Source of the DNA: Phyllosticta citribraziliensis
Taxonomy: Eukaryota
DNA length: 64,000 bases
Direction of reading: 5' to 3'
Assembly: GCF_038025025.1 (NCBI RefSeq)
Contig: NW_027117345.1
Span: 1,922,001-1,986,000 of the forward strand
The notes under the pieces: model-generated
Seen by the model: only the letters and a program-made list of their open reading frames with translations
Database searches by the model: none
Told to the model about the DNA's origin: nothing
Part shown: positions 1-64,000 of the stretch, one piece after another
Position numbering within the stretch: position 1 is the stretch's first letter
Layout of the letters: each line of letters begins with the position of its first letter
Program-made: the position numbers and the translations under genes

Positions 1-3000
1 CGGAGTTGGTGGGCGACGGCGTAGGTGTCGTCGCTAGCGGGTTCAGGAGGGTTGCAGTCGAAGTAGTATGTATGGAGTGGGTTGGGTGAAGATGAGGGAG
101 CAGGCGGTAATGGCTGGGGGCGGGGCCCAAAGGGTTTTGTCGCTGCTGAGTTTCAGGGCTGCGCCTCGCTCGCTCAATCATCTCGGCTCCTCGCCCGCCT
201 TGGCTCCTCTCACCCCGAATTGGTCTCTCCTCCGCTGGCGCTCTACCGATCCGCCGTCCTCTCCACTGCACCGGCACCTCTCTCGCACTTGTGCAAATGC
301 CGAACCACTGCTTGACGCCTCCAGACCCAGGGACGACACGCTGTCTCTCTCTCTCTGACTGTCCGCTAGCCATCGCTACGACTAGCCTTTTTCTCTGTGC
401 CTTCACGCTGCACACGCAATCACTGCTTATCCAACCGCCAAACTTTAACCCGCCCGTCTTACACTAAGCATCCCACGACAGCATCGCCCAAGTCGTGCTG
501 AACTTTGTCCCTTTGAGCCACGCCACAATCACGCCCATGCTGTGTCTGGAGCCTCCACATTCGGATCTGCTCGCCGAAATCCAGGTGGAGAAGGAAAGAG
601 ACGGACCTCCTTGACCCATCGTCCACTGCCTCCTCCACCAGCTGCTTGCAACACTAGACGTCGACCATCCAAAGGCCAAAAGCATGAAACGGCCAGTCGA
701 TTCAAGACCGTATCGGCGCTGAGTTCAGCGGCTTTGCTGACTTCGCCATCATACTTCGGCCGACCTGGCGTCGGCTCGGAGATAGGCTTCAAGCCAGTCA
801 ACTCTTACAGCACGCCGACCTTGCTTTGGGCCGTCAGCGGCTCACGTTGCTGGGAACCTTGGCCGACGCAAAAAAGACACGAGCAAAAAGGAGAGCCCTG
901 CAGGCCTTACGGAGGCCATCGTCAACTAACCGCTCCGTCATCTGTCACGCCACAGCGACTGGCAGACGCTGACTTTTTTTTTTTTTTTGCCTCTTCCACT
1001 TGACAAGCACTTGGCAGGTTGGCCCTCACATACTTTCTCCCGCCATTTTCTGAAAAATGAACGCTGTCGGTGTCTACCCGGAATGTAGACTTGTCCAAAG
1101 TTTGTGCCCAATGTGAGGAGGCAGACTTGGAAAGTTGCTCAGCCACATCCAAAACACTCAAATTACTTGAGCACCGGGCATGCTGGACAAAGACTGTGGT
1201 TGCACACGTACGCGTCCATTGTTGCACTGCTGCGGCATCGCCTTCTCCTACGCTTTGAGGCTTCTCCGACCATGACCTGAATCTCTTCTATCCAGTTGCC
1301 CTGCAGCACAGCCGCTTTCGTAGGCGGCTCGGCTCGATTTCTGCTTCGGGTAGCCGGCATCCGCCACTAGGCCTCCTACAAACGGCCGTACTTTGCGGCT
1401 TCGTGCTCAAGGGAGGCATGTACAAATGGTGTTGAAAGCCGGTTACAATTGCAGCTTGACGCTTCAGCCCAGGCGATTGTCGATATTTGACAGCAGTAGA
1501 CGTCAACGTGGCACTCGTCTCAAAAACAGTTTTCTGGCTGTGCTCCGCCTGGCTGCGGGGTGAGCTGGCCCATATTATACGTACAAGGGAATTCGCTTAC
1601 GACGCCTCTGTTGTCGGGAGGGCAACAGGAACAACAGTCAGCCATCATCCGTGTCCCTCACCACCCGATCCTCGTCTTGCCGTCACTTTTCGTCCAGCAA
1701 CAAATCTCAGTCGGACCTGCGGCAATGCCGAACCAGCCTCGGAGTTTCCTTCCCCCCAAAAGCCACCATTGAAAAAAAAACTTTCTTTCCAACACAAGCT
1801 TCGGCGTTTTGTCAAAATTGAAAAGCCTTAAACAAGAGGGAACGTGCTCTTGGACTATAGGCAGGCTAACACCCTACTGGCAGGTGGATGCAGGTCCATC
1901 CTTCTAGAACCACAAGAGCAGTTCTGGTCCTCTCCCGGCTTTGCATTCCGGAGGGAAGAAACTCCTTGATGTCCTCCTTGTCGCTCCGACGACCCTTGCA
2001 AGCTAGGATCCAGGCGACCGCTCGCCTTGCAAGGCCAAAGCGGAGAGACACGGAGGAACTCTCTCCACCACGTTGCCCCTGATGGCGAAGGAGGAAGAAG
2101 AAGCAGCAAGAAGATGAGAGTGAGACACTCGCCTGCAAGCGCGGGACCTGAGCGTCCCCTCGAGACGCCGCCCCCACACCCAATGCAGCAATGTGATTTG
2201 CTCGAGCGAACGCTCGACCGCGTCGCCGTCCAGACCCAGCTGGCTGATGGAGTGATGGTCGACTATCAGCTTGTCCGTGCTGACCGGACCGGTGTCGATC
2301 GTGCCTTCATGAGGGCCCTCCTGATTCAGATGCCAGACTGCCGCTGTGCCTGTGTGGGCAATGCGCCTCCCACGTTCGATCGCGATAGTGATGGTCCTCA
2401 GCTCCTCATCCGGCAGCAATAATGATTGCGGATGAAATGAGCATCTAGATATGTGTTGCAAGTCACGGCTTATCCCCGTTGCAGTCACTATTGCCGTCTA
2501 TCGCCGTCGAATGTCTGGAAGTCCTTATCCTGGAGGTTGCTCCGTCGTCGCGCTGAGCTGCACTACACACCGGCCACGAGCCACGCCTTGTAGGGTCTTT
2601 TCTTTGGTTTGGCTCCAGCCCGCTCCACGCACGCACGCACGCACATATGCACGAGCTGAACGTTGCGTTGCGGCGCAAAGGGCTGGTTGGTCTCTGATTG
2701 CCCCGAGGCCCGTCCCTTCATGCATACAGGTACAGCACAGAGGAAGTGAAACCGAGGGCGCCGATGGTCGCGGTATACATCGCACGCAGGACTGCCATGC
2801 TATGTATACTACGTCGTGGGCAGTTCGAAGTTCAAATGCCATGGGGCTTATGAGACTACACACGGTACGTACATGTGAGCAAAGTACAAAGCTCTCACGA
2901 GCATTGCTCCCCATTCCTCACATTTCGTCCTGCGCGCTGCAACCGCTTCAAGCCAAAGCAGACCAGCAGAGGCACCCACACACCAGGAGTGGCCCGGCCC

Positions 3001-5925
3001 AGCCCAGCCAGCCAGCCAGCCAGATAGTCCGGAGCGCGGCGGTCTCCCAACAGGACCATCCGTCGACGGACGGCACCGGATCAGAATCAGGACCCGCCGT
3101 TGATCTCTCCCGTTCGTCCTTGACGTAGAGGCAGTAGTGCTGGAGGATATCGGGTAACATTGACCGACGACCTATTGACCGACTGATCAACCGACCGGAA
3201 AGTCAAATTTGAAAGATTACTCGGGCTTTTCGACCCAAGAGTCGCCGCTAGGTGCTATCTGTACTGATAGCCTAGAAATGAGCAGCCCTGGGGAGCTGAG
3301 ATGCGACACTGACAGGCTGATTGCGATCATCGGCCAGAAGTGCTTGCACGAGAAGACGGCGAAGTGGAGTGCGCGGCTTTGCCAGCAGGTACGTTTGTAC
3401 GAGCTTCCCTCACGCCTTGGGGGAGGGACAGACGTTGCGGTGATGGTGGTCATTGTCGATTCGTCGTCAACTGTTGGCGCTCGCCTGGTGACGGACTAGG
3501 CCACGAATGCCAGGTACCTAGGTAAGGTAGGTCAAAGGCACAGTGGGTACGGTACGTACGTGATGAAAGAAACATTACTTACCTCCCCGGCACTGTCGTG
3601 GCTGCGTCTGGGTGATAGGAAGCATCCATTCCCCTGCCCTCTCTCTCTCTCTCCCACCCCTCAACGGCCAAGCTCATTCACGCCTGGCGAGCCATAATTC
3701 ACAACCACGGTTAGACTAGGCTTACCAAGTCTCATATGATCTTTCAGCACCCACTCCTACCGTGCAGCATTAGCTACCATGCAGGCGTACCGCGCAACCA
3801 TCACGAGGGCAAGCACTCACTTTCTTGCTCACTCAGTCAGTCACTTGCCATGTCCAAGCACTCGTACACACACAAAGGCCAACACGCGGACAGTGAGGGA
3901 GCGTCTGGGAAAGGGGGCTCGCCGGCCGAAGGTAAGGAGGAGAGCAGCTTCGAAGAGGCCGACCTAGCTGGATGGACGGGGTAGGTATCTGCTGTCCATG
4001 ACTGGGTAAGGAAGGAAATGAGGCCAAATCGCTCACCTCGCGGGCACACCAACACGGGACGCGAATCAAGGCCGCAGTGATGACGACGAGTCGCGTGGCT
4101 CCCATGGACGCTGAGATAGCTGTACATACAAGCAGCTAAAGAGAGACGGAGACGGCCTTTGATGCTGCGGTGCTGCGCTGATGGTGCGGAAATGCGGCGT
4201 CGCTTGGGCTTCGGCAGCGTTGACCTGAGAGTTGGGAGTGTGGGATGGTAAGTAGGAAGGTAAGGAAGGTGTGTAGATGCTGATCATGATGGGTGATGGT
4301 GTGAGAGCAACACGGGACTGGCGACAACCGAAAAGATGAGCGTGGTGTCCTGCTGGGCTCTTTTGCCGGGGCCAGCGGCAGATCTGGGCGGCGGGAAGTA
4401 CAGGTTGATAGTCTGATAGAGAGCTGTCCCATTTTTTTCGCGCATCATCGCAATTGTTTGGGATCGTCATGTCGTTGTGGTGGTCCATTCTAGCATCGTA
4501 TCGTCCGTATTCGGATGAGCCCAGCGGGCCGACGCGCGAAGGTTCACTCCACATTATTGAGACTTGTTAGATTAGTATTCGAATTTTCCCAATTTTCTAA
4601 TCTTTAATTTCTTTGAATTTTCTCGCCTGCACCTGGCTGGAGGGTTCGGCGTGACCAAAGTTCCAGAGAGGCTCGGGTGCTCCCTGTCTGTCCGTCCGTC
4701 CCGTACGTACCCTGTCGAGACCGACGCGACCTGACTGGCCATTCGCGGCCTCCTGTTCGCAGCAGCACCACCACCACCACCATGTCGCAAGCCGTCGTTA
4801 TCCAGGCCGTTGCACACGCCTCCGCAAGCCGCGAACCGAAGACCGATGGGTAGACTTGGCCCGGCGCGAGGCGCGAGTGCGGAGCGGGAGAAAAGCTGGG
4901 CATCGCACAGCACCGCCCGGGCACTGAGGTGCAGACGGGAGTCGATCAATGACGTCACGGACAGTCGCACCTCCGCTAGCCGCAGCGCCTTTGGTGATGG
5001 ACAAAAGCAAAGCAAAGCACCAGACGACGGGCATACGCCACAGGCACAGCCGTGTAAGAGCAGCGCCTCAGACGTGTGCTGGCTGCGACAATTGGTGCGC
5101 CATGGCCGCCGCAGCTCCCCACGTCGTTCAAGTGTGGATGATGTGCTGTCTGTCGGTGGGCACCCACCCAGGCAGCCGTGGTCTGGTCTCGACACACACC
5201 ACCAAGACTTAGCACCCGACCCGTCTGCTATACCTCCTGCCTGGTAGCCGTGCATGTACCTGTGCTGCTGCTGCTGCTACTGCTGGCTGGTAGCGAGGAC
5301 CAAGACCAGGCTTCACAACTCCCAAGCAAAAGGCTTGCGCGTCAGTATAAGAACATGTAACTAGCGACAAACGGGCAGGTCAAGTCGCATGCTCCAGGGG
5401 CGACGTGCATATGCTCTTGCATCACCTGCGCAGGGCTCTTCCCCGTCTCTCTCTTCTCACGGCTCCCCGGCCATGGAGTTGCTTGGTGGCAGTTGTGCGT
5501 TCATCATTCTTGCTTGCTTGCTTGCTTGTCTTCAATCCTTGTCCCAATTGACTGCTTCGCCTCTTCGCTCTTTCCTTCTCGCGCCCCTCCACATTCCCCA
5601 TTCATCATCCACCCATTCATTCCAAGTCTTTGGCTCCCCGCAATTCTCTCTCACGCACCCCTCCTTCCCCCGTCGTCACGTTGCTGCTGCCGGCCTTGGG
5701 CTTGCTTCCACTTACATCACTCGCCTCTTCTCCCCCACCAATTCCTTTCCACCTCTCACATCATTGCTCCGAGGACGACAAACGGACGCACCGCGTCGAG
5801 TACCACCCATCAACAATAGCAACAATAGCAATAACCGCCCAATTGATACACACACATCGTCTCGACACCGCCACGTTATACGAATTACTACCATTGCCAT
5901 CGACATCACCACTACAACAAGCGGC

Positions 5926-6984
5926 ATGCCGTCCCGACATTCCTCCTCGCACGGCGCCAGTCTGCTGCTGCCGCTGCTGCTGCTACTCTCCGTGGCCGGC
6001 ACCGCGCTGGCGCAGACGCCGCCGTTCTTCGAGCCCAGCGCTTCGGAGCGCCTGCTGGCGACGTTTGATCAGAACAATACGGATCCTTTCTTCTTCGTGC
6101 CGGGTGGAGTGTTTGCCGTCAATGGTGCGTTCACCTTCAAGTTCGTCTAGTTTGGAACTTAGCACCGCCGGAAGGAAACGCAAGACGAGAAAAAGAGGAG
6201 AGGAGGGCATTGATATTGGAGGGAATGGTAGCAGTGAAAAACAAGCTAACAAGGACCAACAGCCACCCAGGACGCCCCCCAGATCTACCTCCCCGCAAAC
6301 CGCACCACGCTGGGCCCGCCCACCAACAGCTCGCTGCCAGCGACGTACCTGATCCTGATGGTCGACCCGGACGCGCCGTCGCCGCAAAACACGTCGCGCG
6401 GCGAGATCCTGCACTGGCTGCAGCCCGGCGCGCGCCTGAGCCGCAGCACCGAGACGCAAACCGCCAACGACACGGCCATCTCGCTGCTGTCGGCGTCGGA
6501 CACGGCCACCGAGGCCATCGTCCCCTACCAGGGCCCCGCCCCGCCCAGCGTCGGCCCGCACCGCTACATCGTGCTCGTCTTCCGCCAGCCCGACGGCCCG
6601 GCCAACTTTAGCCTGCCTGCTGACTACGAGAGCCGCCGCGGCGGCCAGAATCGCACGCTCTTCAATGCGACCGACTTTGTGCAGAAGGCGAATTTGGGCG
6701 AGCCCGTGGCGGCGACCTTCTTTTTGGCCGGCCAGCAGACGACGGGCAACGGCTCGGAGACGTATAATGGCACTGACGCTGCGGCGGGCATTGGCAATTC
6801 GTCGCTCGGCGGCGGGAACGCGACCAACAATTCGACGGGCGGTGGCAGCGGCGGTGGTGGAGGCGACACTGGCATGACGGGCCCGGGCACGGCGCCTACC
6901 GACTCGGGAGCGCAGAGGAGGGAGAGGCTTGGGTTGGGTGCCTTGATTGGCGCGCTGGCTGGAGCGCTGTGGTTGATTGGCTGA
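5926..6984 (+). CDS. Secreted, probably GPI-anchored phosphatidylethanolamine-binding protein (PEBP) family protein; 2 exons (intron 6125-6262)
   Basis: ATG at 5926 is followed by a hydrophobic signal (LLLPLLLLLSVAGTALA). A GTGCGT..GCTAAC..AG intron joins it to TYLILMVDPDAP..ILHWL..YQGPAPPSVGPHRYIVLVFRQP (PEBP motifs). Gly/Ser/Thr-rich linker and hydrophobic C-terminus. Confidence 0.88.
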
Positions 6985-7702
6985 GGAAGACAGAGTGAGG
7001 TGAGGGTGACGATTACGCTGACGGACGGTCCTGTTCGGCGTGAAGATGGAGAAAAATAAAACAAGTCAGGGGTAGGTAGGCTGGTTGATAACGGCCGTTG
7101 GTCGTATCCGAGGCTTGACGGGTCGTTGGATACGACTGGAAGTCCCTTTGAGGCACGCACGCGTCCGTCCCGTCTTCCCGTTCGCGGTCGAAATTTCCAC
7201 TTTTTTTTTTTTTTTTTTTTTGCGCTTTTCCCACATACGTATTTTTCGTACTGACCGCCTTCCTGCCTGCCTGTGTGGTTAGTCTGTGAGTGAGTGAGTA
7301 CAAAGACTCTTTGGCTGGTGGCATGACGGAAGGATGAGCCGGGCTTGATGACTCGTTGGAGTATGACGGGATATGAATAGGATGGGATGGGTGGGATGGA
7401 TGGGAAGAACCGTGTTGGATAATGGCAGCATTAGCGGTAGCCAACAGAACAGCAATGAAGGAAAGTTGAAACTGAAGACACGAAAATAGGAAAGGAGAGG
7501 GGAGAATGGGAGAGGAGTGAGGAATGATGAAGTCTTGCGCCGTCCCAACTCCTGCTATGAAGAAGCTCTCGAAATGCCTGTCGATGCCACAAACGCCCCA
7601 CGCTGTCATTCCTTTTTGATATCCTGCTCTGATGGTCTTTTCCAATTCTTTTCTTTGTTTATTCCTTGGCTTTCTGCCACCTCCTTCTTCTTCCTTCCGC
7701 GC

Positions 7703-8874
7703 TCAATCCTCGTGCATGACGGCCATGTCCAGCACCTCGGCGCGCGCCCGGCCTTTCGTCTGCGTGGTGATGAAGTCGGTCAGCGCGCGGTACGCGCCGG
7801 GCTCGACGAAGCCGACGCACTCCCACTCGTCGCCGAGCACGTCCTGGTTCTCGACCTGCTCGACGAGCGACAGGATGCGGTCCTTGACGGTGCCGGGCGC
7901 CTTTTGGTCTTCGCCGTCTGCGGTGTCGTCGTCGTCGTTATTTTTGCTGGCGCCCTTCTTGTTGTTGTTGCCGCCTCTTGCGCCGTTGCCCTTGTTGTTG
8001 CTGGGTGCTGCTGATTGTGCCGGTGCTGGCGCGCTCTTGACGGCTTGCTTGAGGATGTTGGTCGGGCAGGTGATGCGCAGGCGCATGCGGGCGCGCGCGA
8101 CGGGGATCGGCTGGTGCGCGATGAGGGCTTTCATGGCTTCGAGGGCCTGCGACTTGGCCGACTTGTTCGTCGTGACGCCGCTCCAGCGGGGCAGGTCCTT
8201 CTTGGGCGGTGCGGGTGCATCGCCACCGTTATTTGCCGCGGCGGCGGTCGAGGAGGCGGTGGTCGTCGGAGTCGAAGTGCCGCTGGCGTGTTGGTGGGCG
8301 GGCGCTTGTGCCGTCGCCGAGCTCAGCTGGTCTAGCGCCTTCTCAATCATGCCCGTCGTGTAGACGCGCTTGGTCTTTGGGTCGACGAGGCGGCCGGCGA
8401 CGATGTCGACGACCTCGTTGTGCACGCGCTCCAGCTGCGCGTTGCGCTCCTTCTCGCCGACCTGCAGCTCGCCCTTGTTCAGAATCTCGAGGATGATGTC
8501 GTCGAGCGGCCGGTCCTTGCCGAAGCCCTTGGAGAGGTCCTCCTTGTTGGCGACCTGGCCTTTGCTCACGTTGATGAAGACGTTGGGGATCTGCAGCACG
8601 TTGTCCAGGTCCTTTTCGACGCCGCTGCGCCATTCCAGCACTTTGTTCTTGTAGCATGCGATTTCGAAGCGCTTTTTGCCTGCGAACGGGGTCGGTGTTA
8701 GGAGGGCTGGTGGCGGATCGCGAGGTGGTGTGGTTGGTTTTTGGACGGACCTTTTTTCATGCGCACAAGTGAAACATTGGTCAACTTGATTTGGTTGACA
8801 GGCTGGAAACAAGTTAGCGGGGATGATGAAAATGCAAGGAACGGGGACGTTACAGTCTTGATTCCCACGGGCAT
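7703..8874 (-). CDS. SDO1: Ribosome maturation factor SBDS/Sdo1; 3 exons (introns 8803-8853, 8680-8750)
   Basis: Spliced N-terminus [59 protein letters not shown], plus GELQVGEKER and KSAKSQALE, are SBDS hallmarks. Confidence 0.96.
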
Positions 8875-9278
8875 TTTGGCGGTGTTTGTGCGTGTGGGCG
8901 AGGAGAGGATGTCAAGTTGATGTCGAGGCAAGGCTCAATTGGAAGATTTGAGGTCAGACCGACGGGAGTCAGCCACAGCTGGTGACGTCGAAGCGGCGCT
9001 AGAGCTGATAGGGAAGGCCAAGAGCCTTATCAGGTGCACGCGCCAGACCCCAGCCTCTCGCCCGTCAGGCACACCTCCCGTCACTGCTCGCGGAGCTTAG
9101 CTTAGCTTTCCACTCTTGACTCTCTCCCAACCCGCGCTTCTCTCTTCCTCTTCGTCATCACTCCCGTCTCTCCCCTCACGAGACCATCCCATCTCGTTCA
9201 CTTCATCCCCATTTCCATTACTGCTCCTGCCTTTCATCCATTGCCGACCTCTAATCATCTCTCCGAGCTGATTGCACC

Positions 9279-11029
9279 ATGAAGGTCGCCACCTCCGCCC
9301 TCCTCTTCGGAGCTGCCACCACGGTGCTCGCCGAGCAGCAGCAGGTCTTCAAGAACACCAAGCCCTCCAACGATGGCTCCGACTCCAAGGGCTCGCTCCC
9401 CAGCTGGAATGACGCCCTCAAGCACCTAAACCACAACGCCGAGTTCCGTGAGGTCTGGGACGAGCTCACCATGCTGTTCCCCGAGGCCACCGAACAGACC
9501 ATGAAGAACGGCTTCTCGTCGGCCCCCAAGCCGCACACCCGCAAGGCTGACTCCGAGTGGGACCACGTCATGAAGGGTGCCGACGTTCAGAGCGTCTGGG
9601 TCGAGAACAGCAAGGGCGAGAAGGAGCGTGATGTCGACGGGAGGCTGGATGCCTACAGCCTCCGCACCAAGAAGGTCGACCCCAAGTCTCTCGGCGTCGA
9701 CACGGTCAAGCAGTACAGCGGATACCTTGATGATGATGAGAACGATAAGCACTTGTTCTACTGTAAGTCTCCCCAACACCTTCGGACTGTCAGCTTGGGC
9801 TAACAGAGCTTCGCTAGGGTTCTTCGAGTCCCGCAACGACCCCAAGAACGACCCCGTCATCCTCTGGCTCAACGGCGGCCCCGGTTGCTCTTCGCTGACT
9901 GGCCTGTTCATGGAGCTCGGTCCCTCGTCCGTCACAAAGGAACGCGAAGTCAAGTACAACCCGGCTTCCTGGAACAGCAATGCTTCCGTCATCTTCCTTG
10001 ACCAACCCGTCAACGTTGGTTACTCTTACTCTGGCAGCTCCGTTAGCAACACGGTCGCCGCCGGCAAGGACGTCTACGCCTTGCTCACCCTCTTCTTCAA
10101 GCAATTCCCCGAATACGCCAGCCAGGACTTCCACATTGCCGGCGAATCCTATGCCGGCCACTACATTCCCGTCTTTGCTTCCGAGATCCTCTCGCACAAG
10201 AAGCGCAACATCAACCTCAAGTCGGTCCTGATCGGCAACGGTCTCACTGATGGTTTGACTCAGTACGAGTACTACAGGCCCATGGCTTGCGGAAAGGGTG
10301 GCTGGCCTGCTGTGCTTGGCGAGAGCGAGTGCCAGGCCATGGACAACGCCTTGCCCCGCTGCCAGTCCCTGATCCAGAGCTGCTACAACAGCGAGAGCGT
10401 CTGGTCTTGCGTGCCCGCCTCCATCTACTGCAACAACGCCATGATTGGTCCTTACCAACGCACTGGTCAGAACGTCTACGACGTCCGCGGAAAGTGCGAG
10501 GACAGCAGCAACCTCTGCTACACCGAGATGGGCTGGATCTCGGACTACTTGAACAAGGACAATGTCATGAAGGCTCTCGGCGCCGAGGTTTCCAGCTACG
10601 ACAGCTGCAACTTTGACATTAACCGCAACTTCTTGTTCCAGGGCGACTGGATGCAGCCCTTCCACCGCCTGGTTCCCGGCATCCTTGAGCAGATCCCCGT
10701 CTTGATCTACGCTGTGAGTACCATTGTACTGATAAGCGCTACCATTGCTGACAGTCATCTAGGGTGATGCCGATTTCATCTGCAACTGGCTCGGCAACAA
10801 GGCCTGGAGCGAGGCTCTCGAGTGGCCCGGCCAGAAGAAGTTTGCCCCTCTGCCTCTTGACGACCTCAAGCTCGGCGGCTCCGGCAGGAAGATTGGCGAG
10901 ATCAAGAGCTCTGGCAACTTTACCTTTATGCGTCTGCACGCTGGCGGCCACATGGTTCCGTTCGATCAGCCCGAGGCCTCGCTCGACATGCTCAACCGCT
11001 GGATCGGCGGCGAGTGGTTCGGGCAGTAA
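9279..11029 (+). CDS. PRC1: Vacuolar carboxypeptidase Y (serine carboxypeptidase S10) preproprotein; introns 9763-9817, 10714-10762
   Basis: Signal and propeptide, then [26 protein letters not shown] (catalytic Ser), GDADFICNW and GGHMVP. Stop TAA at 11027-11029. Confidence 0.96.
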
Positions 11030-13471
11030 ATTGAACGACTGTGCAGTTGATGCGGTTGTGGAATAAATTGCCATGATGCAAGTCTGTCTCAGAGTCGGAT
11101 GTGAGGTCGTGTTATTGAGCTGTAGACTGGTATGGTAGATGGAAAGGCAAAAGCAGTGCTACATAGGGAGCTTTGTCTATCAAATTGACGTCATGTCTCT
11201 TGTAATGGTCTGCAAAGGACAATTGAAACAATCAGATATAGCGGTTTTTGGAACTAATCGAGTTTCTCCATATTTCTCCTGCCATACTTGAATTCGCAGT
11301 GACACTGAAGGGTAGACTGGGGGTTGTCAAGCAAGATAGTCGGCGGTAGGCACGATCAAGCGCTCATCGGAGCCATGAACGCGCCCTGGACGCAAAGTAA
11401 CAGGGAGCTTGACTTCACCAGGCTCGTCGCCTCCCTACTCCGCGCAGCGCACACTCTCTCCCTGCTCACGCGCATATAGACGTAGATGAAAAAGACGAAT
11501 AGGCAGGCGGATGAGGAGCGATGTTTCTGTTTGGTTTGGGAAATGCCGCTAAATCAATCGTGTAAAAAGTCTCAGAGCCGAACTGAGCTGCTTGCGTCTA
11601 GGCGTGATATTTTGGGGGCAACTGTATGAAAGCGAAGGCCTTGGGTGGGTAGATCTAGATAGTCAACCGCAATGCTTTGAGTGACACAGTCGTATGGATG
11701 ATGAGGGAGCTGGGGCGAGAAATGTACGAAATCAAATGATTGAAAGGCTGCGGTGTCCAAATTCAAGGTTTGTAAGACGTTTGAAGCAGAGAGCAACTTG
11801 GCGAGCGTGGACTTGATTGATGAGGGCAAAGTGAGCGAGATGGCGAGGATCTATAGAGTTTGGACAGACTGGTAGGTTCTGGTATTAATCGGGAAGATGT
11901 GGACTTGGAGCAAGAATCTTCTGCACGAAAGTGATAGGGCAAGAGAGGACTTGCGGATGGTTTGAAGGTTGAGAAATTTAGTGACTTGAGAGCTGGCTCG
12001 TAGTGTTTGTCTGGAAAACTCGTCCACATCTCTCTTTCCGCACCGTGAAAACAATTGAGTCCTGCTCAGCGCTCTTGGATGGTCCCTCAGAAAGACATCT
12101 CGTTCAAGGCTACCACCATTACCACCCAACAGCGCAACACTCCACCCTAAATACTGTACTCCAGCACCAACACCACCCTAAGCCCTCCCCGTCCATCTCC
12201 CCTGTCAATCACCAAACCCGCCCAAACCTGCCCCACCCCACTCCACCGCGTCAATCACCAGTTCACTGCCGACGATGCGCGCGCACCCTTGGCCGCCAAT
12301 CGCTCTTTCTTGGCGCCCGCCCGCGCGCGCACGCCGATCGACGCTGAGACCCCCTGGCTTACTTACCCCAGGCCGGGCTCGGAGCAGGCGGGGAGGTGGC
12401 TCGGAGGAAGTCGTCGTCCGCCGGTGGGCATTTTGAGTTATTGGGATGTGTTGGGAGGGTAGGATGGGCATGAGAAAGGGAGGGAGGGGAGGCTGGTTGA
12501 CCTGACCGTCGGTGGTCGCAATATGTATGTGCTGAGGGAGGATGATCGTAGATGTGAAGGAGAGATTAGATGGGTGGGTGTGTGGTGGCGGGCGCGGCGC
12601 CGAGATATTGCCTCCCCATCTTAGAGTAGGAGTGGGTGGAGGAGTCTCGCCTTGCCATTTCAGATTTGTCGCGTCGTGCGATGTGACGGACGGCTGCCTA
12701 TGTCATTAGCTCACTGACTGACGACTACCTCGCCACCACATCCACCACCACTCTGTCCACCGCACGCGCGGCCCGCACATCTTCGCGGCGCTTTAGCCCG
12801 CTTCCCCCCGCGAGGCGGACGGACGCACCGCGCGAACGAGTCGTGGAAATGCGTCACTTGGCTACTGACTCGCTGCGCTGTGTTCCTGGCGCTCACGGGG
12901 AAGGGGGAGAGTTGCGTGATCGACCGGCGCGGGAATTGGGTTTGCCGGGGGGCCGCTGGTTGGATGTGGATGCCCGGGGTGGTGGTGTTGATTTTTTCGT
13001 TTTTGAGTGGTGGGGGTGGGAAGGGGGAAGGGGGAAGGGGGATGTGGATTGAGGTATTCATGTGGTGGGTGGTGGGTTGGTTTGCGGGCTTGATTTTGGG
13101 CATGGCTGGCGCGAGAGCGAGGGATAAAAACGAAGAATCCCGCTTGTTTGGGATATTCAAGAAATTAAGAGTTGATGTGGTGGTGTATAGAAATTAGAGA
13201 GGCTGTCCCGACATCGGCCAAATCGTGGAATCCAGCGAAACGCGTTGATGAGCTTCTGATGGGTAGGACCACGAAACAGATGACGTCCGCAGGAGTAGCC
13301 GTTGTCTTGTCCATTGGAACCAAAGACAAATGCCGTCGCTCGTGGGACAGCTCAAGCGAACCTCCCATGTGGTCGAAATAAACATGGCCCCCAAGCCGAC
13401 CATCCACAACCCCTTGACCGCCCTCAATAACGACTGCAAATCCCCCCCACACAAGTCCCCGCAACCTTCCC

Positions 13472-15005
13472 TTACAAGCTGGACCCCGCGGTTTTGGCCC
13501 CAGGATAGCGCTCCTGGATAGCATCCCACAAGCTCTGGCCGCCGACCTCCATGTCCTTGAAAGCGGGGCAAGCGAGGCTCAAGAGCGGGGCGGAAAGGGC
13601 GTCGGTGACCATCTCGATGGGTTTTTCGAGCGTGGCCATGAGCGGTGAGAGCGAATTGGGCATGAACGTCTTGAGCACCTCGAAGACGAAGCACAGCAGG
13701 TTGTTGGATTCGAGCAGCGACGTGGCGTCGAGGACGCCGCCGGTGATGTTGGCGAGCTGGAGGCCGCTGAATGAGTTGACGGTGCCGGTGTTGCCGCCGA
13801 CGCTGCCGTTTTGTGAGCACTTGCGCATTGTAAAAAGCCGAGTATCTTACCTGCCGAGCTCCGGGTGCTTGAGGACCCAGCTCACAATGTCGAGGTTCAG
13901 CGGGACAAGGCCGTATTCAAGAGGCTTGCGGTACCAGTTGTCGGGAAAAGTCTCGTGGCCTTGCTTGTATTCCATCTTGCCATCCTCGGTGTCAACGACG
14001 GCAAAGAATTTCTTGAAAATATCCTGAGCTGTGCAATGTCAGCAGGAGCCGAATTCTCTGTTTGAAACCATGCTTACTCAAAATTCCCTCGGGGTGCTCT
14101 TCAGTGTGATTTGCAAGCAAGCGGCCCAAGAAAAAGTAGCCAGCATTGCGTGCAATCATTCCAGTGATGGGACCGTAGTAAAAGTTCGGGTTGTGTGCAA
14201 CGGCGTAATCGAAACGGTTGGCAGCTTGCTGCGCGAGTATGTCCATGGAAAGCACACCATCCTCATCGGCCATGTTGTAGAATTCCTCGAAAAGCGTCAT
14301 GTTCATGGTCCAGGAGTCGTTGGTCATGTACAGGTCATTGCGGGTCAAAGACGCGTCGGATTCGATCCAATTGTGCGAGCCCTGAAGACCGCGAGGCGTG
14401 CCTACGAATCATGTCAATTTCAACCATTTCTCGAATGATTTGCTTGGCTGACGAACCCAAAAGGCCTCCGAGGTTGCCCAAGAGATTGTTCGTTTCGTCG
14501 TTTGGACCACCAATGGAAAATCCGGGGTTCAGCGAGAGCGGGTTGCCAGTCCATACGGTGCCCATGACACCGAGCACGGTGGCGAGTTCAAGTCCCATGC
14601 CCAAGACTTCGTTGATGGTCGTAACAACCTCGAGAAACTGCCTCGAGTGAGTCCTTATTCTCGATGAACCCTGAGACGAGCACGTACGCTAGTCACACCA
14701 TTGCGGGCAATGTATCCATGGTTTGCCAGCACATTGAGACCTGGGCAAGGTCCTCGCTGGTCTCCAGCGTCAAAGTCCGGGGCTTGGAATGCATGGTCGC
14801 CGGTAGTTTCAACCGGGGAAGTCAGGTTCGACAACAGCGACAATCGCTTGGTGTTGCGGTGCTTCTTCACCAGATCGAGAGCATCCGAAAGAGTGTCGGG
14901 GTTGAGTTGTGAGAGAGCGCGGGGGTCAAACGTCGGAAAGGCATTGGCGACGAGTGATGCCGTCGGGAGCGAGGAAAGGAGGAAAAGAGAGTTGACAAGC
15001 TTCAT
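13472..15005 (-). CDS. Secreted heme-thiolate peroxidase (chloroperoxidase / unspecific peroxygenase family); 5 exons
   Basis: Signal peptide MKLVNSLFLLSSL; proximal motif RGPCPGLNVLANHGYI; distal motif SHNWIESDASLTRND after splicing; HETFPDNWYR and VGGNTGTVNSF in later exons. Confidence 0.92.
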
Positions 15006-16689
15006 CTTGAAGAAGGGGTATTAAATAAACAACTAAACCAAACGCGCCTCCGATGCCGCAGAAGATCAAGGAATGACTAAAGCGAGTGCAATTGGTGGTC
15101 CTAAAGCCAGGAAAAGAGAGACAATGGTCGGCAGAGGTGACGAGGACTAAACACAAGAGCGGCCTCAAAGTATGGCAACCATCATAGGGGAGTAGGAGCA
15201 CTTGGCACCTGGGCCTAACAAATAAGACGCGACGCAATTACGGCAGCATCTCTGCGGCTCATTTTTGCAGCATAACCTAGGCTCTGGGAGTCGTTACCGC
15301 GGCCCCCGAGGCTTTGGAAGCTCGTGGGGCCAACCAGATTCCTCGGAAACCAGGGCTGTAAGCAGGAAACCGTAGCCGCGAACCACGCGGGTGGCACGTG
15401 GGGAGGAAGCCTTGTCCGCCTAGCCTTCGTGGGCCAGTGCCGAGTCATAATTAATTTGGATCTTCTCCTCATCGAGCTGCTTCCAGAAGGGCAGAAGATG
15501 AGACCGCCTTGAGCTGAGTCGGGACGAGTCCTTAGCGGGCAAAAAATCAGCGACGGGGTTTTCCGCGATTCGCGAGCAGGGAGGCTGCCAAATTGCCCGT
15601 TCATCACTGGGGGCACTTGCAGGCCTTGGGTTTTGTGCGCAAAAAGGAGTTGGCGCGTGGTCCCTTTGGGCTTTCGCCGGCAAATGCTTGCGAGTTCTGC
15701 CGGGTCGGGACGAGGCTCGGGAAGAGGCGAGTTGCGGCGTAGACTCGACGACTTTAGAACAAGGGTTCCCAACTACCAAAGGCGGTAGTATGAGGAAATA
15801 GATGCATCTCAAGGTTTCAGTAGAGGAAGGGTGGCTTTGACCGACGTCATGTCGCAACAACGGGGGGGGGCATCAAGCCCAACGAGCCCAAGCATCGACA
15901 AGGCCGGAGTTGTACTGCCGCACGATTCCGGAGAAGGCTAGAGATGGCGGAGGGTCGAGTCAGACCATGAAGAAAAAGTGACGTTGGGGAAAGGAGGAGA
16001 AGAGGTCAAGGCATGAGCTGCGGTGTGAACAAGGCCAGCGCTCGGGCCGCCTTGGCAGGGAAGAAGACGGGTGCTTGGACCGGGTAAACGCCAATGTCCC
16101 ATCGACACAGGGGTGCATCCCTGGCCTGTGGTTTTATCGCCGTTGGCTCGTTGATCGATGACTTTTACGGTTACGGATCCCAGAGCCTTCCGGCAACTTG
16201 AGAGTTGTACGCGGTACTGCCGGCGCGGAAACCGTCCTCCACGAACGAGCCATTTGAGTCCACGTGAGAAACACCACGAGCCGGCTGAAGACCAAGCTGG
16301 AAGTTCAATTGTGGACAGGCTCCAATATTCAACTGCATCGTTTCTAATTCCCACGTGTGTGGCCAGAAAGCACACTCCGCTGGGTGCTACTAATCTCCGA
16401 ATGTTGAAGTTTAAAGCCGTCTGTTGCGTAAGAATCCAATACGGACGCGGAAAGTGTTACCCATGGGAGACGGAAGAGTGGCAAGAGATACAGAAATAAC
16501 GAGAACTGACCAATGGAGCAAGTAAAGAAGGATCGCATTTGAATGTAGCTCCAGAAACCAAGAAACCAAGTGGTAGAGGCAAAGTCGAAGCCTCCGGGTA
16601 TTGTCGAGAAATGACAAGAAATTAAACTGATATACCGAACAACCCAGTCGGAATTTTCAAGCGCCCACATCATGCATCCAGGTCATCTC

Positions 16690-18228
16690 TTAGACATGTT
16701 CTCTGCCTTGCGTGCCTTGGCCCATAGTCCAGCTGTCGGGCCTTGAATCAGCCGTGACTGACGTGTGAACCGTGTTCGATGTAACGGTCCAGGACTCTTT
16801 GTGGCCCTCGGAAGTGGTTTGGCCACCGCGGCTCTCAACGTCAACGAGCGGAACGAAATCGGTCTCGTCCCCCTTGTTGGGCTTGACGGAGAGCTGGGTT
16901 GCGCTCCGGCTAGTCGATGATGTGCCGGTGCTCTTGCCGGTGCTGTTGACCGTGTCCTTGATCTTGGGCCAGAACTTGGCAAACAGGAAGCGGTGAGCAG
17001 GCATGCAACCGCAAATGATGGAGACGTAGACCTCAATCAAACTCCAGTAGCCGGCCTCAAAGTAGTCCCAGGTAATGTTTTGAGAGTTGGCAAAGTGGAC
17101 CAGGGATTCCAGGCGGATGATCGAAGTCAAGACGATGAAGATACCAACGCTGAACATGGCCATGACCATGAGCTTCTTCTTGATGCCCATGTTCAAGCCA
17201 GCAAGATGCTTCAAAGGAAGAACCATGACAATGGCGTCGAGGAGAATGTTGACGGCGGCGGCGACGTATCCCTGGATGTGAATGTCGTTGCATTTTCCTT
17301 CGTGAAGACCATCCCACTGCGTCCAGGCGTAGCTGACTGGGCTACATTGCAAGGCAGTGACAATACCAAAAACGATGCAGTAGACCACGCAGACGCCCAT
17401 GGTGGCGTAGATGATCATGCGGAAATCCTTGGCCGGGAAGACTCGGAGGTAGAAGAACAAGACGGATATTTTCGAGATACCCAGGGCAACGACGTAGAAA
17501 ATTTCGCCAAAGAAGTAGTACTGGCTCAATGTTAGAACCCAAAATGCCAAGTGTTGGTCCACAGGGTTCACTTACATGGAGTACGTTGGTGATTTGTTCA
17601 GGAGTCAGAGTCCAGATATCTTTACCCATACCATTGTCGGCAAGAATAGGAGCAAACACAGCTGGGGGAATTGCTAGGATGACAAGCAACAGCATCGTCC
17701 AGTCATCCCAACTGACTGCGCGGCCAGTCTTGCCGAGACTTGCGGCCATGCGGAGGAGGAAGGCGAGGAACGCAACAACCATGCCCACTATACCAATGGC
17801 AGTGAATGTACTACTCTGGTCACGTACTTCGGCGCCGCATGCTGTGAGGGAGACATTCTTGGTTTCTGCGAGCCAGTTAGTGACTTGACTTCGAAGTGTT
17901 CCGGGTGTTGGGGGTCACCTACGGAGGCCCTCTGGGATCGTGCAATTGGACGCAACGCAAACGGTAAGCTGAGCGTTCAACGGAACATTTGAGCAAAGGC
18001 AGGCTTGATTAAGGTTCGTGGCGCATTCGGAGGTTGGAAGAAGGGTCTTTAGACAGAGTAACTTTGAAACATCAGATTAGATTTCTCTGACTCGCAGGTG
18101 AGGCAACATACAGCACAGGTGGGCATCTCCTTTGCAAGGGCCGTAAGGGCAGAGGATTGAGCGGCTACCGGCTGTACGGCCGAAGCAAAGAAGGCGGCCG
18201 ACATGGCCAGAGTGGTCCACAACCTCAT
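16690..18228 (-). CDS. CFEM-domain PTH11-like (rhodopsin-domain) 7-TM integral membrane protein; several introns
   Basis: Signal peptide MRLWTTLAMSAAFFASAV; 8-Cys CFEM (PTCA-LLCL..ECATNLNQACLC..CVASNCT..TACG); WDDW, GMGKDIW, KISVLFFYLRVF, LQCSP, D..LPL and IICGCMP motifs. Confidence 0.92.
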
Positions 18229-19278
18229 GATTGGCGCGTAGCGAGAAGTGTCCTGTTCGTAACGAGAGAATGGGGTCGGACAAGGACGAAGAAGAACAGC
18301 ACAAAGGGAAGCGGATGGTTCCCTGACCCAGGGATCGAGGGGACTATTTCAACTATCTGCACGTTGGTCTTGAACAAGTCCGCTAACGTCAAAATTGACC
18401 GTCGGCAATACGACTGGAGGCCTGGGCACGACCATCTTGGCTCTGGGGAGGCGATTCCGCAGCGAAGAGCCCGCGATAAGCCCGAGTAGAGCAGGTAGTC
18501 ATGAAGGGCTTAATTTTTTTCTTATGCTTGCGTCTCGTCCAGGGGGGATTTTCAGCAGTGTGCGTCAAATCGGCCAGGACGGGGGACCGGGTCAAGGGGG
18601 GCGGCTGAGGTGGCCGGAGGCAAGATTTGGCGCAGAGCCACAAGATCAGCGGCTCTGGACAAGTTGGAGAGCTCAGGCCTGCGATGTTGGACGGTGAGTG
18701 GTGTTGATGGTGTTGTGGGCTGAGTCGTGGTCGGAGCGGCGGACCAATCCGTCGGCGCGGCTGGGAAGAACCCAGCAGACGCGCTGACTACTGCGCCCGG
18801 CCGTCGACGTCCCTTTGCGCGCCTCGACCACGACACGTCCTCAACACCTACACACAACGGGCATCTTTGCCGCTCCCGCCCTGCCGCCTTGCGTCCCTTG
18901 ATGCTCGTTCAGCACGCCCCGGCAAATTGCTGATCCGCCTCCCCATACTCTACGTCGTGTTCCCTGTCGGCGACAACTCGCGCCATCTCGCGTCTGCTGA
19001 TGATGCTCTCTCCAGTCCGATGATCCCAATCACCATCATGAGCCCCTTGAGGCGTTCGGCATGCCGGCTCACCACGAGTCTCCACTGTACGGTCTACAGC
19101 CGTGCAGAAACCACCATGTCGACGACAATATAAACACTTTGCCGGCTCCTTTCTTGCCTGACCGCCAGCGCCAGTCACTCGTTCTTCTGGGCTCTCCCTT
19201 GTCTTACTGCTGTCCTTCTTTTGATTCCGACCCTTGTTTTTTTAGCAAGTCAAGACTGGACATACCAATTTAGCCATC

Positions 19279-21384
19279 ATGATCGTCCTCAAGGCTTTCA
19301 CCGTTCTTTCGCTTTTGAGCTCTTTCGCCTCCTCCCGCCTCATGTACGATCTCCCTCACGAGTCAAGCCATGAAATGCCCCTCTGACCTTTTGATTGCAG
19401 CGATGGCTCCCAACACACTCCTTACCGTGGTGCAAATGTGAAGCGCGATATGATCAGAGGCGCCGATGCCAACACCACCACTCTCGAAGACTACGAGTAC
19501 GTCATCGTCGGCTCGGGTCCCGGTGGTGCTCCTCTGGCTGCCAGGCTCGCCATCGCCGGCCACAAGGTCCTTCTCCTCGAGGCTGGTGGCGATGAGCACA
19601 ACACGACCGAGTTCAACGTTCCTGCGCTGCACTCAGTTGCTGCCGAGTACGAGCCCATGAGGTGGGACTACTTTGTCCGCCACTACGACAACCAGACGCA
19701 GAACGGGCGGGACACCAAGCTCGTCTACACCAATGCTGATGGCAGTCGCTACACTGGCGCCAACCCTCCCGAGGGCGCCGAGCCCCTGGGTATCTTGTAC
19801 CCCCGTGTCGGTTCCCTTGGTGGCTGCGCATCCCACAACGCCCTGATTACCGTCTACCCGCACGCAAGTGACTGGAGTACCATCCAGGAACTTACTGGCG
19901 ATGACAGCTGGGCCCCCGACAACATGCGCAAGTACTTTGAGCGTCTCGAGAAGGTCCGCTACCTTCCCAACAGCATCACGGGCCACGGCTTCAGCGGCTG
20001 GCTCGAGACGTCTGTCACCGACCTCAGCTTGATTGCACAGGACTTCAAGGTCCTTTCTCTCGTCCTGGCTGCTGCCTCGGGCATGGGCAAGAGCATCCTC
20101 GAGTCTGTCGTCACCACCGTCACCGGCCTGGCCCAGGTCCTGCTCCGCGACATCAACAACGACGGCCCCACCCGCGACGCGGACGAGGGCATGTACCAGG
20201 TCCCCTTGGCCATGAAGATCCCCGAGTACAAGCGTGCCAGCCCCATCGACTTCCTCTTTGAGGTCATGAACGCTGTCAACGACGACGGCACTCCCAAGTA
20301 CCAGCTTGACATTCAGCTCAACACCTTCGTCACCAATGTCAAGTTCGAGAACAGCACCTCGGGCAAGCCCAAGGCTGTCGGTGTCGACTTCCGCACCGGC
20401 CTGGGTCTGTACGGCGCCGACCCGCGCCGCCAGTCTGGCTCCATTACCGCCAACGGAACCGCCGGAACCGTCAAGGCTACTCGTGAGGTCATTCTCTCTG
20501 CTGGTACTTTCAACACTCCTCAACTGCTCAAGCTGTCTGGTGTTGGTCCCAAGGACGAGCTCGAGAAGTTTGGTATCGACGTCAAGGTTGACCTTCCTGG
20601 TGTTGGCAAGAACATGCAGGACCGCTACGAAATCCCCATCATCGGCGAGGCGCCCACCAAGCTGGACCTGCTCAAGGATTGCACGTTCTTGGAAGGCGAA
20701 GACCCGTGTCTCGAGAAGTGGGAGAACAACGCCATTGGCAAGGGTTCCTACAGCACCAACGGTGTCGCCCTCGCTATCGTCAAGAAGTCCCAGGTTGCCG
20801 AGAACAACGAAGCTGATCTCTTTGTTGCTGGCTGGCCCGCCTACTTCAACGGTTACTACCCCAACTTCTTCGCCAACGCCACTGCCACGGGCAACGCCTG
20901 GACCTGGTTGACGCTCAAGGCGCACTCGCGCAACAACGCCGGCGAAGTCACTCTCAAGTCGGCCGACCCGCTCGAGATGCCCGACATCCTGATGAACAAC
21001 TTCCAAGAGGGCGGCGACGAGGACCTCGAGGCCATCCTCGAGGGCCTCAAGTACAGCCGCAACGCGTTCAACGACCTGATCCCGCTCGACGGCAGCTTCA
21101 CCGAGGTGTGGCCCGGCGAGTCGGTGTCGTCGGACGACCAGCTCAAGCAGTTTGTCCGCGACGAGGCCTGGGGCCACCACGCCTCGTGCACGTGCCCCAT
21201 CGGCGCCGACGACGACGAGTCGGCCGTCCTCAACGGCGACTTCCAGGTCCGCGGCGTCGAGGGCCTGCGCGTCGTCGATGCGTCGGCGTTCCCCAAGATC
21301 CCCGGCTACTACATTGCGCTGCCCATCTACATGATTTCGGAGAAGGCGGCCGACGTCATCATTGAGGCGGCCAAGTCGTCGTAA
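19279..21384 (+). CDS. Secreted GMC (glucose-methanol-choline) oxidoreductase; intron 19344-19400
   Basis: Signal peptide MIVLKAFTVLSLLSSFASS; FAD motif YVIVGSGPGG..LLLEAG; YPRVGSLGGC; EVILSAGTFNTPQLLKLSGVG; WGHHASCTC; GLRVVDAS. Strong C-ending codon bias. Confidence 0.95.
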
Positions 21385-22499
21385 GGGGTCGAGAGTCGAG
21401 GAGTGTGATGCAGTTGCTGTTTGTACATGCATGTCAAGTCATGGGCGGCGGCGGCGGTGTAGGGAGTGAGTGAGAGTGGATATACGACGCAAGGAGTGTA
21501 CGTTTTCTATAAGGCTTAGGATCTTTTCTATCATTCACCCTTTTGCCGGGTAGTACTTCTTGTACATACATATTACATTGTACGGGGGGCCAAATAATGT
21601 GTTAAACATAATTCCCTTTTCCCACACTCGGCTTCTTCTGCTGGACAGGTGCTTCCGTGCTTGCGACCCTCGCCAACCCCTACCCCGATCTTCCTTGGCG
21701 CCCGCTTTCGTATCGTGAAATGACGCATTCGCTTCCTGGCACAGGCAGCGCGATCTCCATGACTAGTTCGTTTGTCGCTTCTTCCTGCCGCCGGCCTTGT
21801 GTGCTCCTCCCTGACCAACCCTTCCCCTTAGGTCCCTACTCAGTTCTCGCCTACTTTACCCCACCGACTGTCGTGCTATCTCACCGCCTTCTCCTCTACT
21901 CGCCTCGCCTTGTCCGTCCACTTAAACAGTCATGCAGTACAAGACAAAGTGGTGGAAGGGATGGGAGGTGGCCGTTGGGATGCTTGTGTTGTGGAGTTCG
22001 CCGTGCTTTTACCTCCCTCCTTATTGCTCCCTCTTCTGTCATCCTCACTATGTGCATGTACGTGCTGTAGTTGAGCCATGTTTCCAGTGCACGAGACCAC
22101 CTCAGTTAGTTGGTCGGTCAGTCAGTCAGTCAGTCAAGTGTTCCGCCCGCCACAGCCACAGCCACAGCCATAATTATAGCCAGCCACAGTGGTTCGCGGT
22201 ACGCGTTCGGCGCAACTCGCAAGCGTAGGTAGGCAGGTAGGTAGACACACAGACAGGTAGACACACAAATGCTCAAACAACTGGCCAGCTACAGCAGACT
22301 GCAGCTCCCCTCTTCCCCCCTTTCCTTCCATCCCTGCCCTCTTACCCAACCAGCAGCACCCAGCATCCCCAGAGAAGCGCGCCTACTCCTTAACCGTCTC
22401 GTCTCGTCTCGCGACGTCTCTTCCTAAATGGAGAGTAAGGCGAGCGAGCGGGCCGATCCAGCTGCATGCATGCACGCACGCACGCACGCCATTTCCAAT

Positions 22500-22560
<61 letters not shown>
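22500..22560. repeat. (GCAA)n tetranucleotide microsatellite, about 15 units
   Basis: Uninterrupted aagc/gcaa run. Confidence 0.95.
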
Positions 22561-22562
<2 letters not shown>

Positions 22563-23375
22563 CGCTCTAGGCAAGCGAGTCAGCGACTGAGCCACTGAAT
22601 GACCGCGCCACAAAGATGGCGTAAGCTATGCTTGTGGGTGGGCGTAGCGGTTGCTGTGGAATGTAGGGCGTGGAATAGGATGGGATGGGTAAGGCGGGTG
22701 ATGGATGAGTGGAGTGCGGTGCAGTGCAGTGGAGATAGATGTCCGTCCGCCATGCAGAAGACTCGCAATAATCTGCAGGGTCCAATGTGCTACTCTTACT
22801 CCTACCCAGCCCCGCCACCACATGCAAGTCGCGTGCTGTGCTGCCGCCGCGCTGTGCTATGTAGGCTCCTTGGAGTAGTGCGTGCACACCCGCAATCTAT
22901 CTAGTCAGGCAATGTATCAGTCTTGGCACGCCTGACACGGCACGACACGACTTAGTCGTGGCGCCGCAGACGGACGGGGCAAGAGCCGCATGGCGCACGC
23001 GGACTTGCGGTTTCGTCGGTTGACGAAACGAGTGCGGGGTGGAAGAAGGACGCCGCAAAGTAGGTGAGTAGACAACGGGCGCCGGATGGCGCAAGAAAGA
23101 TGGACAGGCTGCAGGACGATCTGTTTCGGCCTGTCTGGAGGCAGACGGGAAAGAAAAGGAGAAATTCCGGGCGGAGATGCTGTGCAAAAGGTGACTCGGA
23201 CGGCGAAAGAAGAGGCTGTGAGAAGAATGGCTGGAAGGAGAAACAGAACTATTCGATGAAGTGGAGAGGTATCTACACAACCCAAAATGTGGATATACAG
23301 CCATATTTAAAAGTCTTTTCCAGAAAAACAGAGATCCCAACGCCATTATAATGCTGCTCTACCCTCGATAGCACG

Positions 23376-24921
23376 TTACCGCTTCGGTGCGGCATTTTTC
23401 GCCAGGTACGGCGTCGCCTTGTTGACCGAAGTAGAGGCGCTCTTCGTCCTGACCATCTTGACCAGCCTGCCAGGCGTTCTCAGCCGGCTCCACAGCAGTA
23501 CGGATGTGGTGAGCAAGGCGAGTGCGCCCGCCTGGTGTGTCGCAGCAAGGTGCGTGGGGACCATGTAGATGAGCGTGCTGATACCCAGAGCTACTTGGAC
23601 CCACGCCATGTGAACGACACCGGTCAGACCCTTCTTGGCGCTGGCGGGAACCGCAGCGCGAACTCGAGGGTGGAAACGAGAGTACGCGAACAACGCCATG
23701 ATGGCAGTAAAAGTGGTCATGGCAAGACAGCGGTGGTCCAGCTGGACGAGCGACGGGTTCTCGAGAATGTTGCGCCACCAGAGGTCTGAACGGTCAGACT
23801 TGCGGCTGTAAAAGTCATCAAAGAGTTCCTTCTTTGGCGGAGTGAGGCCAAGACCCATCCACGGGAACTCGTTGTAGATAAGACCGGCGTCAAGCCCGGC
23901 AACAAGAGCTCCAGACATGGCCGTGACGAAGACCAAGCAGGTAAGCGCGGAGACATAACGCCTAAACGGGCGCAGGTTCGGGTGCTGAAGAGTGGCAATA
24001 ACCTTTTCCGCGGCAGCAGGGTCAGACACCCAGCGACGTTCCCGAAGAATAGAAAGACCAGAGACGATCATGGAGCAGTAGACCAAAAAGGCGGCGCCCA
24101 GATGGGCAGTCAGCCGGTATTGGGAGACACGTGGGTGGCTGCCAGGCGCAAAGAGGTCATCCTTCAGACCGCTCGCAACCATCCACCATCCAATGAGGCC
24201 TTGGAAGCCGATCATGCCGCAGATGCCGACAAGTTTCCAAGCCATGGGCTTTGAGACCTTGCGGCGGGCGATGAAGTACATGGTGGGCAGCAGAAAGGTG
24301 ATGCCAATGAAGCGGCCCCAGAGCCTGTGTGTCCATTCCATCCAGTAAATCTTTTTGAATTCTTCGAGAGTCATGCGGGGGTTGAGGAGCTGGAATTCGG
24401 GCGATGCGCGGTACTTTGCAAACTCAGAGTCCCAGTCATCTTGGGACATGGGAGGACGGGAACCGGTAACGGGGCGCCATTCGGTGATGCTCAATCTGTC
24501 GAGTGTCAGAGTAGCGATGTTTAGAGAAGGAGTGGAGGGAGCTGTACCCAGACTCGGTCAGCCTGGTCAAGCCTCCAAAGACGACGATGCCAAAGACGCT
24601 GACTGCACTTCCGAGCAGCCAGTAGGCGACGCTCTTGTCGCTGGTTTCAGGGAAGCTGCTCTTCTTGACGTTCTCTACAGCCTTGGCTGGAGCGTCTCTA
24701 CGCAGCTCGTTCGCCAATGCGCCCAGCGGGCTCTGTCGGCCTTTGAGAGCGTGGGTCGATTGCCATCGCAGAGCGCGGAAGACGGGACCTTGCGGGAGCG
24801 GCTTGGGCAGTGGTGCGGCGGATGCGGGAGCTAGTCGTGCAGAGCAGGTGAAGAATTCCTTGGAGAGACGCGGAGCCGCGCGCCTCAAGGCGGGAACGGC
24901 CTGGTGTAGCAACGAGGCCAT
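23376..24921 (-). CDS. COX15: Heme A synthase / cytochrome c oxidase assembly protein Cox15; intron 24496-24547
   Basis: Mitochondrial presequence-like N-terminus; [57 protein letters not shown] and HQAGAL. Confidence 0.97.
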
Positions 24922-25646
24922 GGTGATGCTGAGGAAGAGGAAGAGAAATGGACAGGCGACGATTGGTGGCACGACTCTTTGGAAATGGTGCAGGGTTCAC
25001 GTCTTGGCGACAAAAGTCCCAGTCGACCATCATGGCCTTATCGATAAGGCAGAAGGGCACAACGGGACGGGAGCCGTGGGTGAGGCTTCACGCACCACAC
25101 CACGCATCAACCACACACAGCGGTACATCTGCTGCCAGCCTTTCGTTTTCCGGCCACCACCAAAAGCAAAACGGCACCGTCACCGTCACCGTCACCGTCA
25201 TCGTCACCAAGTCGCCCCCCGTGCCGCCTCGCCTCGTCGTACTGCTGCAGCACCTGATTCCACGCGCGACGGGCCGCATCCGCATCCGCATCCGCAGCCA
25301 AACCCACGGCTTAAAGATCGCTACGTGCTTGTTCACGACGTCTTTTGCATATCCGCGCCATCCTTGTGACTTGTCGAGTCCCGTCGAGTCCCGTCGAGTC
25401 GTCGACTTGTCGTCGGGTGGCGGAAGCGGGGGCGGTGCCTTCCTGTCACCTGCATTGGTAGCAGACGCACGTCACCTCTGTCGCATCGCGACAAGCCATC
25501 TCCCATCTCACACACACCGACTCCGCTTCCACTCTCCTTCTTAACCTCTCCTCGACGTCCCTCCACATGATTCTCCAACCCTCTCCGCACTACCCTCTCC
25601 TGCGCCTCCACCTGTACCTCGACGCCATCCTGCAGCCTTTCATGAC

Positions 25647-28585
25647 ATGGACCAACAAGTCAACCACCTGAACCTCGAGACATCAGTCACGAATGCTCAA
25701 CCTACCTCGCCGTCACAGCACCCCGAGCCCGTCCGGCCCCAGAGCCTCTTTTCAGGCCCCATGGACCCTCAAAACAGCTTCCCGACTGCCTCCAATTCCT
25801 TGTTCGCTTCTGAGCCCACTCCCTATTCCTTTGCTCCCTCCTCGTCCCTGAACCCCTCCAGTAATCCGTGGAACTCCTCATTTGATGCCCCTCGCTCTGA
25901 TCAGGCTACGCCCGTCGCCAGCGCCGAAAAGGCCGTCGATGATCCCAGTGTGCCCGTGGGATACGTGAATAGGTTTTCCCATATCCGTCCCGATTACGAT
26001 ACCCCGGCCCACCTGAGTCGCATGTTTTCTGGTCCTGGACAGGCGTCTTCGAGAATGGATTCCTCTTCCCACAATACTCTTTGTAATTTCTTCCCATCGT
26101 GTTCCCCACATCCTTGCTAACAGCCGCAGCTGCCAATCCTACAATGGCTGGCCCGCTCCCGCGCCATCTTCTTGACCGAGGCCTCATCGAGGGAGTTCAC
26201 TCCGACATCACCATTATTGCCTTTGGAAAGAGCTACAGGCTCCATCGTCTCGTTCTGGATCAGGCCCCCTTTTTCAGATCAATGCTCACAGGACCTTGGC
26301 GTGAGAGCCGTTCAGGCCAAGTCGAACTACATCCCGAGGAAATCGACACGTGCATCACCGAAGCAGCCTTTGAGCTTACGCTGAAGCGTCTCTACGGCGG
26401 TGACATTTCTCAAGACGAGGATGACCACTGTCTGGGTCTTTTCGCAACTGCCTGCTGGCTGGACATGCAAGACCTGGTCGAAGTTAGCATCGATGCCATC
26501 CTACGTCGCATGCATCCCGACGGTCTGGCTCCGCTGATTAAACTGGTCACGCTCCAATACTATGGTCGGGCTGGCGAGAGAATACTAGCATCTGCCAAGG
26601 CCATGCTCTGTCGCGACGGATTTGAAATGCTGGACTCGAATTGGGACGACATTCCCAGCGAAATCATCCGCGAAATCGTGGGTGGAGACGGTTTCTTCGT
26701 CTTCGGGGAGTACTACAGGTGGCGTTTGGCCAAGCGAATCCTCAATCGCAAACTCAAGAATACAGCAATTGCGATGGGTCTGATCGACTCGACCAAGACG
26801 CGCAAGACCAAGGCTCCCGACGCACTGGGTCTCATGGCAGTGCGCTTCGACAGCGTCTATCGACAAAATTACATCACCACAGTCTCTGGCCAGGGCCAAG
26901 ACCCTAGTGGGCAACAGAGGTGGCTCTCGCTCTACACTCACCACGACATTGAGCCTTTGCTTGTGCTCTTGGAAGAAGGCATACACTACATCCATTTGAA
27001 TTTCGAACAGCTCCAGGGAATCCGAAAGACTCGTGACGTCTTCGACTTGCCCATGGTCTCGGAAAAGGCCATTACAAATGCACTCTGGATGCAAATGGAG
27101 CTGCGACAGCGCGTGGTTGCTGCAAAATCTGGAGATTTGGAACTCGGTCTCAGCCATCGAGCAGACAAGAGACGTGCAAACCTCAAGGCGAGCATGACGG
27201 CATCACAATCTGCAAAGGGCAAGGGTGCAGTCAGAGAAGTTCCCGAAATGGAAGAGGACGAAGACATGGACTCGGGTAGCTGGGACGCAAACGGCAGGCC
27301 CCGGAAGTTTTGGATCCCTAACAGCGATTGCAACATAGTCGTGGGAGCCTCTGCCTCACCGATCTTTTCAGCGTCTCTCCACAGCAACTCGTCGCGTCTT
27401 TCGGCCACATTGCAGCCTGAAGACGTGCAGTGGGCGAATGACTTCTCGGCGCCCCCTGATGCCAATCGGACCCACACTCCATTGCGCTCAGGCGCCAGAG
27501 ACGGCAGCCCCAAAGCTCGGCGCAAGGCTATATATTACACTCACTTTCCGCCATTTCGCTTCGCCGCCGAGTTTCCAAACCCCCGTCTACTCAAGGAAAA
27601 GAAGCGGGTGTACTCCCGCAGCGTCTTCTACGCCGGCTCGCTGTGGAACATTTACATTCAAAAAGTCAAGACCAACAAAGGCAACCAACTCGGCGTCTAC
27701 CTGCACCGCGTCAAAGAATCATCGCTCAGCCAAGAGACTCTCCCTGAATCCGACCAAGAAGCCTGGTACAGACGCATAGATCAGGATGCAGACATCATCA
27801 GGCGGCAATTGCGCCGCGAGATGCGCCAGCGCGAAAGACAGGCCGAGCAAATCGCCACGGCCATGATTGGCGTCGGCCAGCCAGGCGAAGACGGCAACGG
27901 GTCGGGCAGCAGCGGCGACGGCGACGCGTCGAGCCAGAGCAGAGGCCAAAGCCTCGACCTGCCGGCCAACATGGCACACTCGTCGCGCAGCGTCTACGAC
28001 GACGCCGAGATCGACGGCGCGCACGCAGGCGACACGTCAGAAGACGAGCAGTCGCAGTTCCCGACCGAGATCCACACGGCGCTGCCGCCGCGGCTGGGGC
28101 GCTCTGCGTCGACGGCGCTCGCCAAACACGGCCACGATGCGCACAACTCGGCGCTGCCGCAGTACATTGACGCGCGCCCGACCATCAAGACGTACTTCAA
28201 GATCTACTCGCCGTCCAAGGGCGGCCGGCTGCTGTCCGTGTACGAGAGCGCGCCCGACAAGTTCAACTTTAGCCAGAGTTGGGGGTGGAAGAGCAGCACG
28301 CTGATGCTGGACGACGCCGCGTCGGTTGTGTCCACCAATAACAACAACAACAATAACGACGCTGCTGCGGCGGCGGCCCAGGAACAGCAGCAGCAGCAGG
28401 ACCCCGACATCCTCGTTGCGACTGTGCCGGCCGATGCCATGGACATTGATGGCGCCGAGGCGGCGGCCGGCTCTGCGTCGTCGTCGGCGGAGGCGGCGCT
28501 GCGCTCGGCCAGCTGGAAGGAGCGCGGCGTGCGGAAGAAGGGCGACGGCCTGTTGCGCTTCATGGTCGTCATTGGGAATTTGTAA
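25647..28585 (+). CDS. BTB/POZ-domain protein with C-terminal MATH-like segment (putative Cul3 adaptor); intron about 26083-26129
   Basis: SDITIIAFGKSYRLHRLVLDQAPFFRSML..WRES (BTB). C-terminal PPFRFAAEF..YAGSLWNIYIQK..LGVYLHR..LLRFMVVIGNL. A GTAATT..GCTAAC..CAG intron joins the two ORFs. Confidence 0.88.
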
Positions 28586-29279
28586 AGAAGCGCGTTGGAG
28601 TTTTGTCTTGCTGGCTGGCTGGCTGGCTGGCTAGCTGGCGATGGACTGGCTGATTGGTGGTGGGTTTTTGTGTAGCGTCTGTCTGCCACGGTTGTCCTAT
28701 TTTTGTGCATGCTATCAAGCGGATGTCTGATTGATGGGAGGAGCACTTTGTCGTCGTTTGTGTGCGTGGCTCATGATCCCCCCGTTTCTTTTTCGTTTCT
28801 ACTTACCTTTCTTCCCTTGCGAGTGGAGAGAAGACTGTCTACCCGTCTATCTGATCATGTCTGTCTGCACTGCGACCCAGTGCTAGCCGAGTGCCGGCGG
28901 CTACCTACTGCACACAGATAGCACCTGGTTCTGTTTGCTCTTCGGCCGCGCCTCGTCTCGTTCCCTTCGCCTTTGGTTGGTCTTTACTGGAGGAGTTGTT
29001 GCTTGCTTGTTTGCGCGTTGGTCGGCCTGTCGGCCTGGCCTGTCGCTGATCACGCACAGCGTGTCCTTGAAGGGAGAATGCGGATTGGCGTGCATGCGTA
29101 CTTGTATCTATATACCCTTACCCTCGTCGACGGACGTGTTCATCTATCTCTGCCCATAAACCCTACCTACCTCATCCACATACACACACACAAACAACTC
29201 TATCGTTTGTCAAATATCACCGCACGCACATGAAGCAATGACTGCGTTATCAATGGACAGACAGGTCAGGAAGAACCGG

Positions 29280-29708
29280 CAGTGTTGTAAGCAATTCCAT
29301 AAGATTGCTCTTATTGCTTTATGGCGTTGCGCAACGTTGCGTAGCTCAACGCAATTAAGCCTACTTATAATGTAACGTTAATGCAATTACTTACTCTTAT
29401 AGATTGCCCTTATTGCCCTCATTACTTAAGGGTTAATTCTAGGGAATTATAGGAAATTCTGGGAAATCCTTGGTAGATTAGTAAGATTTTTAGGAAATAA
29501 TTACTTAATTTTTCTAAGTGGTATCAGCTTTTTCAAAATTCTGCCAGGCGGTAGGAAAATTATATAGGAAGGTAAATTAAAGCAATATAAGTGATTCCAC
29601 GCAATCTAACCTCTTTATTGCGCAACGCAATTGACGTAGCTAGTTGCGCTGGGCAATTCCACGCAATCAGAGTCGATATTGCGTTGCGTTGCGTTGCTTA
29701 CAACACTG
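29280..29708. mobile_element. Non-autonomous DNA transposon (MITE) with hAT-type ends
   Basis: Perfect 15-bp TIRs CAGTGTTGTAAGCAA (29280-29294) and TTGCTTACAACACTG (29694-29708). 8-bp TSD AGAACCGG at 29272-29279 and 29709-29716. AT-rich interior with no ORF; subterminal ACGCAA/TTGCGT repeats. Confidence 0.92.
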
Positions 29709-29822
29709 AGAACCGGTTACGTATGCGGTACGATACCTTAGCTAAGAATGGATGCAGATGCAGAAAATGAAAAGCCCTGACGCCGCTCCTGGAAGGGAGA
29801 TTCTACATGCGACATGCAATGT

Positions 29823-29870
29823 GGTAGCAAGGTAGCAAGGTAGCAAGGTAGCAGGTTAGCAAGGTAGCAA
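29823..29870. repeat. Short tandem repeat (GGTAGCAA) x about 6, imperfect
   Basis: ggtagcaaggtagcaaggtagcaaggtagcaggttagcaaggtagcaa. Confidence 0.85.
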
Positions 29871-30083
29871 ATACCGCCAGTCAGTCTCTAGGAACTCCAC
29901 GCCCATCGCGCCGCGTCGCGTCGCGTGCTTCTATCCGTCTCTTCCGTGCGCCAGCCGTAACGTGAGCAAGAGAAAAGAAAGAGAGAAAAGAAAAGAAAAA
30001 CGAAGAAAGAAGAAGGGAGATCGGATGGAAAAGATGGAAAGGAAGCAGCAACAACAACAACAACAACACCAGCACAACCAAGC

Positions 30084-32023
30084 CTACAGCAGCCCATCAG
30101 GCGCACCCGCATCCCCCAAAACCCGCGCACACATGACCTTGTCGCAAGCCAGCAGCGCGCGCTCAAAGCGGCCCAGCGGCTCCTCCCGCAACACCTTGCG
30201 CACGCGCATCTCCTCGACATCGACACCGGCGCGGCGATCGGCGCCGTCGTACAGGACCCAGCGCCAGCAGCGCTCCGCAGCGGTCCGCGGGACGCCATTG
30301 ATCTCGACGTCGAGCGCGAGCAGCGCCGCCGCCGGGCCCTCGTTGTCCAGGTCCTCGTCGTCGCGGAACGGCACGCCGGGCGCCTCGAGCACGTAGCCGG
30401 CCTTGACGAGCGCGGCGGCGCCATACGTGCCTTTGCCGTCGTAGGAGCGGCCGCTGCCGCTGGCGAGGCGGATGCGCACGCTGCTGTGGATGCTTTCGCG
30501 CGTGTCGCGCAGCGGCCGCGAGAAGTCCGGTTTGCCCGTGCTGTAGTTGGTCGCGGCGTACAGGCCGGGCGTGCGTGATGCGAGGCCTGCTAGGCAGGTG
30601 AGGCTGGCTGCGCTGTTGTAGAGGCGTGTTAGGCCCCAGTGCGGGCCCGTCGGGTCGAGGTTGTCGTTGTGGTGTTTGGTCGTGTGTCTTCTGCGCGGTG
30701 GTTGCTGTGGTGGTGTTGGCTGCGGATTGAGCGTCGGATGCGGCGTTGGGCGACGGTTGATGCCGACGTAGTTAGTCGTGGTCGAGTGGTGGTGAGCGAG
30801 ATACGTGGGCAACGTGCGAGCGCGCTGATGGGCGGCGGCGGCGGCGGCATTCTGCTCGACATAAAAGTCCCTGTTCTGCGCCCAGGCTTTGGCGAGGTAC
30901 GTCTCGTCGAACTCGATGCCGACGGCCGGCTGCGCCAGTTGGTCCATCATCCAGGCCAGCGTGATGTCGGCCAGCCCCGTGTCCTCGTAGCTGCCGCCGA
31001 CGTTGGAGTGCACGCCCGGAAACCACACTTGCTTGACGACCGTCTTGCAGTTTTCGGGCCGCGACCACACGGCCGGACTGTACGCCGTTCGCCGCTCGTC
31101 TAAGGCCAGCGCTTGGAATGCAAACTCAATGTGGTCTCCGAGTGACGTGTCCATGAAGCGGTAGGGGTGGAGCGGATGCAAAAAGGCGGGCACGCCGAGG
31201 CTCTGAAGCCACGGAGTAGTAGGAATGCCGAGGGCGCCTTTGACCGTGAATCAGCCTTGATATCACTTGAGCTGAAACAGCAAAACCGAACTTCACTTAC
31301 CGACAGTGTCCCAGACTCCAACCGCCTTGATCTTGACGTCACGGGTCAGGCCCATTCTCAGTTCCATAAGCTCCCTCTTGTATCCGTCCAAATACTCATC
31401 CACCTTCGTGGTATCGACCTTGTCAAGCTCAAACTCATGCAGATCGAGCTTGATCGAGGGATCGTAGCCTTCCTGTCCAGCATTCTGCCAGTCCTCAAAG
31501 ACACGAGAAAAGTACGACAAGCCGTTCTTGGTCAGCAAACCCATGCCGCCAATCAGGCCGGCGATGCAGCGGGCCGTAAAGGCGCCCCTGGAGAAGCCAA
31601 TCAGGTAGATGGAGTCGCCGTCGGTGTAGTTGTTGGCCAGGAAGCTGTATGCTTCGCGCACGTTTTCCGACAGTCCGGCTCCGATGCCGCCGCCGATGAT
31701 GTGGTCGACCCAGCTGGTGCCGCAGCCCACGCCTGCTTGGTAATAGACGATCTGTGGGTGGTCTTGTGAGTCTTCGACCAGAATGGCCCGTCCGATGCGT
31801 GTCACGTTGGAGGGCGTCTGGAGTTCCCATTTCGGGGACAGCCAGGTGCCTTCGTTTATGATGCCGTTGTCCGAGTCCATCCATGTTCCTGCAAGAAGTC
31901 AGCACGGCGATGCAGGGTTGCAAATGGACAAGACGGCGGGAAGAGAGAAAGAGGTACTCAAAACTTACCATCACAGCACACAATGAGCTTCTTTGGCTTT
32001 TTCATAATCTGATGCGACCCCAT
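30084..32023 (-). CDS. DUF2235 / Tle1-like alpha/beta-hydrolase (putative phospholipase); 3 exons
   Basis: Spliced KKLIVCCDG-TWMDSD, PSNVTRI, YYQAGVG, IYLIGFSRGAFTAR (GxSxG), VGVWDTVG-ALGIP, QALALDERR and QVWFPGVHSNVGG. The start could be ATG 32023 or 32005. Confidence 0.92.
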
Positions 32024-33612
32024 TTTGGCAACAAAAACGTTGGCACTCTGAAGCTTGCGAGCGAATCGTCACTAGCCCTTGTGGGGCGAGTAGAGACAGA
32101 GCCTCAGCCTCGACTGGGATTGGCGAATGAGAAAGCAGAGAAAATGACTGAACGAGGGTGGAAGGATGAAGAAATGACTCGGAGATCGAGGCACTGCCGC
32201 CAGTTGTTGCCATTCGGGGCAGGCAGCAAGAGAAAATCCTCAGCCTTATAACAACGACCATGGCAAGTCGTCGAAAGGGCAGATTCTCCCCCGTCTGCAG
32301 CCAATCTGGCCCCATCGGATCCAAACCAAAGCAGCGCAGCCTCCGACCAACACCGACCGACTGGCAAGGCTGTCGCTGGCGCCATTCTACTAATTTTACC
32401 ATCCGACGCACATGGATTGGTAACCACCTCTCCCATACCTGCCTATCCCACCTACCTAGCTTTTGAGCCCTACCTTACCTTAGTTGTAGCTTATCTCACA
32501 TGGTCCCCTCCATGGCAGCCATTGGCCTATCGCAGTCACCAAATCTTCTGTCGTCCTACCCGAGATCGCGCCCCGTCTGCCGTCATCCGTCGCTACCATC
32601 GAGGGGAGCGGAGCCTCGTGAGGCAGGCACAGCTTGGCATGCTCACAGCCTGACGACGCATTTCGTCGGTTTGCCTTCACTGCCACCACTACCACCACGG
32701 ATCGCTGTTGATCTTCTTATGGAATGTCAGTGTGCTTCGCCGCCTTTCTGGTGTTACGACAGTCGCAGCATCGTCCCCGCCAAGACGGTGTGCAAATAGT
32801 CTGTCGAGAGTCCGCCTACACACTCGATACAAGCCACCTATTGTCCTTTATAGACAGCGTCCTGAGGTCTGACGGCGGTGACGGTGTTCGGAGAACGCCA
32901 TGCCGCCCAAGTTTGATGCGTACCAACCTACCTTGACCGACAAACGCCGGCGCCTGCAAAGTGTCTTCTCGAAGCAATTTTTCTTCCAGGCTTCATTCAG
33001 CTGGGCAAGGCTCCAGCGCCTGCAAAAATACCATATACCATATACAGGCAAGTCCAGCGCCGATCCAGCCTCGCGCACCCTCCACCATTCAAGACAAGCA
33101 AGCCAAGATGTTCCGCGAAACGCCTTCGGAGTGTCGAGCTGCGAGGTGCGGCAGTGGTAAGGCTGAGCAGCGACGTTGTCGGGAGAGGAGAGAAAAAAGA
33201 AGGTCAAGTATTGGAGGGCATGCGAGGGCGGATAACGGCATCTGGGCGTGCGGCTGATGAGCGCTCGAGGTCTAGTAGTCGGCCGCCATGGTGTGTGGCG
33301 CGGCGGGAAGTGACGCAAAGGCAGCAGGGTTGGAGTAAGCGGCGGGGTCGCGAGGGGTCAGACGGCGTCGGCAGTGGGCAATGTTTCTGGGATGCTTCAA
33401 TATTTGAGGGGTGGGTGAGATGAGCGTTGGAAGATGGGGGCGATGATGGAAGGTCAGCGACTGACGTCGGAGTAGTAGTGAAGTGAGGTTCCTGAAGAAC
33501 AGGGATCATCCATTTCGCGGGCGGGAGGAAGACGCACATCTCCCGGCGTGCCCGGTTCTGCCGACCACAACCCAACGACACACAAATTTCATCCACCTAA
33601 CCAAACAAACGC

Positions 33613-35531
33613 CTAGCTACTTGCCTGCCTCGCATCCTCCTTGATCATGTCGGCCGCCTTCTCTGCGACGGCGTACACAGTCGCCTGGATATTCCCAAGC
33701 GTCTCGAGCGGAAAGATGCTCGCGTCGACAACCCTCAAACCCTTGGTGCCGTGAACCCTCAACCGCTCGTCTACAACGCCACCCAGCTTCCTCGGCATCA
33801 TTGCGCACGTTCCAGATGGGTGGAAGCAAGTCCACGCGCGCTGCTTTGCAAGCTCCTTGGCTGCGTCCAGATCATCCAACACGTCCGCCGCATTCGCAGG
33901 CAATGTCCTGCCGCCGTTCTTGATCACCGCGCTGAAAGGACCACTCCGCGCAAGTCTCTCAATGAACTGCGTTTGCCGCCCCAGCAGCTCCAAGTCGACC
34001 GGATGGCTGAGGTAGCGTGGGTCGATGCGTGGAGCCTTGGTCGGGTCTGCTGATGTTATGTGCACGTCTCCGCGCGAGAAGGGGTGGTTGAGAATGGCAA
34101 CAATGGTAACGTAGTTGCCAGGCGTGCTTGGGGCCAGTAGCTGCTGCATCGTCGTCGGTCCAGGGCTTGTGTTGAGCTGAAGCGGGAGAAACATGTATTC
34201 GACCGTGGATTCCTTTGGATTCGCTACGCGCGAACGCAAGAGGGAGTACTGCTCGTCTTTGGCGGGAAAAGACGGGTAAGGAACGCTGTCGAGGTGAGTG
34301 GAGAGCAGCTGGGAGACTTGTGGAGAAGGCACTGCGCCATTTGCGTCGACGGTGGGAAGATACGCAATCGACAACAGAGTTCCGGCCAGAGGACCGCTAT
34401 GAGTCTCCTTGTACTGCTGCAGGACAGCCCCGAGAAGGGCTGGGTCGCGCAGATTGTCTGCAGACAGTTGGTCGTCGGCAATCTCGTAGCTGATGGCCGA
34501 GAGAACATGGTCTTGAAGGTTTTCGCCTACGCCAGGAAGGTCGAGGACGACCGGAATCCCATGTTTTTTCAACACCTCTTCGTTTCCAACACCACTGAGT
34601 TCGAGCAGCTGCGGGGACTGGATCGAACCGGCCGCCAGGATCACTTCTCCGCCCGCTTTGACTCGGAACGTCTTGGGCTGGCCGTCTTTGGTCTTGACTA
34701 CGACCCCTGTGGCCGTCACCGAGCCCTCGGAGTCGGACGCCAGCTCAATCTTTTCAACGAGCGTCTCTGTCAAGAGTTTCAGGTTGGACCTGCTTGAAAC
34801 GTCATCGGTGAAGTATGCCGACGCTGAATACTCCCTGGTCCTGTTGATTGGGTCGATGCAGACGGGGTCGGTGAAGGCACCAAGCTTCTCGCCTGCGATT
34901 GGATCCCCTGGAAGATGGAAACCGAGCTCCTTGAAGCCCTTGACCCACGCTTCGTTGAAAGGCGAGTACCCATCTGGAATGGTCACTTTCAAGGGCCCAC
35001 TCGTGCCCTGCAGCTTCTCGTCCATGTAATCGTCTAGCAACAACTGTTTCTTGGTGGCCTCAGATGCCGGGATAAAGGTATGGAACTTGCGCAGGTACGG
35101 CGCCATGCCCTTGGCGTCCCAGCCATCGTTTCCCAGCGCCGACCAGGACTCAAAGTCGGCCTTGCTGGGGTAGAGAATGGCGGAAAAATTGATTGCAGAG
35201 GACCCTCCCAGCAGTCGGCCACGGGGGCAAGCAATCTGTCGTCCATCTAATCCGGCCTACTGAATCAGTTTCGGACCATCTGACTCGTCTTTGCGGGAAG
35301 CTATACCTGAGGCTCTGTCATAAATGCCCAATCGTAGCTGGGATCCTCGTACAGGGTCGTCATCATTCCCGGCGTGTCGACCCTTTCATCCCCCTTGCGA
35401 TTTGCGCCCGCCTCAATGACCAAGACGGACTTTTGGTTCTCGGCATCTTCAGTGAGGCGAGCAGCTAGGACAAGTCCTGCCGTACCACCGCCAACAATGA
35501 TGTAGTCGAATACGCTTTCTTCAATGGACAT
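33613..35531 (-). CDS. GMC oxidoreductase with no signal peptide (likely intracellular); intron 35257-35306
   Basis: FDYIIVGGGTAGLVLAARL..VIEAG; PRGRLLGGSSAINF; EVILAAGSIQSPQLLELSGVG; GVGENLQDH; FHPSGTCAM; LRVVDAS; GNIQATVYAVAEKAAD (His/Asn pair). Confidence 0.95.
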
Positions 35532-36398
35532 TTTGGACCGATGTGCATGAATGAAGCAAGGTTAGTACCGAACCCAACTTATGCGTTTCGCACGGCTTAA
35601 ATGCTGGCTGGCCAGCGGCGCGAGTCAATAGGAGTTGATAGTGGAGCGACCCGGGACTGTTCAGCGGGAGGAGTGCATATCTCCGGCCAGCCATGCGGAA
35701 CGGGACGAGATCGTCGTGGTGTTGTACTTGAAGCGTCAACCAACGAGTCAGGACCACCGGGACCAGAACCACACCCCCGGGCATCCTCGAATAGGACGTC
35801 GACGCACATGAATCTTCACGAAGAAAACGTTCTACGGGATTCGTCGTTTCATTGCCCATTATTGGCTCAAAGTTTCAGGGGTTCGGCAATTTGCAACTGT
35901 GCCGCATCCTATCCTGGGAATGATGGGCCCACTGGAAAAAAGTCTAATACCCACTATACAGAAGATGTCCATTCACCGTATTTGCTTTGAGCCTGACGAC
36001 CGGCTCACTCCATCTGCACAGAAATCAAAGTTTGATGGACGATACTGGCGAGGGATGTGCATAGTCGCCTCGCCAGCCGCGTAAATCTGCCATGTGCGCA
36101 CATGTCCGATTTCTGCGACGCCAAACCCTTAAGATGGACTCACAATGGGGCCTCAGATCAGAAAGGGCAAGAGATGCCCCTGGGACATGGAAGCGAGTGG
36201 TCGCTGACCGTCGGTTTCCAACGAAAGCCTCACTGTCGCAAACCTTACCACGACGCGACCACGGCCATGACTCCTGCACCACTCGTCGGACCATATCAAC
36301 GCACACAAGCCTCCCGCCACTGATTCTCTCCATATGGCGATCTTCAGGCAGCTGAACTCACCACCTACGCCACGGAATCGCCTTTTGCCAGCGTCACC

Positions 36399-37805
36399 AT
36401 GGTCACCACGTACCCGATCGGCCAATTCGCAGATGTCAGAGCCCAACTGTGGGTGGCCGCGGTTCTGCTCTTCTCGGCCACTGCGCTGGTCTGCCTCCGT
36501 TTCGTGTCACGCGCCATGAAGCATTCGAAATTCGGCTTGGACGACTACTTTTGCCTGCTCGCTCTGGTAAAGTTTGTAACTCATCCCAATACGACGTCGG
36601 GCTGACCGCTGGCTAGGTAGCCGTCTACGGCATCGTAGGCATTGCATTTGCCTGGGCAGCTTTGGGAATGGGCGTCCATATCAAGTACATGCCAGCGGAC
36701 AACCTGTTCCTCATATTAAAGGTGCAAAACAAAACCTCCATACCGACTGGTGACGGAGCTCGCTGCTAACACCAGCCGTCCTAGATGCTCATACCGTTCC
36801 AATTCTGCTACGGCATCGCCATCGCGTCGGTCAAGTGCTCGTACCTCTTCTTCTACCTGCGCATCTTCCCGCACGCGCGGCTGCAGCTGCTGGCGTACCT
36901 GTGCATGGCCGTGGTGCTGGCGTGGTGGGTCGGCAACGTGCTGCAGATATTCCTCATGTGCCGGCCGTTTGCGAAGAACTGGAACAACGCGCTGCCGGGC
37001 CGCTGCGGCAACCGGCCCATCGGCTTCACCATCATCGGCGCCCTCAACATGGTCACGGACGTCGTCATCATCTTGCTGCCGCTGCCGTGGGTGCGCCGGC
37101 TGCAGATGCCGCGACGCGCCAAGATGGGGTTGTATTTGATGTTTGGCATCGGCTTGTTGTGCGTCTCTCTCTCTCTCTCTCTCTCTCTCTTCCCTTAAAC
37201 TGACCCTTCCAACCCATTTCTTTCTTGCTTGCTTGCTTGCTCGCTTGCTTGATGAATTGCATACTGACGCCCATCTAGCATCACAGCCGTCAGCATCATC
37301 CGCATGCGCGTCCTCTCCACGCTCAACTTCGCCGACATCTCCTTCGACATGAAGCAAAGCTGCGCCTGGACCTTCATCGAAACCAGCGTCGCCGTCATCA
37401 ACTCCTGCATCCCCATGCTGCGGCCCCTCTTCTCGCGCTTCTTCCACCCCACCCCCGCAAACTCGGCCGCCGACAAGAGCGGCTCGGGCTTCAGCGGCGC
37501 GGGCGCCAGCGCCGGCGCGGACGGCAGCTATCATTTGCGCACCGTTGGCGGTGGTGGTGGTGGCGGCGGTGTTGGCGGTGTTGGTTGTGGTCGGCGCTCT
37601 GGTTCGAAGAACTTTGTCCGCCTGTCGAGTGAAGTCGGCGACGCGGCGGCCGTCGAGGGCGTGCGCGTCAGCCTGGACAAGCGCGACGTCCTCGTCGTCG
37701 AGCAGCAACAGCAACAGTCGTGGCATTCTCACCAGCAGCACGTCGATATCGACATCGAGAGCGGGATCGAAGTCATCGTCGAGCGCCATCGCGTCGTGGC
37801 AGGGA

Positions 37806-37845
<40 letters not shown>

Positions 37846-37927
37846 GCTGGACGACAAGATGGAACGACGAGAGAGCGTCGTCGTCGGCGATGAGAGCTCG
37901 CAGAGGCGTATCTTGCATGCTTTATGA
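36399..37927 (+). CDS. PTH11-like (rhodopsin-domain) integral membrane protein without CFEM; 4 exons
   Basis: LRFVSR..FGLDDY, GMGVHI, VKCSYLFFYLRIF, FLMCRP, TDVVIILLPLP and WTFIETSVAVINSCIP. Introns about 36567-36616, 36722-36784 and 37160-37277. Confidence 0.9.
37806..37845. repeat. (GGC)n trinucleotide run encoding poly-Gly in the receptor tail
   Basis: About 12 GGC units. Confidence 0.9.
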
Positions 37928-37954
37928 CAGATGAATTTGATACCCGGGCACCGA

Positions 37955-38469
37955 TTGTGTGCTTGTTGGCGATGCAGGACTGAGACTGAGTGAGACTGAG
38001 ACGGGGGCTGCTTGCTTGCCAGGTGGTCATCCCCGTTGTGTCGTTGTCCTGGCGTTACTGTGTACATGCGTGCGAATCCCCCCTTTAGTGATTTTGTCTC
38101 GCCTGCTTCTCGACATCGACATGTATGCCCACCAGCCTGTTTATCTCGTCTGCTTCCGACCTCTGCCAGACGCCATCCTCTGCTCCGTCCCGGCTTACGC
38201 ACAGTTCTTGGATGAGGAGTGACATTTTCAACTACCAAACCGCATCGAAAAGAAGGATACGTCTTGTGTGCTCACTGGCCTTGCAGGTCTGAGACTGAGA
38301 AGGGGCTGCTTGCTAGGTGGTCGTCTGTTGCGTCATTGTCCTTGTATGAATATGTGCGTGCATGCGTTCGTTCCGAACCCCTTTCAGTGTTTTCGTTTTG
38401 TTTTGCCTGCCCCTCGACATTGACATGTATGCCTACTGCCTTGTTAATCCGTCTCCTTCCGACCTCTGC
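37955..38469. repeat. Diverged direct repeat of about 210 bp (copies about 37955-38167 and 38265-38469)
   Basis: Shared blocks in the same order: TGCAGG.CTGAGACTGAG, GGGGCTGCTTGCT, AGGTGGTC, CTCGACAT.GACATGTATGCC and CTTCCGACCTCTGC. Confidence 0.85.
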
Positions 38470-38698
38470 TCGCTTGCGGATCAAACTACACTGGCTCACG
38501 CCCAGGTCTCGCATTTGACTACCAATCAACAAGAAGGACGCAAAGGATATAAAAGCCATTCCATGGTACGTACGAGCGAAACTTTTTTCTGTAGCCTAAC
38601 GACCCAACAATTGGTTCAATCACATACACAGCGCCAGCACAACAACCGAAGAAACCCCACCAAGGTAAACCCCAAGTAGCCCCTTGCCGCAAGCAATG

Positions 38699-41600
38699 CT
38701 AATACGCCACGCGCGTGCGCATATCGCCAATCTTGCGCTCGACCTCTCTGACGCTGCGGTCCAACTCGCCGGCAATGCCCTCCTTCTTGTCGCGCGGCAG
38801 GCGCAGGAAGCGCTCGCAGAGGTCGCCGTCGATGACGCCCTTGACGGGGACGTAGTAGCTGCGGAAGGCGAGGTGGTCGCGGCCGGCGATGGGCGGGTCC
38901 TCGGCGCGCAGCTGCTGCTCGAGGCTCTGGAAGAAGTCGACGTCCTCGCGCGACACAAACGGCACCAGGATGCCGAGCGACCCCTGGAAGCCGCTCCACA
39001 GGAGCAGGTCGCGTCCGCCTGCTACCAGCGACGTCTTTTGGATCGACGTCGGGATGTCTTGGGTGTAAAAGTGCGCGAGCAGCTCGAGACGGTTCGGCGT
39101 GCCTTGCAGGTAGTTGCGCTCGTTGAGGAGATGCGAGCCTGAGCCCTCTTCGTCCGCTTCTTCCGACACCTTTGCTGGACAGCGCACAAGCCATAGGTTG
39201 CCGAAGCGGTCGCCGCCGGCTGTGGTCTCGTAGTCGACCATTGTTGTGCAGGTCGTGTAGCGGTGAATGGTGTCGTCGCAAAAGGGAATCAGCCGGTTGT
39301 CTTGGAATTTGTAAACCACGTATGTAACGGATTGCTGCACGTCGGAGCAGATGATGCGCGAGCCTTGGGTTTGGAGGCCGCAGAGGAGGGTAGGAACCAC
39401 ATTCATGGCTTGAGATTTGCGGAGAAGTTGTTTGAGACCAAGGTCGTAAATGCGCAGGTCGGTGCCAACGCCGGCCAGAAGCCGCCCTTGAAAGGGAAGA
39501 AGCGCTTGTGGAGGGGCTTCAGTCTTGGTCTTGTGGATGAATTCTACGTCGCGACCGTTGTCGTGCAAACGGTAGACATGAATGTAACCGGCTGTAAAAG
39601 TGCGCGGGGCCACAACCAAGTCCTTGGCAGTGCCAATGACGAGGAAAGTTTCGTGATTTTGCGATTCGAATGGTGCCAAACACATGCTGACAATGCCCTC
39701 ATTCTCTTGAAGTTCGAGTGTATGGACGACCCCCTTTTCGTTGACCGGGTCGACAATCTGTACGCAAGAAGCCCAGTGGCTTCTGCCTCGAGGATAACCA
39801 AAATCTTCGGGAGGAAGGACTGGTGCGTCGCCATTCTGAGCTTTGGTGGTTTGATCCTGAATCAGGGCATTACGCGTGGTAGACGACAGAACGTTGTTGT
39901 CAGCCTGGCTGACGAAGAAAAGAGGCTCCGTTGGGTGCCGCACGAGCTGCCGAGGAGTGTACATGAGCGGAATGCTCTCTTTGAGCAAGTTGTTTGAAAG
40001 ATTTTCAATGGTGAAGATGCTGTTGCCATATCAGTCGTTGTTCCAAGTTGTCCTTGAAAACAGAGGGGTTTAATCATCAGATGCGGGACATTGCCTCGTC
40101 GAAGGACTTTGACGAACAGTCTGAAGATGACACCGAAGAAAAGAAACTTACCGAAGATGTGCGCCTTGAATACCCACCATACCCTGAGTGCACTGCTCGC
40201 TGTTGAAGCTCCAACCCCATTCAAGGGGCGGGTAGGCCAATGGGGTGAGCGTAAAAGCCCTAGTCTGTTGGTCGGCATAGCCAAGCCATGAACGAGAGCT
40301 GGTTGCCAACACGGCAGCCTGGTCTTGCACCGTGACGCGGAAGAGCTTAACAGCCTTGGGGCCGAGGAAACGAGTACGAGTGTCGGTCAGCTCGCCTGTT
40401 ATCTCGTCCAGAACGGTGCGGAGGTAGACACCAGAGTAAAGACCAATGTGAAGATATAGAGTGGAGCCGCCTGAAGACGAGTCGGCCATGGCCATGATCC
40501 TGAGCGCCGAGGGAGCCGAGGTAAGAGCCTGGACCGATTTGCTCTCGAGAGTAGAGTCGGGGTCTAAACTCAGGATGCGGACTGTGGAGTCATCACAGCC
40601 AACTGCTAGGAAGGCGCTGCGCATTCTGCCCTCTGGCACCTCTCCAAGACTCAAGCACGTCACAGTGCCGCTCATCTCCTTCTTCTCGTCGTACTCGGCC
40701 AAACTACCATCGCTGTCCATTTCAAAGTAGACAATTTCGCCCGAGCTGAGCGCAACTGCTACTTGGCGTTGGTTGGTACTGGCAGCGACAATGGTCCTGT
40801 GGTTGGGGACTGGCCACTCGTTGATATGGCCTCCGGCTTGGATATGGCGGATACCCCTCTGGTGCACCTGAATTAGGGCGTCTTCTCCCAAAAGCTGCAC
40901 GGCCAGCGTCGACACTTGGGTCAGGAATCCAGTGTCGGTGACTTCCTCCACAGTCTCGCCGATTCCGAGGACCAAGGTACCGTTGGTAAATGACAAGATG
41001 ATGTACGAGTCGTACTCGTCGTCCTTTCGGATCTTTGTGGTCCAAACAGCCTCCGGCATACTGGGCAATTCCGATTCCACCAATTCAGAGACTTCCAACC
41101 CATGCTTAAGTGACTTGAACGAGCTGCGAGCGCCAGTGCCGCAAATTGAGTAGATTTGAGGGGCGTCTTCATCTGTGAGATTAGCTACCTTGCAGTCGAT
41201 AGTCGGGTTCATGCTGTCGACGGCCTGGACAAGCGAGATGTTTTCCGGGCCACGGGGAACAAAGTAGACGGGTTCGTAAGGTTGAGTGTGGTCCGGGTCG
41301 AAATCGTCGCTCATGAATTCAATCTCGTTGTCGTCATCTCCTAGCTTCTCAAACTGGTAAAAGTGATGGTTGCCAGACTCTGTCGCAACAAAGAGGTATC
41401 CAGTCTTCAAGATGCAAAGGCTAGCCGCGGGTGGGACCGTATCAAAGTACTTGATCTTCAAGCGCTTGACGTCGCCCGTTGGCTGGTCTTGCTCATCCTC
41501 GACCATGTCAATAGTGACCTTGAAGAGATCGCCATCCTCGGTTTGCAGGAGGAAGAAAAAGGCACCGCGCATTTTGTGCATGACTCCAGCGGTGATGGAT

Positions 41601-42634
41601 CTCTTTCGTGCTGGGTCCTCTGTTGCTCCCCTGCGCCGAGGGATGGCGACTCTAAACGTATCCTGGTTGCTGTGGCGGTATGTGATCGTCTCCTCGGCGC
41701 ACACCAACACGCCGCTAGGACCGTCCTGTCCACCCGGGACTTGGAAGATCATGTTGGCCGTGAGATCCACAGTGTCAGACCACTTGCGAACCACGTGGTT
41801 GAGACCCAGATCCAGCTCGTAGTACACCAATTCTTTTTGTTTCTCGAGAGCAACCTCTCCCGTCGAATCTTGGTCGACTTCGTCATAGTCCATCTCCAGC
41901 GCGGCGAAAATAGGGTTCTCATATCCCACATCCAACCCTACGAGTGCAAACACCAGAGTCTGAGGTTTGTGGGCCTCGAGCGGGGATGATATGACCAGGT
42001 TGGCCTCGGCGTTCCGGTTGAGCACGTAGACGAATTTGTTCTTTTCGATCGAAGCAATCATACAGGCGCGACCTTTGGGATCCGTGGCAAGGTACTGGCC
42101 GGGGACAACGCGGCGAATGCCCGACTTGCCAAAGGTCTCGAGCTGGGGGCGTGCAAACTCATTTTTGGCGGGGAGGTACTCGAGGATGGAGATTCGTCCA
42201 GAATCCGATCCCACAATTATGTAATCTGCAAGCAAACATGGTCACTATCTCTTCTCCGTCAAGACATGCCTTGGCCGAGCAAGGCGTGCATTCATCCAAG
42301 CCGGGTCCGAGGCGCGATGCGATGGAGCTGGTCGCGTACTTGGAGAATCACTATACAGCCCTGCAAGTGGCGAATACTTTTATGACATACCTTTGTTGGA
42401 TCCAGCGAGTCTGAATGCAGCCAGGCTGCGAATGATGCCAAAGGCATTATGCGAGAGCGTTGTGGTAACCCTCTGGGCTTGCGCGTCGATTCGGTAGAGG
42501 GTGAGGTTGGTCCCGGAGGCCGTAATGATTTGTTGCTCCTTGGTACCGGCAAATTGACCAAGAACAGCCTGCGTAATAGCGCTGGGGGGCTGAATGGTCA
42601 AAGAGTACATGAACAGATTCGATGTGGTCGCCAT
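38699..42634 (-). CDS. RSE1: Pre-mRNA splicing factor Rse1 (SF3B3/SAP130); 3 exons
   Basis: [66 protein letters not shown]-terminal [17 protein letters not shown]. Confidence 0.98.
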
Positions 42635-42993
42635 GGCGAAGGATGCTGTCGGCCTGGCGGCCTCGAGCGGGAGTTTCGGGGGCTTTCACAGGTGACGGCA
42701 GCGTGGGGCCAGGCGGGAGGGCAGCGGTCGTTCGCTGTGGCAAGAGGTGGAGGTGGAGAGGGCGAGGATTGGGTGGACAGTGAAGATGGCGGGCGTGGTG
42801 CTGTATCGCGGCGCGGAGTTTGGGTCGCGCATCGGAGCTCTCACCAGAAATTCTGCCGGGGATGAGGCGGCGTCTTGGAACGGCTCGCGTTGATTGGCCA
42901 GCCACTTCATGAAGTCACTTCGTGCTCCAGCTTAGATTTCCTTCGAGCTGCACCACTCGCCGTCAATCCCAACACCAACCCTCCAGGCCCAGC

Positions 42994-44514
42994 ATGCGCT
43001 CGAGATCGACATGCCAGCGCTGTCTGGCCGCCGTCCAGACGGCTGCCCGCCAGTCTTCGACCCCGCGACTCCAGCAATTGCAAGCCGGCGCTCGCCGCTG
43101 GTCAAGCAATCAGTCCACCATCACCACCAGATCCCCAGAAATCTCAAGGCGTGGCATCTCGTCCATTGGTCGGAAATCTGCTGCCGCCGGACAGGCTCAA
43201 GCCACGGACCGTTCGAGCGCCTCGGGTTCCCACGAATACAACAACACCTTGTTGAAACCAAACAACCTCTTCCACTCCTTTAGCGACTCTCCCTCCCCCG
43301 AGATCCGTCGTCGCGCGGCCTATATAAAACAGCATGCGTACTGTCCGCACCACTCCCACCAGCAAACGCGCATCCCTACCGACCCGGAAGACCCCGAGGC
43401 AGCAAAGTCCGTCAACGCCTCTCTCCCACCCGCACACGTCCGCTACGAGTGCGCCGACTGCGGAATCCCAGTGTCATGCAGCGAGGAACATTTTGCGGAC
43501 GACTACGAGAAGCACTTGGAGATATGCGACATCTTGCGCCAGATCAACGAGGACGACCACGACCTGCGGTCGGGGCGCTTTTTCCCCGAATTCGAGTACC
43601 CGGGCATGCAAATGGACGAGGCTCTAATCAATTTTACGAGCTGGGATACCTACCTCTACTCGAGAGACCACAAGGCCATTGATTCTGAGCGCAGTCTGAG
43701 GCAATCCACGCGCCTTCTGACGTACCCCGCGACGATTGGCAGTTTCCTGCACGAGCTCTCTCCCTACAGCATCAAGAGCGGCGGCCGCCTGACCGTCGAG
43801 GGTCTCAAGTCCCTCTCCGCCCTGCGCTACACACTGCACCCGCCCATGACGGGCGCTGGCGGTGACATCAAGGGCCTGCGACTCAACCCGCCACCCGTCC
43901 GCCTCTTCATCCTGGGCGCGCGCGCCGAGTCCTCGCTGCCGCGCGAAGTATGGCACCAACTCGCCAACATGTTCCCGCGCGCAACCTTCCACCTCATCTT
44001 CATCGGGCCCGAGTCCATGGCCAACCGCGACGACGAGTTTCCCTTGCCGCCGCGCACGCCGGCCAACCCGTTCGGCGCCGTCGTCGAGGACCGCATCAGC
44101 CACAACCTCAAGATCAGCACGTACGTCGAATACTACCACACGCTGCACGAGGCGCACCAGTTCTACCCCTACGACCCCTACTTCGACTGCTTCGTCCTGT
44201 TCCACCCCGGCCTGGGCCACCCGGCCTCGGAGCACGAGTGGGCCGCCACTATCCCGCAGCTCCTCGAGACAAAGGTGCCCGTCCTCGTCACTGGCTACAC
44301 CGACTTCGACATGCAGCGCGACCTCAAGTGGGTCCAGGACAAGGTCGGCGGCGAGGTCGACCTCTTGCTCAAGCCCGGCGAGAACCGCTTCCGCAGCTTG
44401 CGCTGGGACCTCAATGACGTCGATCCGCAGGACATTAGCTGCGGCAACTGGGGCGTGTGGGCGTTTAGAGGAAAGAGGTACGAGGCCACGATGAAGGAGG
44501 AGGCGTCGTCGTGA
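42994..44514 (+). CDS. MSS51: Mitochondrial COX1 translational activator / assembly factor Mss51
   Basis: Arg/Ser-rich presequence; AYCPH..ECADCGIPVSCSEEH..HLEICDILRQINEDDHDLRSGRFFPEF; FILGARAESSLP; FHPGLGHP; ENRFRSLRWD. Confidence 0.93.
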   Translation: MRSRSTCQRCLAAVQTAARQSSTPRLQQLQAGARRWSSNQSTITTRSPEISRRGISSIGRKSAAAGQAQATDRSSASGSHEYNNTLLKPNNLFHSFSDSPSPEIRRRAAYIKQHAYCPHHSHQQTRIPTDPEDPEAAKSVNASLPPAHVRYECADCGIPVSCSEEHFADDYEKHLEICDILRQINEDDHDLRSGRFFPEFEYPGMQMDEALINFTSWDTYLYSRDHKAIDSERSLRQSTRLLTYPATIGSFLHELSPYSIKSGGRLTVEGLKSLSALRYTLHPPMTGAGGDIKGLRLNPPPVRLFILGARAESSLPREVWHQLANMFPRATFHLIFIGPESMANRDDEFPLPPRTPANPFGAVVEDRISHNLKISTYVEYYHTLHEAHQFYPYDPYFDCFVLFHPGLGHPASEHEWAATIPQLLETKVPVLVTGYTDFDMQRDLKWVQDKVGGEVDLLLKPGENRFRSLRWDLNDVDPQDISCGNWGVWAFRGKRYEATMKEEASS

Positions 44515-44903
44515 GCAGCAGCAGCAGCAGCAGCAGCAGTAGCAGGAGGAGGAAGAAGAAGAAGAAGACGAAGACTGAAAGCGGCCGGGCTATCTCGGTA
44601 GCCATGGCGCAGCGGAAAATCTAAGCGCAGTATCTACCAGCGTGTACATAAACCCGATTTTGTGTGTGTATTATGCAGTCTATTTGGATCCTTGGTATCT
44701 TGTCCACTCGAAAATGCTTCCCGTTCTCATTCATACATCATGAGCCATGCGCGCGCTAAAAGGAAAGCCAGAAAGCCAGAAAGCAGAAAGCACCCAACGC
44801 CAACGCTATGCCCTTGACCCTCTCTTCAAAACATAAAGCATGCACCGCACGAGTGCTCCTCTACCCCCCAAAACAATTTTTGAAACAGCAAGTAACCGCT
44901 GGA

Positions 44904-46712
44904 TCACGGACCAGCAGCAAACCGACTCTTCATGCGCAGCTTCTCTCCATACAGCCACAGCAGAATCGGCGCCGGCACACCCAACGCCAAGCCCAAGAAA
45001 GCCAGCAAACTATTGCCCCAGCCCATGCCCAGGCCCTGATACAAAGAGGGGGCAAAGAGGGGGAATCCAAAGCCCGCCAGACTGCGCAGGACGGCGGCGG
45101 CGCTGACGGCGCTGGCGGCGAAACGCGCGTAGCTGTCGACGAGGTACGTCTGGATGCACTGGAAGGCGACGATGGTGCCGGCGGCGAAGATGGCGGCGCC
45201 GACGTTGGGCAGGATCCAGTGGGTGCGGGCCTGCGCGCTCCAGCCGTACCAGAAGAGGCCGACGGGGACGAGCAGGGAGGCGGGGACGATCAGCGGGACG
45301 CGGAATTCGGGGCGCCCGACGCCGTTGTTGCGGGCCTTGAGGCGCGCGTAGATGCGGTCGTTGATGGGCGCCGAGATTTGCGTGCCCAGGAAGAAGCCGA
45401 GCCCGAGTGAGATGTAGTTGAGGCCGCCGATGCCGGTGCGCTCGTTGTAGGTTGTTGTCCAGAGGGTTGGGAAGGTGGAGAGCACGAGGTACATGAGGCC
45501 GTAGAGGAAGGCCATGTAGACGGCGAGGAACTGCACGATGGGCTGCGTGCCGAGCAGGCGGAAGGGTCTGAATAGCGCGGTGCCGAGGACGGCGCTGAGG
45601 CTCTTTTCTGGCGTCTCGTACTCGGTGTGTAGAGCTGGGTTGTTGGTTTCTTTGCGGAGAGCTGCTGCTTTGCGGTTGAGGAGGACCGGCGCATAGGTTT
45701 CTTGCAGGAAGAAGAGGCCGGAGATTTGGATGATCGCGTCGGCGATGCTGGTTGCCCAGAATACCCAGCGCCAGGTGGTGTTTTCGGCAATGAAGCCACC
45801 AGCTGTGACGAGTCAGCAAGGCTATCCAAAGGGCATTGAAGAGATGGACTTACCGATTGGCCCAACTGCCGGGCCGAGCAGTGGTGCCAGACTGTAGATG
45901 GCAATGGCCTTTCCACGCTCTTCAGGTCTGAACATGTCGGAGAGGACGCCGCCTCCTATTCCCAAGGGTGCGGAGCCTCCGAGGCCAGCGAGAAACCGGA
46001 AAGCAATCATCTGTCCTTTCGTCTGCGCGAAACCACAACCCAGATTCCAGGCCAAGTAGAAGGCATTGGCGAGCTGCAGCACAGGAACTCGGCCATAGAT
46101 TTCAGACAGCGGTCCCAGAAACAACGGACCAATTGCGTAGGCGAGGACGAAAATGGACAGGGACAGCTGCTGTTCAAACTCGGACGTGATGTTCAAGTCT
46201 TTTGCGATGGAGCTCAGGGCCGGCGCCACCATGGACGAGGAGACGGGCGAAATGAAGGTAAACGACGACACGATGAGCGTGGCAGCCCACCTCCGCTTCA
46301 TGGACCAGTTCTTGGGGATGGCGGGGTCATCAGGGCCGTTGAACGTCACGAGGTTTGGATCCTTCTGCGAGCGCGAGGTGACTGCCTTTTCGAGCGGCGG
46401 ATCGGGCCCCAACTCGACGTCTCGCTCGTCTGGAATGCCGTCGCGGACTTCAGGCACGGCCGCGTGTTCCTCAGCTGGCTTCTCGGTGTCCGTCCCAGCG
46501 CGATCCTTGCCGGTCGACGAGCTGGATGACGTAGTTTGCCGTGTGACGACCGTGTCGTCTGAATCCTCGACTTCGTCGCCGGCCGCATGGTCGTGGTAGA
46601 CGCCGTGGTCATCGAGGTGATGGGTCGAGTAGACGCGTTGAAGAGAAGGGCTCGACGGTCTGCTCGGACGAGATCTCGTTTGTGATAGTGATAGGTTGGA
46701 TTGTTCGACCAT
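44904..46712 (-). CDS. MFS drug:H+ antiporter (DHA1 family); intron 45803-45853
   Basis: NLVTFNGPDDPAIPKNWS; GPLFLGPLSEIYGRVPV; FRFLAGLGGSAPL; PLLGPAVGPI-AGGFI..WRWVFW; PEFRVP; RSLAGFGFPLFA. Confidence 0.95.
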
Positions 46713-47460
46713 TTTGAGTTTGGGCAGGGGTGCCGGCGGCGGGTCGAAAGCTTAGCAAAGCTTGTCTGGTGGCTGTCCCTGGAATGGAAAGATTGCGTGC
46801 GTGGATGCAAGAATGTGGCCATGACGGGGAGGACGACATTTTTATGTAGCAGTGTCCAGAAAGGTTGACCGGAATTAGTCGATTAAATCCAGGCGGAAGG
46901 TGGTCCTCCCGGTGCCACTGCACAACGAGTGCCTTCAGGTATCTAGATTCACCGATGCGTGGTGGAGACGGCCATTGTTTTTAGCCAATGCCCGATCAGC
47001 CTAATGGTCTTCAGCAGGAGTTAAGAGATGCGATCGAGGTTTGATTGGTCAATTGTTGGCAGCGTACCATACGTGTGCAATTCCTCAGCTGCTGGTAGTC
47101 GGAAACGGCCAGTGAAAAAGCGCCCGTGTCCGACCACACGGGGACGGCGTCGGTTAACTCGGCACACCGAGCCAACGCCACCGTGTTCATGACTCCCTTG
47201 CTAGCGATTCGGGTTGCGGGTGACACAGTCAGATTCGATCAAAGAAGAAAGTGAGATGTGTGACATGGTCAAGGAAGACGGCTGACAAGTCGCTGGTGCT
47301 GTGGTTTGCGGCCGCCTTGCCTCGCTTGGTTAGTGCCAAACTTATTTTGTTTTCAACCACAACCTCATCGCAATTCTTCCCGCATCGCCGCGCAACCTCT
47401 GCAAAGAAGAGTGTTTGATTACTCCACGATTGCAGAGCAGAGTGGTGAGTACCAGAAGGA

Positions 47461-47990
47461 AGTGGATATCTCGAAATCTCAATCAACGCCAGAATTTTCA
47501 ACCATGTCTCTCGTCCCTTAGAGCCATCTCGTCGCCTGAAGGCAGACTTGCCACACCAACCCTTTATCTCTTTTCCAAGCCATCAACCTCTCTGATATCC
47601 GAAATCCTAAGAACCCCAGAATATTCAACCATGTCTCTCATCCGCCAGAGTCTTCCCGTCGCTTGGAGGTTGGCGTACCACGCCACTCCTTCATCTTTCC
47701 TCCAAGCCATCATCGACCTCTTCAAATTCCCAGAATCCCAATAACGCCAGAATCTTCAGCCACGTCTTTCCTTCCGTGCAGCCAACCTGTCGCTTGGAGC
47801 CAGATTGGGTTCCCCGCTCCGTCATCTTCTTTCCAATCAGCCGTCATCTTCAATCATCTTCAGATCCCGATCGAGCCCGGTATCTATTACTGTATCTCTC
47901 CTCCATCGGAGCCACCCACCTCTTTGCTTCGAGGCAGGCCTGCTTCACCTCCTCTTTACCTTCTTTCTCCAAGCCTTCGACCTCTTCAGC
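47461..47990. repeat. About four degenerate tandem units of about 130 bp, derived from the 3' end of the adjacent kinase-like gene
   Basis: Recurring blocks AACGCCAGAAT.TTCA.CCA.GTCT.TC, GTCGC.TG.AG and TCCAAGCC.TC.ACCTC at about 130-bp spacing. The last unit is the coding end (EEVEGLEKE). Confidence 0.7.
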
Positions 47991-49644
47991 ATGCTCTCTC
48001 ATCTCGGCGTCCGTGAAGTGGTAAGGGCACGGGTCTTCTGAATTGACGCCCTGTGTGTCGAAATGACCCCAGGTCCTGTCAAGAGCCATGAGCGATTGCT
48101 GAAAAAAGAAGAAACAGTAGAGAGAACAAACCTTTGAACTTGGATGAGGAACTCCCGGAGAGGCAGAAGGCCGAACTCTTCAATCTTGATGGCGACGTGG
48201 ATCAGCGACGAGATCGGACTGTTCGTCAGTTCCTTGTGCTTGCGGCTACGGGCCAGAAGCTGCTTGGAGAACCGGTCGAATTCCTCCTCGCTGACTGCCG
48301 ACTTGAGCTGCGCAAGGAACTCCTTTGGCTGGTTCAGCATGTCGTGGCCACCAATCTCATACGCCGTAGGAGCATGCCCCGCGAAGGCTGGACCGACCCA
48401 AGAGCCTCGCCAACCAATCACGGTCTTGATCCGGAATTCTTCGTCAACGAATATGTCTTCAGGGCGGAGACAACGGTGAAGGAGGCGGGATGCCGTGGTC
48501 CTCTCTTTCCTCGGCATGATGTGTGGAACAATTGCTGAGGCTTTTTGGAGCAACTCGAAATAGACCTCGGGTGGAGATTGAAGCTTCTTGGTCTCTTGGC
48601 CAGCCTCGCCTTGCTTCTCGCCAGCATTTTTGGCCCAGTCGATCTCACAACCCAAGAGCGCCTTGACGTAGTCAGTCGCGGATGTCCCTTGTACCCGTTA
48701 GCATGATCATTACTTGAAGTGCAATGGAAGACTCACATGGTCCACGATGGTCGACCATGTGTTCCCTTTCCCCCTCCCAGAGCCTGAACTCCTGAGAAGG
48801 TCCAATGTAGAGTTTGCGGGTCCATTCGGAGTAGCGGTCAGTATATTTGAGAGCCTCGTCGTGCGCTTCGCTGGTAGCTTGCATCGGTTGCACCTTTTTG
48901 GCGAGCCGCTTGTCAATCCTGTCATCAAGCCTGTCGTCGAACGACTCCCGGTACAGCGACCCGTGCCTGTTTCTAGATTAGTTGCAATCCTAGACAAGGA
49001 TGATGATGGAAGACTTGCCACTGGAACCACAACGACCCCAGCTTCTTTTCAAAACCCATGATCTCGCTGGCCACTTTTGCTTTGGACTTGAGGTCCAAAG
49101 CATCATGGCATATTTTGCTCAGCTGAGTGCCTTCCGATTCCTTCATGAAGATGCAAGTCCTCAAAGGAACGGGGTTTCCGTCCGAGTCGTTGTCCGAATA
49201 AATGGCGCTGCGTCCATCCGGGGCAAGGAGCTCCTCTTTGTAAGTACCTTCGGTTGCCACTCCACCTTTGGTTCCCCACAGCATCAGTTCAGGAAATGGG
49301 AGCTTCAGACCGTCCAAACCGAACTCCATTGTTGCCGCTTCGGACATGATGCAATCCTCCAGACGATCCGCGTATGCCGACCATTCAAACACTTTGGGAG
49401 CCATCTTCATGATTGCAAGTTCGCCGGTCTCTGACGTCAGCCGAGATATTTCGTTGTATGTCGTGTTCGCAATCTTCTTGACGAAGAAGTCACCACCTGT
49501 CCGGCCGACCTGGAAGCTCGCTCTCTCTCCGAGCCACTGAGTGACTCCGCGTTCGTCAAAAAATGTGCCGTACTCATTGCATGCATCGCACTCGCTGTTG
49601 AAGGCGAACCAGTGCCCCTTCTGGGCCGGGGCCTCGGAAGACAT
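47850..49644 (-). CDS. APH/choline-kinase-like (AIM9-like) phosphotransferase-fold protein, paralog 1; 4 exons; probable pseudokinase
   Basis: SEAATMEF..LKLPFP; W-HGSLYR; HRGP-WTSATDYV; LLHRCLRPEDIFVD..VIGWRGSW; CPYHFTDAE. The first in-frame ATG is MSSEAPAQ. Confidence 0.8.
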
Positions 49645-50262
49645 TGGTCGCTGTGTGAGGGTGTTGACAGTGGGAAAGGTCGAGTGCAAGAGCAGAGGCT
49701 TGGTCGTGTGTAGAGCTGGACTGGACAAGACCCACACAGGAGGTCAGATCACGGAAGGAGTTGGAAAGCTGGCCAAGAGGAAAATTTTGAGGTGAATTGA
49801 GAAGAGAAGGGAAGAGGTTGTCGGGGTTTGGTTTGTTGGCGGGCAGCAGGCGGTATTTATGACCTTTGCTTTGGCGCTAGCCCGATGTGAACACCGACGC
49901 GTGTGACTCTGCGTCGCTGCGCCGCAGAGCTGTGATCTGGGGTGCATTTCCGCGGCGGCTCTGTTTGTGAAGGCTGCCAGAATTGGAGAGTTTGGCAGGC
50001 TTTGGCAATGCGCGAGTCTTAGTCGACAGTAAGCTTCCGCCTATCTCGTTGCTGCATTCATCCAGGCTTTCTCAAAGTCTTGTATACTGCTAATTGGACC
50101 ATGGCTTTACAGGAACAATCACCATGGCCGCATTTCCAGAACCAGTTTGCAGATAAGAGTGTCAAATTGCTACAAGCTCAAAGTAGAGTGGAGTGGGTAT
50201 CTCAAAATCTCAAACAACGCCTCAACCCCCATCGAGCGCTTTTATTCCGCCTTTTGGTCCCC

Positions 50263-52075
50263 TCAGATCCATTCCGCAACCATCATGCACTGCTCCTTCA
50301 TTGTACCATCCTCAGCTTCTTCGAAATGCTCTTTGATTTCCTCCTCTGTGAAGCTGTACGGGCACGGATCCTTCGTGCTGAACCGATTCCAGCTTCTGTG
50401 GTGGAAGATTAGCCTCTTGCTGTCCAGTCTGGTGATTCACAATGACAACAAACCTCTGAACGGCAACAAGGAAATGCCTCAATGGCAAAGTGTAGCCAGA
50501 TGCCAGCTGCTCGACAGCTGCCATGAGCGAGGTGACTGGGTTCTTTCTCACCTTATCCTCCTCTTGATCGCGAGCTTCCTTCGCCCGCAAGAATTGTTCA
50601 ATCTCCTTCCCATATCCTTGAAATTTGAGCTGGTTGATGAATTGCTCCGGTGAATAAGTGTCGCCAGAACTGCAGCGCTCGATTCGGTACCAAGGGGGCT
50701 TCGTAGGAGGATGGGTCGCAAACAATGGGCCCACCCATGCACCTCGCCAGCCAATCACGCTTTTAATATGTCCTTTCTCATCCACGAAGATGTTGCCAAA
50801 GTTCAAATCCGGGTGACACAGCCTTGCGGCAGTCGATTCGCCGTCTTTTGGCATCACATGCTCGACAATTGACAAGGCCTTTCGGAGCAACTCGACTTTG
50901 ACATCAGTTGACGGTTGTAGTTCTTCTTTCTGGGCTTGATCTTCGACTGATTTAGAGGCATGTTCAGACATACGGTCAATATCGTGCTGCAGCTGCGTCT
51001 GGACGTAGTCAACAGCAGATTTCCCTGGAAATCACAGTCAGCAACATCAATACTCAAGGGCTTATCGAAGACGTACAGGGGCCGTACTGAAGTTCAGTGG
51101 CATGTCCCCCTGCATTTACGGTCAGCAAAATCAATGTTTAAGGGTTCCCCGTCAGACATACAGGGACGGCGGTCACGGTTTACTCCCTCTCGTCTGATCC
51201 TCGTGTTACTGACAGAGGGACCGGTCCAAGCTCTGCCTAATTTCGTGGACGTGGTTTCCAATGGGTTGAATTGGTACGTGTGCTGACTATAGATCTGATT
51301 AAAGTAGAGAGATCCATACCTACCCTTGAGCGTCAGTGTGGGTTGAAAGCTCGTGGAACTCAACGACGACCAACCATTTGAACTGATACGAGGCGAGCTT
51401 TCTCTCAAAGTCGAAAACTTCAGTGACTGCCGTCACTTGAGCTTTCCACTCCAGTTCTGCCCATGCCTGTCTCAATGGAGTGCCCTCCGCAGCGTTCATT
51501 ATGATGAATTGCATTTCTGGAAGTGCTTTGTTGTCTGAACCAACCGAAGTTGTTTCCCAGTAGTCTGTAGAGCTGTACAACCTCGTCATGGGTACTGGAA
51601 GGTTCAAAATTCCACGGACAAATTCCATGGTGGCCACCTCGGAGTTTACGGTTTGATCGACGAATACAGAATGTTCGGAAGATGGATTTGTGAGCTTCAT
51701 GATAGCTGTTGTGCCGGACGGAGACGATGGCAGCTTAGCGTTCAGGCGAAGCAGTTGGTAAAAACTTCCTCGTGCAATCCTCTCCACGCCACCTTCTTCG
51801 ACAGGCAGGCATACGAAATATGCGTCATGCTCAGCAATACTCTGAATCGCAGCGAAGTCGTACAACGTCTTCACTTCTTCGCCTTGATTGCAGAGTTTAC
51901 AGTGGCTGTCGTACGCAAAGAAATGTTTTTCCTGCGCTGGAGCTTCGGAAGACATTGGTCGCCGGGAATGGAGCGCGTTTGCGAGCGCAAAGGTGGGGCG
52001 CAAGAACGGAGGTTTGATTGCGCGCATTGTGCGCAGGGCCACGCTGGACTGAGCCCAGGTAGCGAGTCGAATCAT
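50263..52075 (-). CDS. APH/AIM9-like phosphotransferase-fold protein, paralog 2; 5 exons including a 33-nt microexon; probable pseudokinase
   Basis: Presequence-like MIRLATWAQSSVALRTMRAIKPPFLRP; SEVATMEFVRGILNLPVP; W-YGSLYF; GP-WKSAVDYV; LCHPDLNFGNIFVD..VIGWRGAW; CPYSFTEEE. Confidence 0.82.
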
Positions 52076-52414
52076 GTTGTAGCTGATCCGGTCATTGGAG
52101 TGGAAAGGCTTGAGTTGAGAAGGGAGAGTGGAGGTTGGCGGTCGTTGATGCGTTGACACAGCAGGCGGGCGGTATTTGTGACACTACAGGGGAAGCTAAC
52201 CCGATGTGGTCATCGTCACCTTCAACGAGGGAATGCCTGATCATCGAGCAAAGGAAGAGCCTCCCCAATTTTGAGGCGGATCAATATCATTGCGGAGAGG
52301 GTTGATCGATTTCTACAAGAGCAGAGCGGAGTTCGAGTCTCAAAGCCTTCGACAGCGCCTCAAATCCCACCAGGCGCTTTCCATAGCGCTTGTCCGTTTC
52401 TGGGTCTCATGCCA

Positions 52415-54010
52415 CTACACGACGGTCCAGAGTCCTACACCCATGCAGGCTTTGGCCACACGCTTATCACCCGCCTCTGCAAATTTGTCCATCTTCTGAT
52501 TGGCCATCTTGATCTCTTCATCCGTAATACGGTACGGACATGGCACTGGTGCGCCAAAGCGTTTCCAATGACTGCGAAAAGGGCATTAGTTATTTATCAT
52601 TCAGCCACATGCGGATCAGGGAAACATACGCCTTGACATGCATCAAGAGCACCTCGAGCGGCAAGGTCCCAAATCGTTGTGTCCTCAGGCCGATGTGGAG
52701 CAGCGGTAGAATTGGCTCCTTCAGCGCTTTTCTCAGCATCGCACTTTGTTCCCATAGCGTTTGTGAAAGCTCGCCGAGCTCTTCTCCGCTGACCTTCGAC
52801 TTGAGTTGCTTGATAACTTTTTCTGGATTCAGGTCTTCATCGCCCGGAGTCAATTTCAAGGCCCAGTTAAGGCTTGCGAACGCTGGTCCAATCCATGAGG
52901 ATCGCCAGCCGATGACAGTCTTGACACGAAACTTTTCATCGACGTAGAGATCGTCTATGCTGAGAACCGGGTGATGTAGCTTGGGTGACGTGAGATCGTT
53001 GTCTTTTGGCATGATGAACGGGACAATCGACAACGCTCTCTGCAGAAGCTCGATGTGATACTCGTACGGGGTGCCGGACTTGTCAACGTTGTCGGGAGTG
53101 TTCATCTTTTTGGAAAGACACTCAATCTGACAACGCAGACGCGATTCGACGTAGTCGTACGCACACGTCCCTTTCAAATCAAGTTAGCAAAACCTTTGCT
53201 TAGGGATAGAGTTGTAGACGCACAAGGGCCATGATATTCCTCCATGAGATGTTTGTCGTCCCCTTTGAAAAGCATACTTTCACACGAACGACCAATGTAG
53301 AACTCGGATTCGGTGAGCTGCTTCTCTTCTGGAGAGGCGCCATGCAAGACTTTGGCCTTCTGGCCTTCTGGAACCTCGTACATGAAGTCAGATGAGGGAC
53401 GATAGATTGAACCGTAACTGTGAAGTATATTAGTGCAAAGCAGCTGGACAGAGCAAGATACGAACCGATCAAAGGTGAACGAGGACACCCTTTTCTCAAT
53501 CTGCCAGCCAGAGTGTGTCAATCTCGTTCTGGTCACCACGTCCTTCTGCAATATCTCTTTGGCCGAGCTGGCAGGAATGCCCTCTGCAAAGTCCATGAGA
53601 ACCGCCCTGTGGCAAAACGCTGCTCCAAGGTCTTGGTTGATCCAGATCTTGGCTTCAGGAACGGGCAACTTCAACACTGTCCGAAGAAAGTGCAAGGTAG
53701 CGACCTCGGAAAATTGTTGATAGCGCATGTATTTCAAGTCCCCGTCGGCGGAGTGCAGAATCTTCAAAAATTGCCCCGCTGATTCTTCGCCTTCGGACAG
53801 CTTCATCGTGAAGCTTTTGAAAGCTCCTTTTTCGTTTGTTTGCTTTTCATTTTCGTCAAAGAATTGCAGATCTTTCTTGGGGAGGCGACTGCTTGAATGC
53901 TTCGTGGAGAGGGCGAAAGTGTTGGCGAGCGCATAAGACGGGCGCAAGAGTGGAGGCTTGATCTTAGGCAAAGCCACGCAGGGTCGGGCCCTCGCGACAA
54001 ACCGGAACAT
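52415..54010 (-). CDS. APH/AIM9-like phosphotransferase-fold protein, paralog 3; 4 exons; probable pseudokinase
   Basis: Presequence-like MFRFVARARPCVALPKIKPPLLRP; SEVATLHFLRTVLKLPVP; R-YGSIYR; HGP-WTCAYDYV; LHHPVLSIDDLYVD..VIGWRSSW; CPYRITDEE. Confidence 0.8.
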
Positions 54011-54347
54011 CTTGAATGCTGGTAGAGCACTCCGGGGGGCAAAAGATTGAGTTGACGTGAGAGAATGGAGGATGGAGGTGGGTGGTGATCGATTTATCGG
54101 CGGCGGGCGATGTTTGCGCAACCACCCGCGCTAGTGGCCCGAATTGGTCGTCGTGTCTGCCGCAAATCTTAAGGCAGTGTTAATTCAGCAAGGTGGAAAA
54201 ATAGAAGGCGAGATTGGATTTCTCGTCGTCCCCAACTACGAGGCCGACACGTCCCTACAGAAAAACAGCAAAACCAACTCCCCAAAGCGTTCCAGCGCGA
54301 TCCACTTCATAAAGACCGAGAAAAAGAACAAGACAGGAATCCCAGAA

Positions 54348-54965
54348 TCACATCTTCCATCGACAACTCAGCTTCTCACCCTTCAGGACCAAAACGAGGC
54401 GCTTCTCCCGGGCCGGCACGTCCTCACACCTCTCGACCAACCGCCTATACTCTTCCTTGCGCTTCTTGAACCGCAACACAGTCAGCCGCCGCATGCGCAG
54501 CGTCTCCTTCTCGATGAAGAGCTGCCACACCGTCTTTGGCCGCGTACACGCATCAAAGAAGTCCTTCGAGCGCCTGCCAAACTTTAGAACAAGGGGCTCA
54601 AGCTTGGCGGCAGTCGAGCGGCGCAGCGCATACCTCTTTGACGGTGTTTGAGACTTCTTCTCGCGCCTTCGCGGCGACGTTGGGGCCTGTTTTTCTGCTG
54701 CGCGCGGCCGGAAGGGCAGCAGCAGCGGCTTACTCTCGTCCTCGTCGAACGATGTCCTTGTCGGAGACGGGCTCGAGGCGAGCGAGCACTTTGGCGACTC
54801 TGGCATGTCGAACATACTGACGTAGGCGTGGTTTTCAAGACAGCTGCGGCAGGTGGGCTCGTAGCAAGGCAGACTCAGCGTTACGCGGTCGCGCTCGTAG
54901 TTGAAGCGGTGGATCTGGCGGCCGCAGTTGGTACGGCGAGTCTTTGGGGCGGTATCGTCTATCAT
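54348..54965 (-). CDS. Hypothetical protein (205 aa) with an N-terminal Cys/His cluster and a basic C-terminus
   Basis: Intronless ATG ORF with gene-like codon use. LPCYEPTCRSCL resembles half of a RING-type zinc motif. Confidence 0.5.
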   Translation of the reverse strand: MIDDTAPKTRRTNCGRQIHRFNYERDRVTLSLPCYEPTCRSCLENHAYVSMFDMPESPKCSLASSPSPTRTSFDEDESKPLLLPFRPRAAEKQAPTSPRRREKKSQTPSKRYALRRSTAAKLEPLVLKFGRRSKDFFDACTRPKTVWQLFIEKETLRMRRLTVLRFKKRKEEYRRLVERCEDVPAREKRLVLVLKGEKLSCRWKM

Positions 54966-55740
54966 GTCGCCAGCGTAATTAGTGGGTGCCTGCGTGAATG
55001 GCTGAGGAGGGGGCCGTCGTCGAGCAGCTCACTGACCAATGCCGTGGCAAGCTCTGCTGTCGCGATCCGGGGTCGGTTTGTGGAAGTGTTTGACGTGGCA
55101 ATGATGAGATGCTTGCTCTTTCGTATGCAGACAAATGGTCTTGAATATGGAAGCGAATGATGGTTTGAATGAGTGCAGTCTTGGAATCTGAGGAAACGAA
55201 TGAAGTTTGCAAAAGAAGCTACCAGAGCTTGAATGAGAGAATGAGAGGCAAGCAGGAAGACAAACTGGCACTGGAAAGGTAGGAACGATGGGGGTGTGAT
55301 AGAAATATGCTGACAATGGACAGAACAGGAGCGTTGGGCAGTGACGTTCTTTATTCGTCAAGTCAATGGCTTGTACTTGCCTTTGTCGCCAAAGACAAAT
55401 GACTGAGACATTCTTGCAGCAAAGGTCAGCCAAACGTACAAAGGACTTGGATTGTAAGCGAGACGTGACTGAAAAACGCCGCGCCAGCCAGTGCTATTTT
55501 AGGGTTCCTCCACGTGGAAAGCTCATTCAAGAGTGGTACGCCACTTCCATGACCTCCAGGCAACGTCTAAAGTGCCTGTTTAGGGTTCGTGTTCTAAATG
55601 GCTGATGCGAGGGGCGAGAGGCAAAAACTGGGAGCTGTGGAAAACAGGTCTTGCGCGTCGAGGTCACTATTGAATATTAGTCCACTGAAATCGTATGTTC
55701 AAAACTGTCAATACTGACATGCTCAGACGACTTTCCCGCC

Positions 55741-56307
55741 TTAGACAGGCGTCCTGCCCTTCTTGTTCTCCTCCTCACTCTCCTCCTCTGTCCTCTCGGG
55801 AGCATTCATGCGCAGAGGGTCGACAAGCAGGAACGGCTGCCTGTCAGGACCAAACGTCTTGATCCACCGGGGCTGGATGCCGTAGTCCTCGAGGTATCCG
55901 GCAGTCGTGCTGTACTCACTGAAGCTCTTCCGAGTCTCCTCCTTGACGACGTCCGCCGAGGCCGCCAGCTTCTCCAACACGGCCGCGTTCGCCGTCGACG
56001 CCGCGCTCTCCAGCTCCCTCTTGAATTCTGGGCCCAGGTCGTCTGGGAACGTGATGATGGGCACGGGACCGTTACTGTCTGGGAGGAGCGGAGTGGCGTC
56101 CTCGGCGACGGACTCGAGTGCGGTTTGGTCGACGCGTCTGTGGCTGACCATGCCCTTGATCGACTGGGCAAGGCCTCGGACGGAAAAGTTGGCGTGTCTC
56201 GTGGCGTAGGGACTCGAAGTGGTCGGCTGGGCTTGTCTGCTGCGGACAATGCCCCGGAGGCGGTCCTTGGCCTTCGAGATGGCGGGCTTGAGTCCTTGAT
56301 AGGGCAT
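55741..56307 (-). CDS. Hypothetical protein (188 aa)
   Basis: ATG in ATCATG context, C/G-ending codon bias, no recognisable domain. Confidence 0.55.
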   Translation of the reverse strand: MPYQGLKPAISKAKDRLRGIVRSRQAQPTTSSPYATRHANFSVRGLAQSIKGMVSHRRVDQTALESVAEDATPLLPDSNGPVPIITFPDDLGPEFKRELESAASTANAAVLEKLAASADVVKEETRKSFSEYSTTAGYLEDYGIQPRWIKTFGPDRQPFLLVDPLRMNAPERTEEESEEENKKGRTPV

Positions 56308-57027
56308 GATGGCGAGATAGAAGCGTTTGAAAAGGTAAGACCTGAGATGACGAGAGAAGAGGATGCGGATGGTCGAGTCAGAGTTGAAGAAGAGAAGAGC
56401 ATCAGGCTCGTGGAATTTTTGATATTACGGTTGTGGGCGTGAAAGCCGCGAGAACACCAGCCGCAGTCACCAGCCGCGAGAACACCATCTGCGAAGGTCG
56501 TGAATATGGCCACATGGCGGCTATTCCAAATAGCAAGGTGTGTGAATGTTTACACATCATCATTTTCAAACTGACATTGACAAGAGCGAGTGCACAAGAA
56601 CGCATAGTAGCCATGCGTGAGCCCAAGACAATGGCCGGCTTGGTCAATGATACAAGTCTGACCGTTAGAAGGCTGTTACGGCTAACGCGGAGCCAAGCAG
56701 GACAAGGAGGAAAGTGAAAGAAGAGACCAATGTGAGGACAATGCAGTTTGAAGGTGGCACAATCCTGAACAATGTCAGCTTAAAGACGACCCTCGCGGAT
56801 TGTTTTCGACATGAAAGAGCTCAGCCAGGGGGACAAAGGAGTGCGCAAGACAAAGTGCTTATCCACCTCCTCCCGACCACGCGTATATAACGAGGGCCGA
56901 AGCGACTTCAAGCTGATCCTCATCATACAAGCTCAATCCAACCAACTCAAGCAGGTCTTGACGACACACGATCAGGAATCGCAACCAAGGCTCACCCTAA
57001 TACAGCTCCACAACACCTACAGACACG

Positions 57028-58188
57028 ATGTTCTCCATGCACAACAACAAGCAGGTATTCAAGGGTTGCTCTGGAGGAGCCCGCCGCAACGAGTACTGGC
57101 ACAACCTGGTTTGTGGCCACATTATCAGCACCCGCCCTATGCACACTGAGTGCGGTCCCAACTGCGCCGGCCACGGAGGCAAGCCCTCGACGTTGCCGTT
57201 CTTGTGCCCGGCTTGTGGGGATACCGCGGGTCGCTGGTGCAGGATGTATGATATAGAGACCGAGACCAGGCGAATTTCCCCGGCCTCCTCGCACACAGTA
57301 ACCTTTTCGGATGCAGACCCCCTCGATTTCGAACCCATGGATGCTGACTTTAGCGATGGTGGAAGCAGCAATGGATACATGGAGCTCGACGACGACGATG
57401 ACTCCTCCGACCAGATCTGGGATATCCTGGATATACCGTCCAGTGTAGCGGACGACAGGTCCGACTACATGGATACCAACACAGATGTCGACATGGACGA
57501 AGTCAGATCCAGGAGCAGTTCCGCGCGAGATGTCAACATGGACGACGCCAGATCCAGGGCCAGTTCCACACGAGACGTCGACATGGACGACGTCCGATCC
57601 AGGGGCAGTTCCGCGCGCTGGAGTACCTCCCCCAACGCCAGGAGCTCGCCACCTCCTGCGCAGACCTCTCCCCCTCCGGAGTGGGATAGCAGCGACGACG
57701 AAGCCTCATCTTCTTATGTCCCGGCATCCCCAAACACCAGTCCACAGCCGCCGCCAGTCGAGTTTGGTGTTGAATGCGTCTTGCCTGACGGACGCGTCTT
57801 GCCTCGCACGGGGCGTTTCTGGCGCTGGGCGCCCACCGGACGCCGACAGGTAAGGCTCGAGGAGATGCGCAGGATGACTCTCAACCACCGCGGCCGTCCG
57901 TACAGGCGCGAGCGCGAAAGGTCGCGCTCGCGCAGCCCGGAGCGTTTCCTCCAGTCGATGAGCGCGCACGGCTCCACGCAGCGTTCCACGAGCACGGAGA
58001 GTGGGCGTCGCTCCACTTCCACGCAGGATAGTATGACGCGCTCGAGGAGCCCGTACCGTGTCCTTCCGTCGGGGAGGATTGCGCGGGTTCAGAGGCAGCG
58101 CTCGACGAGCGCGGAGCGCGAGCATAGGACGTACCGTTACGGCTTCCAGGTTAGCAAGCGCAGGAGCCGGAGCCCGGAGCTTCAGTGA
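57028..58188 (+). CDS. Hypothetical protein (386 aa): N-terminal Cys/His zinc-binding-like motif, acidic middle with 3x15-aa repeat, RS-rich tail
   Basis: TATATAA about 140 nt upstream; CGH..HTECGPNC..FLCPAC; repeat DVDMDEVRSRSSSAR; RERERSRSRSPER. Confidence 0.7.
   Translation: MFSMHNNKQVFKGCSGGARRNEYWHNLVCGHIISTRPMHTECGPNCAGHGGKPSTLPFLCPACGDTAGRWCRMYDIETETRRISPASSHTVTFSDADPLDFEPMDADFSDGGSSNGYMELDDDDDSSDQIWDILDIPSSVADDRSDYMDTNTDVDMDEVRSRSSSARDVNMDDARSRASSTRDVDMDDVRSRGSSARWSTSPNARSSPPPAQTSPPPEWDSSDDEASSSYVPASPNTSPQPPPVEFGVECVLPDGRVLPRTGRFWRWAPTGRRQVRLEEMRRMTLNHRGRPYRRERERSRSRSPERFLQSMSAHGSTQRSTSTESGRRSTSTQDSMTRSRSPYRVLPSGRIARVQRQRSTSAEREHRTYRYGFQVSKRRSRSPELQ
57484..57618 (+). repeat. Coding tandem repeat, 3 x 45 nt
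   Basis: GATGTCGACATGGACGA..AGATCCAGG..CAGTTCC.CGCG units start at 57484, 57529 and 57574. Confidence 0.9.
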
Positions 58189-58891
58189 GTACATCCATTT
58201 TCCCCATTAATAGCCTTCTAGAGCTCTGGTAAGCTCAGACAGGGAGTAGGCAAGTTAAGGTAATACGCAAAATGATGAATCTCCAAAATTTTCCAAGCTC
58301 TTTGTTTCTTGTGATGCAGACTGTGAAGGTTGAAGCTGTGAGTTTGAGACGTAGAAGCAAGTGTGACACTGATACTTGGCCTTGCAAGCAAGCCCGACGA
58401 CTCTGACCACGAAAGTATGCACTCGAAGTGGAAGTTGATGTAAAAACCACGAAGACCAACTTACCCCTGAACGCCACCACATCAGCCAACTTCACTACAC
58501 CCACACCCCTCACCCACCTCCTCTCCATCCCCAAGCACCTTCATGGTGACCACACACGCAAACGTCTCCAAAGCCCCTCAAATAATTACGGAAGTCGCCC
58601 GTCCGCAAAAAACCGCCAAGCCCCTGAACGCCGAGCCCCCACCAACAAAGAAGACCGGCCGCGCACACCACCATATCCGTAGCAAATGCGGCAACGACGG
58701 CGACCGCGTTCAGAGCGCTTGGCACGAGGCGAACGGACAACAGGACAAAGAGGACGGATGTGCTGTGGATATATGCGACGATGTTGCCGCATCTCACCGC
58801 GAATGATGGCAGCTTCGGAATTTATATGGCCTGTGACCACTGAACAGCTTGATCGACAAGTCTGCATTTTTGCGTAATTTGGGAAGACTCG

Positions 58892-59614
58892 ATGAAGCGC
58901 GCGCGTTCTGATCCTACGCACGCGATGCCTGCGAAGCGTCCGCGGACCGGCGACTCGTCACGGCGCTCGAGGCTAGCACGCACGCAGCAACCGGGCAAAG
59001 GCGACAGACAAGAGCTGCGATCATACAACGCACACAGCCGCGCCTCGAGCTCCGCTTCCTCGACCGCCGGGCTTCGTGCAAAAGAACCGAGACTTTTGCC
59101 GCAGCGGCCCGTCTCACGAAAAGACCATTCAACCTCGGGCCACGGCAAGCGTCAGAAGGAATTCAGGGAGCCGACACCAGCGTCACTGGCGCAGCGTTCG
59201 TATTGCAGTCCAAGAAAGTTCCAGGACCTGGCGGCGGCGGCGCTGCGGATCGTTGAGCAGCATTTTGCCATTCCGCATGTGCAAACCCGGCAGCGACGGC
59301 AGAAGCATTTCCAGGATCGGCAGGACCGCGATAGAAGCCAGAGTGTCTTACACCGCAGAGAATACGAGCCGGGGTGGCATCTTGAAGAATTGGCGTCGCA
59401 TGAGCCTGACTCGGATGGCGATGAAGGAGGGGATGCGGAAGATACAGACGAGGCGGAACCCGGGACTGTATATGAAAGCCGCGAGACGGACTGGGGATAT
59501 ACCAAGCCGGTGGTTATCGAGCTGGAAGAGAGTGATGGATGTAGTGATGAGGATGGGCACGATACGCCGGTTGAGGATCGCGCTGCTTGGTTGAGGGCTG
59601 TCAGAGGGGCATAA
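58892..59614 (+). CDS. Hypothetical protein (240 aa), basic N-half and acidic C-half, possibly nuclear
   Basis: Intronless ATG ORF; NLS-like PAKRPR; acidic tail; AT-rich 3' region follows. Confidence 0.55.
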   Translation: MKRARSDPTHAMPAKRPRTGDSSRRSRLARTQQPGKGDRQELRSYNAHSRASSSASSTAGLRAKEPRLLPQRPVSRKDHSTSGHGKRQKEFREPTPASLAQRSYCSPRKFQDLAAAALRIVEQHFAIPHVQTRQRRQKHFQDRQDRDRSQSVLHRREYEPGWHLEELASHEPDSDGDEGGDAEDTDEAEPGTVYESRETDWGYTKPVVIELEESDGCSDEDGHDTPVEDRAAWLRAVRGA

Positions 59615-59780
59615 CTACAAGAGACGGAGATTTGGACAAGCAATCCAAGAAATAAATAAGTTGAATTTGTACAGCATAGCGTTGAATTTGACACCTTGTT
59701 CAAAACGAAAGCCGGACTGAGATGACGTGAAATCAGTTTTGAACTTTTGAATGTGATCGAAAGTGACATAGACGAGACAA

Positions 59781-61070
59781 TTAGGGAGGAGGTGCGAGAT
59801 CCAATCCCTCGACCGTAAGCTTGAAGGCGTCGTGGCGAGCATACGAACCAGCGACGTCCAGGTCCAGTCGTCCTCTCTCGCAATCCTCAAAGTCGACATC
59901 AACGACCAAAAGGCCGTCGGAATCGTCCTCCCACAGCGGACCGCCCAGGACGTCGCCCAGCGGGGAGATAATGCAAGATCCGCCTCTGCAGACAAACTCT
60001 TCGTCTTCATCAGAGGAAACCGGATGGTCCTGTCCGGCCTTCGGCTCTGGCCAGCAAATCTCGTGATGCTCTGGCGTCTCGGTGATTTTGGACTTGCGGC
60101 GGCCGCGAGGAGAAATGCTGTTCGGTCTCGATTCGTCTCCGTCTTCAATAGCCGAAGACGATGTTCCGTTGGGGACAGCAGGCAAACAAATTTCATGACC
60201 TTCTCTGGTCGTGACAGTAGACCTTCTGCGTCCGCCTAGCTTGTGCTCAACGGCGTGGTCCTTCTTTTCGACCTCCTTTTTCGCCGCCACGGCCGGGTTT
60301 CTCACCCACTCTGGCAAATGCTTTCTCCTGACACATTGATTCGAGCTCAAGACAAATGCGCGGCTCTCGCACGCCACGGTCCTCATTAGCGGCAGCCAGG
60401 TATCGCGGGCATCGGCCGTTGGCGCCAGATACAAGTTGACGTTCTGGGAGTAAATGGCGAACCGCGTCAACGGCATCAGATTCTCCCAACAGATGGCGGC
60501 CGCGAGCGTGACCCGGACGCCCTTGATATCGGTGACGACGGCCTTGAGCGTGCTCGCTGCACCCTGAGCCCACACGAGGCGCTCTGTCCCTGTCGGCATG
60601 ACCTTGCGACGCTTGCCCAGCATCCCCAGCCGCGGACACACGTACACAACGGCGCAGTATAGACTGCCTCCGGCGCGCTCGACGAGTCCCGTCACCAAAA
60701 AGACGCCCGTCTCGCGCGCGATGCGCTCCAGCTCTTCTCGCGTCCCGTCGCCCCGCACCGAGGACCCTTTGGCCAGTGGTAATTTGCGGTCTACCCATGC
60801 ATCGCCGGCGCCCACGGGCGTGTCGCCAAGATCAACCGCGTCGTGGAAATAATGCAGGAATTGGTCGCGACCATTAGGATCACGTGCTCCGACCGCGGCG
60901 CCAAATGTACATGTGCGAGGATATCCCCCTAGATAGGCCTCGGGGAAGAGGACCAGGTCGACGCCGTTGGCAGCGGCGCGCTTGGTGGTTGCTTCGAGGG
61001 CCTTGAGGGTGTCTTGAGTGGTGTCCAAGGTGCGAGACTGGGCCACAGCCAGCTTGAGTCTTTGTGGCAT
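59781..61070 (-). CDS. Carbon-nitrogen hydrolase / nitrilase family protein
   Basis: Catalytic triad motifs LFPEAYLGGYP (Glu), KRRKVMPTGTERLVW (Lys) and AICWEN (Cys); GGSCIISPLG; DLDVAGSYAR. Confidence 0.95.
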   Translation of the reverse strand: MPQRLKLAVAQSRTLDTTQDTLKALEATTKRAAANGVDLVLFPEAYLGGYPRTCTFGAAVGARDPNGRDQFLHYFHDAVDLGDTPVGAGDAWVDRKLPLAKGSSVRGDGTREELERIARETGVFLVTGLVERAGGSLYCAVVYVCPRLGMLGKRRKVMPTGTERLVWAQGAASTLKAVVTDIKGVRVTLAAAICWENLMPLTRFAIYSQNVNLYLAPTADARDTWLPLMRTVACESRAFVLSSNQCVRRKHLPEWVRNPAVAAKKEVEKKDHAVEHKLGGRRRSTVTTREGHEICLPAVPNGTSSSAIEDGDESRPNSISPRGRRKSKITETPEHHEICWPEPKAGQDHPVSSDEDEEFVCRGGSCIISPLGDVLGGPLWEDDSDGLLVVDVDFEDCERGRLDLDVAGSYARHDAFKLTVEGLDLAPPP

Positions 61071-61603
61071 TTTGTGGCAGTTAAGACAACGGGCCAGACA
61101 GAGGCTTTAAGATTGGGATTCCACAGGGGTTGGTTGTGTTGTGGTGCGAAGAGGGAGGGTTGCGAAAGAAGTCGAGTTATGGCGTGAGGGGTAGTCTTAG
61201 CTGCTCAAGTGGGGCCATGCTTTTTTGAGACCCCGCATCGACAAGGCTACATCGGCCTATCATGGTCGCATCGAGAGTGGATATTGTGTATGAGAACAAT
61301 GAATTGGACGTGGTCGTGGACAAGTTGCCGAACTTGCCGCTGGATGGTTGGGGCCGATATCCTCCAAGCATTGCGTTACCGAAGCTAAACCGTGTTCGTC
61401 GTCAGTATGCATTCCGGCCGCGCCTTGAACTTGATCAAGTTGTTGTATTCGTGACTGTCTACCAACCAACATCTGATTTACATAGAAACCAAGCAGCCAT
61501 TATTGTCGTTTCCATGTCTCCTGGCCGATGCCGCATCCCAAACGTGAAGCGCGACTGCTTACTTGGGCTCGGCCAATACGACGACACTTTGTCTCATGTT
61601 GTC

Positions 61604-63761
61604 TCATCTCCTCTTGGGCTTTATCAGCTCGTTAAAAGCCTGCTCGATGCCCCTCTTCACCTCTCTATAGCTCACCACCAATACGCTCTGCTCATCTCTG
61701 CTGACCAAGGAAATTTTCTCGTCACTGGCTACGTCTAGCTTGTTGAGGCAGCTGATGACGTGCCCTAGGTCCACTACGGCATGGCCATTTGCATCGACTT
61801 GATGGAATACATAATCCCGGAATAGTTTGATGTAGTAGCGCTCGCCAGTCTCGGACCACTGAGGGTTGTTTTCGAATTCTGGGCGCTCATTGATGAAATT
61901 CAGCTTGGCCATTAGCCTTACAAGGCGGCCGTTCTCCAGCTCGCGTGCGAGGTTGGACGTCAGCGTGTCTTCGGCGCGAAAGGTATTGTCCAAGACCGCA
62001 GTCATCTTATCCGCAATTGACCCCAGGAAAAAGTTGATGTCTTTCGGCGTGGCCGTGGGGTTCTGAGGATTTGCTGGAGGGCTGAGAAGCCAAGAAACGC
62101 AGTCGACAAGATCCTTGCTATAACCTCGAGCCAAAAGGTCTAAAGCTTTGGGAGCGTTGACTGGACTGACTGTGTTGTTACCCGCTATCGTGACTACGAG
62201 ACGTCCGAGTTGGCTCAAGTCTTCTTGCTGAAGCTCAGGCAGCGGACGAATCGTGTCAAAATGAACCAGATCGAGAATGGCACAGCTGTTGAGTCGTATC
62301 CGATTCTTGGATGTGAGCAGGATTTTGGAAGGGTGTATCAGTCTCGCCGCCAAGTTGTGGCTGTGAATCGCTTTCAGCGCAGAGGCAATCTGAACAATGT
62401 AGCTCCAGAGCACGGATTCAGAAACCGTTTGCGGGTTGGCTCTGCCATGAAAGCCCCTAGCAGTCTGCAAATGCTGTTCTGAAAGAGTCTTTGAAAGTGG
62501 GTGATAGTCGGTCACGAAAATCAGCGAACTATCTCCAAAAGCCCGGGTGGTAAAGGCATCGTGAATGGCGACAATGCTTCCACTATCGACACGCTTCCAG
62601 GGCCGAACGGAGAAGATGGCTTGTTCGCTGGTCAAACGGTATCCCTCCAGTCTACGAAGGGTATAGGTAAGACCATCTTTGCCCGAGACTGCCTTGTAGA
62701 CCCAAGTGTGGTATCCAAAAAGGGTTGAATTCTTTTGATTGTTGGTGTCCAATGGTACCAGAGAATGAAAGTGATCGACGGCACTCGGGAGTGTCGAGTT
62801 GGGGAGGATTTGGCGAGTGGCTTCTGACTTGCGCTGCAAGTCTTCGCGCAAATGATCAGGGATAAAAAAATCATGCGACGTTTTCTGATAACCCAGGAGG
62901 TTCTCTGGATGGGGACCCATTGGCGCATATAGATGATATTGGATTGGCTGCGGGAAGCCGCCCACGGCGTTTTGGAAAAAGGCGGCGCCGCCCATTGTCG
63001 CCGCATCTTGGGTGTATGGATTCAACTGAGCCGCATGGTTTGCGGGACTCATGCCGCTCATGGCGGCAGGAGTGAAGTTGTCATATGGGTTGAGGGCCGC
63101 CGAAACGGCGCTTTCCCCCTAGAAGATGTTAGATCAGACCAGAGGTACATCGAGTCGAGCAGAAGGGAGAAACAAGTAGGCCATGATGGTGACCACGTCA
63201 AACAATTACGAGGCAGCAAACTGCCGTCTTTCCAAACGCGACCTGAAACCAAACGTACCTGAACGTCGAATCCCTGTGGCACAAACTCCTGAAACTCGTG
63301 CCCATGCCATTCGGGCGCGGGTTCTTTGGTATGGACAGGCGTGATTACGGTAGACTTGACATTGGATTTGGGAGTGAAGACGGCTGCATTGGCGGCCTTT
63401 GGAGATATGGTTGTAGCTCTCGGCGAGGATGCGGCGCCATTCGGGGCGGGTTGGAGGGGGGTGAAGGAGGGCGAGTCGACGTTGAAGCGCTTTTTGACGT
63501 TTTCGGATTGGGCAGACGCGATCTTGGACGGGTCGTGCTGGAAGACGCAGCCGTTGTGTTCGTGACGGCAGTGGCCATATATGGTGACGTTCCGACACAG
63601 TATGTTGCTTTTGGGGTTGTAGTCTGCGGGGCGACAGAGGTTAGCATGGGGTGGCAGCGATGGCGGACGTCGAGGCCATGATACCCACCGCGTCCCTTGT
63701 TTGGCCTGGGAGAAGCGACAGCCCGGCGGCTTTCACCCGGGCTTCCTCCAATTGCTGCCAT
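61604..63761 (-). CDS. PAN3: PAN2-PAN3 deadenylase subunit Pan3; 3 exons
   Basis: CCCH finger LCRNVTIYGHCRHEHNGCVFQH; KKRFNVDSPSFTP; YHLYAPMGPH; pseudokinase domain; RELENGRLVRL..WSETGERY..LFRDYVFHQVD. Confidence 0.96.
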
Positions 63762-64000
63762 CAGCGCTGAGAAGCTTCATGCAGCATGGTCAGCGGGCGT
63801 CGCGGGGAAGGCTAGGCGCGGAGGAGGGCGGCCGTGATGTCGCGGGTGCTGGGGCCGCCTGAGTCGGCGGTCGAGGTTTCGGAGCGGAGCAGCTGGAGAC
63901 GGCGTCGAGGAGGAGGAGGCGGCGGGGCGGACGAACAAAGCCCATCCATCAGGGGAGAGACGACAGCGTGCAGCAGAGCAGAGAAGAGCAGAGCAGAGGT

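Follow-up and report, generated by a model that had tools for sequence, protein, structure and literature searches.

Three paralogous genes lie head to tail on the minus strand at positions 47850-54010 of the window, the whole 64-kb stretch of Phyllosticta citribraziliensis DNA that was analysed. The locus runs from the stop codon of copy 1 at 47850 to the ATG of copy 3 at 54010. The exon models were as follows:

47850..49644, minus strand: copy 1 gene, 545 aa; exons 49644-49019, 48966-48737, 48687-48132 and 48075-47850; protein P0092
50263..52075, minus strand: copy 2 gene, 531 aa; exons 52075-51375, 51319-51162, 51109-51077, 51024-50454 and 50395-50263; protein P0091
52415..54010, minus strand: copy 3 gene, 478 aa; exons 54010-53466, 53417-53224, 53170-52630 and 52571-52415; protein P0007

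These models were letter-identical to three P. citribraziliensis database proteins with consecutive accessions, which confirms the tandem trio proposed in the first-pass annotation and its reading that the frames remain open despite heavy divergence. A second annotation of the same species carries truncated models of 216 and 309 aa. A tblastn search of the window with the relative P0001 as the query detected only these three loci and no fourth copy, the remaining matches having E >= 1.3.

All three copies share introns before GS[LI]Y (phase 2), in GP/W (phase 1) and before the W...CPY segment (phase 2); the shared positions noted earlier thus agree in phase as well. This picture was incomplete in two respects, in that copy 2 has an additional, fourth intron of 52 nt and that intron 1 of copy 1 (52 nt, followed by introns of 49 and 56 nt) is of the GC-AG type. 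In copy 2, which also has a 33-nt micro-exon at 51109-51077, alignment identified a repeat:

51025..51194, minus strand: two tandem 85-nt units in copy 2, each consisting of an exon end and a 52-nt intron

Introns 2 and 3 of this gene are 71% identical, the best of 45 intron pairs, and their score was reached by none of 5000 shuffles. The tandem units are likely the origin of the extra intron and the micro-exon, as judged from this alignment, and both of their introns were spliced in a transcript contig.

Spliced contigs were found for copy 1 in two studies and for copy 2 in one run (X1). The X1 contig of copy 1 skips all three introns, and run X2 also skips introns 2 and 3. The X1 contig of copy 2 skips all four introns and extends upstream of the first ATG to 52128, where it ends in adapter sequence. 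Copy 3 was represented by two short low-depth contig pieces (52369-52553 and 52843-53031), in which no splice junction was seen. Usable splice signals are present in 10 of 10 introns of the trio, and seven introns were observed spliced. A lack of spliced transcripts, named beforehand as a sign of decaying pseudogenes, therefore does not apply to copies 1 and 2; the contigs of copy 3 hold no junction.

The trio carries the motifs of the AIM9/FMP29-like subfamily (SEVATMEF, GSLY, GPW and PCPY) together with full-length homology to it, and copy 2 is labelled 'Altered inheritance of mitochondria protein 9' in UniRef. The motifs SE.AT, GSLY, GPW and CPY, which had been taken as features of the trio, proved to be common to the whole fungal family. 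In the phylogenetic tree, the trio clade is nested inside the fungal AIM9/FMP29-like APH family (Pfam APH, PF01636) with 97/97 support, as the sister group of proteins from Xylona heveae (P0113), Tothia, Byssothecium and Alternaria. These proteins are of the same length class, match with 30-31% identity over ~90% of the length (E 3.4e-52), have similar presequence-like N-termini, and share with the trio SEVATMEF, GSLY, IGP, GPW, the loop His, the Trp after the Asp, and PCPY. However, the canonical WHPDxHxGN...IIDWQ reads Gly for Asp and Arg for Gln in the trio. The trio also has a degenerate G-loop (canonically GEGNYNK) and YTSGRWLWNE module, lacks a segment of 13 residues as well as the C-terminal tail (the alignment runs ~60 columns past the trio ends), and evolves several-fold faster. 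Saccharomyces cerevisiae Aim9/Fmp29 (YER080W), compared through its Ashbya orthologue P0144, belongs to the same Pfam family and gave a distant match at 22% identity (E 1.7e-4); given its long outgroup branch (2.5) and hundreds of paralogous clusters in Pezizomycotina, it would be at most a tentative orthologue of the trio. In contrast to the trio, HPD...N and the Asp (LLDF) are both present in the Ashbya protein. Yeast Aim9 is mitochondrial, with its function listed as unknown in 2026 in an excerpt of PMC13459536, and an interaction between Aim9 and Mdv1 is suggested in an excerpt of PMC13350749.

Pairwise amino-acid identity among the copies is 31-37% and synonymous sites are saturated; by these measures they are old paralogues. 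The Phyllosticta clade received 100/100 support on a stem of 1.01, and paths within it (0.84-1.34) exceed the 0.62 that separates Xylona and Tothia in the canonical sister clade. In an exhaustive HMMER search against 1.84 billion representatives, every clade member retrieved came from Phyllosticta, in line with the lineage-specific, fast-evolving family that had been proposed. P. capitalensis has adjacent full-length orthologues of 507 and 484 aa with consecutive accessions; annotations under at least three different tags include 507-aa members, and in a fourth the gene is broken into 208 + 298 aa. The gene models seen in P. citrichinensis and P. citriasiana were all partial or fused and included IGC, IGR and CLY variants.

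Full-length copy 2 matched Pfam APH with 24.5 bits (E 2.6e-5), above the gathering threshold of 23.2, and its exon alone with 25.8 bits, over profile positions 110-202 of 239. Within the trio the threshold is reached in this catalytic region alone; copies 1 and 3 gave no match, either as proteins (P0092 and P0007 at E <= 0.1) or as exon translations (E <= 1). The HMMER check suggested earlier thus succeeded for copy 2 only, and family homology of the other two rests on copy 2, the alignments and the tree instead. AlphaFold models of copy 2 (pLDDT 74.9, pTM 0.77) and copy 3 (pLDDT 79.9, pTM 0.80) had only APH-type kinases as top Foldseek matches. The copy 2 model was best matched by APH(2'')-IVa (Z 15.7, rmsd 4.5, 271/298 residues aligned) and the copy 3 model by human FN3K, fructosamine-3-kinase (Z 14.1, rmsd 3.6, 262/291 aligned). 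Copies 2 and 3 are thus predicted to have the bilobal APH/FN3K fold, as had been anticipated for the trio; the model alignments are dominated by canonical relatives, so the family fold is expected from AlphaFold anyway. The best structural matches, APH(2'')-IVa, APH(4)-Ia, APH(3')-IIIa and fructosamine-3-kinase, were covered over near-full target chains, and APH(3')-IIIa was also matched by profile at the N-lobe and the catalytic loop. Identity to these proteins is 10-16%; they have the full catalytic set, and the trio proteins are ~200 residues longer through insertions and an N-terminal extension.

The catalytic regions of the three copies read as follows:

48410..48478, minus strand: copy 1 catalytic region; HRCLRPED at 48478-48455 (without the catalytic Asp; Asn replaced by Asp) and VIGW at 48421-48410 (Gly codon GGT)
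50747..50815, minus strand: copy 2 catalytic region; HPDLNFGN at 50815-50792 (HxDxxxxN intact) and VIGW at 50758-50747 (Gly codon GGC)
52905..52973, minus strand: copy 3 catalytic region; HPVLSIDD at 52973-52950 (without the catalytic Asp) and VIGW at 52916-52905 (Gly codon GGC)

The metal-binding, DFG-equivalent Asp is absent from all three copies and replaced by Gly, as the first-pass annotation had noticed along with the loss of the catalytic Asp in copies 1 and 3. At this position Asp occurs in 47 of 49 canonical relatives, and in 15/15 in a second alignment. In the family profile this Asp aligns with D208 of APH(3')-IIIa, the last residue of HGDLGDSNIFV...GFID; D190, N195 and D208 belong to the catalytic set of that enzyme. 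Gly stands at the site in all nine Phyllosticta loci that cover it, from four species (three in the window and two each in P. capitalensis, P. citrichinensis and P. citriasiana). The catalytic Asp position in the same loci holds C, G, D, H, V, A or T, with Asp in one of nine. Copy 2, the only one of the trio with the HxDxxxxN loop, therefore misses one canonical residue (the metal Asp), and copies 1 and 3 miss two, plus the Asn; all three are pseudokinases in the sense that at least one canonical catalytic residue is missing. The Asp loss is not unique to the trio, and recurs in 9 of 79 scorable non-Phyllosticta matches of the family.

Other positions were lost or kept unevenly. The beta3 Lys is present in copies 1-3 (IMK, IMK and FLK), with the alphaC Glu of SE(A/V)AT; in the alignment with APH(3')-IIIa, they fall on LYLKM and on the Glu of REKDMM. 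Each of the five Phyllosticta proteins retains 29-37 of 55 columns defined as near-invariant in a set of 49 canonical sequences. The losses are concentrated in the N-terminal module and the G-loop, as well as at the hinge Glu residues and the three catalytic positions, and SEVATM, GSLY, GPW, the His, the Trp and prolines are kept.

The proteins also differ at their N-termini:

51956..52075, minus strand: copy 2 N-terminal extension of 40 aa, presequence-like; 7 R+K, 0 D+E; disordered in the model; homologous with copy 3
53870..54010, minus strand: copy 3 N-terminal presequence-like segment; first acidic residue at position 47
49645..49752, minus strand: copy 1 disabled presequence, in the 5' leader; alignable with the codons for the copy 2 and copy 3 presequences

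Since the first 40 residues of copy 3 likewise hold 7 R+K and 0 D+E, the Arg-rich, acid-free N-termini described for copies 2 and 3 were recovered; the segment is conserved between the two. In copy 2 a second in-frame Met at 51955 directly follows the extension. On N-terminal composition, copies 2 and 3 would be mitochondrial. In the leader of copy 1 the ATG has become GTG (49752-49750) and a CGA has become TGA (49746-44); the X1 contig reaches 49809, and no ATG was found in the leader. As copy 1 has lost its presequence, the name mitochondrial pseudokinase array holds for at most two of the three genes.

Another reading takes the three genes for remnants of a duplicated AIM9-like gene that are in decay, transcribed but functionless and on course for loss. 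Very long branches, the absence of a Pfam match for copies 1 and 3 and the lost presequence of copy 1 are compatible with this, as are the partial or fused models with variant motifs in P. citrichinensis and P. citriasiana. The latter could reflect decay in those species; the second annotation of P. citribraziliensis is also truncated, so model length is unreliable. However, the three frames, 478-545 codons long, have stayed open in spite of saturated synonymous sites, and in simulation 10% neutral substitutions left only 0.1-0.2% of frames open, closing ~99.8%. Moreover, pN was 0.42-0.49 against a saturated pS of 0.74-0.78 in the three copy pairs, so the dN/dS near 1 expected of pseudogenes was not seen for the paralogues. 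The usable splice signals, the adjacent full-length orthologues in P. capitalensis, the recurrence of the 507-aa members across annotations and the retained structural core also speak against decay. Splicing, pN below pS and frames kept open against simulated neutral drift indicate that the trio genes are not decaying, and we regard functionless remnants as very improbable.

A constrained gene may still encode an enzyme, and 'pseudokinase' would be a misnomer if the proteins, or at least copy 2, were active by an atypical mechanism that is metal-independent or uses another metal ligand. In copy 2 the beta3 Lys, the alphaC Glu and HPDLNFGN are all intact and the Pfam APH threshold is passed, so that this protein may still turn over ATP, and strong purifying selection is compatible with an enzyme. 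In excerpts of PMC9403797, plant ILK1-3 have GFG at the DFG site, with the Gly kept over evolutionary time in the clade, ILK1 is reported to be active, and CASK is cited as needing no cofactor. ILK1-3 show the same Asp-to-Gly change as the trio, and some retain atypical activity, but they are eukaryotic protein kinases and not APH-type small-molecule kinases. Against activity, the catalytic Asp position varies freely in the Phyllosticta loci, copies 1 and 3 have lost the G-loop Gly that is invariant in canonical proteins (47/47), neither hinge Glu survives in any of the five full-length clade proteins, and no acidic residue that compensates for the lost Asp is evident in the alignment with canonical relatives. 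We thus consider retained activity unlikely, if the least implausible of the alternatives. Kinase-like families often combine active with degenerate paralogues, and the trio might instead be non-catalytic partners (allosteric activators or scaffolds) of an active canonical AIM9-like kinase encoded elsewhere. The canonical family is very large in Pezizomycotina, where 808 clusters match the Xylona protein at E <= 1e-30. However, the 64-kb window holds no canonical copy, and none of the best 120 of the 808 relatives comes from Phyllosticta or Botryosphaeriales, which leaves such a partnership rather doubtful.

We therefore favour, with somewhat better than even confidence, a transcribed and constrained Phyllosticta offshoot of the AIM9-like family, whose members would be non-catalytic binders of a ligand or partner, mitochondrial for copies 2 and 3 and cytosolic for copy 1. 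In the clade ancestor, the Mg-binding Asp (IDW) would have become Gly (IGW) by a single A-to-G change, and duplication into three lineages would have preceded the split of the citrus Phyllosticta species. The catalytic Asp position may then have drifted freely, with degeneration of the glycine-rich loop and of the acidic residues in the hinge. The structural core and the C-lobe motifs stayed, and the genes, with transcripts correctly spliced in copies 1 and 2, are kept open by selection. The proteins are probably non-enzymatic binding proteins, judging from these residues; the more specific roles in mitochondrial inheritance, conflict or decoy that the first-pass annotation offered as examples are conjectural. 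We infer that, instead of phosphorylating the ligand or partner of the ancestral enzyme, they bind it and so sequester or present it; presequences would direct copies 2 and 3 into mitochondria, and copy 1, with its presequence lost, would act in the cytosol. More speculatively, and with little confidence on our part, the canonical AIM9-like member may have been replaced in Phyllosticta by disabled descendants that are now fast-diversifying ligand- or partner-binding modules. These would be divided between mitochondria (copies 2 and 3, perhaps with dual targeting through the second Met, which is conserved, and a uORF that overlaps the start) and cytosol (copy 1) under recurrent adaptive pressure, such as sequestering a plant- or competitor-derived compound once modified by the ancestral kinase.

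The wider impact is limited, since the clade is restricted to one genus and kinase-like families often include degenerate members. The AIM9/FMP29-like APH family is a large fungal kinase-like family that is still uncharacterised, and the locus offers natural contrasts for finding its ligand, between canonical sisters and three degenerate paralogues and between the predicted mitochondrial and cytosolic forms. A clade that has shed catalytic residues and is yet expressed and constrained suggests that the scaffold has a use beyond phosphotransfer. Since the same Asp was lost several times elsewhere in the family, pseudoenzyme formation looks recurrent.

Three genes of the window were modelled from exon coordinates, and each model carried an open reading frame:

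47850-54010, minus strand: copies 1, 2 and 3, head-to-tail; copy 1, four exons, 545 aa; copy 2, five exons, 531 aa; copy 3, four exons, 478 aa

The surrounding sequence is fungal nuclear DNA (GC 50-61%, short introns). The models were letter-identical to consecutive P. citribraziliensis database entries described as 'uncharacterized' (P0092, P0091 and P0007 for copies 1, 2 and 3), and UniRef names copy 2 'Altered inheritance of mitochondria protein 9'. When one relative was compared with the whole window by tblastn, the three trio loci and no others were found. The first-pass annotation had proposed common intron positions, and we located them before GS[LI]Y (phase 2), within GP/W (phase 1) and before W...CPY (phase 2). 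These sites and phases were the same in every copy. The genes depart from the first-pass annotation in two details: a fourth intron interrupts copy 2, and intron 1 of copy 1 is of the GC-AG type. The motifs SE.AT..F, GSLY, GP-W and CPY are present in the trio but are common to the whole family rather than specific to these genes.

We then compared the catalytic residues with those of canonical relatives, fungal AIM9/FMP29-like APH proteins for which IIDW is typical. The strings of the first-pass annotation proved exact: HRCLRPED...VIGW in copy 1, HPDLNFGN...VIGW in copy 2 and HPVLSIDD...VIGW in copy 3. The family profile alignment placed LWHPDxHxGNIFV...IID onto FSHGDLGDSNIFV...GFID of APH(3')-IIIa, the last letter being residue 208. 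In that enzyme D190 serves as catalytic base, and the metals are bound by N195 and D208, so that the Gly of VIGW falls at the DFG-equivalent position. This position was Asp in 47 of 49 canonical sequences; in a 20-sequence alignment, it was Asp in all 15 non-Phyllosticta rows and Gly in all five Phyllosticta rows. Gly was found at all nine Phyllosticta loci spanning the site (three in the window, two each in P. capitalensis, P. citrichinensis and P. citriasiana), two of which had altered the following Trp as well (IGC, IGR). The catalytic Asp occurred at only one of these nine loci, copy 2 of the window, the other eight carrying C, C, G, H, V, A, T and T. The five full-length clade members retained 29-37 of the 55 columns that are near-invariant in canonical proteins. 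Losses were concentrated in the N-terminal YTSGRW module, the glycine-rich loop, two hinge Glu and the three catalytic positions, while the alphaC Glu, GSLY, GPW, the loop His, the Trp and several Pro and Gly were retained, and the beta3 Lys was present in window copies 1, 2 and 3. Judged by residues, a retained scaffold with predicted loss of chemistry is the usual pseudoenzyme signature. Loss of activity is predicted for the trio, least firmly for copy 2.

When the catalytic exon of copy 2 was searched exhaustively by HMMER against 1.84 billion representatives, 89 matches were returned at E <= 1e-3. The eight Phyllosticta matches all carried Gly (one of them read by pattern only), and the remaining 81 divided into Asp 70, Gly 4, Asn 4, Glu 1 and two unalignable. 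Of the four Gly proteins, two came from metagenomes, one from Emmonsia and one, a tandem protein, from Phylliscum. The metal-binding Asp has thus been replaced independently in other fungal family members. The proteins concerned are as follows:

Asp-loss protein set: P0029, P0140, P0050, P0074, P0076, P0031, P0037, P0057, P0089, P0018

P0029, the Phylliscum protein, consists of two such degenerate domains fused in tandem.

Copy 2 matched Pfam APH (PF01636) barely above threshold (24.5 bits vs 23.2), and no Pfam APH match was obtained with full-length or single-exon translations of copies 1 and 3. A full-length search with copy 2 gave 34 matches, and those outside Phyllosticta were fungal 'phosphotransferase enzyme family' or AIM9/FMP29-like proteins, from Xylona heveae at the top (31% identity, E 3.4e-52) to the Ashbya AIM9 orthologue, last of the 34 (E 1.7e-4). 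The canonical family is very large, with 808 clusters matching the Xylona protein at E <= 1e-30. AlphaFold2 was run with family alignments on copy 2 (pLDDT 74.9, pTM 0.77, residues 1-64 disordered) and copy 3 (pLDDT 79.9, pTM 0.80, residues 1-56 disordered). The top Foldseek matches of these models in the PDB were APH-type small-molecule kinases only (E ~1e-6, probability 1.00). By VIA-align, copy 2 aligned with APH(2'')-IVa (Z 15.7, rmsd 4.5, 271/298 aligned) and copy 3 with human FN3K (Z 14.1, rmsd 3.6, 262/291 aligned). The kinase-like fold expected for these proteins was thus recovered by prediction for both copies. Since the input alignments consisted mostly of canonical relatives, the models confirm compatibility of copies 2 and 3 with the APH fold rather than giving independent proof of it.

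Transcript evidence came from contigs of two public sequencing runs from two studies (X1 and X2), both recorded as 'RNA?' only and both matching the window without differences. Seven exact splice-site intron skips, uncovered stretches (49910-50351 and 53225-54108), intergenic DNA among them, and adapter sequence at one contig end indicate that these are transcript assemblies. All three introns of copy 1 were skipped in X1, and introns 2 and 3 in X2. Intron 1 of copy 1 (48967-49018, minus strand) is the GC-AG intron (GCAAGT...CAG) and was removed in the X1 contig, whereas copies 2 and 3 have GT-AG there. In copy 2, four introns were skipped in an X1 contig that included a 33-nt micro-exon unique to this copy; a variant model without it (520 aa) was absent from the contigs. 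Spliced transcripts were therefore found for copies 1 and 2. Copy 3 was covered by two short contig pieces without a junction, coverage that does not address splicing either way.

At 51025-51194 (minus strand), copy 2 carries tandem 85-nt units, each composed of a 33 nt exon end and a 52-nt intron. Both exon ends read CCCT/GTA, both introns are in phase 1 and 71% identical, and both were spliced in X1, leaving the micro-exon. The pair was the top match of 45 intron pairs, with a score reached by 0 of 5000 shuffles. It looks like the extra intron was gained via tandem duplication of the 85-nt unit.

The presequence-like N-termini noticed earlier in copies 2 and 3 were found as described (at least 40 residues, 7 R+K, no acidic residue), and the two segments are homologous to one another. 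Similar N-termini occur in the Ashbya AIM9 orthologue and in several of the canonical relatives. The copy 2 contig ran beyond the first ATG (52075) to an upstream end at 52128, which places the presequence codons within the mRNA. Upstream of copy 1, at 49744-49752 (minus strand), GTG now stands in place of the ATG, and TGA in place of CGA as the third codon. The presequence remnant is still alignable there and forms part of the 5′ leader; the copy 1 contig extends to 49809, with no ATG in the leader before 49644. The disabled start and the recognisable remnant indicate that copy 1 lost its extension secondarily. We infer putative mitochondrial import of copies 2 and 3 only from composition and the yeast namesake. 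Copy 2 also has a 7-codon uORF (52072-52095, minus strand; ATG 52095) whose TGA overlaps the main ATG (ATGA), and a second in-frame Met directly after the presequence (MSSEAPAQ; 51953-51955, minus strand). A Met is aligned with the latter in Xylona, Tothia, Alternaria, Nemania and P0099, and both copy 1 and the relative P0001 start there. The uORF and second Met may provide two start sites and hence two locations.

We placed the trio in a maximum-likelihood tree of 29 rows, using one sequence per locus; same-locus duplicates (P0003, P0005, P0016 etc.) were excluded, and the fused model P0096 was entered as its two separate parts. All ten Phyllosticta rows grouped together (100/100), the stem of their clade measuring 1.01 substitutions per site, and the sister of the clade (97/97) was a canonical group of Tothia, Xylona, Byssothecium and Alternaria. 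Within the Phyllosticta clade, three sub-clades corresponded to copy 1 (96/94), to copy 2 together with the 507-aa protein of P. capitalensis (80/81, weak) and to copy 3 (100/99). One sub-clade per copy indicates that the duplications are older than the citrus Phyllosticta species. The path to P. capitalensis measured 0.84 from copy 3 and 1.34 from copy 2; both are longer than the Xylona-Tothia path of the sister clade (0.62). Identity to P. citrichinensis, the closest relative according to PMC9073689, was only 82% for copy 1, 84% for copy 3 and 55% for copy 2 (partial N-terminal part only). Clade members among the 89 HMMER matches came from Phyllosticta only, and with the long stem and within-genus paths this agrees with the proposal of a lineage-specific, fast-evolving family. 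No published description of the clade was found in the accessible portions of the literature on AIM9, fungal APH pseudokinases and Phyllosticta. Likewise, no activity is described in the accessible portions of the AIM9 mitochondria and kinase literature, and neither 'kinase' nor 'phosphotransferase' occurs in the Phyllosticta comparative-genomics paper PMC9073689.

The trio are old paralogues, with 31-37% amino-acid identity and a dS undefined for two pairs and 3.5 for the third; with dS saturated, the only possible statement on the trio is that pN (0.42-0.49) is below pS (0.74-0.78, saturated). When substitutions alone were simulated, neutral change of 10% introduced 6-7 stops and left 0.1-0.2% of frames open, so neutral change closes nearly all frames, while those of the trio have stayed open despite heavy divergence. 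Moreover, P. capitalensis has an adjacent full-length orthologue pair (507 and 484 aa), the copy 3 orthologue being 54% identical to copy 3. At least three annotations with different tags contain the 507-aa protein; in a fourth it is divided into pieces of 208 and 298 aa. Decay as read from truncated or fused models of P. citrichinensis and P. citriasiana was dropped, a second annotation of the window species being truncated too. In P. citrichinensis, a single model (P0096/P0016) fuses a copy-3-like part to a copy-2-like presequence and N-half, which shows the same gene order as in the window; the fusion and the missing halves may be annotation artefacts or real deletions. Taken together, constraint on the trio is clear from pN well below saturated pS and from the frame simulation.

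A gene cluster was also considered, and 12 flanking ORFs were scanned with Pfam. Eight had a family and were mutually unrelated ordinary genes, and four had none:

33616-35256, minus strand: GMC oxidoreductase (Pfam)
38702-42241, minus strand: RSE1/CPSF-A-type gene, two ORFs (Pfam)
42913-44511, plus strand: MSS51 (Pfam)
45825-46751, minus strand: MFS transporter fragment (Pfam)
59784-61106, minus strand: CN-hydrolase (Pfam)
61607-63118, minus strand: Pan3 homologue (Pfam Pan3_PK, E 1.5e-62)

No sign of a metabolite cluster or mobile element was seen among these 12 ORFs, and a gene cluster was ruled out as explanation because the identified neighbours are ordinary and of unrelated kinds. The Pan3 homologue is a well-known pseudokinase unrelated to the trio; its position 8 kb off appears to be coincidence.

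Altogether, the observation of the first-pass annotation was borne out, and sequence, fold, expression and constraint support the view that the trio are lineage-specific, fast-evolving, catalytically degenerate APH/AIM9-like paralogues under selection.
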